Shown: piece by piece, positions 1 to 64,000 of the stretch
How the letters are laid out: every line of letters starts with the position of its first letter
Numbering within the stretch: position 1 is the stretch's first letter
Origin: Rhodothermales bacterium
GTDB lineage: Bacteria > Bacteroidota > Rhodothermia > Rhodothermales > UBA10348
Direction: 5' to 3'
NCBI GenBank assembly: GCA_024711125.1
Contig: JANJTM010000034.1
Location: 8,547 to 72,546 of the forward strand
Length of the DNA stretch: 64,000 nt
Made by a program: the position numbers and the translations under genes
Notes under the pieces: generated by a model
The model's database searches: none
What the model saw: the letters and a program-made list of their open reading frames with translations, nothing else
Told to the model about the DNA's origin: nothing

Positions 1-759
1 CCAGCCTCCGGGCACGTCGATCTTCACGTCGAAGCGCCCGAAGTTGTTGTAGAACTCGGAAGGGCCGAGGTAGGGATTCGTGTCCCATCCGCGCAGGTCG
101 TCGAGCTTGGCGAGCCGCGGAAACCACTGGGTGGGCTGGAAGAGCCGGTCCTCCCAGCGCTGCGTCATGCGGTGGCCCTGTCCGTTGGGGCCGCCGGGCA
201 GCTTGGTATGCCAGTCGATCTCGAGCGTGGCCGTCGAGTTCGGCGGGATCGGCGCGTCGAGTGACAGCGTCGCGACGGTCGACTGCAGCCCGCTCACGCC
301 GAACCACGGGGTCGGGGGCTGGTCGAATCGCCGCACGGGCGGCCGCGCGAAGAGGTCCACCTCGCGCCCGTCGAGCGCCATGCGCGTCACGACCATGCCC
401 TCGGTCTCCTCGGCCGGGACCGAGAATCCGCGCGGCACGTCGTCCCGGAAGATGTTGTGGTCGAGGCGCAGCACGATCCGGTCGAGCGGGCTGGGGCTGT
501 TGTTGCGGATCGTGATGCGTTCCGACCCCGAAATCACCTGCGTCGCGGGGTTGAGGCTGGCCTCGATCTCGAAGTCGGTCTCGAGCTGCCAGTAGTTCGG
601 TCCCGGTGTACCCGTTGCGTCGCGCGTCCCGGCGTCGAACGCCCGCTGGATCGCGTTCGTCATCGGAATCGTGCGACGAATGCCCCGTTCGGGGGCGTCC
701 TGGGCGGCCGCGGCGGGTGTGAGCAGCAGGGCGAAGAGGAAAACGGGCAGGAAGCGCAT
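1..759 (-). CDS. M1 family metallopeptidase, N-terminal part (runs off window start)
   Basis: Not in ORF track. Manual translation from ATG 759: signal peptide MRFLPVFLFALLLTPAAAAQ, then GTPGPNYWQ...QWFPRLAKLDDLRGWDTNPYLGPSEFYNNFGRFDVKIDVP, typical of Bacteroidota-type M1 peptidases; HExxH lies outside the window. Confidence 0.75.
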   Translation of the reverse strand, partial: MRFLPVFLFALLLTPAAAAQDAPERGIRRTIPMTNAIQRAFDAGTRDATGTPGPNYWQLETDFEIEASLNPATQVISGSERITIRNNSPSPLDRIVLRLDHNIFRDDVPRGFSVPAEETEGMVVTRMALDGREVDLFARPPVRRFDQPPTPWFGVSGLQSTVATLSLDAPIPPNSTATLEIDWHTKLPGGPNGQGHRMTQRWEDRLFQPTQWFPRLAKLDDLRGWDTNPYLGPSEFYNNFGRFDVKIDVPGGW

Positions 760-846
760 GGCGGTGCGGGTCGGGTTCGGCGGAAACGACCGACGGTACG
801 GAACCCAGGGACGCGGGGATTCACGAAAGTGTGACAATCGCGGGGC

Positions 847-2481
847 TCAGCGGCGCTCGAACGTCCACTCGGCCAGCAGCACCGTGCGGGGGTCGATCTC
901 GACGCGGTCGGGCGGGCCCTCGAGATTGATCGTGAGCGAGCGGCGGCCCGTTCCGTCGAGCCGCAGGGTGTGGATCGTGGGCACTTCCGACCCGTTCTCG
1001 TAAACCCCGATCTCGACGGGCAGGTCGAAGGAGTAGCCGTCCTTCTGCACCTGCTCGAGGTCGACGATGAGCTTCGAGTCGCCCTCGAAGCGCCACGATC
1101 CGTCGAGCACGGGGTGTCCGCCCTGGCGCAGCCACTGGTCGAAGAAGGCGCCGAGCGTGTCCCCCGAGGCGGTCTCCATGTGCCGCACGAGGTCCTCGGT
1201 GAGCGCGAAGTCGTTGAAGTGCTCGGTGTAGTACGCGCGGATGCCCGCCTGGAAGGCCTTGTCCCCGATGCGGTTGCGCAGCATGTGCATGAACCAGGCG
1301 CCCTTCTGGTACGTATGGCTCGAGGTCACCTTCGACATGTCGGCCAGGTTGGCGTGGATGACCGTGTAGTCCGGGTTGTCCTGGTGGAAGCGCCAGATCG
1401 TGCGGCGTGCGCCCTTGAGCCCGTCCACGAAATCACCCCGTCCGTAAGCGTACTCGCGGAAGAGCAGCGTGAAGTACGTCGTGATGCCCTCGCTCAGCCA
1501 GACGTGGTCCCAGTTGGCCTCGGTAACCGAGCATCCGAACCACTGGTGGGCGATCTCGTGGATGATGACGTTGCGCCAGCGCGTGTTGCCGTCCCCGACG
1601 ACCGAGTTCTCGGCATAGAAGATGGCCGAGGAGGCCTCCATGCCGCCGCCCACGCTGTTCGCCTGGATGTTCGCGAGCTTCTCGTACGCGAACGGCCCGA
1701 CGTAGTCCTCGAAGAACTCGAGCGAGCGCTTGGTGGGGCCGTCGAGGTCCAGGAATCCGGCCTCACGGTCCTCGGGGAAGACCCAGACCTGGATTTCCTT
1801 TCCGCGGAAATCGCCCACGCGGGCCATCGCCATTTCGGCGACGCCCAGGCAGTAGAGCCACGGCGAGGTGGGCACGGACTGCTTCCAATGGGTGCGCCGG
1901 CGATTCCCCCCGAGGTCGGTTTCTTCCAGGCGCAGCCCGTTCGAAACGACCTGGTACTTCGACGGGGCGTCGATGATGAACTCGTGCGTGGCCTTGTCGC
2001 CGATGTGGTCGACGGTCGGAAGCCAATGGTGCGTCCGGTTGGGCCAGTTGTCGCTGAAAAAAGTGCGCTTGCCGTGCCGGTTCTCGCGGATGAAGAGGCC
2101 GTTGTCGGGGATGCCGGTGTAATCGACGAGGATCTGGACCGTGCTGCCGGCATGGCTTCCGGGCGGAAGGGCAAACGTCAGGGCGTCGTTCTCGTGCACG
2201 AACCGTGTCGGGGTGCCGTTGGCGAGGACCTGGCGCACGTGCATGCCGCGTCCGCCGCGCTCGTCGGTCGGGCTGACGAGATCTAGCCGCATCTCGCTCA
2301 CGCCGTCCTGGACCACGCGCACGATGACGACGGCGTGTCCGGAGATCTCGTTCGACTGGTCGCCGAGTTCGAGCTGGAAGCGGTAGTGCTGCACGTCGAT
2401 CCCTTTCTGGACGGGATATGGGTCGGCGGCGACAGGCAGGACGAGCAGCGCGGCGAGAAGCAGGGCGATCGGTCGGGTCAT
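847..2481 (-). CDS. Secreted M1 family aminopeptidase
   Basis: Signal peptide MTRPIALLLAALLVLPVAA; GGME (GAMEN-like) motif; HEIAHQWFG...WLSEG zinc motif; YQKGAWFMHMLR. Confidence 0.92.
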   Translation of the reverse strand: MTRPIALLLAALLVLPVAADPYPVQKGIDVQHYRFQLELGDQSNEISGHAVVIVRVVQDGVSEMRLDLVSPTDERGGRGMHVRQVLANGTPTRFVHENDALTFALPPGSHAGSTVQILVDYTGIPDNGLFIRENRHGKRTFFSDNWPNRTHHWLPTVDHIGDKATHEFIIDAPSKYQVVSNGLRLEETDLGGNRRRTHWKQSVPTSPWLYCLGVAEMAMARVGDFRGKEIQVWVFPEDREAGFLDLDGPTKRSLEFFEDYVGPFAYEKLANIQANSVGGGMEASSAIFYAENSVVGDGNTRWRNVIIHEIAHQWFGCSVTEANWDHVWLSEGITTYFTLLFREYAYGRGDFVDGLKGARRTIWRFHQDNPDYTVIHANLADMSKVTSSHTYQKGAWFMHMLRNRIGDKAFQAGIRAYYTEHFNDFALTEDLVRHMETASGDTLGAFFDQWLRQGGHPVLDGSWRFEGDSKLIVDLEQVQKDGYSFDLPVEIGVYENGSEVPTIHTLRLDGTGRRSLTINLEGPPDRVEIDPRTVLLAEWTFERR

Positions 2482-2542
2482 GGGCTTGCGAGTGTTCGTT
2501 TGTTGCGGAGTTGTTCCGGTCGGCGGCGCGTGACACGAGTCG

Positions 2543-3985
2543 TCATTCGAGCCCCAAAGCCACCGCGGCGAAGAGGAAAACGGCCGAGAGGGCAATCATC
2601 CACCCGAAGAGCGGGAGGATGAAGCGCAGCCACTTCTCGTACGGGATGCCGGCCAGCCCGAGCATCGCCATGAGCAGGCCCGAGGTCGGCACGAGGAGGT
2701 TCGCGAAGCCGTTTCCGCACGTGTACGCGAAGATCGCGACCTGGCGCGTCAGGCCCAGTACGTCGGCGAGCGGAGCCATGATCGGCATCGTGACGGCCGC
2801 CTGGCCCGACGCCGAAGGAATGAAGAACGCGAGCCCGGTCTGGAAGGTGAGCATGCCCGCGGCGGCGATCCACGACGGAAGGTGCTGCAGGCCCGACGCG
2901 GCGGCATACACGACGGTGTCGAGGATCTGCCCGTCGTCCAGCACCACCTGCACGGCCCGCGCGAACCCGATGGCGAGCCCGCCTACGACCATGTCCTCCA
3001 TGCCGCGGGCGGCGGCCCGGGCGGCTTCGCCGAGCGGAAGGCCCGACACCACGATCGCGACGATGCCCATGAGCAGGAATCCTCCGCCCATTTCGGCCAT
3101 CCACCAGCCCTTGGCCTGCACGGCGTAGAGGATGTAGACGAAGATGGCGAGGCACGACCAGAGGATCGTGGCGTGCCGGCGGTCGAAGGCGGGCACGTCG
3201 GCCGAGAGCGCCTCGATCTCGAACGTATCGTCCGGCATGACCGACAGCGACCGGTCCCGCTTCACCCGGGCGCCGTAGCGCAGGATGTAGAGCAACATGA
3301 GCGCCACCGCCGATGCGAAGAAGAGCAGGCGGAAGCCCAGCAGCGAGTTGATTTCGAGTTCTGCGATCGACTGGGCGATGTTGGTGCTGAACGGGTTGGT
3401 CGTGGCGGCCGCGAACCCGACGGCGCTCGCCGTGAAGACCAGCGAGAGCCCGAACACGCGGTCGTACCCCAACTCCTTCGACACGATGAGGAAGAGCGGA
3501 ACGAGCGGAATGAACTCCTCGCCCATGCCGAGCGTCGAGCCGCCGATCGCGATAGCGGTCATGAGCACGACCGTAAGCGCCGGTCCCGAGCCCCGGAACC
3601 GGGTGAGCAGCCGCTGCAGGCCCGCCACGATCGTGCCCGTTCGCTGCAGGATCCCGAAGACTCCACCCAGCACGAACACGAAGAAGATGATGTCGGCCGC
3701 GGCTTCCATTCCGCGCGGCACCGCGCTCAGGAAACCGACCAGGCTGACCGGGCTGGCCGCACCTTCGCTCGCTTCGCCTTCGATCGCGCCCCGGACCGAG
3801 TAGTGTTTCGGGACCTCGGCGTAGCTGCCGGGCACGATCACGTTCCGCTCGATCGGGCCGACCTGGAGGGTCTGCCGTTCGTATCGCCCCGACGGCACGA
3901 TCCATGTCAGCAGGCTCGAGAACAGGATCACGCCCAACAGCATCACGAAGACGTGGGGGATCCGGAAACGATCGAGGGAGGGCAT
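2543..3985 (-). CDS. YfcC-family (DcuC-like) membrane transporter
   Basis: RIPHVFVML...LTWIVPSGRYER start, FIPSASGQAAVTMPIMAPLAD motif, IPYEKWLRFILPL end, many TM helices. Confidence 0.88.
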   Translation of the reverse strand: MPSLDRFRIPHVFVMLLGVILFSSLLTWIVPSGRYERQTLQVGPIERNVIVPGSYAEVPKHYSVRGAIEGEASEGAASPVSLVGFLSAVPRGMEAAADIIFFVFVLGGVFGILQRTGTIVAGLQRLLTRFRGSGPALTVVLMTAIAIGGSTLGMGEEFIPLVPLFLIVSKELGYDRVFGLSLVFTASAVGFAAATTNPFSTNIAQSIAELEINSLLGFRLLFFASAVALMLLYILRYGARVKRDRSLSVMPDDTFEIEALSADVPAFDRRHATILWSCLAIFVYILYAVQAKGWWMAEMGGGFLLMGIVAIVVSGLPLGEAARAAARGMEDMVVGGLAIGFARAVQVVLDDGQILDTVVYAAASGLQHLPSWIAAAGMLTFQTGLAFFIPSASGQAAVTMPIMAPLADVLGLTRQVAIFAYTCGNGFANLLVPTSGLLMAMLGLAGIPYEKWLRFILPLFGWMIALSAVFLFAAVALGLE

Positions 3986-4006
3986 GGCGGTCTGTGGCAA
4001 CGGCGG

Positions 4007-5503
4007 TCAGCGGCGCTCGACCGAGCGCGCGATGCGGCGATTCGCGGCGAAGAGCAGGCCGAGCACGACGGCCCACTGCAGCACGATGGTGGCCAGGCTC
4101 TCGGTCGCGAACGGATCCCACCACCGGTCGGTCACGGCGAGCGAGAGCCACCACGCGAGCAGGGCCACGGCGGCGACGGGGATGGCATACTTCACCACGT
4201 AGATCCAGCCGCGGGTCACGGTCCAGTCGCCTTCCCGTCCGACCAGGTGTTCGGCGCGCAGCTTCTCGACGCCGTTCGTGATGACCAGGATCGCCACGAA
4301 GAGACCCGAGATCATGAGCGCCACGCCCCAGACGAAGTCCTGGTTCGAGAGGATGCCGAGGTGCAGCGCCGACGGAATGCCGAGCAGGTAGCTGATTCCG
4401 ACCACCACACCGATCGCTTTCGGACGGCTCATGCCGGTGTCGATCACGACGCGCGCCGGCAGTTCGAGTTGGGCCACCAGCGACGAGAAGCCTGCGAACG
4501 TCAGCCCGAGGAAAAACAGGATGGCCAGGGGGCTGCCGAAGGCCATTTTCGCGAAGAGCTGCGGCATCCAGATGAACGTGAGGCCGGTCGAGGCCGGTCC
4601 GCTGTTCCGCATGATTTCCAGGACCTGGGCCCGGCTCATGCCCATCTCGGTCTGCAGGATGCCGAAAACCGTGGCGAAAACCATGATCCCGGCGAGCAGC
4701 GAGACCGTGTTGTTACCCACTGCCGTGGCGACGGCATTCCGCACGATGCCCTGCTTCGTGCTCATGTAGGCGGCGTACGTCAGGAACAGGCCCCAGCCCG
4801 CCCCGGTGTCCCACGCGTTCTGCGTCAGCGCCTCGATCCAGATGCGCGGCTTCGCGAGCTGGCCCCACTCGGGGCGGAAGTAGTACGCGATGCCTTCCCA
4901 TGCGCCGGGCAGCAGCAGGGCGCGCACGACGGCGATCAGCACGATGACGAGCAGGGTCGGAACGAGCACCTTGTTCACCCGCTCGATCGAGGAGACGCCC
5001 TTCCAGATGGCGAGGGCGCCGAGCCCCATGGCGATGGCGTGGAAGAGCAGGGGCCATCCGCCCGCCTGGTAGGCGTCCCAGGCGGCCATGGCCTCGTCCG
5101 TGGACTGCGGAAGGGGCACGAAGATCGAGCGCCCGAGGTAGTAGATGCACCAGCCGACGACGACCGAGTAGAAGAACGTGATCGCGGTCGCGACGAAGGC
5201 GACGAAAGCGCCCATCCACGCGAACCGCTCGCCGCCCTCCCGTACGAACGTCGCCACGACGCCCATGCGGTGCTTGCGCCCCCACGCGTATTCGATCATG
5301 ATGAGCGGAATCGACCACGCGAAGAGGAAAACCACCCACGCGACGAGGAACGCTCCCGCGCCCTCTTCGCCGCCGTTCTGGGCGACGATGCGCGGAAAAC
5401 GCCAGATGTTGCCCGTGCCGACGGCGATGCCGAGCACGCTGAGCAGGAAGCCGAGCGTGGAAGTGAAGCGGGGTCCGGTGTTCTCGGTCAGGGTGGAGGT
5501 CAT
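4007..5503 (-). CDS. Sodium-dependent transporter, NSS/SNF family
   Basis: RFTSTLGFLLSVLGIAVGTGNIWRFP signature, GAGAFL, about 12 TM helices. Confidence 0.92.
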   Translation of the reverse strand: MTSTLTENTGPRFTSTLGFLLSVLGIAVGTGNIWRFPRIVAQNGGEEGAGAFLVAWVVFLFAWSIPLIMIEYAWGRKHRMGVVATFVREGGERFAWMGAFVAFVATAITFFYSVVVGWCIYYLGRSIFVPLPQSTDEAMAAWDAYQAGGWPLLFHAIAMGLGALAIWKGVSSIERVNKVLVPTLLVIVLIAVVRALLLPGAWEGIAYYFRPEWGQLAKPRIWIEALTQNAWDTGAGWGLFLTYAAYMSTKQGIVRNAVATAVGNNTVSLLAGIMVFATVFGILQTEMGMSRAQVLEIMRNSGPASTGLTFIWMPQLFAKMAFGSPLAILFFLGLTFAGFSSLVAQLELPARVVIDTGMSRPKAIGVVVGISYLLGIPSALHLGILSNQDFVWGVALMISGLFVAILVITNGVEKLRAEHLVGREGDWTVTRGWIYVVKYAIPVAAVALLAWWLSLAVTDRWWDPFATESLATIVLQWAVVLGLLFAANRRIARSVERR

Positions 5504-5590
5504 GGTCGGCTCGCGTGGGGGTGCGGGCCGAAGGTACACGACCGCGTCGAAATGGGCGAGTCGGGGGCGAACCCCGGAGGCCGCGGACGG

Positions 5591-7225
5591 TCAGTTCACG
5601 CGTCTCGACTCGACGTAGAACCCGCGATCGACCGTCAGCGAGGTCCCGGCCGAGCCTCCGACCGCCGTCGTCTGCCACCGCTCCGTGGGATGAAGCCGCA
5701 TGGGCGGCGCAGAGCCCAGCGACACGTCGACCGGCATCGTGAACCCGTGCACCACGTTCTGCCAGCGGTAGGAGAGCACCCCGTCGCCCAGCCGCCACTC
5801 GAGCACCGGCACCCTCGTCGTGCGCAGGTACTGGTCGAACACGAGGTTGAGATCCAGCCCGGATTCCCGCGCGATGTAGGACTCGACGTCGGCCCCCGGA
5901 ACGATGCGGTGGCGGAATTCCGCATTCAAGCCCCGCAGGATGCGCCGCCAGGCCTCGTCGTTGCCCACGAGCCGGCGGATCGTGTGCAGCATGTTGCCGC
6001 CCTTGTCGTAGATGTCGGCGCCGCTCGTGTTCACGCCGTAGGGGCCGATCACCGGTCGGCGGTTGCGGATGTTCCGGCGTGTTCCGACCACGTAATCCTC
6101 ACCGAACTCCTTCGACCCCGTCAGGCACTCGGTGAGCAGGTTCTCGCTGTAATTCGCGAAGCTCTCGTGCACCCAGTTGTCGGCGATGTCGCTGGCGGTG
6201 ATGTTGTTGCCCCACCACTCGTGGGCGCTCTCGTGCACGACGATGAAGTCCCACTTGAGCCCGTGCCCACTTCCCGAGAGGTCCCGCCCGCGGTACCCGT
6301 TGGCGTAGCCGTTGCCGTACGTGACGCCCGACTGGTGTTCCATGCCGAGGTAGGGCACCTCGATGAGCTGGTATCCGTCCTCGTAGAAGGGATAAGGGCC
6401 GAACCAGCGTTCGAAGCACTCCATCGTCATCCGCGCCTGGGTCCATTGCGCGCGCGCCTTCTCCAGGTTCTCTTCGAGCGGCCAGAAGTTCATCGTCAGC
6501 GGGCCGTTCTCCCCCGCATAGGTCTCGGTCCAGTGGGCATAGCTGCCGGCGTTCACCTCGACCGAGTAGTTGTTGATGGGGCTCGTCACGACCCACTCGA
6601 AGGTGGTCGTTCCGTTTCCGTTGGCCGTGCGCGACCGCAGCCGGCCGTTCGACACCGCGACCATCGGGTCGGGTACGGTGATCGCCGTGCGCTGGCTGTC
6701 GGGTTCTTCCGACTGCAAGTCCTTGTTGGGCCACCAGATACTGGCGCCGAGGCCCTGGTTCGAGGTCGCGACCCACGGGCGGCCTGCGGAGTCCTCTTCC
6801 CACTGCCATCCGCCGTCCCAGGGCGGGTTCACGGCGACGCGGGGTTTGCCGCCGAAGTGTGCGACGACGGTCTGCAGGCTGCCTACGGTCTGCGGCGGCA
6901 TCTCCACGAACCAGGCGTTGCCGTCCTGTCGCACCGGCAGGTTCCGACCGGCGTGCGTGACGCGGTCCAGGCGCATGGGCGGCTGCAGGTCGAGCTGCAT
7001 CTCACCGGACGGAGCCACGACCCGGTAGGAAATACCGACCGTGCCCTCGAGCGCGCTGTCGGCCGGCGAGACCCGTACGGCGAGGTCATAAAACGTGACG
7101 TCCCACCAGGCGCGGCCCGGGCCGTTGGAGCCGCGCAGGGTGTCCTGGCGGGTGAATTCGGGGCGCTGCGCCACGGCAGAACCCGAGAGCGCGAGGAGAA
7201 CGAGGAGCAGGAGGCCGCGAGTCAT
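5591..7225 (-). CDS. Secreted M1 family aminopeptidase
   Basis: Signal peptide; FTRQDTLRGS; YLGMEHQS; HESAHEWWGNNIT...WVHE zinc motif; YDKGGNMLHTIR. Confidence 0.92.
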   Translation of the reverse strand: MTRGLLLLVLLALSGSAVAQRPEFTRQDTLRGSNGPGRAWWDVTFYDLAVRVSPADSALEGTVGISYRVVAPSGEMQLDLQPPMRLDRVTHAGRNLPVRQDGNAWFVEMPPQTVGSLQTVVAHFGGKPRVAVNPPWDGGWQWEEDSAGRPWVATSNQGLGASIWWPNKDLQSEEPDSQRTAITVPDPMVAVSNGRLRSRTANGNGTTTFEWVVTSPINNYSVEVNAGSYAHWTETYAGENGPLTMNFWPLEENLEKARAQWTQARMTMECFERWFGPYPFYEDGYQLIEVPYLGMEHQSGVTYGNGYANGYRGRDLSGSGHGLKWDFIVVHESAHEWWGNNITASDIADNWVHESFANYSENLLTECLTGSKEFGEDYVVGTRRNIRNRRPVIGPYGVNTSGADIYDKGGNMLHTIRRLVGNDEAWRRILRGLNAEFRHRIVPGADVESYIARESGLDLNLVFDQYLRTTRVPVLEWRLGDGVLSYRWQNVVHGFTMPVDVSLGSAPPMRLHPTERWQTTAVGGSAGTSLTVDRGFYVESRRVN

Positions 7226-7339
7226 CGTCGATGCGGTTTGGGAAGGCGTGCGTGGGGCGGAATATCGGCCAAACGCAGGCAATCGTCTCGACGCCCGCGG
7301 GCAAATCGCGTCGGGTGGGCGACGACCGCGACCGGCCCC

Positions 7340-7375
7340 CCGCTTCCGCTTCCGTTCCCGCTCCCGCTTCCGCTC
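7340..7375. repeat. Hexamer tandem repeat (CCGYTY) x6
   Basis: ccgctt ccgctt ccgttc ccgctc ccgctt ccgctc abutting the stop codon of the hemolysin III gene. Confidence 0.75.
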
Positions 7376-8015
7376 AGGCGATCGCCAAACGGAGGGCCAC
7401 GAAGTGGCAGCCCGTGCCCGCGAGCACGCAGAGGTGCCACACCAGGTGGAAGTAGCGCTTGCGGTCCAGCGCGTAGAATGCCACGCCGCCGGTGTAGGCG
7501 ATTCCGCCCGCAGCGATCCACGCAAGGACGTCCGGCGTCAGTTCCGACCACATCGGGCGGATGGCGACCACCACGAGCCATCCCATCAGCAGGTACAGCC
7601 AGACCGGCGCGTGATCGCGACGCAGCCGGGGGTGGACCTTGAACAGGATGCCGAGCAGCGCGAGGGTCCAGACGGCGGCAAGGAGGGACCAGCCCCAGGG
7701 CCCGCGCAGGGGGCCGAGCATGAACGGGGTATAGCTGCCCGCGATGAGCACGAAAATGCCGATGTGGTCGAGGTGCCGCAGGATCCGCTTGGCGCGGCCG
7801 TGGCCCAGCGCGTGGTAGGTCGACGAGGCGCCGTAGAGAAAAAGCGCCGACAGCGCGAAAACCACGACGCCCACCACGACCAGGGGCGACGAGGATTCCG
7901 TGAGACTCGCCAGCAGGAGCGGCAGCGCGGCGACGGCACCCACGGCGCCGAGGCCGTGGCTGACGCTGTTGGCGATTTCTTCGCCCCGGTTTTGCGGGCG
8001 CTTCGGCGTGGTCAT
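7374..8015 (-). CDS. Hemolysin III / PAQR family membrane protein
   Basis: EEIANSVSHG, SSTYH, LDHIGIFVLIAGSYTPF, HLVWHLCVLAG motifs. Confidence 0.93.
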   Translation of the reverse strand: MTTPKRPQNRGEEIANSVSHGLGAVGAVAALPLLLASLTESSSPLVVVGVVVFALSALFLYGASSTYHALGHGRAKRILRHLDHIGIFVLIAGSYTPFMLGPLRGPWGWSLLAAVWTLALLGILFKVHPRLRRDHAPVWLYLLMGWLVVVAIRPMWSELTPDVLAWIAAGGIAYTGGVAFYALDRKRYFHLVWHLCVLAGTGCHFVALRLAIA

Positions 8016-8185
8016 GTCGGGAAAACCGATTCGGGCAGTGCCGCGTGTGTCGCTTGATGTGCCGGCGTGGCGGGCTACCGTAACGTCGCCGGCGTAATGA
8101 GACGCACCGTGGCGACGTTCGTTCGGGCGGTGCGGGCGTACAGCCGGCGCCCTCGACGTTCCGCCCGGCAGGGTCAGCCCCACAT

Positions 8186-8367
8186 TCTGGAAAAAAAAAG
8201 CCGAAAGTCGACATATTCGCCCTGTTTTGAGGCCAAAAACATCGAAAGACGGCCGAAAGTCGACATATTCCCCCGGTTTTTGGGCCGAAAACATCGACAA
8301 AGGGGCCAAGATTCCAATTGCGCGCCCTTCCGCGCCCTTCCGCACCCTTCCGCGCCCTTCCGCGCCC
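8186..8367 (-). repeat. Dispersed palindromic intergenic element, copy A (two 52-bp-period units plus CGCGCCCTTC x4 tandem)
   Basis: Direct repeat gccgaaagtcgacatattc at 8200 and 8252; 10-mer tandem from 8321; reverse complement aligns without gaps to 33646-33765. Confidence 0.85.
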
Positions 8368-8509
8368 CGGGAGGAGTGAAATGGGCCACCGTTCCGGTCC
8401 ACGGAGATGCATGGCCGCCCTCGGTGCCGCAGGCGCCCGTGCCCGAGAGCTGGTCCATTGGTTGGCCGCCCGGGCCGAGCCTGGTGGCACGCCGTACCCA
8501 TGGCCCGCC

Positions 8510-8530
8510 GCGGGTTGATGCATAACCCGC
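8510..8530. promoter_or_regulatory. Near-perfect 21-bp palindrome, possible operator
   Basis: GCGGGTT-G-ATGCAT-AACCCGC, 65 bp upstream of the kinase relic ATG. Confidence 0.3.
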
Positions 8531-8595
8531 ATCGCGAACGTCCGGCAGCAGTCGGTCAACTTCGCATCCCTGATTTCAAGTCGCGCTCCCGCCCC

Positions 8596-9784
8596 ATGAC
8601 CGGCATCACCCTCGCCCAGTATCGCATCGACGCCGAGCTCGGCCGCGGCGGCATGGGCGCGGCATGGAGGACCGACAATGTCCTCCTGTACACCTCGAAT
8701 ACCGACTCCTCCCTGTGGAGCGTGGGCATCGACGGCGGCCAGACCGAGGGCGAGATCATGGTGCGGCCGTTCGACCCCGGATCGCGTCGATTCACGGGCG
8801 ACGAGACCCCGGCCGGGCTGGGCGAACAATCGTGCCGATCGGTTGCGGTGAGCGGGGAGGGCACGGCCGTCATCGGGGCGGAAGCAGCCCGCAGCGACGA
8901 AGCCTGTTCTGGCTCTCGGCAGACGGCGCGGTCCTCGAGGCGCTCGCCGACCCGCCCGTATCGATCGACGAGTCGTCCGCACCCCGGTCGGCCGAACGGA
9001 TGTCGATTTCTCCCGACGCCTGTTGGCTCGCCACCGTCGTGCGAACGACGAGCGGAAGCGATGTATACCTGCAGGACCTCAAGGGAGGCGCGCCTCGCCG
9101 CTTGACCCTGACCGAGCGCGCCTTCCACCCGACCTTTTCGCCCGACGGGCGGTGGATCTACTATGCGGAGCAAACCGACTCCGTCCTGGTGATCATGCGC
9201 AAGCGAGCGGATCAGTCGGGCGGCGCAGAGTTCACCGGGGTGTCCGGACCGTGGCCGGACGTGTCTGCCGACGGATCGCGACTGCTCGCGATGAGCGAAT
9301 GGTGGGAGCCGGGGCGCGTCTTCGATCTCGAGGCATCCGCCATGCCGTCCGCCGGAATGCCGATTCCGGGCACGCAGGACGATCGTGAAGGGGCAATTTC
9401 GCCGGATGGCCGATTCCTCGCGACCGATGGACCCGAGGCATCATGGTGCGCGAAGTCGGTGGCACCGCCGTATTCCAGGTGGCGCTCGGCCTGCCCTCGC
9501 AGTCCCGTCCCAGGTGGTCGCGCGACGGTCGCCATCTCTACTTCGCATCCCGGGTTTCTCTGTTTCGGATACCCGTCACCCTGTCGCCGATATTCGACTA
9601 CGGTCAGCCTGAACGGGTCGCGGACGACCTGGGTGGTCTATTCCGGTTCGATCTGCATCCGGGCGGCGAGCGCATACTGGTTTGGGGGCAGCTGCCAGGC
9701 TCGGGGAACGACGCCCCATCCCTGCGCATCGTATTCAACTGGTTCACGCGGCTTCGGGCGATAGCTCCTGTCGGTCGCGGCTAG
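8596..9784 (+). pseudogene. Relic of Ser/Thr kinase-PD40 gene (kinase domain deleted, two frameshifts)
   Basis: Starts MTGITLAQYRIDAELGRGGMG like its paralogs, then jumps directly into propeller sequence; continues across three frames (shifts near 8875 and 9437) with PTFSPDGRWIYY, ISPDGRFLA, PRWSRDGRHLYF and ends LRIVFNWFTRL. Confidence 0.85.
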
Positions 9785-9909
9785 AGGAGGCCCGGGGGGT
9801 CTGGGGGGGCGCAACGCGGAGCCGCCCGCTCCCTGTTGAGGGATTGTGAAGATCGGCGTCAGGCGCCTACCTTGACTATGCTACCCCCCACTGTTCGGTG
9901 ACCCCCCGG

Positions 9910-12573
9910 ATGACCGGACTATTGCTCGCCCAGTACCGCATCGACGCCGAACTCGGAAGGGGCGGCATGGGCATCGTGTACCGCGCGACGGACACGAAGC
10001 TGAACCGCACGGTCGCGGTCAAGGTGCTGCCGCCGGCTGCCTTGGCCAGCGAGGACGACCGCGCCCGGTTCTTCCGCGAGGCCCAGGCCGCCGCGCAGCT
10101 CCACCACCCCAACATCGCGACGGTGTTCGGAATCGACGAGGCGGCGCCGCTGACGGCCGACGGCCGACCCGTCGAGGGGCAGTCGGAAAGGCGCCCCTTC
10201 ATCGCGATGGAGTTCATCGAGGGGGAAACGCTGCAGGCCCGCATCGTCCACGGGCCCATGAAACTGGCCGATGTAGTCGCCGTCGGTCGCCAGGTCGCCG
10301 ACGCGCTCAAGGCCGCCCATGCGAAGGAGATCGTCCACCGCGACATCAAGAGCGCCAACGTGATGCTGACGAAGGATGGCATCGCGAAGGTGCTCGACTT
10401 CGGCCTCGCCAAGACGAACCAGTCGACGATGCTGACCCGCATGGGCTCGACGCTCGGCACCGTCGCGTACATGAGCCCAGAGCAGGCGCGGGGCCAGGAG
10501 GTGGACGGTCGCAGCGACCTGTACTCGCTCGGGACGATGCTCTACGAGATGGTCACGGGGCGGCTTCCGTTCGCCGGGGACTACGAGCAGGCGGTGGTGT
10601 ACGGCATCCTCAACGAGGACCCCGAACCCGTAACGGCGCTGCGCACCGGTGTGCCCCTCGAACTGGAAGCCGTCGTCATGAAGCTTCTGCGCAAGGAGGC
10701 GCGGCTGCGGTACCAGTCGGCGGCCGACCTGATCGCCGACCTGGAGTCGGTCCGGTTGGGCTCCGGCACGGGGCAGAGCGCTGCGTCTCTTCCGCCCACA
10801 AGATCGGGCCCGGCCAGGATCGACGCCGCCGGTGTCGCCCGCTGGCGACGCTATGCGCTCTGGTTCGGATTCGTCGGTTTGTTGCTCGGTTCCCTCTTTA
10901 CGGCGGCCGTGCTCACGCGAAGCGCGCGGTCTGACGTACCCGCATTGGTCGATGTGAGCCTCGACGTACCCGGCATGGAGGCGCTCCTGCAGACCTACGT
11001 GCGGCTGTCTGACGTCGCTTTTGCACTTTCGCCCGACGGGCGCCTGCTGGCGTACCAGGGTCTGGAATCGGAGTCGGGCCTGTTGCTGCGCGACCTGACC
11101 AGCGACCGCCCGGTGGTGAAACTGGCGAGCCTCGGGGTATGGCCGGTCTTTTCGCCCGATTCGCGACAGGTTGCGTGGACGTCTGAGGGATCGCTGATGG
11201 TGGGCCCGGCCGGCGGGGGCGTCGCCCGCGTGATCTCGACCGAAACGCCCGATATCGTGGGCATTTCGTGGGCCGACGACGGAAGGATCTACTTGGCGGC
11301 CGATTACGGTGTCGGGATTACGCGCCTCTCGCCTGAAGATGGGGTGCAGGAGATGCTTACTGCACCCGATTCGAGCCGTGGCGAGATCGGGCATGTCTGC
11401 CCCTCGTTGCTTCCGGACGGGGAGACGCTGCTCTACCAGGTGTACGGCACGGCCGGGTGGGAGCTTGCGATGTCGAATCTGGAGTCGGGGCGCAAAGTCA
11501 TCCTGGGCCCCGGCATCTGCCCCCGCTTCGCCGAGCCCGACCAGGTGTTCTACAACCAGGGCTACCGCCTGCTGGTCGCACGGCTGGATCTGGGGAAGGG
11601 ACTCCTGGAACCCGCACGTACCGTCACGACCGAATTGATGGCCAACCTGCAGGCATTTACCGCCTACTATGCCGTTTCGCGGCGTGGCGATGTCGTGGTC
11701 GTCGAAGATTCCGACGGAGAGGGCAGCGGGATCTGGTACACCCGGTGGGACGGAACGAGGGAGGAGTATCGGCCCGACGTATTCGACGTGGAGCAGTTTT
11801 CCGTCTCGCCCGACGGCCGCACCATCGCGATCGCAGCACCCTATCCGGCCGCCGATCCGGATATCTACCTGTTTGATCGGGAAACCAGGGACACCCGCCG
11901 CATCGCGTCCAGTCTGACCTACGACGCCTTCCCGGTGTGGGCGCCCGACGGGGCGCTGTTGTTCAGTTCGGAGCGCCGCGGTCAATCGGATATCTACCGC
12001 GTGCCGCCCGGCAGCGACCAGGAACAGTTGTTGAGCGGCGAGAAGGTCCAGCAATACGTCGGATCGGTCTCCAGGGACGGCATCTGGGTCGGCTTCGAAA
12101 CGCCTGTACCCGGTCGATCCACCGACCTCTTCTACGTGGCCATGGACGGCTCGACCGAGCCGATGCCCCTGGTGTCGTCCTCGGCCGCCGAGCGGGATGT
12201 TCGGTTCTCGCCTCGGGAGGATCTGGTCGCGTATCTGTCGGATGAGACGGGAACGTCCGAGGTCTACGTGGTCGATTTCCCGCCGAGGAGCCCGCGCGAG
12301 CGCATCACGGTGGGCGGAGGGGACTCCCCCCGTTGGTCGGCAGACGGCCGATCGCTGTTTTTTGTGAGCGGAAGTACACTGTACCGGGTGGCCGTAGGCC
12401 CGTCCGGGAGGCGAACCGGCGAACCTGTCAAGGTCCTGGATGGGATCTGGGGCGATTTCGAACTCGTGCCCGACAACAGCGGGGTCCTGAGCATCACCGT
12501 GGAGGGCCGACGCACCATCCGCTACATTCAGCGGGCTGCCGACCGATCCGAAGCACCCGAACCCGGCTCCTGA
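9910..12573 (+). CDS. Ser/Thr protein kinase + TM + PD40/TolB-like beta-propeller (kinase 1)
   Basis: GRGGMG, VAVK, HRDIKSAN, DFG, YMSPE; TM helix; repeated FSPDG/WSADG motifs. Confidence 0.95.
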   Translation: MTGLLLAQYRIDAELGRGGMGIVYRATDTKLNRTVAVKVLPPAALASEDDRARFFREAQAAAQLHHPNIATVFGIDEAAPLTADGRPVEGQSERRPFIAMEFIEGETLQARIVHGPMKLADVVAVGRQVADALKAAHAKEIVHRDIKSANVMLTKDGIAKVLDFGLAKTNQSTMLTRMGSTLGTVAYMSPEQARGQEVDGRSDLYSLGTMLYEMVTGRLPFAGDYEQAVVYGILNEDPEPVTALRTGVPLELEAVVMKLLRKEARLRYQSAADLIADLESVRLGSGTGQSAASLPPTRSGPARIDAAGVARWRRYALWFGFVGLLLGSLFTAAVLTRSARSDVPALVDVSLDVPGMEALLQTYVRLSDVAFALSPDGRLLAYQGLESESGLLLRDLTSDRPVVKLASLGVWPVFSPDSRQVAWTSEGSLMVGPAGGGVARVISTETPDIVGISWADDGRIYLAADYGVGITRLSPEDGVQEMLTAPDSSRGEIGHVCPSLLPDGETLLYQVYGTAGWELAMSNLESGRKVILGPGICPRFAEPDQVFYNQGYRLLVARLDLGKGLLEPARTVTTELMANLQAFTAYYAVSRRGDVVVVEDSDGEGSGIWYTRWDGTREEYRPDVFDVEQFSVSPDGRTIAIAAPYPAADPDIYLFDRETRDTRRIASSLTYDAFPVWAPDGALLFSSERRGQSDIYRVPPGSDQEQLLSGEKVQQYVGSVSRDGIWVGFETPVPGRSTDLFYVAMDGSTEPMPLVSSSAAERDVRFSPREDLVAYLSDETGTSEVYVVDFPPRSPRERITVGGGDSPRWSADGRSLFFVSGSTLYRVAVGPSGRRTGEPVKVLDGIWGDFELVPDNSGVLSITVEGRRTIRYIQRAADRSEAPEPGS

Positions 12574-12594
12574 CCCGTCAACACCAGTTCATCG

Positions 12595-14217
12595 ATGATT
12601 GGAAACACGCTCTCGCAGTACCGCATCGATGCCGGTCTGCGCTTCAGTGCGGCAGGTCTGCTTGCCTTGACCCTCGTCGCCTGCTCACCGCAGAAAGCCG
12701 ACCCGCTCCCCGAAGCCGACTACCACAACCTCGACGTCGCGCGTGCGCAAGCCCACATGGCGTCGGGCGCCCTGACCGCGGTTTCGCTCACGCAATACTA
12801 CCTCGACCGCATCGCCGCGCTCGACGATGCCGGGCCGACGCTGAACGCCGTCATCGAGACGAATCCCGAGGCGCTGGCGATTGCCGCCGCTCTCGACGCC
12901 GAGCGAGAGAAGAACGGCCCGCGGGGCCCGCTGCACGGCATTCCGGTCCTGCTCAAGGCCAATATCGACACGCGCGACTCGATGGCGACGACCGCCGGAT
13001 CCCTTGCGCTGGCCGGGCACCTGCCCATGAAGGACGCCTTTCTCGTGGCGCGGCTTCGAGAGGCGGGGGCCGTGATCCTGGGCCTCGCCAATCTCAGCGA
13101 ATGGGCCAATTACAGGGGATCGAGTTCGATCAGCGGATGGAGCAGCCTGGGTGGGCAGAACCTGAATCCGTACGTCCTCGATCGCACACCGTGCGGTTCG
13201 TCGAGCGGATCGGCCTCGGCGGTCGCGGCCGACCTCGCCCTTCTCAGCGTCGGCACCGAAACGAACGGGTCGATCATGTGCCCGGCGTCGTTCAACGGTG
13301 TCGTGGGCGTGAAACCGACCCTCGGCCTGGTCAGCCGGGACGGAATCATCCCGATCGCGCACAGCCAGGACACGGCGGGCCCGATGGCGCGTACGGTGGC
13401 CGATGCCGCCGTGCTGTTGCAGGCGATGGCCGTGCGGGATCCGGCCGACGCGGCGTCGGAGCGCTTTCCGGTCTCCATTCCCGACTACGTCGCTGCGCTG
13501 GAGCTTCCCGATCTGGCTGGAGTCAGGATCGGCGTGGTAAGGGAATACGCGGGCGCGGGCACCGTCGAAGCGATCGAGGAGGCGTACTCCGACGCGGTGG
13601 ACGCGCTGCGCGCTTCCGGAGCCACGATCGTGGATTCGGTGAGTTTCCAGGTCAGCGGTCTCAGGCAGGGGCCGGTGCTGTCCTATGAATTCAAGCACGG
13701 CATCAACGCGTACCTGCAGGCGCACGGATCGCCCAACGGGATGCGCTCGTTGGCCGATCTCATCGCGTTCAACGAAGCGCACGCCGACGAGGTGATGCCG
13801 CTGTTCGGTCAGGAGATCTTCCTGCAGGCCGAGGCCCGTGGTTCGCTGACCGATCCCGAGTACCTGGAAGCGCTGGAGACGAACACGCGACGGACGCGTG
13901 GCGCCCTCGACTCGGTCCTGACCGCACACGACCTGGATGCGCTGATCGGCCCGTCGAACGGGCCCGCCTCGAAGATCGTCGGCGAAGACGACTCGCCGTG
14001 GGTAGGTGTCGGCTGGGGGATTTCGGCGATCAGCGGCTATCCCGACATGACCTTGCCGATGACCCTGGTCAACGATCTTCCGGTCGGAATCTCGATTCTC
14101 GGTGCGCCCTGGAGCGAGGCCACGCTGCTGCGCATCGCGAACCGGATCGAGCGGGCGAGGGGCACGTTTCCGCCCCCGAAATTCCTCGCCGCCGCCGACT
14201 CGACTTCGAACAAGTAG
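12595..14217 (+). CDS. Amidase-signature family lipoprotein
   Basis: GPLHGIPVLLK, PCGSSSGSA, GTETNGSIMCPA, GVVGVKPTLGLVSRDGIIP; lipobox LVAC. Confidence 0.93.
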   Translation: MIGNTLSQYRIDAGLRFSAAGLLALTLVACSPQKADPLPEADYHNLDVARAQAHMASGALTAVSLTQYYLDRIAALDDAGPTLNAVIETNPEALAIAAALDAEREKNGPRGPLHGIPVLLKANIDTRDSMATTAGSLALAGHLPMKDAFLVARLREAGAVILGLANLSEWANYRGSSSISGWSSLGGQNLNPYVLDRTPCGSSSGSASAVAADLALLSVGTETNGSIMCPASFNGVVGVKPTLGLVSRDGIIPIAHSQDTAGPMARTVADAAVLLQAMAVRDPADAASERFPVSIPDYVAALELPDLAGVRIGVVREYAGAGTVEAIEEAYSDAVDALRASGATIVDSVSFQVSGLRQGPVLSYEFKHGINAYLQAHGSPNGMRSLADLIAFNEAHADEVMPLFGQEIFLQAEARGSLTDPEYLEALETNTRRTRGALDSVLTAHDLDALIGPSNGPASKIVGEDDSPWVGVGWGISAISGYPDMTLPMTLVNDLPVGISILGAPWSEATLLRIANRIERARGTFPPPKFLAAADSTSNK

Positions 14218-14223
14218 CGCTCC

Positions 14224-16890
14224 ATGACCGGTCTCATCCTCGCCCAGTACCGCATCGACGCCGAGCTCGGAAGAGGGGGCATGGGCATCGTGTACCGTGC
14301 GACGGACACGAAGCTCAATCGCACCGTTGCCGTAAAGGTGCTCCCCCCGGCCGCGCTGGGCAGTGAGGACGACCGAGCCCGCTTCTTCAGGGAGGCCCAG
14401 GCGGCGGCGCAGCTCCACCATCCCAACATCGCGACGGTTTTCGGGATCGACGAGGCGGTCCCGCACGGAGAGGGCAAGGAGCCGCAGGACGGCGCCGAAC
14501 GTCGTCCTTTCATCGCGATGGAGTTCATCGAGGGGGAAACGCTCCATGACCGGATCCGCAAGGGCCCCCTGCGGTTGCCCGAAGCGGTAAGTATCGCGGT
14601 GCAGGTCGCCGAAGCGCTCAAGGCGGCCCACGCGAAGAACATCGTGCACCGGGACGTCAAGAGCGCCAACGTGATGCTGACGCCCGACGGCGTGGCGAAG
14701 GTGCTCGACTTCGGCCTGGCGAAAACCAACCAGTCGACCATGCTGACCCGGATGGGCTCGACTCTGGGTACGGTCGCCTACATGAGCCCCGAGCAGGCCC
14801 GAGGGCAGGAGGTGGACGGTCGCAGCGACCTGTACTCGCTCGGCACGATGCTCTACGAGATGGTTGCGGGCCGACTGCCGTTCGCGGGGGACTACGAGCA
14901 GGCGATCGTGTACGGGATCCTGAACGAGCCTCCGGAGCCGCTGACGGCGCTGCGCACGGGGGTTCCGATGGAACTGGAGCGCATCGTGGGCAAGCTGCTC
15001 ACGAAGGAAGCCGACTACCGGTACCAGGGAGCGGCCGACCTGATCGCCGACCTGAAGAGCCTGGATGTGTCGGGTAGCGGCTTCAGCCGGCGCACGATGG
15101 CAACCATTTCCGGCACGCAGGTCGCGGCAGCCCCGAAGGCCGTGCTCCCGAGTTGGGTTGTGGCCGGCGTCGTGACTGCGGCGCTGGTGATCGGGGCGCT
15201 GGGGGCGTGGTTCGTGATGCCGGACTCCGAAAGCGAGCCGGTCCCCGTTCGACGGATGCAGGCTTCTCTCGCACCGGCGACCCAGCTCTATCCCCGCCTG
15301 TCGATCTCGGCCGATGGCTCGACGATTGCCTATCTGTCGCTCGAGGACGACGGCATTCACATGCGGGTGCGCAGGCTGGATGAGGAGGAAGGCAGGGACG
15401 TGGCGCAGCTTGATCGCATTTCGGCTCCGGCGCTCTCGTTGGACGGCCGGTGGATCGCGTTTTCGGATATCTCGGGTCTCAACCGCGTTTCCACGTCGGG
15501 CGGGTCTCCGGAGGTACTGATGGAAGCCGAGAGTTTTCTGATTCCGCGCTGGGTCGATGACGGTACGCTGATCAGTTCCACGGGACTCAAGGGGATCTTC
15601 ACGCTGGCACTGGACGGCACGGAGACCCTGGTCGACGTCGGCATGCCCGAGGGAGGGACTGCGCTTCAGCCTATCATGATACCCGGCACACGGGTGATCC
15701 TGTACACGCGCTGGGGGGCCGGAACGGCCCAGTCCGAGGTGTGGGCGTACGATCTCGATTCGAAGGAAACGGCGCTGGTGGCGCAGCGCGCCGTCTGGCC
15801 GCGCTACCACCCGAGCGGGTACGTGCTGTTCTATCGCGGAGCGGACGTGCACGCGGCGCGATTCGACCCGGCGACCCTGACGACGGGGCCCTCGTTCGTA
15901 CTGCAGCCGGACGTATCGAATGTCGCCGACGGCGCCATCGTGCTTTACGACATTTCGGCTACCGATCTGATGGTCTACTATCCCGGAGGCACGTTCGGCA
16001 GCGGCGGCCGCAACCTGGTCGTTCAGCGTGCGGCCGGAGGCAGGTCCCAGGTGCCGGTCGAATCGAGGGACTGGTGGGACCCCCGGTTTTCGCCGGAAGG
16101 CCGCTCGGTGCTCGCGCACGCGACCGGGAGTGCCGGCAACACGGAGATGTGGCTGATCGATCTCGAACGCGGCGCGGCGCGTCCCCTGACCAACAGCCCG
16201 GGCGAGGACGAGACCCCGGTCTGGGCGCCGGACGGCCAGTCCTTCTACTACTCGACCGACGGAAGCGGCTTCGAGGCGCTCGTCCGCCGATCCATCACCG
16301 GGATCGGCCCGGTGGATACCCTCTGGAAGCAGACCGTGCACCTGCACGTGGAGTCGGTGTCGCCGGACGGACGATACGTGGTCACGACGCTCGGCGGGGC
16401 TTCCCAGGACATGATGCTCGTGGATACCCGGGCGCCCGGAGGCGTCACGCCGCTGTTTCCGACCCCCGCCAATGAGACGTCGGGCCGGATCTCGCCGGAC
16501 GGGAAGTGGCTGGCGTATGCCTCGGACGAGGCGGGACGCTACGAGGTCTACCTGGCCACATTCCCCGGGGCCGAAGTGATCACGCGCGTTTCCACGGAGG
16601 GCGGCGAAGCGCCGGTCTGGTCCCGCGACGGTCGAACCCTGTACTACCTGAAGAACGACGACATCCAGCAGGTGGACATGAGCAATCCCCGCTCGCCCGG
16701 CGCCCCCGCACTGTTCCAGGCGGCCGGCAGTGCCTTTTTCCGGCAATCGCCGCACACGACGTACGATGTGTACGGTGACCAGGCGATTTTCAGCGACGCT
16801 CCCGAGGGTGCCCAGAGCGTGCGCCACGTGCAGGTGATCACCGGGCTCACCTCGTTGCTTCGTTCGCTTGACCCTTCCAGCCCGAAATGA
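14224..16890 (+). CDS. Ser/Thr protein kinase + TM + PD40 propeller (kinase 2)
   Basis: All Hanks motifs (HRDVKSAN, DFG, YMSPE), TM, ISPDGKWLAYASDEAGRYEVY. Confidence 0.95.
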   Translation: MTGLILAQYRIDAELGRGGMGIVYRATDTKLNRTVAVKVLPPAALGSEDDRARFFREAQAAAQLHHPNIATVFGIDEAVPHGEGKEPQDGAERRPFIAMEFIEGETLHDRIRKGPLRLPEAVSIAVQVAEALKAAHAKNIVHRDVKSANVMLTPDGVAKVLDFGLAKTNQSTMLTRMGSTLGTVAYMSPEQARGQEVDGRSDLYSLGTMLYEMVAGRLPFAGDYEQAIVYGILNEPPEPLTALRTGVPMELERIVGKLLTKEADYRYQGAADLIADLKSLDVSGSGFSRRTMATISGTQVAAAPKAVLPSWVVAGVVTAALVIGALGAWFVMPDSESEPVPVRRMQASLAPATQLYPRLSISADGSTIAYLSLEDDGIHMRVRRLDEEEGRDVAQLDRISAPALSLDGRWIAFSDISGLNRVSTSGGSPEVLMEAESFLIPRWVDDGTLISSTGLKGIFTLALDGTETLVDVGMPEGGTALQPIMIPGTRVILYTRWGAGTAQSEVWAYDLDSKETALVAQRAVWPRYHPSGYVLFYRGADVHAARFDPATLTTGPSFVLQPDVSNVADGAIVLYDISATDLMVYYPGGTFGSGGRNLVVQRAAGGRSQVPVESRDWWDPRFSPEGRSVLAHATGSAGNTEMWLIDLERGAARPLTNSPGEDETPVWAPDGQSFYYSTDGSGFEALVRRSITGIGPVDTLWKQTVHLHVESVSPDGRYVVTTLGGASQDMMLVDTRAPGGVTPLFPTPANETSGRISPDGKWLAYASDEAGRYEVYLATFPGAEVITRVSTEGGEAPVWSRDGRTLYYLKNDDIQQVDMSNPRSPGAPALFQAAGSAFFRQSPHTTYDVYGDQAIFSDAPEGAQSVRHVQVITGLTSLLRSLDPSSPK

Positions 16891-17687
16891 GCTCGCTCGA
16901 CCAGCCGTATCCCCTTGCATCCGACCAGGTCGCGTTTTACCGCGAGCATGCCTGGATCAAGCTCCCGGGCGTGCTCACGCCGGCAGAGATCGCCCATTTC
17001 GACGCCGTGATCACGTCGGACGTACACCGGCTGAACCGGGAAACGCGGCCGATGGAGGAGCGGGACACGTACGCGAGGGCCTTCCTGCAGGTCATGAACC
17101 TGTGGCGGTCTTCCGTGGAGGCACGTCGGCTCGTCTTCTCGAAACGCCTGGCCGGCATCGCGGCGGCACTCCTGGAGGTCCGTGGCGTGCGGCTCTACCA
17201 CGACCAGGCGCTCTACAAGGAGGCGGGCGGAGGGCACACGCCGTGGCACGCCGACCAGTACTACTGGCCGCTGGCTTCCGACCGCACGATCACGGCGTGG
17301 ATCCCGCTGCAGGAGACCCCGCTGGAGATGGGCCCGCTCGAGTTCTCGGCAGGGAGCCACCGCCTGACGGACGGCCGCAACCTGGCGATTTCGGACGAAA
17401 GCGAAGCCGCGATCGATCGCGTACTGCGCGAGGGGCCGTATCCGCACGTCGTGGAGCCGTTCGGCGTCGGCGAGGTCAGTTTCCACGCCGGGTGGCTGTA
17501 CCACCGGGCGGGGCCGAACACCACGGGGCGACCGCGCAAGGTCATGACCATGATCTACATGGACGCCGAAATGCGGCTGAAGGCGCCCGAAAACGCCAAT
17601 CAGCAGCTAGATTGGGACACGTGGTGCCCGGGCGCGCGCATCGGAGAGATCGTCGATACGCCGCTCAACCCGGTCCTCTATCCCTGA
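16887..17687 (+). CDS. Phytanoyl-CoA dioxygenase (PhyH) family Fe(II)/2OG oxygenase
   Basis: TPWHADQYYW (HxD), ITAWIPL, GSHR, FHAGWLYHRAGPN; ATGA overlap with kinase 2 stop. Confidence 0.88.
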   Translation: MSSLDQPYPLASDQVAFYREHAWIKLPGVLTPAEIAHFDAVITSDVHRLNRETRPMEERDTYARAFLQVMNLWRSSVEARRLVFSKRLAGIAAALLEVRGVRLYHDQALYKEAGGGHTPWHADQYYWPLASDRTITAWIPLQETPLEMGPLEFSAGSHRLTDGRNLAISDESEAAIDRVLREGPYPHVVEPFGVGEVSFHAGWLYHRAGPNTTGRPRKVMTMIYMDAEMRLKAPENANQQLDWDTWCPGARIGEIVDTPLNPVLYP

Positions 17688-17723
17688 AGGGCCGCGAGGC
17701 GCCGCGCCAGACCGCCGGCCGCC

Positions 17724-18734
17724 ATGACGAAGAAGCAGAAGCTGGACCACGTGCTCCGGCACGGACCGCTCCCGGGCGAGACCCTCTTCCTGCCCATCCT
17801 GATGCACTTCGCCGCGCGTCACGGCGGGGTTTCGTATGCGGAATTCTGCGCCGACCACCACGCCCGCGTGGCGGCGAACCTCGCGTGTCTCGAGCGCTTC
17901 GACCTCGACTGCGTGACGCTGATGAGCGATCCGTACGCGGAGACCAGCGCGTTCGGGGCCCGTATCGAATACCTGCCCGAGGCCGTTCCGCGCTGCCGGG
18001 ACGTGCTCGTCCGGGACGCCTCGGACATCGACGCGCTGCCGATGCCGGACGTGTTCCGCTCGGAACGCTGCCTCGACCGGCTGCGCGGCGCCGAGCGCTT
18101 CCAGCGCGAACTGCGGGGCACGGTGCCCGTGATCGGGTGGGTGGAAGGCCCGCTCGCCGAGGCCTGCGATCTGGCCGACATGACGGGCATGTTCACCCTG
18201 CTGATGATGGATCCGGACGCCTCGCACCGGCTGCTGGACCACGTACTGGAGTTCGGAAAGGCCTTCGCGGCCGCCCAGATCGAGGCCGGGTGCGACATCA
18301 TCGGCATCGGGGACGCGGCCTGCTCGCAGGTGGACGAGGAGACCTACCGGACCTTCGTGCGCGATCGGCATGTCGAGCTGATCGAGCACATCCACTCCCG
18401 GGGCGGAATCGTCAAGTTCCACGTCTGCGGCAATACGACGCACCTCTTGCCCTCGTTCGCGGGGCTGGGCTTCGACCTCATCGACCTCGACTGGCCGGTC
18501 GGGATCGAAGATGCCCGCGCGGCGCTGGGCCCCGACGTGCTCGTCACGGGCAACATCGACCCCGTGGAGGTGCTCGAACGGCCGGCCGACGGGGTCTACG
18601 ACGCGTGCCGGGCGCTCGTCGACGGGCACCGAGCGGAGCGGTATGCGCTCGCCGGCGGCTGCGAGATCGGCGTGAACACGCCTCCGGACAACCTGCTGGC
18701 CATGCTGCGGGCCGCGCGATCGCACGCGGCGTAG
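17724..18734 (+). CDS. URO-D fold MtaA/CmuA-like corrinoid methyltransferase
   Basis: EGPLAEA, GIGDAACS, zinc motif FHVCGN...GGCEI, GNIDPV, TPPDNL. Confidence 0.88.
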   Translation: MTKKQKLDHVLRHGPLPGETLFLPILMHFAARHGGVSYAEFCADHHARVAANLACLERFDLDCVTLMSDPYAETSAFGARIEYLPEAVPRCRDVLVRDASDIDALPMPDVFRSERCLDRLRGAERFQRELRGTVPVIGWVEGPLAEACDLADMTGMFTLLMMDPDASHRLLDHVLEFGKAFAAAQIEAGCDIIGIGDAACSQVDEETYRTFVRDRHVELIEHIHSRGGIVKFHVCGNTTHLLPSFAGLGFDLIDLDWPVGIEDARAALGPDVLVTGNIDPVEVLERPADGVYDACRALVDGHRAERYALAGGCEIGVNTPPDNLLAMLRAARSHAA

Positions 18735-18761
18735 ATTGCCCCAACCGACCGCTTCGTCGCC

Positions 18762-19433
18762 ATGGACGACCTCATCGCCCGCATTTCCCACTGCATCGAG
18801 TTCGGTAAGATCGACCGCGCCTCCCCGTATCCGCCCGACATGAAGGGCGAGGACGGCGCCGACGAGCTGACGCGCGAGGCGCTGGATGCCGGCATCGCGC
18901 CCGATCGGTTGCTGAACGAGGCGTTCGTGCCCGGCATGGAACGCGTGGGGCGCAAGTTCTCGGAGCGCCGCATCTTCGTTCCGCAGATGCTCATGTCGGC
19001 CAAGGCAATGGACGCGGCGATGCGGCATCTGAAGCCGTATTTCCAGTCGGGCGCCGTGCGTCGCAAGGGCACGTTCGTGATCGGAACCGTCGCCGGAGAC
19101 CTGCACGACATCGGCAAGAACCTCGTCGCCATGATGGTCGAGGGCTCGGGGTGGGAGGTCGTGGATCTGGGCGTCGACGTGGCGCCGTCGCGATTCGTGG
19201 AAGCCGTGCGCGCGCACCCGGAGTGCAGGGCGGTCGGGCTCTCGGCCATGCTCACGACCACCATGACGGGCATGGCCGCGGTCGTCGAGGCGCTGCGCGC
19301 CGAGGTGCCCGGCTGCCGCGTGCTCGTGGGGGGCGCCCCCGTGAACGAGGAATTCCGCGCGATGATAGGCGCCGATTTCACCTCGCGTGATCCGCAGGGC
19401 GCCGTCGCCTACCTCGAATCGATCGCCGCATGA
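18762..19433 (+). CDS. Corrinoid (B12-binding) protein
   Basis: Cap domain PGMERVGRKF...FVPQMLMSAKAM; GDLHDIGKNLV (DxHxxG); VGLSAMLTTT; VLVGGAP. Confidence 0.95.
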   Translation: MDDLIARISHCIEFGKIDRASPYPPDMKGEDGADELTREALDAGIAPDRLLNEAFVPGMERVGRKFSERRIFVPQMLMSAKAMDAAMRHLKPYFQSGAVRRKGTFVIGTVAGDLHDIGKNLVAMMVEGSGWEVVDLGVDVAPSRFVEAVRAHPECRAVGLSAMLTTTMTGMAAVVEALRAEVPGCRVLVGGAPVNEEFRAMIGADFTSRDPQGAVAYLESIAA

Positions 19434-20155
19434 CGACGGTCGAAACCTGGAACGGACGCACGATCCTCGGATACGCGTTCGATCTCGCCGATCTCGCGCT
19501 CGAGCCCGGCCACCTGGAGCGCGTGATGCGCCACGACCCGGCCGAGCCCGCGGGGCCGTTCTCGGAACTGGCCCGCGAGGTGCTGGACGAGGCGGCCGCC
19601 CGATGCCGGATCCGGGGGGCGCTGACGATCGAGGAGGGACCGGTCTTCGACGACGGGGCGCGTACGCTCTCGATCGGCGGGGACACGTTCGACGTGCACC
19701 GGATCGTGCACGGGCAGATCCGCAAGGCCAAGCGCATCGCGTTCTTCGTGTGCACGGCCGGACCGATCGGGGAGTGGGCACGGGAGCTCGCCGCGGCGGG
19801 GGACTCTCTGCGCGCGTACGTCGCCGACGTGGCCGGGACCGAGATCGTCGAGTTCGCGGTCGACCGCATGCACCACGATCTCGGCCGGCGCATGGCCGAA
19901 GAGGGGCTGCACGTGACGAACCGGTTCAGCCCGGGCTACTGCAACTGGTCGGTGGCCGAGCAGCCGATGCTCTTCCGCCGGTTTCCCGAGGGAAGCTGCG
20001 GAATCCGGCTGTCGCCGTCGTGCCTGATGCGGCCCACGAAATCGGTGAGCGGCATCATCGGGATCGGCGCCCGGGTGAAGCTCGCCCCATACCTCTGCAC
20101 GGTGTGTTCCGACGAGATGTGCGTCTACCGGGACAAGCGACTGCTCGAGGCCTGA
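19430..20155 (+). CDS. Stand-alone methionine synthase activation-domain protein
   Basis: FVCTAG, RFSPGYCNW, MRPTKSVSGIIGIG, C-terminal CTVCSDEMCVYR. Confidence 0.88.
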   Translation: MTTVETWNGRTILGYAFDLADLALEPGHLERVMRHDPAEPAGPFSELAREVLDEAAARCRIRGALTIEEGPVFDDGARTLSIGGDTFDVHRIVHGQIRKAKRIAFFVCTAGPIGEWARELAAAGDSLRAYVADVAGTEIVEFAVDRMHHDLGRRMAEEGLHVTNRFSPGYCNWSVAEQPMLFRRFPEGSCGIRLSPSCLMRPTKSVSGIIGIGARVKLAPYLCTVCSDEMCVYRDKRLLEA

Positions 20156-22089
20156 TGGCGCATTGTAGTTCCGTTATTGCACGGGGGCCACGGCTGAAAC
20201 CGTTGGGTTTCGGCGCCGTGAAGCCGCTCGGCTGGTTGCAGGAGCGCCTGGTCTTCGACCTGGAGGAAGGAATTCCCGGGCATCTGGAGCGCCTCGTGCC
20301 CGAAGTGATGACGAGCGACGACCTGTACGGGCGCGACCGCCGATCCGGGGCCACCCGCGACGCGGGCACGGACGTTTCGCCGTTCGCGGTCTCCTGGTGG
20401 AACAGCGAGTCGCAATCGAATCTGTGGGACGGCATCGTGCGGGCTGCCGTCCTGACGGGGCTCGGCGATGCGATGGAGCGCGCACGCCGCTGGGTCGACG
20501 GCAAACTCGCCACGCAGGACGAGGACGGCTACCTCGGCATCCACGCGCCCGATTTGCGGCATCGCCCGGACGAGGAGGACGGCGACCTGTGGGCAAAAAC
20601 CACGCTGCTGCGGGCGCTGCTGGCCTGGGCCGAAGGCACGGGCGACGGGCGGGCGCTCGCCGCCGCCCGGCGCGCCGTGGACCGCACGATGCGGGCGTGG
20701 CCCGCCGGGGCCTCGCACCCGTTCCGCGCGCCGGGGGTCGGGCACTCGCTGCTCTTCACCGACGTGCTCGAAACGCTCGAACGGCTGACCGGGGAGCGTG
20801 CGTACCTCGACTACGCGGCCTGGCTCGTCGCCGAGTTCGACCGGGACCGGGACGAGGATACCAGCCCGTCCCGGCTGCTCGACGCCCGTAGACCCTTCGA
20901 GGGTCACGGTGTGCACGCGTACGAGGGCCTGCGGCCCGTCGTCGCGGCGTACCGGGCCACCGGGGCGACCCGGTACGAACGGGCGGTGGCGGCGTGGGTG
21001 GCGAAAACCGAATACGCGACGGCGCCCAGCGGCGGCCCCTCGGGCGACGAATGGGTCGCCGGCCGCGCCGCCGACGCCGCCGACGTCGGGTACGAGGTCT
21101 GTTCGATACACGAGGCGCTCGATTCGTACCGCTCGCTGCTCGCGCTTACCGGGGATCCGGCGTTCGCCGACCGGATCGAGTGGCTGCTCTTCAATGCCGC
21201 GCAGGGCGCCCGGTACCCGGATGGGCGGTCGATCGCCTACTGCAAGACCGACGACTCGCTCTCGATGACGGGCCCGCTGCGGCCCGGTGGCGGAATCGGT
21301 GCGGGCATCGACCCGGCGCACGCCGGCGCGGGGCCCGAAACGGGCGCGCCCGTGCCCCCGCAGCGCCGGTTCAAGTACTCGCCCGTACACCAGGACGTGG
21401 CGGTGTGCTGCGCGCCGAACGCCGGGCGCATCCACCCCTATTTCGTCGAAGCGATGTGGCTGGGGCGCCCGGACGGGCTCCAGGCAGCGCTCTACGGCCC
21501 CTGCGCGGTCCGCGCTACGGTCGACGGTGTGGCCGTGACCATCCGGCAGGAAACCCGCTACCCGTTCGAGCCCGTCGTCCGCCTCCTCGTGGAGCCGTCG
21601 GCGCCGGTGGCCTTCACCCTGGGGCTGCGCCGCCCGTCGTGGGCCACCTGGATGCGGGTCGATGGCGTGCTCGTCGAGGGCCATCCGGAGCTCCGCCGCA
21701 CCTGGCGAGCGGGCGACCACGTGCGGATCGAGTTCGGGGCGGACGTGCGCCGCGTCCCGGCCGGGGAGGGTCGCGCCCATCTCGCGTGGGGCCCCTTGGC
21801 CTTCGCCCTGCCGCTCCGCGGCCGGTCGCGCGTCGTGCGGCGTTGGGACGACGGTTTCGTCGATCGGAAGGTCTTCCCGGCCGGCCCGGACGGCTCGTCC
21901 CTCGCCCTGCCCACGGACGCGGTCTTTACCCTGCGCCGCGGTCGATGGTCTCGACGCTCGCCGTGGCGCACGCTGCGCCTCGAGGGTGCCCTGCGCGACC
22001 TCGAAACCGGCGCGGACGTGCCGGTGCGGCTCGTTCCGCTCGGGGCGACCGTCCTGCGCCGGCTCACCTTCCGGACGACGAGGGGCTGA
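20155..22089 (+). CDS. GH127/GH146-like beta-L-arabinofuranosidase family glycosidase
   Basis: VKPLGWL start, GHGVH, SGDEW, YEVC, DRIEWLLFNAAQG, CCAPN, QETRYPF, WGPLAFALP; ATG overlaps upstream TGA; no signal peptide. Confidence 0.85.
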   Translation: MAHCSSVIARGPRLKPLGFGAVKPLGWLQERLVFDLEEGIPGHLERLVPEVMTSDDLYGRDRRSGATRDAGTDVSPFAVSWWNSESQSNLWDGIVRAAVLTGLGDAMERARRWVDGKLATQDEDGYLGIHAPDLRHRPDEEDGDLWAKTTLLRALLAWAEGTGDGRALAAARRAVDRTMRAWPAGASHPFRAPGVGHSLLFTDVLETLERLTGERAYLDYAAWLVAEFDRDRDEDTSPSRLLDARRPFEGHGVHAYEGLRPVVAAYRATGATRYERAVAAWVAKTEYATAPSGGPSGDEWVAGRAADAADVGYEVCSIHEALDSYRSLLALTGDPAFADRIEWLLFNAAQGARYPDGRSIAYCKTDDSLSMTGPLRPGGGIGAGIDPAHAGAGPETGAPVPPQRRFKYSPVHQDVAVCCAPNAGRIHPYFVEAMWLGRPDGLQAALYGPCAVRATVDGVAVTIRQETRYPFEPVVRLLVEPSAPVAFTLGLRRPSWATWMRVDGVLVEGHPELRRTWRAGDHVRIEFGADVRRVPAGEGRAHLAWGPLAFALPLRGRSRVVRRWDDGFVDRKVFPAGPDGSSLALPTDAVFTLRRGRWSRRSPWRTLRLEGALRDLETGADVPVRLVPLGATVLRRLTFRTTRG

Positions 22090-23659
22090 TCATCACCGCG
22101 TACCCCTTCGGCCCGAGCCCCCACGGGTCGTCGTTCGATGCCGACTGCACGTCGATAGCGCGGTAGCCGAGTATTCCGAGCGACCTCGGGTCGATCGAAA
22201 TCGTCGAGTCCGAGAGGTTGGCTACCACGACCGTACGGCCGCCGTCAGCCTCGCGGGCATACGCTAGCACTTGCTGTGACGGCCCCGGGAGCGTGACGAA
22301 CGAGCCCCGGCGCCATTCCGACCGCTCCTTGCGCCAGGCGATGAGGCGCCGGTACAGGTGCCAGGTCGACGACGAATCGGCCTGCGCGCGGTCCAGTGCG
22401 AGCGTGTCCGACAGCCCCGTCGTGTAGATCGAGTTCTTCCACCACGGCCCGTCGCCGCGATACCAGGTCGCGTTGGAATCGGCCGGCGCGGTCCACGGGA
22501 AGGCCTCGCGGATCGGGATGTCGTTGGCATCCGTGCCCCACGAGCCCTGCACGCCCGGGAGCCCGAGTTCCTGGCCGTAGTAGATCGACGGCAGGCCCGG
22601 CAGCGTCAGGAGCAGTACGGCCCCCATGCGCACGAGGCGGTCGTCCGAGGCCACTTCGCTGGCCCAACGGGAGGTGTCGTGGTTTTCGAGGAACGTCACC
22701 TGGGTCTTGCCGGCGGGCGTGCGTCGCAGGGTTTCGCTCACCACGCGGGCGAGGCGGGTGGCCGCGGAATCGGGCGCTGCGCCCGACAGCAGGTCGGTGA
22801 GCGTGAACCGTATGCCGAACGCGAACGCGGCGTCGGCCCCGGACCGCTCCATCATGTCCTCGCCGAAGGAGGCCCAGTCGGCCTGCTCGCCCACGACGAA
22901 CAGGCCCGGCCGCACGCCGCGGGCGCCGTCGAGGGCCGGTCGCCACAGGCGCGCGTAGAGGTCGGTGAACACGCCCCGGTTGTCGAGATCGTCCATGATA
23001 TGGTCGATCCGGTAGCCGTCGACGCCGTCCGAGAGGTCCCCGTCGCCGTTCGGATCGACCCACCGGGCGAAGTACCCGGCCGTCCAGGCGCGCACGGTGT
23101 CGGCGTTGAGGTCGAGGTGCACGATGGCGCCGCGTTGGTCCGGCCAGTAGGGAAGCGTCGGCTCGGCGGTGTCGATGCCGTAGAAGCCCAGCACGTTCTC
23201 GTGGGCGCTGTCGGTCCAGGCCACGAAATCGGCTGCGGGTGAGCCCGGGTTGCGCCACGCATCGTCGAGCCACGGGTGCCCGGTCGTCGCGTACTGGGTC
23301 TCCATGTCCATCAGGACCTTGAGCCCGGCGGCGTGGGCCGCGCGCACGAACGCCGCCCAGTCGTCCATCGTGCCGTACTCAGGGTCGATGGCCTCGTAGT
23401 CGGTCGGGAAGTAGTTGTGGTAGAACGGCGATTCCACGACCGGCAACAGCAGCAGGGTCGTGACCCCCAGCTCCTGCAGGTACGGAATCCGGTCGGAAAG
23501 GCCCCGCAGGTCGCCGTGCAGGTCCCCGTCCGAATCCTGGAAGCTGCGGACGAAGACGTGGTAGACGACCTCGTCGCGCCAGTCGGGCGGAGTGGGGGCC
23601 GGGGACGGTGCGCCGCACGCGGCGAGCGCGAAAACGAGCGGCAGGAAGAGCGTGCGCAT
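22064..23659 (-). CDS. GH13 alpha-amylase family lipoprotein
   Basis: Lipobox LAAC; YHVFVRSFQDSDGD..GDLRG, VDGYRID, VGE, FLENHD, GLPSIYYGQELG. Confidence 0.92.
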   Translation of the reverse strand: MRTLFLPLVFALAACGAPSPAPTPPDWRDEVVYHVFVRSFQDSDGDLHGDLRGLSDRIPYLQELGVTTLLLLPVVESPFYHNYFPTDYEAIDPEYGTMDDWAAFVRAAHAAGLKVLMDMETQYATTGHPWLDDAWRNPGSPAADFVAWTDSAHENVLGFYGIDTAEPTLPYWPDQRGAIVHLDLNADTVRAWTAGYFARWVDPNGDGDLSDGVDGYRIDHIMDDLDNRGVFTDLYARLWRPALDGARGVRPGLFVVGEQADWASFGEDMMERSGADAAFAFGIRFTLTDLLSGAAPDSAATRLARVVSETLRRTPAGKTQVTFLENHDTSRWASEVASDDRLVRMGAVLLLTLPGLPSIYYGQELGLPGVQGSWGTDANDIPIREAFPWTAPADSNATWYRGDGPWWKNSIYTTGLSDTLALDRAQADSSSTWHLYRRLIAWRKERSEWRRGSFVTLPGPSQQVLAYAREADGGRTVVVANLSDSTISIDPRSLGILGYRAIDVQSASNDDPWGLGPKGYAVMISPSSSGR

Positions 23660-23768
23660 GACAGGTTCGATGTCGCGGTATCCGATGGTACGAAGGGCAG
23701 GCGATGACCGCTGCCGGGTTCCGCCGGACAAGCACGGGACCGTGGTGCAACCGGTCCCGCGGGCCTCC

Positions 23769-24128
23769 CTAGGCCGAGAGGCCGAGGTCCGAGGCCGCCG
23801 CGGCGAGCCGTCGATCCCGGGTGAGCAGGCGGGCCGGGGCCGACAGCGCGGCGGAGGCGAGGAGGTGCACGTCGATCCATCCTATTCCCAAGCCGTAGAG
23901 TCGATGTGCCTCGAGGAAGCGGAAGGCCTCGGCTTCGGTCGCGACCACGGCCTGCGGAAGGCTATCGAGCAGATCAAGGACGGCGCGCCTGGCCATGACT
24001 CGACCGCAGGCGATTTCGCCCACGACCAACGGGTGCATGAGGACATCCCCGTTCTCGAGCAGCTTCTGAAGCCTGAAATCCCCTCGCGCGAGGAAATCGA
24101 TCCAGACGGAGGTGTCAACGAGGATCAT
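23769..24128 (-). CDS. vapC: VapC PIN-domain toxin
   Basis: MILVDTSVWIDF, HPLVVGEIACG, GIGWIDVHLLASA, LLTRDRRL. Confidence 0.93.
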   Translation of the reverse strand: MILVDTSVWIDFLARGDFRLQKLLENGDVLMHPLVVGEIACGRVMARRAVLDLLDSLPQAVVATEAEAFRFLEAHRLYGLGIGWIDVHLLASAALSAPARLLTRDRRLAAAASDLGLSA

Positions 24129-24321
24129 CCGTCGGCCCTCTTCGACGCGGCACGTACTCGAGTTGGGGCTCGGATGCGCCGAGGCGCGCGAGCCTACGAG
24201 CGCTCTCGCGCTGGACCAGTGCCCGCAGGGCTTCCCTGAGCAACTCGGTGCGGCCGGTGATTCCGCTGAGAATCTGCGCCTGCGCGAGCAGGTCGTCGTC
24301 CAGGATCACGGTCGTTCGCAT
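24115..24321 (-). CDS. vapB: VapB antitoxin
   Basis: MRTTVILDDDLL..A..LSGI..RTELLREALRALVQRESARRLARLG; overlaps vapC start. Confidence 0.9.
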   Translation of the reverse strand: MRTTVILDDDLLAQAQILSGITGRTELLREALRALVQRESARRLARLGASEPQLEYVPRRRGPTDDPR

Positions 24322-24498
24322 GGCGGATGGGCGCTGGAGCATGCGCATCAATTGTGTCATCATAGGATGTATAAGGATGGTGATTGTTCCACACTCCTAC
24401 AGAGGAGGATGGACGCTTTCGTGTAACGGACCTCGCGTCGGGCCGTGTTGCGAATCACGAAACGGACGTCGATCATGTCGAAAACCAGGGGGCTTCCT

Positions 24499-26670
24499 AT
24501 GCCAGGAGCCGTGTCAGACGCCCATCCGACCGTCCACCAGATCCTCCGTCGAGCCCTTCTGATGCTGGCCATTGCCGCGGCGGCGGCCGGGTGCGCCCGC
24601 GAGCGCCCCCACGGCATCGATCCGGCGGCCTACGCGACGTGGTCCGAGTACTACGGCGACCCCGGGCGCAGCCATTTCTCGACGCTGGCGCAGATCGACA
24701 CGTCCAACGTGGCTCGGCTCGCCGTCGCGTGGGAATACGCCAGCGGGGGCCTGCTCGACGGCGCCGGCACGCAGATCCAGCACAACCCGCTGGTCGTCGA
24801 TACGGTGCTCTACGGCGTCAACGCGAGCCTCGCGCTCTTCGCGGTGGACGCGCGCACCGGGCGCGCCCTCTGGACCGTCGAGCCGACCGGCCCCGCCCGC
24901 CACGGGCGGTCGCGTGGGCTCCTGCGCTGGGTCGCTCCCGACGGCGCGGCGTCTCGCATCTATTTCGCGGCCGGGTCCTTCCTGTACGCCGTCGATCCGG
25001 AGGTGGGGCGGCTCGATCCGGCGTTCGGCGATTCCGGCAGGGTGGACCTGCGCCAGGGCCTCGGTCGCGACCCGGAGCGACTGCTGGTTTCCATGAACAC
25101 CCCGGGGGCGGTGTTCGAGGATCGGCTCATCGTCGGTTCGGCGCTGGACGAGGGACCGGGCGCCGCCCCGGGGACCATCCGGGCCTATCATGCACGGACG
25201 GGCGAACTGCTCTGGTCCTTCCGCACGATCCCGCTGCCCGGCGAGCCGGGGCACGAAACGTGGCCGGCCGACGCGTGGACGTATACCGGCGGAGCCAACT
25301 CGTGGGCGGGCATGTCGCTCGACCCGTCGCGCGGCCTCGTGTTCGTTCCGACGGGATCGGCGGCGTTCGACTACTACGGCGGCGACCGGGCCGGGGACAA
25401 CCTGTATGCTAATTCGCTCCTCGCGCTCGACGCCCGCACGGGCCGGCTCGTGTGGCATCACCAGTTCGTCCGGCACGACATCTGGGACCGGGACCTTCCG
25501 GCCCCTCCGAACCTCGTCATGATCGAGCGGAACGGCCGCCGCATCCCCGCCGTCGCGCAGATCACCAAGGACGCGCACGTGTGGGTCTTCGACCGCGAAA
25601 CCGGCGAGCCGCTCTTTCCGATCGGGGAGTTCGTCGTGCCGCCGTCGACGCTGCTCGGGGAGCGGGCGGCGCCGAAACAGCGTTTTCCGACACTTCCCGA
25701 GCCGTTTTCGCGCCAGGTGCTGACGGCCGACGACCTCTACAGACCGGAATTCCCGGCGTACGACAGGCCGGACTCGCCGACGGTCGGCGAGCGGTTCGCG
25801 GGCATCACCTCGGCGGGACAGTTCGTTCCGCTCGACACGGCGGGGGTCGTGATCTTCCCCGGGCTCGATGGAGGCGGGGAGTGGGGCGGCGCGGCCGTCG
25901 ATCCGCAGCGCGGCCTGCTCTACGTGAACGCGAGCGAGATGGCGTGGGTCTTGCGGCTCGGTCGCATCGGCGCGGACGCCGATCCGGCGGCGACGCTCTT
26001 CGCCCTCTCGTGCGCGCGCTGCCACGGCGGCTCGTCACCGTTCTCGGCGGCGGCTCCGTCGCTCGCCGGGGTCGCGGAGCGGCTGTCATCCGACTCCATG
26101 GCATCGGTCATACGGTACGGGCGGAACGCCATGCCGGCCCACCCCGAACTGGGCGACGGCGAACTCGCGTCGCTGGTCGCCTTCGTGCGCGGCGACCCGG
26201 CCGTGGCCGACACGACCCGGCCGAAATCGGCCCGTCCGACGCTTCCGTACGGGATCACGGGGTTCGAGCGGTTCCTGGACGCGGCGTCCAAGCCGGTCGT
26301 GAAACCGCCGTGGGGCACGCTCACCTCGATCGACCTGAACACCGGCGAGCATCGCTGGCAGGTTCCGCTCGGGGACGACGACGACATCGACGACCCGCGG
26401 TGGCCGGTGACCGGCACCGAGAACTACGGGGGACCGGTCGTCACGGCCGGCGGGCTCGTGTTCATCGCGGCGACCCGCGACGAGAAGATCCGGGCGTTTC
26501 ACGAGCGTACGGGGGAGCTGCTCTGGGAAGCGCCGCTGCCGGCCGGCGGGTACGCGACGCCTGCCACCTACCAGGTCGACGGGCGCCAGTACGTGGTGAT
26601 CGCGTGCGGAGGCGGCAAGATGGGCACACCGTCCGGCGACCGGTACGTGGCGTTCGCGCTGCCGGAATAG
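24499..26670 (+). CDS. PQQ-dependent (glucose/quinate-type) dehydrogenase with internal cytochrome c domain, lipoprotein; start uncertain (24445-24562)
   Basis: HDIWDRDLPAPPNL, FPGLDGGGEWGG, CARCH heme motif, KPPWGTLTSIDL, GGPVVTAGGLVF, ATPATYQVDGRQYVVIACGGGK. Confidence 0.9.
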   Translation: MPGAVSDAHPTVHQILRRALLMLAIAAAAAGCARERPHGIDPAAYATWSEYYGDPGRSHFSTLAQIDTSNVARLAVAWEYASGGLLDGAGTQIQHNPLVVDTVLYGVNASLALFAVDARTGRALWTVEPTGPARHGRSRGLLRWVAPDGAASRIYFAAGSFLYAVDPEVGRLDPAFGDSGRVDLRQGLGRDPERLLVSMNTPGAVFEDRLIVGSALDEGPGAAPGTIRAYHARTGELLWSFRTIPLPGEPGHETWPADAWTYTGGANSWAGMSLDPSRGLVFVPTGSAAFDYYGGDRAGDNLYANSLLALDARTGRLVWHHQFVRHDIWDRDLPAPPNLVMIERNGRRIPAVAQITKDAHVWVFDRETGEPLFPIGEFVVPPSTLLGERAAPKQRFPTLPEPFSRQVLTADDLYRPEFPAYDRPDSPTVGERFAGITSAGQFVPLDTAGVVIFPGLDGGGEWGGAAVDPQRGLLYVNASEMAWVLRLGRIGADADPAATLFALSCARCHGGSSPFSAAAPSLAGVAERLSSDSMASVIRYGRNAMPAHPELGDGELASLVAFVRGDPAVADTTRPKSARPTLPYGITGFERFLDAASKPVVKPPWGTLTSIDLNTGEHRWQVPLGDDDDIDDPRWPVTGTENYGGPVVTAGGLVFIAATRDEKIRAFHERTGELLWEAPLPAGGYATPATYQVDGRQYVVIACGGGKMGTPSGDRYVAFALPE

Positions 26671-26765
26671 CCGGATGGGTCGCGAGCGGCGGGCGCGGTT
26701 TGCTATCGACGGATCGGGTGCGTTTCTTCGCCGCCCCTGCCTTCCCCCGATCGCCCTCGCCCAGC

Positions 26766-29432
26766 ATGACCGGCCTCCACCTCGCGCAATACCGCATCGA
26801 CGCCGAACTCGGTCGCGGCGGCATGGGCATCGTGTACCGCGCCACGGACACGAAGCTGAACCGGACGGTCGCGCTCAAGGTGCTGCCGGCGGCCGCGCTG
26901 GCGAGCGACGAGGACCGGGCTCGGTTTTTCCGCGAGGCGCAGGCGGCCGCGCAGCTCAACCACCCCAACGTCTGCCACGTCTACCAGGTGGACGAGGCGG
27001 TTCCGATCGACGCGGACGGATCCCCGGCTCCGGGACAGGACGGAAAGCGCCCCTTCATCGCGATGGAGTTCATCGAGGGGGAGACGCTCCAGGATCGTAT
27101 CCGCAAGGGGCCGTTGAAGTTGGCCGAGGCGGTGCGATACGCCGCGCAGGTCGCCGAAGCGCTCAAAGCCGCGCACGCCAAGAACATCGTGCACCGGGAC
27201 ATCAAGAGCGCCAACGTGATGCTGACGCCGGACGGTGTGGCCAAGGTGCTCGATTTCGGCCTCGCCAAGACGAACCAGTCGACCATGCTGACCCGGATGG
27301 GGTCGACGCTCGGAACGGTCGCCTACATGAGCCCCGAGCAGGCACGCGGCCAGGAGGTGGACGGTCGGAGCGACCTCTACAGCCTCGGCACCGTGATGTA
27401 CGAGATGATCGCGGGCCGCCTTCCCTTCGCCGCGGACTACGAGCAGGCCGTCGTCTACGGCATCCTGAACGAGTCGCCCGAGCCGCTGACCTCGCTGCGC
27501 ACCGGCGTCCCGGTGGGACTCGAGTGGATCGTGGACAAGCTGCTCGCCAAGGAACCGCGCCACCGGTACCAGACGGCGGCCGACCTCGTGGCCGACCTGG
27601 AGACGGTCGACCTGGGCGGAAGCGGGCTGTCGCGGCGCACGATGAAGGCGGCCGGCACGACGGTCTCGCCAACCGTCGGTGCTGTGCTCCCGAATGGGGG
27701 TGGGTCCCGGGCCTCGGTACCCAGGTGGGTCTGGGCAGCATGTGCTGCGACGCTCGTCGTCGGGACGATTGCCGGTGTCCTTTTCGGGGGGCGAGCGGGC
27801 GACCCGGCTCCCAGGCACCCCATGGTGGCGTCGATCCTGCTGACGGATCAGTCCCGTGTGAGCCACCCTTCGATCGCGCCCGACGCGCGGTATGTCGCGT
27901 TCACCACGAACGGTTCGACACTCCAACTCTACGATGCGGGATCGGGGGCCGTCCGGGAACTGGTGCGGAACACGTTCCCCCGGCTTTCGCGGTTCTCCCC
28001 CGACGGGCGCTGGCTCGTCTTCGAGGAGAATACCGGGTTGTCGATCGTCCAGATTCCCGATGGAGCGCCCGCACGTCTCACCGATGCCGGAGCGACGCCG
28101 TCGTGGATGGACGACGAGTGGATCGCCTTCAACCAGGGCGACGGCATCTACAGGGTCAGCCGGGTAAGCCAACGCGTGGAACCGCTGTGGGAGCCGGCCG
28201 AGACCGATACCTTTCGCCTGGATCACCCCTTCGTACTACCCGGCGCGCAGGAAGCCCTGGTATCGATCGTGGGCACTTCGGGTTCGTCGATCGGGTTGCT
28301 CGATCTGGGCGATGGGGACGTGCGGCTTCTCGCCCGGCAGGCGATCGCCCCGTCGTACGTCGCGTCGGGCCACCTGTTGTTCACCGAGCAGCCGGGGGCG
28401 GTCAACCACAACGGAAGGCTTTTCGCGCAGCCGTTCGATCCGGAGAGCGGCGAGACCCGGGGCCCGGCGGTGCCCGTGCTCTCGAACCGCGGATTCTGGG
28501 AAGTGGGGGTCAGCGACAACGGAGATCTCGTCACGAGCGCCGGGATCGCGGCCGGACTGACGAGCGCCCAGGACCAGTTGCGCTGGCTTGACCCGGAGAC
28601 CGGGGCCACCACGATGATCGACCGGGTGCTTCCGGACGTCGACGCCCTGGGTCTTTCACCGGATGGGGAAACCCTGTGGTACCGGACGGGACAGGACGGC
28701 CAGGTCTTCGTCGGGCCGCTGGATCCAAACGGGGGCTCGCCGCTCGAAATCGCACGGGGCGCATTCGGTGGCGCCCTTCTCAGCGCCGATTCCCTCTATT
28801 TCCACCGGGGCTCCATTTCGACCAGGCTCGAAACCTACGTCCGCAGCGTGGGCGGGTCCGAAGCCGAACGCCGCGTCTCGTTCCTGGGCAGGCCGTTCGA
28901 GGGAATCTGGGATCTCGCTGCCGACGGCAGGACCGCCGTGGTGCTATCGGGTGACACCTGGGAAGGGGACAGCGAAATGTTCCTGGTGACGCTCGACGAC
29001 CGCTCGAGGAGCCGGCTCCCGATCGAGCCCCGCGCAGAGAGCGTGGCGATCTCCCCCGACCGGCGGTGGCTGTCGTATCGCATCTCCACGGACGGCAGCC
29101 GGCACTTCATCGCGGGCACCGACGGTTCCGGACCTTGGGAGGTCGCATCGCAACTCCAGGGCTCCGTCTGGCTCAACGACAGCCGCTCGCTCCTGATGCG
29201 GGACGCGACGGGACTCTATGTCGTCGAACTAGCCACGGAGCGGGGCGTGCGTCCCACGGGACCTCCGAGACTGGTGTATTCGGGCACCTCCGAGATGTGG
29301 TACGTGGTAAATCGGGCGACCGGGCAAGTGCTCCTGGCCGATCGCGTTTCGGCCGATCGCGGCATGGAATCGCGGCTGGACCTGATCATCGCGTGGGGCG
29401 AACGGCTCAAGCAGGAGGCGCCGGTACGATGA
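26766..29432 (+). CDS. Ser/Thr protein kinase + TM + PD40 propeller (kinase 3)
   Basis: MTGLHLAQYRIDAELGRGGMG, HRDIKSAN, DFG, YMSPE, TM, FSPDGRWLVF. Confidence 0.95.
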   Translation: MTGLHLAQYRIDAELGRGGMGIVYRATDTKLNRTVALKVLPAAALASDEDRARFFREAQAAAQLNHPNVCHVYQVDEAVPIDADGSPAPGQDGKRPFIAMEFIEGETLQDRIRKGPLKLAEAVRYAAQVAEALKAAHAKNIVHRDIKSANVMLTPDGVAKVLDFGLAKTNQSTMLTRMGSTLGTVAYMSPEQARGQEVDGRSDLYSLGTVMYEMIAGRLPFAADYEQAVVYGILNESPEPLTSLRTGVPVGLEWIVDKLLAKEPRHRYQTAADLVADLETVDLGGSGLSRRTMKAAGTTVSPTVGAVLPNGGGSRASVPRWVWAACAATLVVGTIAGVLFGGRAGDPAPRHPMVASILLTDQSRVSHPSIAPDARYVAFTTNGSTLQLYDAGSGAVRELVRNTFPRLSRFSPDGRWLVFEENTGLSIVQIPDGAPARLTDAGATPSWMDDEWIAFNQGDGIYRVSRVSQRVEPLWEPAETDTFRLDHPFVLPGAQEALVSIVGTSGSSIGLLDLGDGDVRLLARQAIAPSYVASGHLLFTEQPGAVNHNGRLFAQPFDPESGETRGPAVPVLSNRGFWEVGVSDNGDLVTSAGIAAGLTSAQDQLRWLDPETGATTMIDRVLPDVDALGLSPDGETLWYRTGQDGQVFVGPLDPNGGSPLEIARGAFGGALLSADSLYFHRGSISTRLETYVRSVGGSEAERRVSFLGRPFEGIWDLAADGRTAVVLSGDTWEGDSEMFLVTLDDRSRSRLPIEPRAESVAISPDRRWLSYRISTDGSRHFIAGTDGSGPWEVASQLQGSVWLNDSRSLLMRDATGLYVVELATERGVRPTGPPRLVYSGTSEMWYVVNRATGQVLLADRVSADRGMESRLDLIIAWGERLKQEAPVR

Positions 29433-30328
29433 TGCGCCTGCTCCCGCTGCTGGTGCTCGTCGCCGCCTGCTCGCCGACACCGAAGCTGGCCGCGCCGCCG
29501 CCGGGGCCCCAGGCGCAATTCCCGTCGCCCATGGCCGAGCAGGTCCGGCGGCACGAGCGGGTTCCGGACGCCGTGCACCCCGGGCGCGTCGACACGATCC
29601 GTGCCGTTCTGCCGAAACCGGTCGAAGTGTTCGTGCCGGAGGCGCTTGGCGCCAGCGCCGAGGTCGACGTGCTTGTGCACTTCCACGGGGCGGGATACGT
29701 GGTGCGTCACGCTGCGGCCGAGCCGGGCAGGGAAGTGGTCGCGGTTGCGGTCCACCTGGGTGCCGGCTCCTCCGTCTACGAACGTCCGTTCAGCGGCACG
29801 AACGCGTTCGCCGCCCTCGTCGATTCGGTACAGGCGATCGTGGCGCCCTCGCGCATCCGCCGGATCGTCCTGTCGTCGTGGAGCGCGGGGTACGGCTCGG
29901 TGCGGGCGATCCTCCGGGCTCATCCGGGCGACATCGCCGGGGTGATCCTGCTCGACGGGCTGCACACCGACTATATGCCCGAGGGCACCCGGCTGGCCGA
30001 CGGCGGTGCGCTCAACGAGGCGAAGATGATTCCTTTCCGCGTCTTCGCCGAGCGGGCCGTTCGGGGCGAGACCCGGATGTTCGTCACGCATTCCGAGATC
30101 TTCCCGGGGACGTATGCCAGCACGACCGAAACGGCCGAATACCTCGCCTCGGCGCTCGGCCTGAAACGGTCTCCGGCCCTCGCCTGGGGGCCGGTGGGCA
30201 TGCAGGCGATCAGCGAGACGCGGGCCGGTCGCCTGGTGATCCTCGGTTTCGCCGGCAATTCGGCGCCCGACCACGTCGACCACCTGCACGCGCTGGGTCC
30301 GTTCCTGAATCTCCTCCTCGCGAATTGA
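29429..30328 (+). CDS. Lipoprotein, alpha/beta-hydrolase-like hypothetical protein
   Basis: Lipobox VAAC; VHFHG, LSSWSAGYG elbow-like motif, ILLDGLH, C-terminal DHVDH. Confidence 0.65.
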   Translation: MMRLLPLLVLVAACSPTPKLAAPPPGPQAQFPSPMAEQVRRHERVPDAVHPGRVDTIRAVLPKPVEVFVPEALGASAEVDVLVHFHGAGYVVRHAAAEPGREVVAVAVHLGAGSSVYERPFSGTNAFAALVDSVQAIVAPSRIRRIVLSSWSAGYGSVRAILRAHPGDIAGVILLDGLHTDYMPEGTRLADGGALNEAKMIPFRVFAERAVRGETRMFVTHSEIFPGTYASTTETAEYLASALGLKRSPALAWGPVGMQAISETRAGRLVILGFAGNSAPDHVDHLHALGPFLNLLLAN

Positions 30329-30392
30329 GCGCGCGGGTTGCCGGCCGTGCGGCGCTGGCGTTACTTGCGGCCTGAGCAACCAGACCCCTCCC

Positions 30393-31664
30393 ATGAAAGG
30401 TCGCTACCTGTCGCTGGCCGTGCTCTTCTGGCTGGCCGTTCTGCCCCTCCGCGCGCAGGAACTCCCGTCCGGATTTCCGGAGGACGTGGGCATCTCCTCG
30501 GAACGACTGGAGCGCCTCACCCGCGTCTTCCAGGGATACGTGGACGAGGGGCGCCTGCCGGGCGCCGTGGTGTACGTGGCCCGGGGCGAACAGGTCGCCT
30601 ACCTCGGCACCTTCGGCCACCTCGACCGGGAGCGGGGCGTGCCGATGCCGGCGGACGCGCTCTTCCGCATAGCGTCCCAGTCCAAGGCCGTCATTTCGAT
30701 CGGAATCCTGATCCTGCAGGAGCAGGGCAAGCTGCTGATCGGCGACCCGGTCTCGAACTACCTGCCCGAGTGGGCGCAGACGACCGTGGCGGTCCCGAAG
30801 GAAGGGGGTGGTTACGACGTCGTGCCGGCCCGGCGCGGCATCAGGATCCGCGACCTCCTGACGCATACGGCGGGCGTGGGCTACGGATACGGGCCGGCCG
30901 CCGAACGATGGAAGGAAGCCGGCATCCAGGGGTGGTATTTCGCGCATCGCGAGGAGCCCATCCGCGAGACGGTCCGGCGGATGGCCGCGCTTCCGATGGA
31001 GCGGCAGCCGGGCGAAGCCTACGTCTACGGGTACAGCACCGACATCCTGGGCGCGGTCATCGAGGCCGCCGACGGCAGGCCGCTCGACGTCTTCCTGCGG
31101 GAGGAGCTGTTCGAACCGCTGGGCATGCACGACACCGCCTTCTACGTCGATCCGTCGAAGGCCGGCCGGCTCGCCACCGTCTATTCCTCGCGCGGAAACG
31201 GGCTCGAGCGGGCGCCCGACGGGGCAGGGATGGAGACCCAGGGCCAGTACGTCGAAGGCCCCCGCGCATCGTTCTCGGGCGGAGCGGGCCTCGTGTCGAC
31301 CGCGCGCGACTACGGGCGCTTCCTGCAGATGATCGTGAACGGAGGCGAACTGTTCGGTACGCGCATCCTGTCCCCGACGACCGTCGACCTCCTGTCCCGA
31401 AACCACGTGCAGCACATCGCCGACTACGGCGTGGCGGGTGGCACCGGGTTCGGGCTCGCGTTCGGAACGCTGGAGAACGAGGGGCGATTCGGCCAACCGG
31501 GGTACGCCGGCTCGCTCACGTGGGGGGGCGCCTACCACACCAATTACTGGATCGACCCGGTGCAGGACCTGGTCGTGGTCTACATGACGCAGGTCATCCC
31601 TGCACAGGGGCTCGACGACCACGGGAAGCTGCGCACGCTCGTTTACCAGGCCATCGTGGAGTGA
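30393..31664 (+). CDS. Serine hydrolase, beta-lactamase/esterase family
   Basis: FRIASQSK (SxxK), DLLTHTAG, YGYS, WGGAYHT..WIDP. Confidence 0.92.
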   Translation: MKGRYLSLAVLFWLAVLPLRAQELPSGFPEDVGISSERLERLTRVFQGYVDEGRLPGAVVYVARGEQVAYLGTFGHLDRERGVPMPADALFRIASQSKAVISIGILILQEQGKLLIGDPVSNYLPEWAQTTVAVPKEGGGYDVVPARRGIRIRDLLTHTAGVGYGYGPAAERWKEAGIQGWYFAHREEPIRETVRRMAALPMERQPGEAYVYGYSTDILGAVIEAADGRPLDVFLREELFEPLGMHDTAFYVDPSKAGRLATVYSSRGNGLERAPDGAGMETQGQYVEGPRASFSGGAGLVSTARDYGRFLQMIVNGGELFGTRILSPTTVDLLSRNHVQHIADYGVAGGTGFGLAFGTLENEGRFGQPGYAGSLTWGGAYHTNYWIDPVQDLVVVYMTQVIPAQGLDDHGKLRTLVYQAIVE

Positions 31665-31668
31665 CGTG

Positions 31669-32481
31669 ATGGGTCCGTTTTCGCTCGAAGGACGCACCGC
31701 GCTGCTGACCGGCGGCTACGGGGTGCTCGGCACGGCGATGGCCGAGGCGCTGGCCCGCGCGGGCGCCCGCGTGGCGCTGCTGGGCCGTAGGGACGCCGAA
31801 GGCCGCGCCGCCGCCGAGGCGATGCGCGCCAAGGGGTTCGAGGCCGTGAACCTCGTCGCCGACGTACTCGACCGTGCCTCGCTCGAGGCCGCGCGCGACC
31901 GGCTGGAGGCCGACTGGGGCGCCCCGGACATCCTGGTGAATGCCGCGGGCGGAAATCGTCCCGGGGCCGTCGTTCCGCCGACCGGGTCGTTCTTTGACGT
32001 CGACGAGGCCGAAATGCGCCGGGTGGTCGAACTCAATTTCGACGGCACCCTCATTCCGACCCTGGTTTTCGGGGCCTCCATGGCCGCTCGCGGCGCCGGA
32101 TGCGTCGTGAACATTTCGTCGGTCTCGGCCGTGCGCCCGCTCACACGCGTAGTCGGCTATTCGGCCGCCAAGACCGCGATCGACAGCTTCACGAAGTGGC
32201 TGGCCGTCGAGCTGGCCGTGAAGCACGGCGAGGGCATCCGCGTGAATGCGATACGGCCGGGCTTCTTCCTCGCCGAGCAGAACCGCACGCTCCTCACCAA
32301 TCCCGACGGCTCGCTCACCGAGCGCGGACGCCTCATCGTCGAGCACACCCCGATGCGCCGCTTCGGCCGGGCGGAAGAACTCGGCGGCGCGCTCGTCTGG
32401 CTCTGCAGCGACGCGGCCTCCTTCGTCACCGGAACCGTCGTCGAGGTGGACGGCGGGTTCGGAGCGTTCGCGGGGGTGTGA
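31669..32481 (+). CDS. SDR oxidoreductase, D-mannonate oxidoreductase (UxuB-like)
   Basis: TGGYGVLG, NAAGGNRPGA, RPLTRVVGYSAAK, NAIRPGFFLAEQNR, VDGGFGAFAGV; adjacent to uxuA. Confidence 0.88.
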   Translation: MGPFSLEGRTALLTGGYGVLGTAMAEALARAGARVALLGRRDAEGRAAAEAMRAKGFEAVNLVADVLDRASLEAARDRLEADWGAPDILVNAAGGNRPGAVVPPTGSFFDVDEAEMRRVVELNFDGTLIPTLVFGASMAARGAGCVVNISSVSAVRPLTRVVGYSAAKTAIDSFTKWLAVELAVKHGEGIRVNAIRPGFFLAEQNRTLLTNPDGSLTERGRLIVEHTPMRRFGRAEELGGALVWLCSDAASFVTGTVVEVDGGFGAFAGV

Positions 32482-32483
32482 CC

Positions 32484-33530
32484 ATGGACCTCATTCTCCG
32501 CTGGTACGGCCCCGACGACCCCGTCGTCCCGGCCCACATCCGCCAGATCCCGTACGTGCGCGGCGTCGCGACGGCGCTCCACGGGGTCGCCCCCGGCCTC
32601 GTGTGGACCCGCGAGGCCATCGTGAAGCGGAAGGAGCGGCTGGCCGCCGACGGTCTGGCCTGGACCGTCACCGAGTCGATCCCGGTACACGAAGACATCA
32701 AGATCGGCGCGCCGGGCCGCGACCGCGCGATCGAGGCGTGGGCCAGGACGGCCGAGAACCTGGGCGCCGCCGGCGTGCGCACGGTCTGCTACAACTTCAT
32801 GCCGGTCTTCGACTGGATGCGCACGAACCTCGCCGTCACGGCGTCCGACGGCTCCACGTCGTCGGAATACCGCCACGAGGACCTGCTTCGCATCGATCTC
32901 TCGAAGGGCATGGAGGCCCTTCCGGCCTGGGCCGAGGCCTATTCCGCAGCCCGTATGGCCGAACTCGTCGCCGCCTACGCCGACGTGGACGCGGAGCGGC
33001 TATGGGACAACCTCGCGTATTTCCTCGAGCGCGTCGTGCCCGTCGCCGCGGCGGCCGGCGTGAACCTGGCGATCCACCCGGATGACCCGCCGTGGCCGAT
33101 CTTCGGCTTTCCGCGCATCGTGACGGGGGAGGAGTCGTTCGCGCGCGTCCTGTCGCTCGTCGACCATCCCGCGAACGGCCTGACTTTCTGCACGGGCTCG
33201 CTCGGCGCGACGCCCGACAACGACCTCGTCGCGATGGCGCGCCGCTTCGCGCCGACCGGGCGCATCCATTTCGGCCACTTCCGCAACGTGAAGTGGACGG
33301 GCGACCGCTCGTTCGTCGAGGTCGCCCACCCGCGGGCGTTCGGGAGCGTCGATCTCGTCGCGGTGATCCGGGCCCTCGTCGAAGGCGGCTTCGACGGCCC
33401 GGTCCGGCCCGACCACGGCCGCATGATCTGGGGCGAGACCGGCATCCCCGGCTACGGCTTGCACGACCGGGCGCTGGGCGCGATGTACATCGCCGGGGCG
33501 TGGGAGGCGGCGGGGGGACGGGTCGGCTGA
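32484..33530 (+). CDS. uxuA: Mannonate dehydratase
   Basis: RWYGPDDP, ESIPVHEDIK, CYNFMPVFDWMRT, AIHPDDPPW, NGLTFCTGSLG, RPDHGR, PGYGLHDRALG. Confidence 0.95.
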   Translation: MDLILRWYGPDDPVVPAHIRQIPYVRGVATALHGVAPGLVWTREAIVKRKERLAADGLAWTVTESIPVHEDIKIGAPGRDRAIEAWARTAENLGAAGVRTVCYNFMPVFDWMRTNLAVTASDGSTSSEYRHEDLLRIDLSKGMEALPAWAEAYSAARMAELVAAYADVDAERLWDNLAYFLERVVPVAAAAGVNLAIHPDDPPWPIFGFPRIVTGEESFARVLSLVDHPANGLTFCTGSLGATPDNDLVAMARRFAPTGRIHFGHFRNVKWTGDRSFVEVAHPRAFGSVDLVAVIRALVEGGFDGPVRPDHGRMIWGETGIPGYGLHDRALGAMYIAGAWEAAGGRVG

Positions 33531-33642
33531 TCCGGGGGGAAGCGCGGACGCCGATGGGCTGCGCAGAGGCGGCGAAATTGGCGCCCAGGGGCGTCCGGCT
33601 GGCCTGCGAACGGGCGCACGACGGCGCGGAAGGCTGCGAAAC

Positions 33643-33790
33643 GGCGCGAAATTGGACTTTTGGCCCGGTTTCCCACGTATTGACCCCCAAAATGGGCCGA
33701 ATATGTCGGATATCGGCCCTTTTTCGATGTATTTGCCCGAAAATGAGGGCGAATACATCGACAAGTGCCCCCTTTTTCCAATTTCGCGCC
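33643..33790 (+). mobile_element. Putative non-autonomous MITE/REP-like element, copy B (148 bp, 14-bp perfect TIRs)
   Basis: GGCGCGAAATTGGA (33643-33656) and TCCAATTTCGCGCC (33777-33790); two internal palindromic units 52 bp apart; homologous to 8186-8367. Confidence 0.6.
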
Positions 33791-33913
33791 CGTCCACCGG
33801 CTCCCGGGCCTGCCTCGCCGGTGGCCGGGTGCGTCTGGAAGAGGTCCGGCGGACGAGGGTGCTGTCGGGCAAGCGGGCCGGGCGTACTTTCGATCGACCG
33901 TTCCGCAAACCCC

Positions 33914-34420
33914 ATGAGATTCCTGCGTCTACTCGCGATGGGTTGCCTGCTCGCGACCTCGGGCCCGTCGAGCGCCCAGGATTGGGCCGGGCTGCGCCGT
34001 TTCGAGGAGGAAAACCGCATGATCGGACCCCCCGCCGCCGACGAAGCCCGCGTTGTGTTCATGGGCGACTCCATCACCGAGGGATGGGGCGAGCTGATGC
34101 CGGAGTTCTTCGCCGGCAGGTCGTACGTCAACCGCGGAATCAGCGGCCAGACCACCCCGCAGATGCTAGTGCGATTCCGCGCGGACGTGATAGCGCTGCA
34201 GCCGAAGGTCGTCGTGATCCTGGCCGGCACGAACGACCTGCTGCGCGCGTATGCCGATGCGCAGGGGCTGGTCTACCTGGACTACTTCGGCGCCATGGTG
34301 GACGATCGGAACGGGCTTCCTGCAGCGCTGTCCCCCGACGGAGTGCATCCGAACAGGGCGGGATACGAGGTCATGGCGCCCTTGGCGGAAGAAGCGATCC
34401 GAGCGGTGATGGGTCGGTAG
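33914..34420 (+). pseudogene. SGNH/GDSL hydrolase with apparent in-frame internal deletion
   Basis: GDSIT, NRGISGQTT, GTND, DGVHP blocks present, but GTND is followed directly by LLRAYADAQGLVYLDYF; only 168 aa. Confidence 0.6.
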
Positions 34421-34581
34421 CCGGTCCGGTCGCCGCTGCATGTGAAGCGCTTGCGAAGGTGCGGCAAATGGCGGACCTTGCCGTGCCCCCGTGGTGTCCG
34501 GCAGCCGACCTCCCGGGTGCCGTCGCCCTCCGCCGATCACGCGCCCCATCGGGCGCGCCCAGAATTCCGCCCGGAACGATC

Positions 34582-37500
34582 ATGCCCTCGGTCTTTGGCC
34601 GTCTTGCGGCCCTTGCGGCCCTTGCGGCCCTTACGCTGGTTTTCGCAGGCCCGGCCTCCGCGCAGCCGGATCTTCGTGCCCAACTGCCCCGACTCGGTTC
34701 CGGCGAAGCCCCGGCACTGCGTTTCGAACGGCTCGGGCTGACCGACGGCCTCGCCCAGGGGTCGGTCTACCGCATGATCCAGGACCGCAACGGGTTCCTG
34801 TGGTTCGGCACGCAGGGTGGCCTGCACAAGTTCGACGGGCAGTCCTTCACCGTGTACACGCCCACCGCGTTCGATACGACCTCGATCGGCGAGGATTGGA
34901 CCTGGAACGTGACCGAGGGAGCCGACGGTACCATCTGGGCGGCCGGCCAGGCGGGATCGGTGAGTCGGCTCGATCCGGTGACCGGGAAATTCCAGGTATT
35001 CCGCCCCGACCCGGAGGATTCCACGAAGCTCCAGGGAGGGTCGGCTTTCGACGTGCTGGAGGGTCGGGACGGAACGTTGTGGGTGGCAAAGGGAACGGGG
35101 CTGGCGCGGATGGATACGTCGCGGCCGGGTGTGTTCACGAATCTGCTGCATGAGCACGGGAATGCGTCGACGTTTCCGGGCGGTGTCCTCTTCCTGCACG
35201 AGGCGCCGGACGGAATCATCTGGGCGGGCACGAACAACGGGCTCGTCCGCATCGATCCGGCGACGAACGCGTGGGAGCAGTACGAGGGCATGGGGGACCA
35301 GCACGGCGGCCAGCGTAGTCCGAACACCTTTCTCGAGCTGCGCTCCGATCCCGAGGATTCCGGGATCCTCTGGATCGCCACGGGGCAGGGGCTGGTCCGA
35401 TTCGATACCCGCACGAAGGTGTCGGAACGGTTCCTCGCGTTCCCGGACGACGCGCCGGGTCTCGCCCGAAATGCCCACTACTCGATCGCGTTCGACCCGT
35501 CGGAGCCGGGTATCGTCTGGGTCGCCTCCCAGGCGGCCGGCCTGCTGCGTTTCGACGCCCTGACACGGACCTTCACGCCGTACCAGTACGATCCCGGCGA
35601 TCCCAACTCGTTGCCGTCCAACCAGGTGGAGACCGTGTTCACCGACCGGAGCGGCATGATGTGGGTCGGGACCAACGGGGGCGGTCTCGCGAAATTCAAT
35701 CCGGGTTCCGTTCGCATAGCCCACATTGCGCACGATGCGAGCGACCCGAACGCCGTCGCCATGGGCGGCACGCTGTGGGGCATGGTGTCCGATGCGCGGG
35801 GATGGCTCTGGCAGGCCCAGACGGACGCGCTCGGTCGTCCCGTGGTCGCGGTCCACGATCCGGAAACCGGCCGCACGCGCTACCTGCGGGCAGAGCAGGG
35901 GCCGACGTCCATTCTTCCCGGAGGTGTGAACCAGCTGTACGAGAGCGTGGACGGGAGCACCGTCTGGGTAGGCAGCGTCGGCGTTTCGGCGTGCGACCCC
36001 ATGACGCTGCGGTGCCGGCAGTATCCTCCTTCGCGCGAGGATTCGACGAAGCTCGGGCCCGGGAATGTGCATGCCATGTACCAGTCTCCCCGGGATCCGG
36101 GTACGCTGTGGGTGGGCAGCGTCGGTACCGGGCTCCAGAAGCTGGATATCGCCACGGGACGGGTCACCCGGCTCCCGACGGGCCCGGCCGAGGAGGGCAA
36201 GGGTTCTCCGTGGATCGCCCACATCACCGAGGACGACCAGGGCATTTTCTGGCTGGGCACCTGGGATCGCAGCCTCGAGCGGTTCGATCCGGCGACGGGC
36301 GCATTCAAGGCCTTCACGTACGACCCGAAGGACACGACCACGGTCGCGTTCGAGCAGATCGAAGCCGTGCTGCAGCGACCGGGCGAAACGGGCGTGCTCT
36401 GGCTGGCAACCCAGGCCGGCATCGACCGGTTCGACATCGCGACCGGCAAGGCCCGGCATTTCGGCGTGCGCGAGGGGCTGGGCGATCCCAAGACCTACGG
36501 CATGCTGCTCGACGACGAGGGCAAGCTCTGGGTTTCGACCAACAAGGGCATCTCCTCGTTCGACCCGGAGACCGAGACCTTCCGGAACTACGGGCTCGAC
36601 GACGGCCTGCGCGCGCTCGAATTCCAGCAGAACGGGTTCGCGAAGGGCCGCGACGGCATGCTGTATTTCGCGGATGTGGCGGGCATCACGGCGTTCCATC
36701 CTTCGCTCCTGTCCACCAATCCGGCTGCACCGCAGATTGCGTTCACGGCGCTTCGCGTGGGGGGCCACGTGGTGGAGCCCAGGTCGGGCGGAATCCTCGA
36801 GACGCCCATCGCCCGCGCCGAGGTGATCACGCTTCCGTTCTCGCAGAACGAGTTCTCGATCGATTTCGTGGCGCTGCACTTCTCGGACCCGGCGCGAAAC
36901 CAGTACGCATGGCGTCTCGAGGGCCTGAGCGACGACTGGGTGGACGCCGGAACGCAGCGCACGGCCACCTACGCGAACCTCGCTCCCGGAGAGTACACGC
37001 TGCGCGTGCGGGCGGCCAATCCCGACGGCGTCTGGAACGAGGAGGGAATCTCGCTGCGTGTCGTGGTGCTTCCGCCCTGGTACCGGACGTGGTGGGCCTA
37101 CCTGTTGTTTGCCGCCATGGCGGCAGCCGTGGTGTTCGCAATCGACCGGTTCCAGCGCTACCGCCTCGTGAGGGCCGAACGCGAGCGTGCCGCCATCCAG
37201 GAGGCCCAGCTGCGAGCAGAAACGGCCGAAGCCGAAGCGAAGGCGCTCGCGGCCGAGAACGAGCGCAAGAAGAACATCGAGCGCCTCTCCGAAATCGGGA
37301 AGGAAATCACGGCTTCGCTGGACTTCGAGACCATTTTCGGAAGGCTGTACGAGCACGTGAACGAACTCACGGCCGCGCCCATCTTCGGGGTGGGCATCTG
37401 GCACCCGGACCGGCAGGAGATCGAGTACCGCATGGCGATCGAGGACGGCAAGCGGTACCAGCCCTACGTTCGCGATGCCCGCGACAAGAACCAGTTCCCG

Positions 37501-38592
37501 GTGTGGTGCATCGACCACCGCGAGCCGGTGTTCATCAACGACGTCGAGGTCGAATACTCGCGGTACATCGAGCGGTACGCGCACGAATCCGGCAAGCTGG
37601 AAGACGGAACGGTCGCCCGGCAACCGAGGTCGCTCATCTACCTTCCGCTCACGAGCCAGGACCGGGTCCTGGGCGTCATCACCGTGCAGTGTTTCGACCG
37701 GAACGCGTACACGGCCGATGACCTGAACATCCTGCGCACCATGGCGGCCTACGCGTCGGTGGCGCTGGACAACGCGAACGCCTACCGGAAGCTCGACGGA
37801 ACGGTGGCCGAGTTGCGGCAGACCCAGCAGCAGCTCGTGCAGCAGGAGAAGATGGCATCGCTCGGCCAGTTGACGGCCGGCATCGCGCACGAGATCAAGA
37901 ACCCGCTCAACTTCGTCAACAACTTCGCCGACGTGAACGCCGAGCTGGCGGGCGAATTGCGGGAACTGGTGACGGCGAACGCGTCGCTCGACGCGGTGCG
38001 GGGCGAACTCGACGAGTTGGCTTCGAGCCTGCAGATGAACGCGAAGCAGATCTCCAAGCACGGGAAGCGGGCCGATTCGATCATCAAGGGCATGATGCAA
38101 CACGCCCGCACGGGCGACTCCGAACGATTCCCCGTCGCGGTGAACGACTTCGTCGAGGAGTACCTGATGCTCGGATGGCACGGCTACCGGGCGCAGCACC
38201 CGGAGGTGAGCGTTTCGATCGAGCGCAGGTACGACGAGAAGGTCGGAAACGCGACCGTGGTGCCGCAGGACATGGGGCGCGTGATCCTCAACCTGGTCGC
38301 GAACGCGCTCGATGTGCTCCGGCCGCGCAAGGACGGGGTGCTGACGGTCGAGACGCAGCAGGAGGGAGGATTCGTGACGATCCGGGTGTCAGACAACGGT
38401 CCGGGCGTGCCGTCGCACATCAAGTCGAAGATCTTCGAGCCCTTCTTCACGACGAAGCCGAGCGGGGAGGGCACGGGCCTCGGCCTCTCGCTCTCGCACG
38501 AGATCGTCACGCAGGGGCACGGCGGCACGATGCGTGTCGAGGACAGCCCGGGCGGGGGGGCGACGTTCGTGATTTCCATTCCGGCGGCGTGA
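34582..38592 (+). CDS. Sensor histidine kinase: periplasmic Reg_prop propellers + Y_Y_Y, TM, GAF, HisKA, HATPase
   Basis: [11 protein letters not shown] repeats, [58 protein letters not shown]; (CTTGCGGCC)x3 in signal peptide. Confidence 0.93.
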
Positions 38593-38726
38593 GGCCTCGG
38601 CCCCGGGACACCAGCGCGGGGCAGCGCGTGGCGCCGGTGCGGTGAGCGTCGTGTCGCGGCGCCGTTACATCGGCGCGGCCAAACTCCTCTACCGGGAAAC
38701 CCAGCCCCGAACCGCAGGTATGCGAA

Positions 38727-38747
38727 ATGGTAGCACAATGGTACCAT
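38727..38747. promoter_or_regulatory. Probable antitoxin operator
   Basis: ATGGTAGCA-CA-ATGGTACCAT just before the antitoxin ATG; resembles RHH/FitA-type half-sites. Confidence 0.45.
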
Positions 38748-38753
38748 GCCGTC

Positions 38754-38993
38754 ATGGCGACGCTAACGATCAAGCAGGTTCCGCCCGCACTCGTCGAGCG
38801 GCTCAAGGAAAGGGCCGAGATCAACGGACGTTCGATGAACAGGGAGGTCATCGCGTGCCTCGAGGCGGTCGTGATGCCGAGGGAGAAGAGCGCCGAAGAG
38901 CGCATAGCCGAGGCCAAAACCCTGTGGGAAAGCCTTCGAGTGAAGGACCTGGGCCCCTATGATCCGGCATGGAAGCGGGAGGGCCGGCCATGA
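38754..38993 (+). CDS. Arc/FitA-like ribbon-helix-helix antitoxin
   Basis: MATLTIKQVP..LVERLKERAEINGRSMNREVIACL. Confidence 0.88.
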   Translation: MATLTIKQVPPALVERLKERAEINGRSMNREVIACLEAVVMPREKSAEERIAEAKTLWESLRVKDLGPYDPAWKREGRP

Positions 38994-39406
38994 TCGTCGT
39001 GGACACGGACGTCTGCGCCTATTTCTGGCTTCGCCACGACACCGAACGGACCCGTCTGGCCGACGAGGTCGGCAGGCGCGACGGGCTGTGGGCGGTACCG
39101 CCGATCTGGGTTTCGGAGTTCCGGAACGTGCTCGCGTCGTCCATCCGGTTCCGCGGAATGCCTCTGGATGAGGCGCAGCGCGTGGCAAGCGCCGCTGAAG
39201 CCGATCTCCTGGGCCGCATCGTTCCGGTCTACACGCCGTACGTGCTCCAGTTGGTCGAGCGGTCCGGCTGCACGGCTTACGATTGCGAATTCGTAGCTGC
39301 CGCCCAGGCGCTCGGAACGCGGCTCGTGACCGGCGATCGGGCCCTCGCGGCCGCGTTTCCCGAAACGGCGGTGACCATGGAGGATTTCGTGGGTGAAGCG
39401 GGATAG
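38990..39406 (+). CDS. vapC: PIN-domain (VapC-family) toxin
   Basis: MIVVDTD, WVSEFRNVL, CTAYDCEFVAAA, LVTGD; ATGA overlap with antitoxin. Confidence 0.9.
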   Translation: MIVVDTDVCAYFWLRHDTERTRLADEVGRRDGLWAVPPIWVSEFRNVLASSIRFRGMPLDEAQRVASAAEADLLGRIVPVYTPYVLQLVERSGCTAYDCEFVAAAQALGTRLVTGDRALAAAFPETAVTMEDFVGEAG

Positions 39407-39455
39407 GTCGCAGTACCTTGCCTGCGCTGCCCCCGAGAATTCCGGTTCCGTCCGT

Positions 39456-42212
39456 ATGGCCCTGGCCTCGCTCTCCCATTACCGCATCGAGGCCGAACTC
39501 GGCCGCGGCGGCATGGGCATCGTGTACCGCGCCTTCGACACGGAGCTCGATCGCGTCGTCGCGCTGAAAGTCCTTCCGCCCCATGCGCTTGCGAGCGCGG
39601 ATGACCGCGCGCGGTTCCAGCGGGAAGCGAAGGCGGCGGCGCGGCTGCACCACCCGCATATCGCCTCGGTCTTCGCGATCGGGGAGGCGCCCCTCGTGCC
39701 GGAAGGCGCCGAGTCGCCGGGGGCGGCCTCGTCGACGACCGCCGACGTCCGCCCGTTCATCGCGATGGAATTCGTCGACGGTGAATCGCTGGCTTCCCGC
39801 ATCGCACGCGGGCCACTGAAGCTCGAGGAGGCCGTCCGTCTTGCGGCCCAGATCGCGCAGGCGCTGGGTGCGGCGCACGAGGCGGGCATCGTGCACCGTG
39901 ACGTGAAGAGCGGCAACGTGATGCTGACGGCGAAGGGGGAAGCGAAGGTGCTCGATTTCGGCCTGGCGCAGACGGCGGCCTCGACGAAGCTGACGCGACT
40001 GGGCTCCACGCTCGGCACGGTCGCCTACATGAGTCCCGAGCAGGCGCGGGGAGAGGAGGTGGACGGCCGCAGCGACCTCTGGTCGGTCGGCGTGGCGCTC
40101 TACGAGATGATCGCCGGGCGGCTCCCCTTCGTCGCCGACTACGAGCAGGCGACGCTGTACGGGATCCTGAACCAGGACCCCGAACCGCTGACGGCCGTGC
40201 GCACCGGGGTGCCGATGGAACTCGAGGGCATCGTCGGCAAGCTCCTGCGCAAGGAGGCCCGACTCCGGTACCAGACGGCCGCCGACCTCCTGGCCGACCT
40301 CGAAACGGTCGCGGGGACCCTCAAGTCGGGGTCCTCGGCCGCCCGCTCCTCCGTCCATTCGGCCATTCGCGCGTCGGCCGCCGGGCTCGACGCGACGCCT
40401 GCACAGGCCCCGGCGCCCGACGTGCCCTCCCGCCAGGACCTGGTGCGCACCGGTACCGCCCGCTGGCGACGCTACGCCCTGTGGTTCGGGTTTGTCGGCC
40501 TGCTGTCCGGATCGCTCGCGACGGCGACCCTGCTTCGGACGGGTCGATCAACAGGCGCCGGCCCGACGGGCGACGTGGTGCGATCGACCATCCTGCTTCC
40601 GCCCGACATGCCGCTTCAGCTCGTCGGCGATGCCCTGGGCTCGCAGATCAACGCCCTCGACCTCTCTGCGGACGGTTCGATGCTCGTGTATTCCGCCCGA
40701 ACGGGAGCCGACACCCGGCTGGTACTGCGCGACATGAGGACCGCGACCTTCCGGCGGCTGGAGGAGACGACAGGCGCCCGAAATCCCTCGTTCTCGCCCG
40801 ACGGCCGCTCGATCGCGTACATCTCCGGCAACGGGGTCTACCGGGTGTCCGTCGATGGAGGGCGACCGGAATTCGTGACCGAGAATTCGGACGGCGGCGG
40901 GATGCGCTGGGGCCGGGACGGAATGATCTACGTCGTCGACCTCCAGGGAAAACGCGTGGTCCGCGTGACGCCCGAGGGCGAGCGGGAGGACCTGATACCG
41001 GATGGTTCCTGCGGCTGCGCGATGCCCTCCCTGGCGCCCGGCAGGTTCGGACCGGTGGTCTCGGGTCGGGACCAGGAGTGGGTGGGACGGATCGTCGACG
41101 GACGCATCGACACCACGACGATCCGCGGAAACCACGCCACGTTCCACGAGGCCGGATTCGTACTCTATGCGCGTACCGGGGTGCTGATGGCCTCCCGGTG
41201 GGATCCGTCAACCGGCGCGATCGGCACCGAAGACCTCCCGGTCGTCGACAGCCTTCGCACCGGGACGGTCATGCGGTCGGGTCACTACGCGGTTTCGTCG
41301 GGCGGAACGCTGGTTTACGCCAGGGGGGCGCCGCCCGGGATCGTGAATCTCGTGATCCGGGAGGCGGACGGCTCCGAGACGCCGATCCCCCTTCCGCCCG
41401 GCGTATACGGGCCGGTGGACCTGTCGCCGGACGAGCGCCGCCTGTTGGTGACCAGCTACGATGCTGGCGGTAAACTGGTCATCGCGGATCTCGTCTCGGG
41501 GAGCCGGCAGTTCGTGGCGCCGGACGCCGAGGCACGGAGCGCGATCTGGGCATCGGACGCGGAATCGATCGTGTACTCCCGGCGCGTGGGCGATCGATGG
41601 GAAATCGTTCGCGTCCGCACGACGGGGTCGGGCGAACCGGAGCGGATCGCGGAGGCGGATGTCCTGGTGCGTCCAAGCGCCATGTCAAGTGATGGTCGCT
41701 GGCTGGCGTACGAACGACAGCGACAATCCGGCCTGGTCGTGAGAAACCTGTCCGACGGGTCCGAAACCGTGATCTCGGAACCGGGAATCAGCTACTTCGC
41801 AGCCGATTTCACGCCGGACGGCCGGTTCGTGGCCTACACGAAGATCGGAGCACAGGGATCGATGGTCGCCGTCGCCCCGGTTCCGCCGACGGGCGAGGAG
41901 TGGATCGTATCGGCCGGGGATGGCGAGGAGCCCGAGTGGCTTCCCGACCGGGACGGCTTCGTATTCCGCAGGTCGACGCAGTGGTTCGTCGTGGACGTGA
42001 ACCCGGGCGGCGGGAGGCCGGCCTTTTCCGAGCCGCGCCTGCTCTTTTCGGGTCCCTGGGTGAACATCGCGGGGATGGAATACCGGATGATGTCCGGCAG
42101 TCGGGCCGTGCTTCAGCGCCCCGTGAACGTCACGGAGACGACCTCTCGCATCGAGGTCATCAGTGATTTCTTCGTCGAACTGGATCGACTGCTGGGCGAT
42201 CTCCGGAACTAG
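39456..42212 (+). CDS. Ser/Thr protein kinase + TM + PD40 propeller (kinase 4)
   Basis: HYRIEAELGRGGMG, HRDVKSGN, DFG, YMSPE, TM, PSFSPDGRSIAY. Confidence 0.95.
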   Translation: MALASLSHYRIEAELGRGGMGIVYRAFDTELDRVVALKVLPPHALASADDRARFQREAKAAARLHHPHIASVFAIGEAPLVPEGAESPGAASSTTADVRPFIAMEFVDGESLASRIARGPLKLEEAVRLAAQIAQALGAAHEAGIVHRDVKSGNVMLTAKGEAKVLDFGLAQTAASTKLTRLGSTLGTVAYMSPEQARGEEVDGRSDLWSVGVALYEMIAGRLPFVADYEQATLYGILNQDPEPLTAVRTGVPMELEGIVGKLLRKEARLRYQTAADLLADLETVAGTLKSGSSAARSSVHSAIRASAAGLDATPAQAPAPDVPSRQDLVRTGTARWRRYALWFGFVGLLSGSLATATLLRTGRSTGAGPTGDVVRSTILLPPDMPLQLVGDALGSQINALDLSADGSMLVYSARTGADTRLVLRDMRTATFRRLEETTGARNPSFSPDGRSIAYISGNGVYRVSVDGGRPEFVTENSDGGGMRWGRDGMIYVVDLQGKRVVRVTPEGEREDLIPDGSCGCAMPSLAPGRFGPVVSGRDQEWVGRIVDGRIDTTTIRGNHATFHEAGFVLYARTGVLMASRWDPSTGAIGTEDLPVVDSLRTGTVMRSGHYAVSSGGTLVYARGAPPGIVNLVIREADGSETPIPLPPGVYGPVDLSPDERRLLVTSYDAGGKLVIADLVSGSRQFVAPDAEARSAIWASDAESIVYSRRVGDRWEIVRVRTTGSGEPERIAEADVLVRPSAMSSDGRWLAYERQRQSGLVVRNLSDGSETVISEPGISYFAADFTPDGRFVAYTKIGAQGSMVAVAPVPPTGEEWIVSAGDGEEPEWLPDRDGFVFRRSTQWFVVDVNPGGGRPAFSEPRLLFSGPWVNIAGMEYRMMSGSRAVLQRPVNVTETTSRIEVISDFFVELDRLLGDLRN

Positions 42213-42220
42213 CCCAAGGC

Positions 42221-43579
42221 TCAGCAACCCAGGTCGGCCCGGGCCTGGGCATCATTCGCCGGTACGCATCCACCCGCCGGGAGCGACGTCGGCTGATACC
42301 GCAGGAGGTCCGGGTCGCGCAGGGCGTGCTCGAGGAAGGCGGTCAACGCCGAAACCTCGTCGGCGGTGAGGTGGAGCGGCTTGAACCGCGGTTCCAGTCG
42401 ACCCGACGGCAGCGGTACCGCGGGGATCCCGTCATTGTAGTATTCGACCACTTCGCGAATCGTTCGGAAAGATCCCCCGTGGCCGTAGAACGGCGAGTCC
42501 GAGAGGTTGTACAGCTGCGGCACCTTGTACTTGAATTCGTCCTGCTCGGCGCCGTTGAAGCCGCCGCGGCCGCGCGATGGCGGCAAGGGCCTCACGGACT
42601 CGGAAATCGGCATGTCGGGCATGCCGATCGCGTAGAACGCCATCGAGTTGAGCGCCGGCCCCGAGTGGCACTCCTCGCACTTCGCCTTGCCGAAGAAGAG
42701 AATCGCACCCTGCTTCTCCTGGATGGTCATTGCACCCGTCTCGCCGCGCAGCCACCGCTGGAACGGGGCGCGGTTGGCCACCAGGGTCCGCTCGTACGCG
42801 GCGATCGCGAGGCCCGTCTTCTCGAGCGAAATCGGTTCGCCCGGGTAGGCCGCGTCCCACAGGGCCTGGTAGGCGGCGTGGGACGCGATCGGCCACCGGG
42901 TCATGTCGTCCGAACGATGTTCGGTCAGCGCGGCGATCGCCTGGGATTCCACGCCCTCGTAGCCCAGCAGGTTGATGCCCTCGAGCGTGCCGGGAATCCA
43001 TCGGCCCGACGTGGGCGCGTTCGGGCCCTTGGCACCCATGCGTCCGTCCCACATCATGGCCTGCTGGTACGCGACGTGCAGCACGCTCGGCGAGCGGACC
43101 GGTTGTACGTCCACGTCGTCGACCGGGAACGCGGGATCGGCGAGTCTCGCTTCGCCCCGCGTGCCCCAGCCGCTTCCGCCTTCCCCGATGGCCTGGATGC
43201 GGCCGGCCTGGAAGCCGGCCCGGGCGTGGTGACAGGTCGCGCAGGAGAACGTTCCCGTACGCTCCGGGTGCCTGGGGCGCGTCGAGAGGCTCGGATCGTG
43301 GAACAGCACCCGCCCGAGGGCCACCTTGGCCGCCGTGACCGGATTCTTCGGATCCTGCGGAATGGATGCCCAGTCCCCGTCGTCCGGCAACTGGAAGTTG
43401 TCCACGAAACGCTGGCCGTCAAGCGTCAGGATCGCGGTGAGCGAATCGTCCAGCGCGGCTTCGTCCACGAGGTCGCCCGGGCCGGAGACGCCGCCGCCGC
43501 ATCCCGAGACGACGGCAGCGAGGACCACGACGCCCGCGGCGAGCAGGCCCCCGAAGTCAGCGCGGAGTGTTCGGATCAT
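42221..43579 (-). CDS. Di-heme cytochrome c peroxidase/MauG family lipoprotein
   Basis: KVALGRVLFHDP, SCATCH, WDGR, CEECH, YKVPQLYNL..SPFYGHGG; lipobox VSGC. Confidence 0.9.
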   Translation of the reverse strand: MIRTLRADFGGLLAAGVVVLAAVVSGCGGGVSGPGDLVDEAALDDSLTAILTLDGQRFVDNFQLPDDGDWASIPQDPKNPVTAAKVALGRVLFHDPSLSTRPRHPERTGTFSCATCHHARAGFQAGRIQAIGEGGSGWGTRGEARLADPAFPVDDVDVQPVRSPSVLHVAYQQAMMWDGRMGAKGPNAPTSGRWIPGTLEGINLLGYEGVESQAIAALTEHRSDDMTRWPIASHAAYQALWDAAYPGEPISLEKTGLAIAAYERTLVANRAPFQRWLRGETGAMTIQEKQGAILFFGKAKCEECHSGPALNSMAFYAIGMPDMPISESVRPLPPSRGRGGFNGAEQDEFKYKVPQLYNLSDSPFYGHGGSFRTIREVVEYYNDGIPAVPLPSGRLEPRFKPLHLTADEVSALTAFLEHALRDPDLLRYQPTSLPAGGCVPANDAQARADLGC

Positions 43580-44306
43580 CGGGGTTATTGATGACGACGA
43601 AGCGCCAGACCGGCGACCAGGCGGAGACCCCCGCGTGGTTTCGCGACCGGATGCGCCAGAAGTACTCGTATCCCTTGACCAGCCGGTCGAGATGCTGCGT
43701 CGGACCGGGTATGCCGCGCATGTCGGCGTCCCGGCGCACGAAGATGTCCTCCTGGGCTACCTGCAGATCGTAGGAGAGGGCGCCTTCGACGGGGGTCCAC
43801 TCGACGTCGAGCTGCTCGGGTAGGCCGATCGTATCGTGGGGAGGCCACACCGGGTACGGGACGGCGGCTACATGCACTTCGCGTGCCGGAACGAAGGTCC
43901 ACTCGGCCGACCAGTCGCTCGTGCCGGCCTCATTCCGTGCGCGCACCCGCCAGCAGTATTCCCGGCCGACCTCGAGGCCGGTTACCACGTACGTCGGCAA
44001 CTGCAGGTCCGAGACGACGGTCACCAGGTCGGTGAACGACGCGTTCCGCGCGATGACCACTTCGTAGATCGTACCGGGCGCCTCGGCGGTCCAGCGCAGT
44101 TCGACGGCGTTCTCGACGTCGCCTGAACCGTTGACGGGCGCGACCAACCGCGGAACGCCGGGTGCGAGCGTCGGATCATCGTCGACGGGAGATTGGCTGT
44201 CGCACGCCGCCATCAGTACAGCGGCCGAGAGCACCAGGATAGCGGCGGCTCCGCGGGCTCGGGCGACGGCGCGGAGCGGGACGGGCAAACGGAGGACGGG
44301 ATCCAT
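43557..44306 (-). CDS. Lipoprotein with two fibronectin type III-like domains
   Basis: Lipobox MAAC; two repeats of W..Y..Q/VIA..F...Y.WR(V/I)R.RN.AG.S.WS..W.F. Confidence 0.8.
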   Translation of the reverse strand: MDPVLRLPVPLRAVARARGAAAILVLSAAVLMAACDSQSPVDDDPTLAPGVPRLVAPVNGSGDVENAVELRWTAEAPGTIYEVVIARNASFTDLVTVVSDLQLPTYVVTGLEVGREYCWRVRARNEAGTSDWSAEWTFVPAREVHVAAVPYPVWPPHDTIGLPEQLDVEWTPVEGALSYDLQVAQEDIFVRRDADMRGIPGPTQHLDRLVKGYEYFWRIRSRNHAGVSAWSPVWRFVVINNPDDPNTPR

Positions 44307-44389
44307 GGCGGGGTTCGGAAACAGGTCACGCAGCAACCTGACACCTGGGCGCACGGATCCAAGATACTTCGCTTTTGCCCTTTGATTTT

Positions 44390-44416
44390 CCTACACTTAT
44401 GTAGGGTTATCCCCTA
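44390..44416. promoter_or_regulatory. Overlapping inverted repeats, putative transcription-factor site
   Basis: CCTACA-CTTA-TGTAGG (44390-44405) and TAGGG-TTATC-CCCTA (44402-44416) in an AT-rich gap upstream of the FN3/peroxidase pair. Confidence 0.4.
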
Positions 44417-44432
44417 TACGACAAGCCACCTT

Positions 44433-45200
44433 TTACCGTGCCGGCGTGAGGCGACCCAGGTCGTCGGGCGCATCGAGCGGCTGCATCCGCGCGATCCAAC
44501 CGTCCCCGTACGGATCGTCAACGAGAAGGGAGGCACGTTCCGCAAGAAGTGCATTCGTCTCGAGCACCTGCCCGGCGATCGGGGTCCACGAGACGTAGGG
44601 CCATCCGTTGTCGCCGACGACCCGCACCAGCACATCGCCCTGGACCAGCGGGAACGCCACCGTGGGCAGGTCCACCGAGGTGATCATCCCGGTCGTGCGG
44701 CCGAAGACGTCGGAGACGCCCACCAGCGCCGTGCCGTCCGCCCGCATCCGGACCCAGCTCTGCACGCCGAGGTAGCCCGAAACCCCTGCTCCGGGCGGAT
44801 GGGGTACCCGGACTTCGGGCGGGAGAGCCAGGAATTTCGCCGCCCGGTGTACGAGGCTGCGTGCCTCCTCGAACGTGAACGGCTTCGACAGGAATCCGAA
44901 TGCACCGCCCTGGAGCGACTCCACGATGTTTTCGCTGGTCGCATAGCCGCTCATCAGCACGAACGTGCGCCCGGGGCCCGCGGCGCGCTGAAGCAGCTCC
45001 AATCCGGACAGGCCCGGCAGCTTCAGGTCCACGACCACCAGGCCCGGACGTCCGGTCTCGAGCAACTCGAGTCCGATTTCGGCGTCCGGAGCGGTCGTCA
45101 CCTCGAAGCCGCCGGACGAGAGGACGCGCCGCAGGGCCTCGACGATCACCGGTTCGTCGTCGATGACCAGTACCGCGGGCCTGTCAGTTGCGGGCGTCAT
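44433..45200 (-). CDS. Receiver domain fused to GcvH-like domain lacking the lipoyl lysine
   Basis: REC: VIDDEP, VVDLKLPG, MSGY, SKPF; C-terminal SWVRM...VGVSD...TPIAGQVLETN...DDPYGDGWIARM; no ESVK motif. Confidence 0.85.
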   Translation of the reverse strand: MTPATDRPAVLVIDDEPVIVEALRRVLSSGGFEVTTAPDAEIGLELLETGRPGLVVVDLKLPGLSGLELLQRAAGPGRTFVLMSGYATSENIVESLQGGAFGFLSKPFTFEEARSLVHRAAKFLALPPEVRVPHPPGAGVSGYLGVQSWVRMRADGTALVGVSDVFGRTTGMITSVDLPTVAFPLVQGDVLVRVVGDNGWPYVSWTPIAGQVLETNALLAERASLLVDDPYGDGWIARMQPLDAPDDLGRLTPAR

Positions 45201-46741
45201 TCGGACGGTTGCACGGTGGGTGCGGGCGGGCGTGGGGTCGTGCCGGACGGCTCGGAAACCGGAAGCGTGATGACGAATTCGGTTCCGACCCCTTCCTGGC
45301 TATGGACGTGGATCGAGCCGTGATGGCTCTCGACGATGCCCCAGACGATGGCGAGCCCGAGGCCGTTCCCCTTCTGGCCCTTCGTCGTATAGAACGGCTC
45401 GAAGATCTTGGTCAGCCGGTCGCCGGGCATGCCGCACCCGGTGTCGGCGACGGATAACACGACCCGCTCGGGGGTGGGCGAGTCGCCTTCCGGCCGGGTC
45501 CGGATCGTGACCGTTCCGCCCTCCCTGGGCATGGCGTCGGCGGCGTTCACCAGGAGATTCACCAGCACCTGCTGCAGCTGGTTGCCGTCTGCCATCAGGG
45601 CGGGAAGGTCCTCCCGCAGGTCCATCACGAGGCGGATCCGGTGCAGCGCAAACTGGTTGCGCACGATCGAGCCCGAGCGGTAAATGATCTCGCTGAGGTG
45701 GACCTGCTTCTTCTCGGGCACCGACTGTCGCGAGAAGTCGAGCAGGCTCTTGACGATCTCGCGGCACCGCTTGGTCTCGCGCACGACCACGTCGAGGTCG
45801 TCCTTGAGCTCGGGATACTCGTCGGCCCGCGCGGCGAGGAAGCTCGCATACGTCAGGACGCCCGTCAGCGGATTGTTGATCTCGTGCGCCACGCCGGCCG
45901 CCAGGCGGCCGACCGAGGCGAGTTTGTCCGACTGGACGAGCTGGCGCTGCGCCTCGGCGAGCTTCTCGGTCATGCCGTTGAACGACTGCGCCAGCCGTCC
46001 CAGTTCGTCGTCGTTCGTGACGGGAACGCGGTGCTTCATATCGCCGCCCGCCACCTGTTGGGTGGCCGCGACGAGGACCGAGACCCTGCGAAGGACATAC
46101 CGTTCGACGAAGTACCAGAGGATGAGGCTGATGGTCAGCACGGCCGCGATCATGAGCAGGATCAACTGCAGTCCGCTGGCCTTCTGCTGCCGATCCAGCG
46201 CGTCCAACGGCACCGTGATGTCCAGGACGCCGAGGACGGTCTGATCCGAGTCGTGGGCATGGCACTCGCTCTGCCAGCAGGAGGGCTCGTTGTAGATCGG
46301 GTTGATGATGCCCAGCATCCGGTTCCCGTCGGGGCCGTCAAAAACCCGGGTGCGGTCCCGGATGGACAGGCTCTCGAGGGGCCGGTCTGCTGCATGGCAC
46401 GCGTAACATGCCTCGGTATTCATGTCGACCAGCGTTCCGACATCCGCCGAATCGGTCGACAGGATGATCTCGCCCTCCTTGTTGAAAATGCGGACCTTGT
46501 CGATGGACTCCTGCGCGCCTATCGTCGAGATGATCTGGTGGATCGACTCGCGTTGGTTCAGCAGCATGTCGTAGCGCGTGCTGCTGCGCACGGTCTCCGA
46601 GAGCTGCTGCGCGAAACTCTCGGCGTCTGCCAGCGCCAGGCGCGAATAGGACCGCAGGACGAGAATCGCGGCCAGTCCGGTCACTACGGCGGCCGATACG
46701 CCGACGGTGACCATCAGGCGGTAGCTGAGGCGCGATCTCAC
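45197..46741 (-). CDS. Sensor histidine kinase with periplasmic c-type heme motifs and HAMP
   Basis: Two TMs flanking CYACH and CWQSECH; DELGRLAQSFN HAMP; GVAHEINNPL; DTGCG; FYTTK; GNGLGL. Confidence 0.92.
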   Translation of the reverse strand: MRSRLSYRLMVTVGVSAAVVTGLAAILVLRSYSRLALADAESFAQQLSETVRSSTRYDMLLNQRESIHQIISTIGAQESIDKVRIFNKEGEIILSTDSADVGTLVDMNTEACYACHAADRPLESLSIRDRTRVFDGPDGNRMLGIINPIYNEPSCWQSECHAHDSDQTVLGVLDITVPLDALDRQQKASGLQLILLMIAAVLTISLILWYFVERYVLRRVSVLVAATQQVAGGDMKHRVPVTNDDELGRLAQSFNGMTEKLAEAQRQLVQSDKLASVGRLAAGVAHEINNPLTGVLTYASFLAARADEYPELKDDLDVVVRETKRCREIVKSLLDFSRQSVPEKKQVHLSEIIYRSGSIVRNQFALHRIRLVMDLREDLPALMADGNQLQQVLVNLLVNAADAMPREGGTVTIRTRPEGDSPTPERVVLSVADTGCGMPGDRLTKIFEPFYTTKGQKGNGLGLAIVWGIVESHHGSIHVHSQEGVGTEFVITLPVSEPSGTTPRPPAPTVQPSE

Positions 46742-46787
46742 GTGCGTACGCCGCGGCGTGACGAGTGTCCCGGGTCCGTTCTCGGAG

Positions 46788-46913
46788 TCATGTGCGCTTT
46801 TCGGTCGCGTTCATGTACCGAACGAAAAACACGAACAGGATCAGGAAACAGATCAGCAGGATGTACTCCAGCCCTTTCGTCTCGAAGATGTTGACGTAGG
46901 TGAATGACTCCAT
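46788..46913 (-). CDS. 41-aa single-TM peptide, HmcD-like
   Basis: Not in ORF track. Manual translation MESFTYVNIFETKGLEYILLICFLILFVFFVRYMNATEKRT*; lies right after the NrfD gene, as HmcD follows HmcC. Confidence 0.7.
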   Translation of the reverse strand: MESFTYVNIFETKGLEYILLICFLILFVFFVRYMNATEKRT

Positions 46914-46949
46914 GGCGGTGTGGGAACGGCCGAATGCGGGGATGCCGTG

Positions 46950-48200
46950 TCAGGCGGTTTCTACGAGCCTGGCCGCCGGAACGCCGTCCGCGGTGTGCGC
47001 GCGCGCAGCCCTCGGCCGTGGGTAGAAGTTCATGCGGGTGACGAACCAGCGGAAAACCCAGACCTCGACGAGGACGACGGTCAGGCTGACCACGATTTCC
47101 ATCCACGTGGGATAATACCGGTTGACCGACTCCCAGTTGAACGCGATCAGCGATACGTTCAGGCGATTGATGAGCACCCCGAGCAGCGACAGCCAGGCTG
47201 CCGTCTGGACGATGCCCAGGCTGCGGTGCCTGTAGCCGAGGGCGAACAGCAGGCACGGCAGCAGCGTCAGGCCGAACACTTCGACGAGGTACCAGAGCCC
47301 CCAACCGGTTCCGAGCAGGTCCCAATGCCCCTCGTGGAGGAAGAGCAGGAGCTTGAAGAAATAGTAGGCGAAGGACGCGATCGCGGCACCCTTGGCGAGC
47401 CCGAACAGGATTGCTCTCGACTGCGCTTCCGGTATCCCGATGTGCTCCTTGAGGTACCGACCGCTGAGCGTGCCCTCGACGATCACCAGCGAGATGCCCG
47501 CGAAGATGCTCGATACGAAGAACAGGATGGGGATGAACTCGGAGAACCACAGCGGGTGGATCTTGGGCTTCGCCATGAGGAACAGCGCGCCCAGTCCGGA
47601 CTGGTGCAGGAACGAAAGCGTGATACCGAACACCACCAGCCCGAGGGTCATCGCATACAGGACCCGGTAGGCCTTCTTCGCGTCCAGCCACTCGGCCACG
47701 ACCGGCGATACCTCGAGGAACTGCGCGATGATGTAGAGCAGGAAATGCCAGGCGACGAGAAAGAGGACCGAGTTGTATCCGAAGTCGTTGCCGATGATGG
47801 GGTTGAGGATGTTCCAGGGCCGCCCCAGTTCGAGGATGAGCGCCCCGGCGTAAAAGACGTACGCGAGGAACCCGTTGAGCACCGTCACGCGGATGATCGG
47901 CTTGTACTTCTCGAGCCGCATCACGTAGACCGTGAAGCACAGGGCATACGCACCGCCCGCGAAAGCCACGCCGGTGATCACGTTGAAGCCCTTCCACACG
48001 CCCCAGGCATAGTCCTGGTTGAGGTTCGTCACCGACCCGAGCCCGTAGATGAACCGGTATACCAGGATGACCATACCGACCACGATGATCGGGATCGAGA
48101 TCATGTTGAACGGCGTCCAGAACGGCGGCCGCGGCTTCATCTCGTTCCAGATGAAGCGGAAGGTGCCCTGTACCGGGGGGGAGGTGTGCGTAGCCGACAT
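46950..48200 (-). CDS. NrfD/PsrC family integral membrane subunit (HmcC/HybB-like)
   Basis: GLGSVTNLNQDYAWG, GVAFAGGAY, ELGRPW, LSFLHQSGLGALF...KIHPLW, YYPTWME. Confidence 0.9.
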   Translation of the reverse strand: MSATHTSPPVQGTFRFIWNEMKPRPPFWTPFNMISIPIIVVGMVILVYRFIYGLGSVTNLNQDYAWGVWKGFNVITGVAFAGGAYALCFTVYVMRLEKYKPIIRVTVLNGFLAYVFYAGALILELGRPWNILNPIIGNDFGYNSVLFLVAWHFLLYIIAQFLEVSPVVAEWLDAKKAYRVLYAMTLGLVVFGITLSFLHQSGLGALFLMAKPKIHPLWFSEFIPILFFVSSIFAGISLVIVEGTLSGRYLKEHIGIPEAQSRAILFGLAKGAAIASFAYYFFKLLLFLHEGHWDLLGTGWGLWYLVEVFGLTLLPCLLFALGYRHRSLGIVQTAAWLSLLGVLINRLNVSLIAFNWESVNRYYPTWMEIVVSLTVVLVEVWVFRWFVTRMNFYPRPRAARAHTADGVPAARLVETA

Positions 48201-48201
48201 C

Positions 48202-49104
48202 TCAGTGGGCCGCTTGGTGATCGGTGGTTTCGGCCACGACCTTCGGGTCGGGTCCCGTGCCGGAACCGTCCCGATCGGTGAGCTGGCTCAGGCCGTACAG
48301 GAGCGCGGGCAGGCCGAAGAAGACGACCGGCACGGCGTACAGGAAGTCCCTGGTGTATTCCGGGTAAGGCGTCGTGCCGAGGTCGGTACGGAACCCGATC
48401 TGTTCGAACGGAACCGCCGACAGGTACAGCCACCCGGTTCCGCCCGCTTCGAACTCCCCGTAGATCTTGTGGACGTATTTGTCGGGGTTGGTGTAGATGC
48501 GCTTGCGCGCGATCTCCATCAGTTCCCGCTTGGTGCCGAACGTGAGCGCGTCGGTCGGGCACGACGTGACACAGGCCGGACGCTGCCCCTCCTGCAGCCG
48601 CTCCCAGCACAGGTTGCACTTCTGGATGCGCGGATTCCAGTGGTCGTATTCGCATTTCGGAATGTCGAACGGACACGAGATCATGCAGTAGCGGCACCCC
48701 ATGCACTTGTCCGACTGCCAGATTACCGGGCCCGTCTCGGTCTTCTTCATGGCGTTCGTCAGGCAGGCGGCAGCGCAGGCAGGCTGCCAGCAATGCATGC
48801 ACTGCTTCTTGACGAACACCTCCCCGGCGTCGGTATCGAACCGGTTGACGACGGTCCACGCCGTCTCGCTCGTGGTACGTACGGCCTCGAGCGCGCCGTC
48901 GGTTTTCGGGTCGGGCACGGGCATGTTGTGCGCCATCGCGCACGCGACCTCGCAGGAGCGGCACCCGATGCATCGGGTGGTATCGACGAGCACGCCGATG
49001 AACTCCTCCGGCTTGTGCTCCTGGGTATCCGCGGCGGCCGAGCGTGCGCCCGCGGCGGTAGCGCAGGCCACGCCGGCCGTCTTGAGGAAGTTTCTGCGAT
49101 CCAT
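48202..49104 (-). CDS. Tat-exported 4x[4Fe-4S] ferredoxin subunit (HmcB/HybA-like)
   Basis: MDRRNFLK; CIGCRSCEVAC, CMHC..PAC..AC, CMGCRYCMISCP, CNLC...PACVTSCP; C-terminal TM. Confidence 0.92.
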   Translation of the reverse strand: MDRRNFLKTAGVACATAAGARSAAADTQEHKPEEFIGVLVDTTRCIGCRSCEVACAMAHNMPVPDPKTDGALEAVRTTSETAWTVVNRFDTDAGEVFVKKQCMHCWQPACAAACLTNAMKKTETGPVIWQSDKCMGCRYCMISCPFDIPKCEYDHWNPRIQKCNLCWERLQEGQRPACVTSCPTDALTFGTKRELMEIARKRIYTNPDKYVHKIYGEFEAGGTGWLYLSAVPFEQIGFRTDLGTTPYPEYTRDFLYAVPVVFFGLPALLYGLSQLTDRDGSGTGPDPKVVAETTDHQAAH

Positions 49105-49112
49105 GGTTCAGG

Positions 49113-49640
49113 TCAGTTCGTGCCGCCCCGCGCCGTCGCAGGGGCGTCATGGCAGAACAGGCAACCGTCGGCGGCGTCGGCCCCCGTTTCCTGCTCGTGG
49201 CAGGTCCAGCAGGTCTCGTGCACGACCACCTTGGTGCTCATGAGCTGGTCGTGGGCGCCGTCGGCGACTTTCGGGTGGCACTCCACGCAGGCAAGCGGGG
49301 CCAGTCGCTCTTCGCCCCCGCGTTCGTGGCACAACGCGCAATCCACGCGCAGTCCCTCGAAGTAGGTCTCGTGGGGCGTGATCAGACGGCCGGCGTTCGT
49401 CTCGTGGTGACAGTCGACGCACGCGATGGCCAGCTCCTCGAAGTGCTGGTAGTGCGAGAACCGGGCTTCGCCCCAACCGGGCCACGCACCCGGATCGCCG
49501 GGACGCACGGACGTGGAATCGACCGTGGCTTCGCTCGGCAGGGCCGGGTCCTGGCCCGGGACCCACACCGCGACGGCAGCGACGGCCGCAAGCCCGAGCA
49601 GCCCCACGATCAGTCCGGAGACCCGGGACGGCGCGTTCAT
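49113..49640 (-). CDS. Membrane-anchored multiheme cytochrome c3-like protein (5 CxxCH)
   Basis: N-terminal TM; FSHYQH; CVDCHH, CALCH, CVECH, CWTCH, CLFCH. Confidence 0.88.
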   Translation of the reverse strand: MNAPSRVSGLIVGLLGLAAVAAVAVWVPGQDPALPSEATVDSTSVRPGDPGAWPGWGEARFSHYQHFEELAIACVDCHHETNAGRLITPHETYFEGLRVDCALCHERGGEERLAPLACVECHPKVADGAHDQLMSTKVVVHETCWTCHEQETGADAADGCLFCHDAPATARGGTN

Positions 49641-50773
49641 GCCGGCTGGAGCGTCTTCTGGATGGCTTCCCATGTCGATTCCTCGTCGTTCTTGCGCTCT
49701 CCGAGCGGTCCCTCGCGGTCCGCCGCTGCCGCGCGTGCCGCCTCGTACCGTGCAATCTGCTGGTCGTACCACGATTCGGCGTCGGCCCCGATGCGCAGAC
49801 CGCCGAGTTCGGTGGCCAACCGTGCCGGCTCGATCCAGCACACCCAGCCCGACTCGAAGGGACGCAGGTTGACCAGCTCGGGGTGGTGGTGCAACTCGGC
49901 GTTGACGGCCACAACCTTACCGCTCACCGGGGACGGCACGGCCAGCCGCCTGCCGTTCCGTACGATCGCGAAGAGGGGGTCACCCTTGAGTACCGTGAAG
50001 GCGGTATCGGGCACCTCGACCGAATCGACCTCTCCGAAGAGCTTCTGGATGAAGTCGTCCACGCCCACCTGGCACAGTCCGTTCGGATGCACGCCGACCC
50101 AGGCGTGTCCTTCGCCGATGAACAGGCCCGACGGAACGTTGAACTCGCGCGGGGACGCCGATGCGCGCCGCGAGGGCGTCACGATGCGCACGTGGGGACG
50201 CTGCGCACGCTCCAGCCGATCCTGGCGGCGGATGAGCGATTTACCCACGAAGGCCACCAGTTCTTCGGCCGTGAACGGCTTCTGCACGTAGTCGGTCGCG
50301 CCGTACTTCATGCAGTCGACCGCCGTCTCTATCGTCGCGAATCCCGTGATCACGATGATGTCGATGTCGGGGCGCAGGTGCTTGACGCCCTTCACGACGT
50401 CCAGGCCGTCCATCACCGGCATCTTGAGGTCGGTGAAAACGAAATCGTAGTCGTGTTTCTTGACGAGGCCGAGCGCCTCGGGACCCGACTCGACCGTGTC
50501 GATCGCGTACCCCTCGAGAACGAGGATCTTGCGGAAGCTGTCGAGGATGATCGCTTCGTCGTCCACGGCGAGGATCCGGGCTTTCGGTTCGGCGGGCTCG
50601 GCGCGCTTCAGCGTGGGCGCCTCGTCGGAGACGTCGAGACGGAGGCCGATATCGAGGGCTTCGGCCCTCTCGCGTCGCAGCCTGGCCTCATGCCGCTGCC
50701 TGAGAATCAAGCGAATGCCAACGTCCACCACCAGGAAGGCGATGACCGTTACGATTACCATCAGGATGACCAT
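49637..50773 (-). CDS. TM-anchored receiver + GcvH-like protein lacking the lipoyl lysine
   Basis: N-terminal TM; REC AVDDE, FTDLKMP, ITGF, QKPF; GHAWV...VGVDDF...SPVSGKVVAVN..L...PELVN..PFESGWVC. Confidence 0.88.
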   Translation of the reverse strand: MVILMVIVTVIAFLVVDVGIRLILRQRHEARLRRERAEALDIGLRLDVSDEAPTLKRAEPAEPKARILAVDDEAIILDSFRKILVLEGYAIDTVESGPEALGLVKKHDYDFVFTDLKMPVMDGLDVVKGVKHLRPDIDIIVITGFATIETAVDCMKYGATDYVQKPFTAEELVAFVGKSLIRRQDRLERAQRPHVRIVTPSRRASASPREFNVPSGLFIGEGHAWVGVHPNGLCQVGVDDFIQKLFGEVDSVEVPDTAFTVLKGDPLFAIVRNGRRLAVPSPVSGKVVAVNAELHHHPELVNLRPFESGWVCWIEPARLATELGGLRIGADAESWYDQQIARYEAARAAAADREGPLGERKNDEESTWEAIQKTLQPA

Positions 50774-51147
50774 GGCGCTTGCCCTTCCGTATGGTGGGGC
50801 GGTCTCGCGGCCGCCGGAGTTGACTCTGCGTGTGCGGACCTCTCGGGCACCGGTACGGGCCTCTGGAGTCCTAAAAAAACGTACGCTCCCAGCGAAACGG
50901 TTCGTGTGAGCAGACTCCTGCAGGGCCTGTCGGTGGCGCCGTTCATCGGCTGCGGGAGGTCTTCGGTCCCACGCGTAGGGCGGTTTCGCGTCCGGCCATG
51001 CACCGATTCGCCGGGACTCCCTGGGGAAATCCACTACGGCCCGGACGGAGGACGAGCCACGGGCGCGGGCACGGGCGTACTACCGATTGCGCCGCATCGG
51101 CTTTTCCCGTTCCTTGATCGGTGTCGCCGAACCTTTTGGACCACGTC

Positions 51148-52449
51148 ATGCAGGACCTTTCCCGACGCGGCTTTCTCGGCCGCACGATCGCGGCGGCCGC
51201 CGTTCCGGTTCTTTCGCTCGCGCCGCGTTCCCGGCCGCAAGCACCGCTTGGCAGGGCCACGGCCCTTCCCGGTGGCCCCGGCGAACGCTGGGTGGAGCGC
51301 GCCCGGGCCGAGATTCCCGCCGCCACCAACTACGGGTATTTCCAGACGGCCGGCATAGGACCGAGCCCGACCCCGGTCCTGGACGTGGTGTCTGCCGTGC
51401 TGCACCGCCAGAACCGGGGCCCCGCGGCGCCGGAGGTCGCATCGGTCATCTCGCCGATCGAACCTGACCTTCGGGCGCACCTCGCGCGGGCGTTCGGCGC
51501 ACGCGAAAACGAGGTGGCGCTCACGCACTCGACCTCCGAAGGCCTCAACATCGTGTCGTGGGCCTTCAACTGGAAGGAGGGGGACGAGGTGGTCGTCACC
51601 AACCAGGAGCACCCCTCCAACGTCATCCCGTGGTACACCCTGCGCGACCGCTTCGGCGTGCGCACGAGGGTCGTCGATTTTTCGGCCGGAACCGACCTGG
51701 TCGGGCAGATCCGCGCGGCGCTGAATGCCCGCACGCGGCTCGTTTCGATTCCGCACGTCTCGCGGAACAACGGCCGGCGCGTCACGGCCGACGAATCGGC
51801 GGCATTGGCCGACATGCTGCGGAAGGCGGGCGTGTACTACCACCTCGACGGCGCGCAGGGCCCGGGCTGCGTGCCCTTCGATTTTGCGGCGCTCGGCTGC
51901 GATGCCTACTCGACGTGCGGACACAAGTGGCTGCTCGGTCCGAAGGGCACCGGCGCCTTCTTCGTAAGGGAGGCCATGCTCGAGCGCACCCTGATGTCGT
52001 GGACGGGCGCCCACTCCCACGCCACGATGGACTACGAGGGCGGCTACACGCTGCTTCCATCGGCCGCCCGTTTCGAGTTCGGAACGCGCGCCCACGCCGA
52101 TTTCGCGGGTTTCGACGCGGCGGTCTCCTGGATGGAAGCGATCGGATTCGACCGCATCCACGGGCGGATCGACGCGCTCGTCGAGTACGCCATCGAAAAG
52201 GCACGGTCCCTGCGCCGGTTCGGGATTGCCTCGCCCGTCGAGGCCGGGGCGCGTTCGGGCGTGTTCGTGCTCCGGCTTCCCGAGGACGCGGATGCCGGTG
52301 CGCTGTATCACCGCCTGGCAGGCGAGAAGGACATCCTCGCTTCGCCGGTGCGGGAGGCGCGGGACCTCCGGATCGCCATCCACTTCTTCAACACGACCGA
52401 CGAGATCGACGAGGCCTTCGATGCGATCGAGCAGTTCACGCGCGGCTGA
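51148..52449 (+). CDS. Tat-exported class V PLP enzyme (CefD/C-S lyase-like)
   Basis: SRRGFL Tat motif; STSEGLN, EHPSN, DGAQ, CGHKWLLGPKGTG, RFEFGT. Confidence 0.88.
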   Translation: MQDLSRRGFLGRTIAAAAVPVLSLAPRSRPQAPLGRATALPGGPGERWVERARAEIPAATNYGYFQTAGIGPSPTPVLDVVSAVLHRQNRGPAAPEVASVISPIEPDLRAHLARAFGARENEVALTHSTSEGLNIVSWAFNWKEGDEVVVTNQEHPSNVIPWYTLRDRFGVRTRVVDFSAGTDLVGQIRAALNARTRLVSIPHVSRNNGRRVTADESAALADMLRKAGVYYHLDGAQGPGCVPFDFAALGCDAYSTCGHKWLLGPKGTGAFFVREAMLERTLMSWTGAHSHATMDYEGGYTLLPSAARFEFGTRAHADFAGFDAAVSWMEAIGFDRIHGRIDALVEYAIEKARSLRRFGIASPVEAGARSGVFVLRLPEDADAGALYHRLAGEKDILASPVREARDLRIAIHFFNTTDEIDEAFDAIEQFTRG

Positions 52450-52578
52450 GGCGCGGGCGAGCCACGTCGTTCCTGGGGAATCACGTTCATCACCCGGATC
52501 GACACCGGCAAGTCCGTGCAGTGGTTCAGGACGGGGCGCCGGCCCGTCCGTAATTATCGCGGCTCTGTCCGTTACGCC

Positions 52579-52607
52579 TTGACGCCGCGCACCCGGTGGC
52601 GTATTAA
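52579..52607 (+). promoter_or_regulatory. Candidate sigma70-like promoter for kinase 5
   Basis: TTGACG-N17-TATTAA, 45 bp upstream of ATG 52653. Confidence 0.35.
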
Positions 52608-52652
52608 CCCGCTCCGAATTCCGGCGACCGGGTTCCACAGTTCGCTACCCCC

Positions 52653-55600
52653 ATGATCGGAACGACCGTCCGGCAGTACCACGTCCTCGAGCAACTCGGA
52701 CAGGGCGGAATGGGCGTGGTCTACCGCGCCCACGACACGCGTCTCGAGCGCGACGTCGCGCTCAAGTTCCTTCCGGCCCAGTTCTCGCACGACGAGCAGG
52801 CCAAGGCCCGGTTCATGCGCGAGGCCCGGGCGGCCTCGGGCCTCGACCATCCGAACATCTGCACGATCCACGAGATCGGCGAGGCCGACGACGGCCGGCT
52901 CTTCCTCGCGATGCCCCTCTACGACGGGCAGACGATGAAGGACCGGCTGGAGGCCGGTCCGCTGGACGTGCCGACGGCGCTGGGCATCGCGTACCAGGTC
53001 GCGGGCGGCCTCGAGCGGTCGCACGAGGCGGGCATCGTGCACCGGGACGTGAAGCCCGCCAACGTGATGATCACGAGCCGGGGCCGCGCCGTGGTGCTCG
53101 ATTTCGGCGTCGCCAAGCTCGAAGCGTCGAGCGACCTGACGAAGATGGGTTCGACGGTCGGAACCACGGCCTACATGAGCCCCGAGCAGGCGAGGGGAGA
53201 CGCGGTCGACGCCCGGAGCGACGTGTGGTCGCTCGGCGTGGTGCTCTACGAGATGGTCGCGGGCCGGCGCCCGTTCACGGGCAGCTATGAACAGGCGATC
53301 GTCTACGCGATCATCAACCAGGATCCGGACGACCTCGATTCGGTGGCTTCCCGGCTGCCGGACGGCGCCGGCGACCTGCTGAAGTCGATGCTCGCCAAGG
53401 ATCCGGACCGGCGCCCGGCCTCCATGGCCGAGGTCGTGACCGCGCTGGCGCCCTTCGCCGGCGCGTCTGCGGCTACCGCCGAGCGCACGTCGTCGGGCCG
53501 CACGGCGCCGTCGCGTGCGACCGCTCCGGCGCGCGCGCCCGGCGATGCGGCCGCCCGGCCGTCGTCACGACCCCGATGGCTCATCCCGGTCGGCGGCGCC
53601 CTCGTCACGGCCGTCGTCATGGCCGCGATCTGGTTCATGGTCCCGCGGGGCGCCGGCGAGGAGGACGGACTTCCGCCCGACCTCGTGGCCGTCATGCCGT
53701 TCGCGGTGAACGGGGACGAGTCGCTCGCCTACCTGCGCGAGGGGCTGGTCAACCTGATCGGGACGCGGCTCGACGGGGCCGGTCCGCTGACCGTCGTCGA
53801 TCCGAACGCCGTCATCGGCAGCTCGGAGTCTTTCGGTGCGGAGGCCATCACGCCAGACGAGGCGCGTGGGGTCGCGGAATCGCTCGGCGCGGGCAGTTTC
53901 GTGCTGGGTTCGATCACCACGCTGGCCGGCCAGATCCAGCTGGCAGCCGATTTCTACGGGCCGGACGACACGGTGCGGGTCCGGGTCACGGTCGACGGGG
54001 AGGACCACCTTCCGAAGGGCGTCGACGAGGTCGCGCTCCAGCTCGTGAAGTCGCGCCTCAAGGCCGGGACGGAAGCGCTGTCCACGGCGGCCGCGGGCAA
54101 TACGGTGTCGTACGAGGCCCTCAAGGCCTACCTGAAGGGCGAGGAGTATTTCCGCACGCTGGACTACGACAAGGCCCACGACGCCTTCAAGGAGGCCATT
54201 GCGGCCGATTCCACCTTTGCCCTGGCGTGGTATCGCCTTGCCCGGGCCGTGCGCTGGGGCGGAGGAGACTACACGACGTCGGCGCTCTTCAGGGCGCGGC
54301 GGGAGGCACTCGACCACGCTCTGGCCGGTCGCAGCGAGCTGCCGGAGCGGTTCCAGATGCTGATCGAGGCGGCCGATGCCTTCGAGAAGGGGGACGTGAA
54401 TCGGGCCCGGGAACTGTACCAGCGCCGTCTCGAGCGTGATCCGAACGATGTCGAGGCGCTGTCGGAATACGCCGACCTGACGTACGCCTACAACCCGCTG
54501 GTCGGAAAGTCGTCGCAGGAGGCCGTGCCCGTCTTTGAACGGCTGCTGGCCATCGACGCGGACAACGGCACGGCCCTCTGGAACCTGGCCATGCTCGCGG
54601 GACAGAGGGACGACCTCGCGGCGTTCGATTCGATCATGGGGCGGTTGCTCGACAACCCGCGAGCACAGAACGGCAATTCGGACTTCGCCCGGCAATTCCG
54701 GGTGCTCGCGGCTCACGGTGTCGATTCGTTGGACGCGGCCCTGGGTCGCGTGTCGAACGTGGAGAACCACGTCACCCTCGCGAATCTCCTGGCGGGCTTT
54801 ACGCACCGGTACGACGTCGCCCGCGCCATCGGGGAGCGCCTCGCAAAGGGCGACTACACCGAGCAGACCCGCCGTAACGGACGCTGGATCCAGTCGGTAC
54901 TGGCGAGCGTGGAGGGCCGCCCGAAGGCCTCCGACGCCCTGGCAGAGGACGATCCCGGCCGCGATTTCGGCCGGTTGCTCGTCGACCGGGTCATGCGCGA
55001 CGCGGTACCGCAGTTCGCGGCCCCCCGGGAGCGGCTCGAGAAGCTCAAGGCGATGACCGAGGCCTGGGATACGACCACCCAGCATCTCGACCCGCACAGC
55101 GTCATCGAGGGGCACTACGGGGAGATCCGGGCCTACCTGTTGGGCATCCTGGCGGTGCGGCTCGGCGACGACGCGGGGCTGGCGCGGCAGATCGCCTACC
55201 TGAGGTCCCGGTCCGGCGCGACGAGCCCAGGCGAGCCGCCGTACGTCTTCGCGCGCACGCTCGAGGGGCTCAAGGACTGGCGGAACGGGCAGCTCGACGC
55301 GGCGCTCGCCTCGTTCGACAACGCGCAGATGTACGTCAACGACGTATGCGCCTCGTGCTCTAACGCCCACTCGCAGACGCTCAACCGCTTCGTACGGGCC
55401 GAAATCCTGTTCGAGCAGGGGCGCCACGAGGACGCGCTCGGCTGGTACGGCTCGCTCTTCGACGGGGACCAGTGGTGGGGCGCGGTGCACCTCGGCATCT
55501 CCACGGTGCGTTCGGCCGAGATTGCCGAGGCGGCGGGCAATACGGCCGAGGCCGTGCGGCTGTACGGGAAGTTCCTCGATCTCTGGAAGAACGCCGAGCC

Positions 55601-55700
55601 GGAGTTGCAGCCGCTGGTCGAGGATGCGCGGCGGCGCATGGATCAGCTCGTCGCGGCCGGCTCGAGGGAACCCGGGCGAACGGTGACGCCGGGCGGGTGA
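52653..55700 (+). CDS. Ser/Thr protein kinase + TM + TolB_N-like + TPR domain (kinase 5)
   Basis: [37 protein letters not shown]...[13 protein letters not shown]; helical TPR-like repeats ending [14 protein letters not shown]. Confidence 0.93.
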   Translation: [1015 protein letters not shown]

Positions 55701-55984
55701 GCCGCGGCGCTGCAGTATTCCGGTGCCCGGGCCATTATCCGGTCCCGTCTTTCCTCGTCCGGGGCGCCGATGGCCGGAGTCCACGGTCAGGCCCGGCGGA
55801 AGCCGACGGATTCGATCCGGGGCACTCCGCGTCCGGGAGGAACGCCGACCGGCGTTCCGACCGCCTTGCCGCTTGGTGATGCGAGGAGTATATAGCAGCG
55901 ATTCTTCACCGACGGCCGCCCCCTGTCGTCGAGTGGATGCGGCCCAAAGGACACCGGGCCGGCCCCTCATCAACCCGGAACCCC

Positions 55985-57664
55985 ATGGACACCCTCACCC
56001 AACGAGTCCGGACCTTGGGGGTCTGGACTGCCCTGGCATTTTCCTTCGTCGCGACTGCCGGCGCCCAGGTGCCCGAAACCCTGAGTTGGCAAGGCGTTCT
56101 TCGCGGCGCGGACGGCCACGTCGTGCCGGACGGCTCCCGATCGCTCACCTTCCGCCTGTACGAGGCGGCCAGCAGTGGCGATGCGATCTGGACCGAGACG
56201 CAGACGGTCGACGTTTCGCTCGGCATCGCATCGGTCCTTCTCGGCAGCGTTTCGTCGCTGGCCACGGTCCCGTTCGACAAGCCGTACTGGCTCGGGGTTG
56301 CCATCGACACGGCCCCGGAACTCGAGCCGCGCACACCCCTCTCGTCGTCGCCGTACAGCCTCGGAGGGCGTCCGGCCACCGTGACGGCGGGCGAAGTCCT
56401 CGGAATCGGCTCCGACTCGCCGGCATCGATAGAGCCGTTCACGACGCCGATGCTGTCCCTGGTCGGTCGTCCCGGATACGAGGACCTGGTACACGTCCTG
56501 GCGACCGAAGGAAATCCGCGCCATCCGTCGTACCAGGCCGCCGTCTCGAACGGCACCAAGGTTGACAGGGAGGCCGTAACCCCCGGGCAGCCGCTGTTCA
56601 GCCTGCAATCCTGGGCGCACAGCGGTACCGGGTTCGTTCCCGCAGCCTACCTGCAGTTCGTCGCCGGGCCGACGGTATCCGCCAACGCGGTTACCGGCGC
56701 ACTCGCAATCGGGACGTCGGGCAGCGACGGGATTCGCCCGCGGTTGTTTCTCGACAGCGAAGGCCGGCTCGGCATCAATACGGTGTCGCCGGCCCATCGG
56801 CTGGATGTGCAGAACGGCACAATGCGGATCCTGAATCACAATGTCGACAATTCACTCGTCAACCGTCCGATCCTGTACCTGGAATCGGGCGGTCCCGAGG
56901 GCGCGTTCGGGGGCGGCCTTGTTTTCGCCAAGAACGGAACGAACCGGCTGGAGCTCTTTCACATCGATACACCGAACCAGCTGATCGCCTGGGATTCGCA
57001 GGGTCGCGGACCGTCCCTGTGGCACACCCCGGCCGGAGGCATCGAAATGCTCGGTCTGGGCGGATTCCATTACGATACCGACCACTATCTCACGATGCGC
57101 ACGGCGGGTGGCCATGCGTACCGAACGGGTATCCGCCTGCGCGTCTACAACGAACAGCACGGCTTCACGATCGAGAATGACGACCGCCCCGGAAGCCTCG
57201 GCCTGAACCTGAAGCGGCACGACGCGATCGATGGCGACGCGTCCTTCTTGGGGATCTCGTCGCTGTTCGTGGAGCGCGCGACCGGAAACGTCGGATTCGG
57301 CACGACCACGCCTTCGCATCCGATCCACATGGCGAGCGGAGCGCACGTCACGGCCGGCGGAGTCTGGACGGACGCCAGTTCCCGGACGCTCAAGGAGAAC
57401 ATCGAGGACCTGTCGCTCGAGGATGCGCTCGACGCGCTCTCCGGCCTCCAGCCCGTGCTCTTCACCTACCGCGCCCAGGCCGGAGAACAGTACGCCGGCT
57501 TCATCGCAGAAGACGTACCCGACCTGGTGGCGCACAACGACCGCAGGAGCCTGAGCCCGATGGATCTCGTGGCCGTGCTCACGCGCGTCGTGCAGGAACA
57601 ACAGGCACAGATCGAGCAGCTGCGGAAGCGCCTCGATTCAGTGGACGCGGCGAGGGCACGATGA
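55985..57664 (+). CDS. Secreted fibre-like protein with C-terminal Peptidase_S74 intramolecular chaperone
   Basis: Signal peptide, QVPETLSWQGVL, PRTPLSSSPYS, GxVGxGTxxP repeats, WTDASSRTLKENI...GFIAEDVPDLV...coiled coil. Confidence 0.85.
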   Translation: MDTLTQRVRTLGVWTALAFSFVATAGAQVPETLSWQGVLRGADGHVVPDGSRSLTFRLYEAASSGDAIWTETQTVDVSLGIASVLLGSVSSLATVPFDKPYWLGVAIDTAPELEPRTPLSSSPYSLGGRPATVTAGEVLGIGSDSPASIEPFTTPMLSLVGRPGYEDLVHVLATEGNPRHPSYQAAVSNGTKVDREAVTPGQPLFSLQSWAHSGTGFVPAAYLQFVAGPTVSANAVTGALAIGTSGSDGIRPRLFLDSEGRLGINTVSPAHRLDVQNGTMRILNHNVDNSLVNRPILYLESGGPEGAFGGGLVFAKNGTNRLELFHIDTPNQLIAWDSQGRGPSLWHTPAGGIEMLGLGGFHYDTDHYLTMRTAGGHAYRTGIRLRVYNEQHGFTIENDDRPGSLGLNLKRHDAIDGDASFLGISSLFVERATGNVGFGTTTPSHPIHMASGAHVTAGGVWTDASSRTLKENIEDLSLEDALDALSGLQPVLFTYRAQAGEQYAGFIAEDVPDLVAHNDRRSLSPMDLVAVLTRVVQEQQAQIEQLRKRLDSVDAARAR

Positions 57665-58248
57665 TGGGGCGGCACATGCCGCCTCCCGGGAGGCACACAC
57701 GGTGGTCGAAGGCGGTTCGGCTGACGGCAGCGCTTTCGCTCGCACTGGCGTGGTCTGCCACGGCGGGCAGGGTCGTGGCGCAGGAATCCACCGGGTGGAC
57801 GATCGTTTCCGGCGGCGCGATGCGCGCGTCCGGCCAGGGAATCCTGCTGACGGCAACCGTCGGGCAACCCGTCGCGGGCGTGTCCGGTCCGCTGCGACAC
57901 GGATTCTGGCAGGCCGCGCGCGTCGGGACGGCGACGGCCGTCGACGAGCCGACAGCGACCGGCGTTCCCGTGGCGTATTCGCTGCACGGCGCGTATCCCA
58001 ACCCGTTCAACCCGGAGACCACGTTTCGGATGGACGTTCCCGGGGACGGACGGGTGCGCATCCGTATCTTCGATGCGCTCGGTCGGAAGGTGCGCACCCT
58101 CCTGGACGAGGCACCCGGTCCCGGAACGCACACCGTGCGTTGGAACGGGTTGCTCGACGGAGGTTCTGCGGCCTCTTCCGGACTCTACCTGGCGCGAATG
58201 GAAGCCGACGGATTCGTCGGCGTCCGTCGCGTGATACTCGTGAGGTGA
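57661..58248 (+). CDS. Small secreted protein with FlgD-Ig/T9SS-type C-terminal domain
   Basis: Signal peptide, TVGQP...GFW, YSLHGAYPNPFNPET, FDALGRKVRTL, SSGLYLARM. Confidence 0.8.
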   Translation: MMGRHMPPPGRHTRWSKAVRLTAALSLALAWSATAGRVVAQESTGWTIVSGGAMRASGQGILLTATVGQPVAGVSGPLRHGFWQAARVGTATAVDEPTATGVPVAYSLHGAYPNPFNPETTFRMDVPGDGRVRIRIFDALGRKVRTLLDEAPGPGTHTVRWNGLLDGGSAASSGLYLARMEADGFVGVRRVILVR

Positions 58249-58250
58249 CG

Positions 58251-58949
58251 ATGACTGCCTGGCATGGCCGCCTGGGTCCGGTCGTGTTGGTGCTCGCGAT
58301 GTCCGGTGCGGTCGCCTGCGAGCGCCCGGCCCGTGTCTGCACGCCCCTCTTCGACGGCACCTCGCTCGCGGGTTGGACCGCTATCGGCGACGCGTCCTAC
58401 GCGGTCGAGGACTCGGCGATCGTCGGGCGCGCGGTTTACGGGGTGCCCAACAGCTTCCTGCGTACCGACGCCGAGTACACCGATTTCGACCTGTCGCTCG
58501 AGTTCGCCGTCGATTCCGGCTTCAACTCGGGCATACAGTTCCGCAGCGCGGTCGCGTCGGATACCCTGCGGTTCGACCACCAGGCGGGCAACGGCGACCG
58601 CTTCGTCAGCGTCGCGGCGCCCGGCCGGGTCTACGGCTACCAGTCGGAAATCGACCCCACGCCGCGCGCCTGGACCGCCGAGATCTACGAGGAAGGCGCC
58701 CGGGGCTGGCTCGAGACGTTCGTGAAACGGCCGGCGAAGGCCGCAATCACGCCCGGCGTTTGGCACGCCGTGCGCATCCGCGCGGTCGGCGACAGCCTGC
58801 GCACGTGGCTCGACGGGCGTCCCGTGGCTTCACTCGTCGATTCGGCGCGCGCGAGCGGATTCATCGCGCTCCAGGTGCACTCGGTCGCGACCCCGGAGGA
58901 CGCGGGCAAGACGGTGCGCTTCCGCAATCTCAGCCTGTGCAAGCCGTGA
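58251..58949 (+). CDS. DUF1080 (3-keto-disaccharide hydrolase-like) lipoprotein
   Basis: LFDGTSLAGW, NSFLRT..Y.DF.L..EF, NSGIQFRS, GYQSEID, GFIALQVH, VRFRNL. Confidence 0.88.
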   Translation: MTAWHGRLGPVVLVLAMSGAVACERPARVCTPLFDGTSLAGWTAIGDASYAVEDSAIVGRAVYGVPNSFLRTDAEYTDFDLSLEFAVDSGFNSGIQFRSAVASDTLRFDHQAGNGDRFVSVAAPGRVYGYQSEIDPTPRAWTAEIYEEGARGWLETFVKRPAKAAITPGVWHAVRIRAVGDSLRTWLDGRPVASLVDSARASGFIALQVHSVATPEDAGKTVRFRNLSLCKP

Positions 58950-59614
58950 CGGGGTGCCGGTTCGTGACCGCCGCGCTGCTCGGCGCGCTGTCCCTGCCCG
59001 CCGAATCCATGGCCCAGTCGCCGCTCGTGCGCCTGCGTGAGGTCGACGCGACGATCCTGCAGGACATCCGCTACTTCTCGTCGGACAACTTCATGGGCCG
59101 TCCCGTGCGGGGTTACGGCGCGCCGGAGTGCCTGCTGACGCGCGAAGCGGCCGAGGCGCTCTCGCGGGCCCAGGCCGACGCCGTGCGGCAGGGACTGAGC
59201 CTGCTGGTCTACGACGGTTACCGGCCCCAGCGGGCGGTCGACCATTTCGTGCAGTGGGGCGTGGTCCTGCGCGATACGCTGCGCAAGGCCGAGTACTACC
59301 CCGACGTGCCCAAGGCCGAGCTGTTCGAGCGCGGATACATTGCCTCCCGCTCCGGGCACAGCCGCGGTTCGACCGTCGACCTGACGCTCGCGCGCAGCGG
59401 CGTTCCGCTCGACATGGGGACCCCGTTCGACTTCTTCGACGAGCGCTCGCACACGGAGAACCCGGCGGTCGGCGAAGTCGCCCTCGCGAACCGCCGGTTG
59501 CTCAAGGGCATCATGGAGCGCGCCGGGTTCCGCAACTACGCGAGCGAGTGGTGGCACTACACGCTCGTCGGGGAGCCGTACCCGGACACGTACTTCGACG
59601 TGCCGATCGAGTGA
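58946..59614 (+). CDS. ddpX: D-alanyl-D-alanine dipeptidase (M15D, DdpX/VanX-like)
   Basis: YDGYRPQRAV, SGHSRGSTVDLTL, DMGTPFDFF, EWWHY. Confidence 0.9.
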   Translation: MTGCRFVTAALLGALSLPAESMAQSPLVRLREVDATILQDIRYFSSDNFMGRPVRGYGAPECLLTREAAEALSRAQADAVRQGLSLLVYDGYRPQRAVDHFVQWGVVLRDTLRKAEYYPDVPKAELFERGYIASRSGHSRGSTVDLTLARSGVPLDMGTPFDFFDERSHTENPAVGEVALANRRLLKGIMERAGFRNYASEWWHYTLVGEPYPDTYFDVPIE

Positions 59615-59634
59615 CCCGATCGGCACGTCGAAGT
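59592..59634. terminator. Perfect 18-bp hairpin between convergent genes
   Basis: ACTTCGACGTGCCGATCG-AGTGACC-CGATCGGCACGTCGAAGT; loop contains the ddpX stop; no U-tract. Confidence 0.55.
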
Positions 59635-59640
59635 CCGCGT

Positions 59641-61065
59641 TCACTTCAGCAGCGTAACGGTGCGCGTGGCAGCCGCCGATCCGGATTGCGCCCGCACCAC
59701 GTAGATCCCTGACGGGAGGTCCGACGCGTCGAACCGCAGGGAGTGCGTACCGGCGGCGAACGATCCGTCGGCGAGCGTGCGCACGCGGCGGCCCAACGCG
59801 TCGTGCACCGTCACCACGGCGTGTCCGGGCGTGGCCAGCTCGAGCGCCAGGCTCGTCGACGGGTTGAACGGGTTCGGCCATGCGGGCGCGAGCGCGACGG
59901 CCCCGGGAAGCTCGGCCGGGGGCTCGTTCGACACCTGCAGCGGCGTCCACGCCATCAGGTACCGGGTCGTGGTTTCCGGGCCGTTGCCCCCGTCGAGCTC
60001 GACGATCGCGCGCGTCACGCGGCCGGTCTCATTGTACGTGTAGGACTCGATCGAGGTGATTCCGAACCCGCCGGCGCCTACGAGCAGCGACGAACGCTCG
60101 ATGCGGCCGGTTCCGTCGTAGGTGAGTTCGTGCCGCATGGTCTCGACCCAGCCCGCCGGTTCGATCCACTCGGAGTAGACCACGACGGCAGGCCCGCCGG
60201 TCGCCCAGTCGACCAGGGTGGTCTCGCGGCGCCCCGTCGGCACCCAGTCCGCGCCCTGCCATGCCTGGGTTTCGAAGTCCGGCAGGACGAGCAGGCCGAG
60301 GGCCAGGTCCTCGTAGTCTCCGTATTCGGCGAGCAGCGTCTCCATGCGGCCGTACAGGGTCGCGACGTCCGGCGCGTCGAAGACCTGGCGCTCACGGGCT
60401 TCCCAGCCGGCGCCCGGCGCGGCCTGTTCCCAGGTGGTCTGCACGACCGAGGTGCCGTTCTCCTCGAGCTCGGTCTTCGTGCGCTCGTGCCATGCGCCGT
60501 CGATCCACGTCGACTCCACGGTGCCCGTCACGAGGAACCCGGCAGAAGGGTGCAGCACCACGCTCTGGCTCGTGCGGTCCGCATTCTCCCAGGCCGACCC
60601 GTTCCAGGCCTGGCGCACGATGAGGGTAGGCGCCGACGCCCCGGTCGGGAAGTCGTACGTGAGCTCGTATTCGTACCGTTCGAGCGGCATGAAGGTGCTC
60701 GTTCCGTCGTTCCACTCTTCGACCGATTCGACGAGGCCGTCCAGCCGGAACGTGGTTCGGCTCATCGGAATCCACGACAATCCGCCCCAGTAGTGGTCGG
60801 TTCTCGCCACGAGACGACCCTGCGAGTAGGTGTTGGTCGTCTGCGAGGAGGGCATCCACCCGGCTTCGGTCCAATCCTGGCGGAGCACTCCCTCGAGTCC
60901 GTACACGGTGGAGCCGGTGCCCGCCTGGGCGACGAGCGAGCGGACGGGCGAAAGCGCGGAAATCGCGTCCTCGGGCGTTGCCATCCGCGGCTGGGCCGCG
61001 GCGACCTGCACGAGGAACAGGAGCGGAAGGGCCCGGAGGGCACGTGACGGTAGCGGAGTTCTCAT
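59641..61065 (-). CDS. T9SS-sorted secreted protein with Trp-rich repeats
   Basis: Signal peptide; about 8 W-x(4-8)-W repeats; AWPNPFNPST, HDALGRRVRTL, LPSGIYVVR C-terminal domain. Confidence 0.82.
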   Translation of the reverse strand: MRTPLPSRALRALPLLFLVQVAAAQPRMATPEDAISALSPVRSLVAQAGTGSTVYGLEGVLRQDWTEAGWMPSSQTTNTYSQGRLVARTDHYWGGLSWIPMSRTTFRLDGLVESVEEWNDGTSTFMPLERYEYELTYDFPTGASAPTLIVRQAWNGSAWENADRTSQSVVLHPSAGFLVTGTVESTWIDGAWHERTKTELEENGTSVVQTTWEQAAPGAGWEARERQVFDAPDVATLYGRMETLLAEYGDYEDLALGLLVLPDFETQAWQGADWVPTGRRETTLVDWATGGPAVVVYSEWIEPAGWVETMRHELTYDGTGRIERSSLLVGAGGFGITSIESYTYNETGRVTRAIVELDGGNGPETTTRYLMAWTPLQVSNEPPAELPGAVALAPAWPNPFNPSTSLALELATPGHAVVTVHDALGRRVRTLADGSFAAGTHSLRFDASDLPSGIYVVRAQSGSAAATRTVTLLK

Positions 61066-61293
61066 GGTCGTGAAGGGTTCGAGGGTGTCTTCCGGGAGAG
61101 CCGGCGGGGTAAGCCGGGCGAGGCCCCGGGTCCCGGGTGCCACGGCCCCCAGGACGCATGGGAGGTACGGGAGGTCGCCGGGACAGGTTGCGGAGGTCCC
61201 CTGTGCCCCTGAATTTCCTCCTCGTGCAGTATCATGACCGTCCGGCCGCCCTCGGCCTCGGCGTGCCGTCCTCCCGAACGAACCCCCAGTCGC

Positions 61294-62628
61294 ATGGACC
61301 GTCGTCGCTTTCTCCACCGGGCCACGGCCGGGGCTGCCGGAGCGGCCGTCGGTCCCTTCGCCCTCGCTTCCGCCGAGTCCCGGGCCCCTGTCGTCGCCCT
61401 CGACGACGCGGCCTTCGCCGACATCGTGCCCCGGTTGCGCTCGTGGCGGCACGCCACGCCCGACGAGGCGGCCGACGACGAGGATTTCTGGGCGGAAATC
61501 CGGCGTGCGTTCACGATCGACACCAACCAGGTCAACCTGAACTCGGGCAGCGTGAGCCCCGCGCCGCGCATCGTGCAGGAAGCCGAGCGGCACGCGCTGA
61601 CGATCCAGAACATGAGCCCGTCGCTGTGGGTCGACGAACTGCTCATTCCGCAGCGGGAGATGATCCGGCAGCGGCTCGCGGCGATGTTCGGATGCGACCC
61701 GGAGTGCCTCGCGATCACGCGGAACACCACGGAATCGCTCGAGATCGCGCAGTTCGGGCTTCCGCTCGAGCCGGGCGACGAGATCCTGACGACGACGCAG
61801 GACTACCCGTCGATGCTCACGGCGTACCGGCAGCGGGCGCGGCGAGACGGGATCGTGCTGAAGATGGTACCGTTCCCTTCCCCGGCTTCGAGCCAGGACG
61901 AGATCCACGACGTGATGGAGCGGGCGATCGGGCCGCGCACCCGTGTCCTGCACTTCAGCCACGTGACCTACACCGCAGGGCAGATCTTCCCGGTCCAGCG
62001 CCTCTGCCGGCTGGCGCGCGAGCGAGGGCTCTTTTCGGTCGTCGACGGCGCCCACGCCTTCGCGCACTTCCCGTACGACGGCGGCGCCTTGGACTGCGAC
62101 GTCTACGGCGCGAGCCTGCACAAGTGGCTCACGGCCCCCTTCGGCACGGGTTTGCTCTACGTGCGAAAGGAGATGATTCCGAGAATCTGGCCTCTCACGG
62201 CGGCCCCGGAATCGCTCGACGGCGACATCCGCAAGTTCGAACAGATCGGAACGGCGCCGGTGGCCAACCGCAACGCCATCGGCGAGGCGATCACCTTCCA
62301 CGAGGCGATCGGAAGCGAGCGCAAGGCGGCGCGCCTCTCCTACCTGCGCGAGCGCTGGATGCGGCGCGTGGCCGGCGTCCCGGGCGTGCACCTGCTGACC
62401 CCGGACGACCCCGTGCAGGCCTGTGCCCTGGGCACGATGCGCATCGACGGCATCGGCGCGCAGGATCTCACCGACCGGTTACAGCGCGAAGACGCGATCC
62501 ACGTGCGCCCACGCTTCGTGCCGGGCGAGTGGGAGGGTATCCGCGTGACGCCCAACGTGTTCACGACGACGTGGGAGATCGATCGCTTCGCCCAGGCGAT
62601 CGAGCGGATCGCTACCGGCCTGCGCTAG
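61294..62628 (+). CDS. Tat-exported class V PLP enzyme (CefD-like)
   Basis: MDRRRFL; NLNSGSVSPAP, RNTTESL, DGAHAFAH, SLHKWL.AP.GTG. Confidence 0.9.
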   Translation: MDRRRFLHRATAGAAGAAVGPFALASAESRAPVVALDDAAFADIVPRLRSWRHATPDEAADDEDFWAEIRRAFTIDTNQVNLNSGSVSPAPRIVQEAERHALTIQNMSPSLWVDELLIPQREMIRQRLAAMFGCDPECLAITRNTTESLEIAQFGLPLEPGDEILTTTQDYPSMLTAYRQRARRDGIVLKMVPFPSPASSQDEIHDVMERAIGPRTRVLHFSHVTYTAGQIFPVQRLCRLARERGLFSVVDGAHAFAHFPYDGGALDCDVYGASLHKWLTAPFGTGLLYVRKEMIPRIWPLTAAPESLDGDIRKFEQIGTAPVANRNAIGEAITFHEAIGSERKAARLSYLRERWMRRVAGVPGVHLLTPDDPVQACALGTMRIDGIGAQDLTDRLQREDAIHVRPRFVPGEWEGIRVTPNVFTTTWEIDRFAQAIERIATGLR

Positions 62629-63467
62629 CCGTCGCAGCTGAATCGCACCGACCCGTCGAGGGCAGGGGACAGCACGATCGTGCGGAAGTTCGCCGCGCGC
62701 GCGGCGGTGCACATGGCCTGCCGCGCTCCGGCATCGGAGGCGTACTCTGCCTTGTACTCAGCGCTGAAGACCGGCTTGGATGCGGCGACGAACGGGGCGA
62801 AACGGTCGCACTCGCCACGTTCGCGGCAGCGTTCCACGAGCGCGAAGTCCACGTAGTCGATCAGGGCGGCCACCTGTCCGCCGTTGTTCGCGAGACCGAC
62901 CGCCAGGCGGTTCCTGTGGGCTTCGTTGTACAGCCAGCGCGAATAGGTCAGCTGGTGCGAGGCGAGCACGGTGAAACCCGTGTCCACCAGGTAGTTGTCG
63001 GCGTCTGCAGGCACCACGCCGTTGCACCCGAGGTCCCGGGCCGTCCGCACGCGTGCCGCAATGGGTATGCGCACCCGGGGAGACCGGATGTTCAGCCAGC
63101 GGTGCTTGTTGGTCCCGGCGATCTCACCGCCCAGGTCCTGCGCGTCGAACGAAGGGGCATCCTCGGCCAGGGGGTCGTACCGACCGGCAGAAAATCGGCA
63201 GAGCACCTTCCGCCCGCCGGCCTGAAGCCTATCGATCTCGTCGGCCGTCGCGTTGAAGAGGTCGATGACGACCACATCCACGAAATCCTCCGACAGGACC
63301 GGGCCTTCCAGTTGCATGTACCACGAATCGTCGACGGCCGGGCGGAACCACGTGCCCTCGGTGATCGGGTCTTCGTCGGCCTCTTCTTCGTCACCGGTGT
63401 TGTCGGACGAGCAGGCCTGGGTCGCAAGGAGGGCGGCGAGGACGAGCAGGAGGGGGAATCGGCGCAC
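62625..63467 (-). CDS. GH114 endo-alpha-1,4-polygalactosaminidase-like lipoprotein
   Basis: Lipobox TQAC; IDLFN, GRKVLC.FSAG, WLNIR, DFALVE.C....EC, KPVFSAEY. Confidence 0.8.
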   Translation of the reverse strand: MRRFPLLLVLAALLATQACSSDNTGDEEEADEDPITEGTWFRPAVDDSWYMQLEGPVLSEDFVDVVVIDLFNATADEIDRLQAGGRKVLCRFSAGRYDPLAEDAPSFDAQDLGGEIAGTNKHRWLNIRSPRVRIPIAARVRTARDLGCNGVVPADADNYLVDTGFTVLASHQLTYSRWLYNEAHRNRLAVGLANNGGQVAALIDYVDFALVERCRERGECDRFAPFVAASKPVFSAEYKAEYASDAGARQAMCTAARAANFRTIVLSPALDGSVRFSCDG

Positions 63468-63664
63468 GGGAAAGGGGACGGGTTCGTGGGCTGCTGGAAG
63501 AACAGGAATAGTACCTCCGATCGCGGGGCCGCGGCAACCCGGAAGGGTGGAGGCATCGGTGAATCAATATCTGAACCGTTTCAAGGATCCCCTACAAGGG
63601 TCCAGCGGGCGGGCGACTATATTATCGGAACGTTATCCGACCGAGCCACGAAACCGGAAGCCGA

Positions 63665-64000
63665 GTGTCGCTCCCACGACCGGAACGGGATCTGCGACCG
63701 CCCACGGGCGCGCGCGTGCTGCGCCTGGTGGCCGGGCCGGCCGTCGTGGTCCTTCTCGCGACGGCGTGGTTCGCGCCGTTCGAGATCGGCGGCACGCTCC
63801 GACTGGACGCGACGGTTTTCGCGGCCCGCACCTGGACGGTCGAGCGGTCGGGGCAGGGCGCGGTGTCGGCGTTCCTGAGGGACCGGGAGGCCGGAGTCTT
63901 CCCCGAAGTCGTGCTGCAGTCGGCCGACCGGGGCGATGCCGCCACGTTTTCGCTGGCGCCGGGCATTCGCGCCGGTCGCGCCGTGGAAGCCGGCGACACG
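63665..64000 (+). CDS. Partial ORF, possibly HlyD-like membrane fusion/adaptor protein
   Basis: Open frame from GTG 63665 to window end; one TM, then G.AVEAGDT lipoyl-like half motif. Confidence 0.4.
   Translation, partial: MSLPRPERDLRPPTGARVLRLVAGPAVVVLLATAWFAPFEIGGTLRLDATVFAARTWTVERSGQGAVSAFLRDREAGVFPEVVLQSADRGDAATFSLAPGIRAGRAVEAGDT

Follow-up and report, generated by a model that had tools for sequence, protein, structure and literature searches.

GcvH-fold proteins and a dihaem sensor kinase beside an Hmc/Nhc-type redox core: a candidate for post-translational control of a cytochrome:quinone wire

The systems closest to the operon analysed here are the HmcABCDEF complex of Desulfovibrio vulgaris (Rossi et al. 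1993, cited in bioRxiv 10.1101/2023.11.02.564894) and NhcABCD, which is described as a nine-haem TpIc3:quinone oxidoreductase with no catalytic or cytoplasmic subunit (PMC8076601). Stand-alone FeS/HybB-like/cytochrome c modules (bioRxiv 10.1101/2023.11.02.564894) and the quinol dehydrogenase NetBCD (PMC8805035) are likewise already in print. The original prediction for this locus held that cytochrome/FeS/NrfD trios normally need a catalytic partner; this was overstated, as NhcABCD, NetBCD and the stand-alone modules lack one according to these accounts. Because NhcABCD and NetBCD have already been described, a core without a catalytic or cytoplasmic subunit is not unusual. The core type is thus known, and what appears to be new is the presence of GcvH-fold proteins as regular companions of such a wire: we found no description in the literature of GcvH-fold companions of an HmcBC-type core, and no functional description of the architecture as a whole, which had been predicted to be undescribed.

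The operon lies in a window of 64,000 nucleotides (the whole stretch of DNA analysed) from a Rhodothermales bacterium. ORF calling and Pfam/NCBIfam scans recovered seven co-directional genes on the minus strand (44433-50773), all of them present as claimed and tightly packed, with intergenic gaps of -37, 8, 1, 36, 46 and -4 nt from neighbour to neighbour. In this order, they encode a membrane-anchored receiver-GcvH protein (TM-REC-GcvH), a pentahaem cytochrome, a 4x[4Fe-4S] protein, an NrfD-family subunit, a 41-aa peptide, a sensor histidine kinase and a soluble receiver-GcvH protein (soluble REC-GcvH). The identical gene set and order are found in other phyla (e.g. loci L010, L084, L090, L102 and L116) and also in G004, a relative from the same family, so that the grouping is more than chance; as only one of 30 relatives carries the module, we regard it as accessory. 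As predicted, hydrogenase, molybdoenzyme and HmcE/F genes are absent from the operon, and none is recurrent across homologous loci.

Judged by sequence, a core of the HmcB/HmcC/HmcD type and a pentahaem cytochrome anchored in the membrane make up the redox part. The core identity is assigned because the top models of the FeS and NrfD proteins are HmcB and HmcC, with scores near those of the subunits in locus L139, and because L139 has a homologue of the 41-aa peptide in the HmcD position. L139 is an operon which encodes a true HmcA (586.6 bits, passing the cut-off of 400) together with NarI/Fer4 and CCG proteins. The HmcB-like protein (48202-49104), predicted to be Tat-exported and tail-anchored, has TAT_signal and Fer4_11 matches, Cys residues in four clusters and a TM window at the C-terminal end (254-272); it scores 335 bits on the NCBIfam HmcB model, below the cut-off of 420, and the HmcB of L139 scores 349.9 bits. 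The HmcC-like membrane subunit (46950-48200; Pfam NrfD), presumed to interact with quinone, reaches 356 bits on the HmcC model (cut-off 550) versus 223 bits on HybB, with 415.9 bits on HmcC for its L139 counterpart, and is 53-67% identical to its counterparts in 80 public loci. The peptide (46788-46913) consists of one hydrophobic helix followed by basic residues and has no family match in the Pfam/NCBIfam scans. By tblastn, it finds a match directly after NrfD in 61 of the 80 loci, and a match inside a GcvH-like ORF in 41 of the 80; it is free-standing in 12 of 14 loci whose GcvH-fold proteins carry receivers (REC type, defined below) and in five of seven loci without GcvH, among them the hmcA-type operons L139 and L158. 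The cytochrome (49113-49673), predicted to be periplasmic and of the c3/c7 type, carries CxxCH five times and has a hydrophobic signal-anchor helix at its N-terminus (Cytochrome_C7, 33.4 bits; Cytochrom_CIII, 31.1 bits). Its scores on the HmcA and 9HemeCytC models are 17.4 and 20.4 bits, against cut-offs of 400 and 640, and all but one of the 14 REC-type loci have a gene for a five- or nine-haem cytochrome in the matching position.

The sensor histidine kinase (45197-46741) has two TM helices, HAMP, HisKA and HATPase_c domains, and an NtrB/AtoS-type transmitter whose top NCBIfam matches, AtoS and ZraS, are both below cut-offs. Its haem motifs had been predicted; the kinase is as described, and the number of motifs is corrected to two, a CxxCH at residue 112 and a Cx4CH at residue 155, both in the periplasmic stretch between the two TM windows. 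All 12 aligned homologues retain both motifs, as well as H163 and M59. In the PDB, the sensor profile matches 3b42_A best (E = 0.005), with the haem motif regions aligned, and the score against Pfam PF21563 is 20.4 bits (threshold 27). Over its full length, the kinase is 30% identical to that of a cluster whose GcvH-fold proteins lack receivers (plain type), where the homologous kinase gene adjoins one for a REC/sigma-54/HTH_8 regulator.

Both receiver proteins combine an NtrC-family-like receiver, with invariant phospho-acceptor residues, and an H-protein fold. TM-REC-GcvH (49637-50773; Response_reg, 104 bits; GCV_H, 69.2 bits) has a single N-terminal TM helix, and its AF2 model (pLDDT 82.6) comprises a helix (2-42), the receiver (56-191), the GcvH fold (194-325) and two C-terminal helices (330-352 and 363-375); Foldseek matched the model to the E. 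coli H-protein (3a8i_E, TM-score 0.93) and to NtrX/NtrC1 receivers. Residues D71, D72, D115, T143 and K165 are invariant across 22 homologues. The soluble REC-GcvH (44433-45200; Response_reg, 79.5 bits; GCV_H, 52.9 bits), whose reading frame shares its first 4 nt with the end of the kinase gene, has no TM window and no Cys, and D14, D15, D58 and K106 are invariant across 21 homologues. As had been claimed, DNA-binding and enzymatic domains are absent from both proteins. Because phosphorylation requires a receiver to face the cytoplasm, the GcvH-fold domains are predicted to lie on the HmcE/F side of the core. At the lipoyl-lysine hairpin the two window proteins have R and W, and across the GcvH-like family this position holds K, R, H, Y, S or W, with no conserved lipoyl lysine; Gly-Lys is common among Bacteroidales members. 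In our reading of the alignments, hairpin and Pro are one residue closer together than in the canonical GcvH encoded elsewhere in this genome (148.6 bits), and the window domains score 53-63 bits on NCBIfam GcvH models, under cut-offs of 115-117. Within the fold we found no cofactor, and no conserved Cys/His site except one family-specific Cys. We know of no regulatory role for a GcvH-fold domain.

Among the 80 closest HmcC-like (NrfD) loci in public genomes, 73 have at least one GcvH-fold gene, without the conserved lipoyl lysine, beside FeS-NrfD. Plain-type loci make up 59 of the 80, and their GcvH-fold proteins are mostly membrane-tethered; in 40 of these 59 the tether, inside the downstream GcvH-like ORF, matches the 41-aa peptide of the window. 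A gene for a long REC-containing regulator, confirmed as a sigma-54 activator in one locus only (L124), is nearby in 40 of the 59. The window-like REC type accounts for 14 loci, nine of which have at least 4 kb of flank on both sides; all nine contain the dihaem kinase and none contains the long regulator gene. An unbiased clustering of the ORFs up to 8 kb from NrfD, 926 in number, returned as recurrent families NrfD (70 loci), FeS (70), GcvH/REC (66), kinase (55), a 181-aa family (35), PstS-TM-GcvH (31) and the cytochrome (13). The 181-aa family corresponds to Peptidase_M54 in L124.

As receiver-less versions adjoin FeS-NrfD in 59 of 80 loci, the GcvH-fold proteins appear to be partners of the core as such, and the domain is only secondarily an output of response regulators, contrary to what had been proposed. 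In REC-type loci the signal appears to have been re-routed, with the kinase kept, the long regulator gone and receivers fused to GcvH folds. The core can do without a GcvH-fold gene, since locus L101 encodes kinase, long REC regulator, cytochrome, FeS protein, NrfD and peptide, yet no GcvH. Of 29 loci with full-length REC-GcvH, 18 also carry FeS/NrfD, in line with the predicted co-occurrence, and in nine NrfD is absent from the flank examined; in L008 REC-GcvH is paired with a PAS kinase, and in L074 it is fused to an HdrA-like flavoprotein. The GcvH-fold domain can therefore function apart from HmcBC. Linkage of the kinase and REC-GcvH set extends to a second NrfD lineage, one that is HybB-like (L012 type; HybB 347.9 versus HmcC 262.1 bits).

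Our best explanation, put forward tentatively and at somewhat under an even chance, is that the operon encodes a cytochrome:quinone wire of the Nhc kind and that a periplasmic haem-redox kinase phosphorylates its cytoplasmic GcvH-fold subunits, giving post-translational control. The pentahaem cytochrome, HmcB-like protein, haem-less HmcC and HmcD-like helix would form an Hmc/Nhc-type wire between periplasm and quinone pool, with no substrate-converting subunit of its own, and the GcvH-like proteins, both with NtrC-type receivers in the window, would occupy the place of the classical cytoplasmic HmcE/F module. The kinase would read the periplasmic redox state via its two c-type haems and phosphorylate both receiver-GcvH proteins; phosphorylation might then alter the contact of the GcvH-fold domains with the core on its cytoplasmic side or with a recruited partner, so that electron flow would be tuned post-translationally and not via transcription. 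A local role compatible with this explanation, although a doubtful one, is that the wire feeds quinol electrons to a di-haem cytochrome c peroxidase 78 nt downstream: the operon is directly followed by two minus-strand genes, one encoding an fn3 protein (43557-44354) and the other a CCP_MauG protein (42221-43579; 100.4 bits), but CCP/fn3 genes are not beside the module in G004 or in any other locus analysed (no tblastn hit at E = 1e-10 across all loci).

The original prediction favoured sensing without substrate turnover. Spelled out, this reading would have a core that lacks meaningful respiratory flux and only brings the kinase haems into equilibrium with periplasmic carriers or the quinone pool, and REC-GcvH proteins that relay the signal to targets in the cytoplasm whose genes lie elsewhere. 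The lack of a catalytic subunit in the operon and its homologues agrees with such a reading, as do the missing membrane tether of the soluble REC-GcvH and the occurrence of REC-GcvH with unrelated kinases and without NrfD (L008 and the nine loci above), and the HdrA-like fusion suggests a portable regulatory module. The core-companion pattern, however, speaks more for a respiratory module under regulation than for a sense-only device: receiver-less GcvH folds flank a core that often has a separate long regulator, and the FeS protein, NrfD and peptide are closely homologous to subunits from a set of loci among which are true hmcA operons. A four-cluster FeS protein and a pentahaem cytochrome would also seem too heavy for an antenna. 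We therefore consider a pure sensing device unlikely. AtoS/ZraS-type transmitters normally pair with sigma-54 activators, and this, with the transcriptional regulator beside the similar kinase of the sister cluster, would suit an ordinary regulated respiratory operon, in which the Nhc-like core acts alone and the REC-GcvH proteins are phosphate sinks or connectors that influence transcription indirectly, via a remote DNA-binding partner. Such a reading is improbable, as it is at odds with the missing long regulator in well-flanked REC-type loci and leaves the GcvH-fold genes at the core and the HmcD-like tether unexplained. It is very improbable that the GcvH folds bear lipoate or another swinging arm and replace HmcE/F as cytoplasmic electron acceptors, by analogy with LbpA, the lipoate-binding protein of sHdr systems (bioRxiv 10.64898/2026.10.01.755906). 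The close structural match to the H-protein, the Gly-Lys of Bacteroidales members and the recurring link of GcvH-like domains to Hdr-type enzymes (L074) are consistent with a carrier, whereas the variable hairpin residue, the shortened Pro spacing and the lack of a redox cofactor bridging HmcC to the cytoplasm argue against it.

Compared with known systems, the preferred regulated wire shares with Hmc its Tat-exported, tail-anchored FeS protein, HybB/NrfD-like subunit, small hydrophobic peptide and gene order, but has five cytochrome haems where Hmc is reported to have sixteen, GcvH-fold proteins in place of the NarI-like HmcE and CCG-type HmcF, and a kinase and receivers in the operon. A response-regulator gene near an hmc-type operon has a parallel in rrf1/rrf2, downstream of hmc (Keon et al. 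1997); Rrf1 has been compared with single-domain CheY-like receivers (bioRxiv 10.64898/2026.06.30.735679). The transmitter and receivers are of the sequence types of NtrB/NtrC-type systems (AtoSC, ZraSR), but the receivers are fused to GcvH folds rather than to AAA+ and DNA-binding outputs. These folds share structure and Pfam family with the glycine cleavage H protein and LbpA, and differ in being membrane-tethered or receiver-fused and in having no conserved lipoyl lysine. The kinase sensor resembles, remotely, the haem-c sensors of Geobacter chemoreceptors (PDB 3b42; PF21563) in being periplasmic, between two TM helices and equipped with covalent haem motifs, whereas it has two motifs (one Cx4CH) and a histidine-kinase rather than a chemoreceptor output. 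The stand-alone modules and NetBCD, as reported, are also three- to four-gene, quinone-linked and without a conserved catalytic neighbour; no conserved flanking genes are reported for them, in contrast to the conserved GcvH-fold and haem kinase genes of window-type loci. NhcABCD, with its multihaem cytochrome, 4x[4Fe-4S] protein, NrfD-like and small subunits and no catalytic or cytoplasmic subunit, likely has its job in common with the window core, but its cytochrome is nine-haem rather than pentahaem, GcvH-fold partners are not mentioned in the passages describing it, and the words 'kinase' and 'regulator' do not occur in the text of PMC8076601.

The module consists of seven ORFs on the minus strand (44433-50773), separated by gaps of -37, 8, 1, 36, 46 and -4 nt. 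In transcription order, the first encodes a protein with one N-terminal transmembrane (TM) helix, a receiver (REC) and a GCV_H domain (TM-REC-GcvH; Pfam and NCBIfam). The second is a signal-anchored cytochrome with five CxxCH motifs (motif count), and the third a protein with a Tat signal, four Cys clusters and a TM tail at its C-terminus, for which the top model is HmcB (335 bits vs a cut-off of 420). The fourth belongs to the NrfD family (top model HmcC, 356 bits vs a cut-off of 550; HybB 223 bits), and the fifth is a 41-aa peptide with a single helix. The sixth is a HAMP/HisKA/HATPase_c kinase with one CxxCH and one Cx4CH in its periplasmic stretch, and the seventh a soluble receiver-GCV_H protein. 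ORF calls, Pfam, NCBIfam and motif counts agree gene by gene with the original prediction, to which they add the second haem motif of the kinase. Scores below cut-off are also seen in a true hmcA operon among the related loci, L139 (HmcB 349.9, HmcC 415.9). A scan of 44000-51300 returned no sigma-70 promoter-like sites, and four terminator-like sites vs 3.5 expected. DNA near-identical to the module (at least half of the sampled words) occurs in 11 sequencing runs labelled as metagenomes of sediment, sludge and aquaculture, which come from 5 of the 11 coded studies listed; the source sample may be among these runs.

Related loci were collected from two sides. An alignment search with NrfD gave the 80 closest loci (identity 53-67%), and a search with REC-GcvH, using one genome per species, gave another 80; L009 and L010 are in both sets, and L102/L021 and L116/L023 are pairs on the same contig. 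For gene calling we combined local HMMs (receiver, GcvH-like domain) with tblastn and counts of haem motifs. On the NrfD side, FeS-NrfD has one or more GcvH-like genes next to it in 73 of the 80 loci: 14 are of REC type, with GcvH fused to a receiver as in the window, and 59 are of plain type, with receiver-less GcvH-fold genes. REC-type loci carry a 5- or 9-haem cytochrome gene in 13 of 14 cases, and the nine with flanks of 4 kb or more on either side all have the haem kinase and none has a long receiver-containing regulator. Plain-type loci encode one GcvH-like protein (usually with a TM helix) upstream of the FeS gene and another downstream of NrfD; a receiver-containing ORF of more than 300 aa (mostly ~446 aa) lies nearby in 40 of the 59, and a kinase in at least 24 by the tblastn rule. 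Unbiased ORF clustering placed the kinase family in 55 of the 80 loci of all types. Among the seven GcvH-less loci, two have short flanks (L091, L148), L139 and L158 encode 16-haem cytochromes and L144 and L156 11- to 13-haem cytochromes, and in L101 the kinase, regulator, cytochrome, FeS, NrfD and peptide are all present.

The plain type is exemplified by Maribellus luteus (L124), where the gene order is a 555-aa protein, FeS, NrfD, a 239-aa protein, kinase and a REC/Sigma54_activat/HTH_8 regulator. The 555-aa protein (7398-9065) has a signal, a periplasmic domain, a TM helix and GCV_H; its periplasmic domain folds like PstS-type phosphate-binding proteins (AF2 pLDDT 77.8; Foldseek matches 4jwo and 1twy, TM-scores 0.66-0.75 at ~13% identity). 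The first ~35 residues of the 239-aa protein are visibly homologous to the 41-aa peptide of the window and are followed by GCV_H, and the kinase has both haem motifs and 30% identity with the window kinase over its full length. An upstream GcvH-fold protein with a periplasmic PstS-like domain (an oxyanion-binding fold) before the TM helix is shared by L124 and 30 further loci of Bacteroidales. We also observed a 181-aa Peptidase_M54-like protein encoded after the long regulator gene in 35 of the 80 loci (L124, 15120-15665, and 34 others), which may be plain Bacteroidales synteny or part of the unit.

On the receiver side, full-length REC-GcvH was found in 29 of the 80 loci, and 18 of these have an NrfD match, in line with the predicted co-occurrence of the two; L019 and L020 end at a contig edge inside or just before the kinase, and NrfD was not found in the available flank of nine. 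The 18 loci are of two kinds. Four (L009, L010, L021, L023) have the gene order of the window; the second kind has the order FeS, NrfD, multihaem cytochrome, kinase, REC-GcvH, TM-REC-GcvH, and its NrfD is HybB-like (in L012, HybB 347.9 bits and HmcC 262.1 bits). Among the NrfD-less loci, L008 pairs REC-GcvH with a PAS kinase, and in L074 (1229-8914) the REC and GCV_H domains of a 1013-aa protein are joined to an HdrA-like flavoprotein part that has Fer4. The genes after it encode a Fer4 protein, another protein of the HdrA-like type and a second REC-GCV_H protein, of 530 aa; L074 is a second link of the REC/GCV_H pair to Hdr-type redox enzymes. Some REC-type loci have a third receiver-GcvH gene after the soluble one, a second TM-REC-GcvH (L010, 9121-10278; L090, 14000-15223). 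L005, L013 and L016 have a second, divergent version of the theme on the opposite strand (~1-4300, minus strand), made up of a GcvH-like gene lacking a receiver, FeS, NrfD and the beginning of a further haem-sensor kinase.

We found nothing in the window's genome that points to an orphan catalytic subunit partnering the module, which is single-copy there. Three further NrfD matches lie on contigs C14, C49 and C59, and the two well-scoring Molybdopterin-family proteins (C14, C49) are each 0.5-1.4 kb from one of these; a third Molybdopterin-family match, on C32, is weak. The top NiFeSe_Hases match is a 486-aa ORF on C30, and the CCG proteins of the genome are on other contigs, C68 and C15. Hydrogenases and molybdoenzymes in the related loci were sought by tblastn with one own-genome query each, by Pfam scans of selected ORFs (L008, L012, L074, L124, L139) and by ORF clustering. 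The REC-GcvH set yielded hydrogenase-like matches in L018 and L070 and Mo matches in L042 and L054 (tblastn). Mo-like matches were found in three of the 80 NrfD loci (L092, L127, L159), at least 5 kb from NrfD, and tblastn with the single own-genome hydrogenase query gave no match in these 80 loci. ORF clustering of the REC-GcvH set revealed no recurrent non-module family, the next family being present in at most 4 of 22 sources; in the NrfD set the only extra recurrent families are the 181-aa protein (35 loci; Peptidase_M54 in L124) and PstS-TM-GcvH (31 loci). Homologous operons thus do not usually include a hydrogenase, molybdopterin or HmcEF gene, as had been predicted for a module that works without a catalytic partner.

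The GcvH-fold domains differ from those of the glycine cleavage system. The canonical GcvH of this genome is separate (C61, 148.6 bits) and has the usual lysine, and the two domains of the module score 53-63 bits against NCBIfam cut-offs of 115-117; their residues in the aligned hairpin lysine region are W and R. Across 145 family members this residue is K, R, H, Y or S, and the lipoyl lysine is not conserved. The AF2 model of TM-REC-GcvH (pLDDT 82.6) superposes on the E. coli H-protein (3a8i_E; Foldseek TM-score 0.93, rmsd 1.2) and also on NtrX/NtrC1 receivers, and neither the domain scans nor the model gave either receiver protein a DNA-binding or enzymatic domain, as first described. The H-protein fold could be read as that of a lipoyl carrier, a reading we rejected because the hairpin residue is variable. 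Since the domains have no cofactor motif and the hairpin residue varies (K, R, H, Y, S, W), it is also unlikely, to judge from sequence, that they carry electrons. The GcvH-domain tree, which has few columns, did not resolve which plain class gave which REC class. Source databases give these proteins generic names ('CheY-like chemotaxis protein/glycine cleavage system H lipoate-binding protein', 'response regulator', 'glycine cleavage system H protein family protein', 'hypothetical protein'), and both domains are present in 46 of the 120 clusters listed.

The small peptide connects these proteins to the core. A peptide match follows NrfD in 61 of the 80 loci (tblastn); in 41 it lies inside a GcvH-like ORF (40 plain type, one REC type), and 12 of the 14 REC-type and five of the seven GcvH-less loci encode it as a small ORF of its own. 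Comparison with the same-position peptides of L139 and L158 showed the window peptide to be homologous to both. L139 is a true hmc-type operon (HmcA 586.6 vs a cut-off of 400) with the order HmcA, FeS, NrfD, small peptide, NarI/Fer4 protein, CCG protein and HdrA-like protein, and because a homologue occupies that place in it, we assign the peptide to the HmcD position. In the plain type, the peptide homologue is the predicted membrane tether of the GcvH-fold protein, where classical operons have HmcE/F next. The GcvH-fold proteins would lie on the cytoplasmic side, since the receiver must meet the ATP-dependent domain of the kinase there; they take the genomic place of HmcE/F and presumably bind the core physically.

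The kinase (45197-46741) has an HisKA H-box and HATPase_c (Pfam), and its periplasmic domain has two putative covalent haem-binding motifs, CxxCH and Cx4CH, which are conserved without exception in 12 of 12 homologues, as are one His and one Met. The sensor, probably haem-loaded, is distantly related to a haem-c sensor domain of solved structure (3b42_A, E 0.005, profile vs PDB; Pfam PF21563 20.4 bits, below the cut-off of 27). Invariant residues of the receivers (D14, D15, D58 and K106 in soluble REC-GcvH; D71, D72, D115, T143 and K165 in TM-REC-GcvH) provide both with the acidic pocket, phospho-Asp and Lys that a two-component system requires. From gene adjacency (4-nt overlap) and co-occurrence (9 of 9 well-flanked loci) we infer phosphotransfer from the kinase to both receivers. 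Rrf1 of the hmc operon was considered as another candidate REC-GcvH; bioRxiv 10.64898/2026.06.30.735679 treats it as a CheY-like receiver. Related kinases (L012, L010, L021 and others) are ~620 aa long vs 514 aa in the window, and tblastn matches split near residues 422-425 of the window kinase, pointing to ~100 inserted residues in the ATPase region of the longer kinases. In Desulfuromonadales/Geobacter loci (L049, L077, L030, L035, L045, L048, L053) the haem kinase has full-length relatives (311-364 bits), accompanied by a second sensor-like ORF; FeS and NrfD are present as well in L049 and L077, and a GcvH-like gene in none of the seven.

Full-length TM-REC-GcvH was found in only one of 30 relatives (18 of the same family and 12 of the same order), G004 of the same family, at 65% identity. 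The same seven genes are present there in the same order, and the genes that flank the module in the window are absent from that locus. In a quick NrfD tree, the window falls within a starred set of 19 rows that holds 14 of the 15 REC-type rows, which are labelled as six phyla; hmc-type rows are nested among plain-type rows. Given the single relative, its differing flanks and the grouping of REC-type rows from six phyla, the module is accessory and probably mobile between lineages. Downstream of it, an fn3-domain protein (43557-44354, minus strand) starts 78 nt after the last gene and overlaps a di-haem cytochrome c peroxidase (42221-43579, minus strand; CCP_MauG 100.4 bits). This proximity raised the possibility that the module feeds the peroxidase; we rejected the link as a conserved one, as neither the fn3 nor the peroxidase gene is next to the module in G004 or in any other examined locus. 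Divergent from the module is a class-V aminotransferase (51121-52449, plus strand; 161 bits), whose N-terminus resembles a twin-arginine signal by eye; L012 too has a class-V aminotransferase close to its module (13324-14454; 24% identity), located on the opposite side. The region is flanked by two large plus-strand Ser/Thr protein kinases (39393-42212 and 52653-55700), one with PD40 beta-propeller repeats and the other with TPR repeats.

We tentatively favour the reading that the GcvH-fold subunits exert phospho-control over an Nhc-like complex. The original prediction had the module report quinone-pool or periplasmic redox state through the kinase, and such a pure sensing device ranks lower and appears unlikely, with the rest of the probability spread over the other rivals. 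The preference for phospho-control follows from the conservation of tethered GcvH-fold proteins with lineage-specific inputs. These inputs are a receiver and dihaem kinase here and, in Bacteroidales, a PstS-like periplasmic domain on one GcvH copy, and such differences between lineages fit a regulatory role for the GcvH-fold proteins. A fuller version of phospho-control is more doubtful still: the lipoyl-less H-protein fold would be a new class of regulatory subunit of NrfD-type quinone modules, anchored to the cytoplasmic face through the HmcD helix or a helix of its own, with a basic hairpin gating the cytoplasmic half-channel of HmcC or its quinone turnover. Haem-redox kinase phosphorylation here and a PstS-like oxyanion domain in Bacteroidales would then supply the input to a signal-gated respiratory complex.

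Cores of HmcBCD type coupled to GcvH-fold proteins form a conserved and widespread arrangement which, as far as our literature search reached, is undescribed; in the window the GcvH-fold proteins are phosphorylatable and have a haem kinase to serve them. The full-text search returned nothing published on receiver-GcvH proteins, or on GcvH-fold proteins as partners of Hmc/Nhc-type modules, and supplementary tables (e.g. Table S3 of 10.1101/2023.11.02.564894) may list related loci. If phospho-control is correct, the response-regulator repertoire gains a new output domain, and Hmc/Nhc-type (NrfD) quinone modules gain an undescribed accessory subunit family that replaces the cytoplasmic HmcE/F, in loci labelled as about a dozen phyla. 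It would also offer a testable case of a two-component system controlling a respiratory complex post-translationally, and give meaning to many genes now named just 'glycine cleavage system H family protein' or 'hypothetical'. Experiments are feasible, as cultivated receiver-less carriers exist (Maribellus luteus and M. mangrovi).

The lack of a catalytic subunit, which had been put forward as unusual, proved ordinary in comparison with systems already in print. FeS/HybB-like/cytochrome modules that stand alone, with no conserved neighbours, appear in bioRxiv 10.1101/2023.11.02.564894, and PMC8805035 names NetBCD as a quinol dehydrogenase of the inner membrane. NhcABCD is presented in PMC8076601 as a TpIc3:quinone oxidoreductase of a nine-haem cytochrome, a 4x[4Fe-4S] subunit, an NrfD-like subunit and one small subunit, with NhcC genes reported from Deltaproteobacteria, Clostridia, Acidobacteria, Bacteroidetes, Chlorobi and others. 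The module differs from HmcABCDEF of Desulfovibrio vulgaris in its cytochrome, which has five CxxCH motifs vs the hexadecahaem HmcA (NCBIfam HmcA 17.4 bits vs a cut-off of 400), and in having neither of the cytoplasm-facing subunits HmcE (NarI-like) and HmcF (CCG) in its operon. It resembles NhcABCD, as defined in PMC8076601, in combining cytochrome, FeS, NrfD and a small subunit without a cytoplasmic subunit, although its cytochrome has five haem motifs vs the nine haems of NhcA (9HemeCytC 20.4 bits vs 640). The core is most simply an Nhc-like wire that would link periplasmic carriers and the quinone pool.
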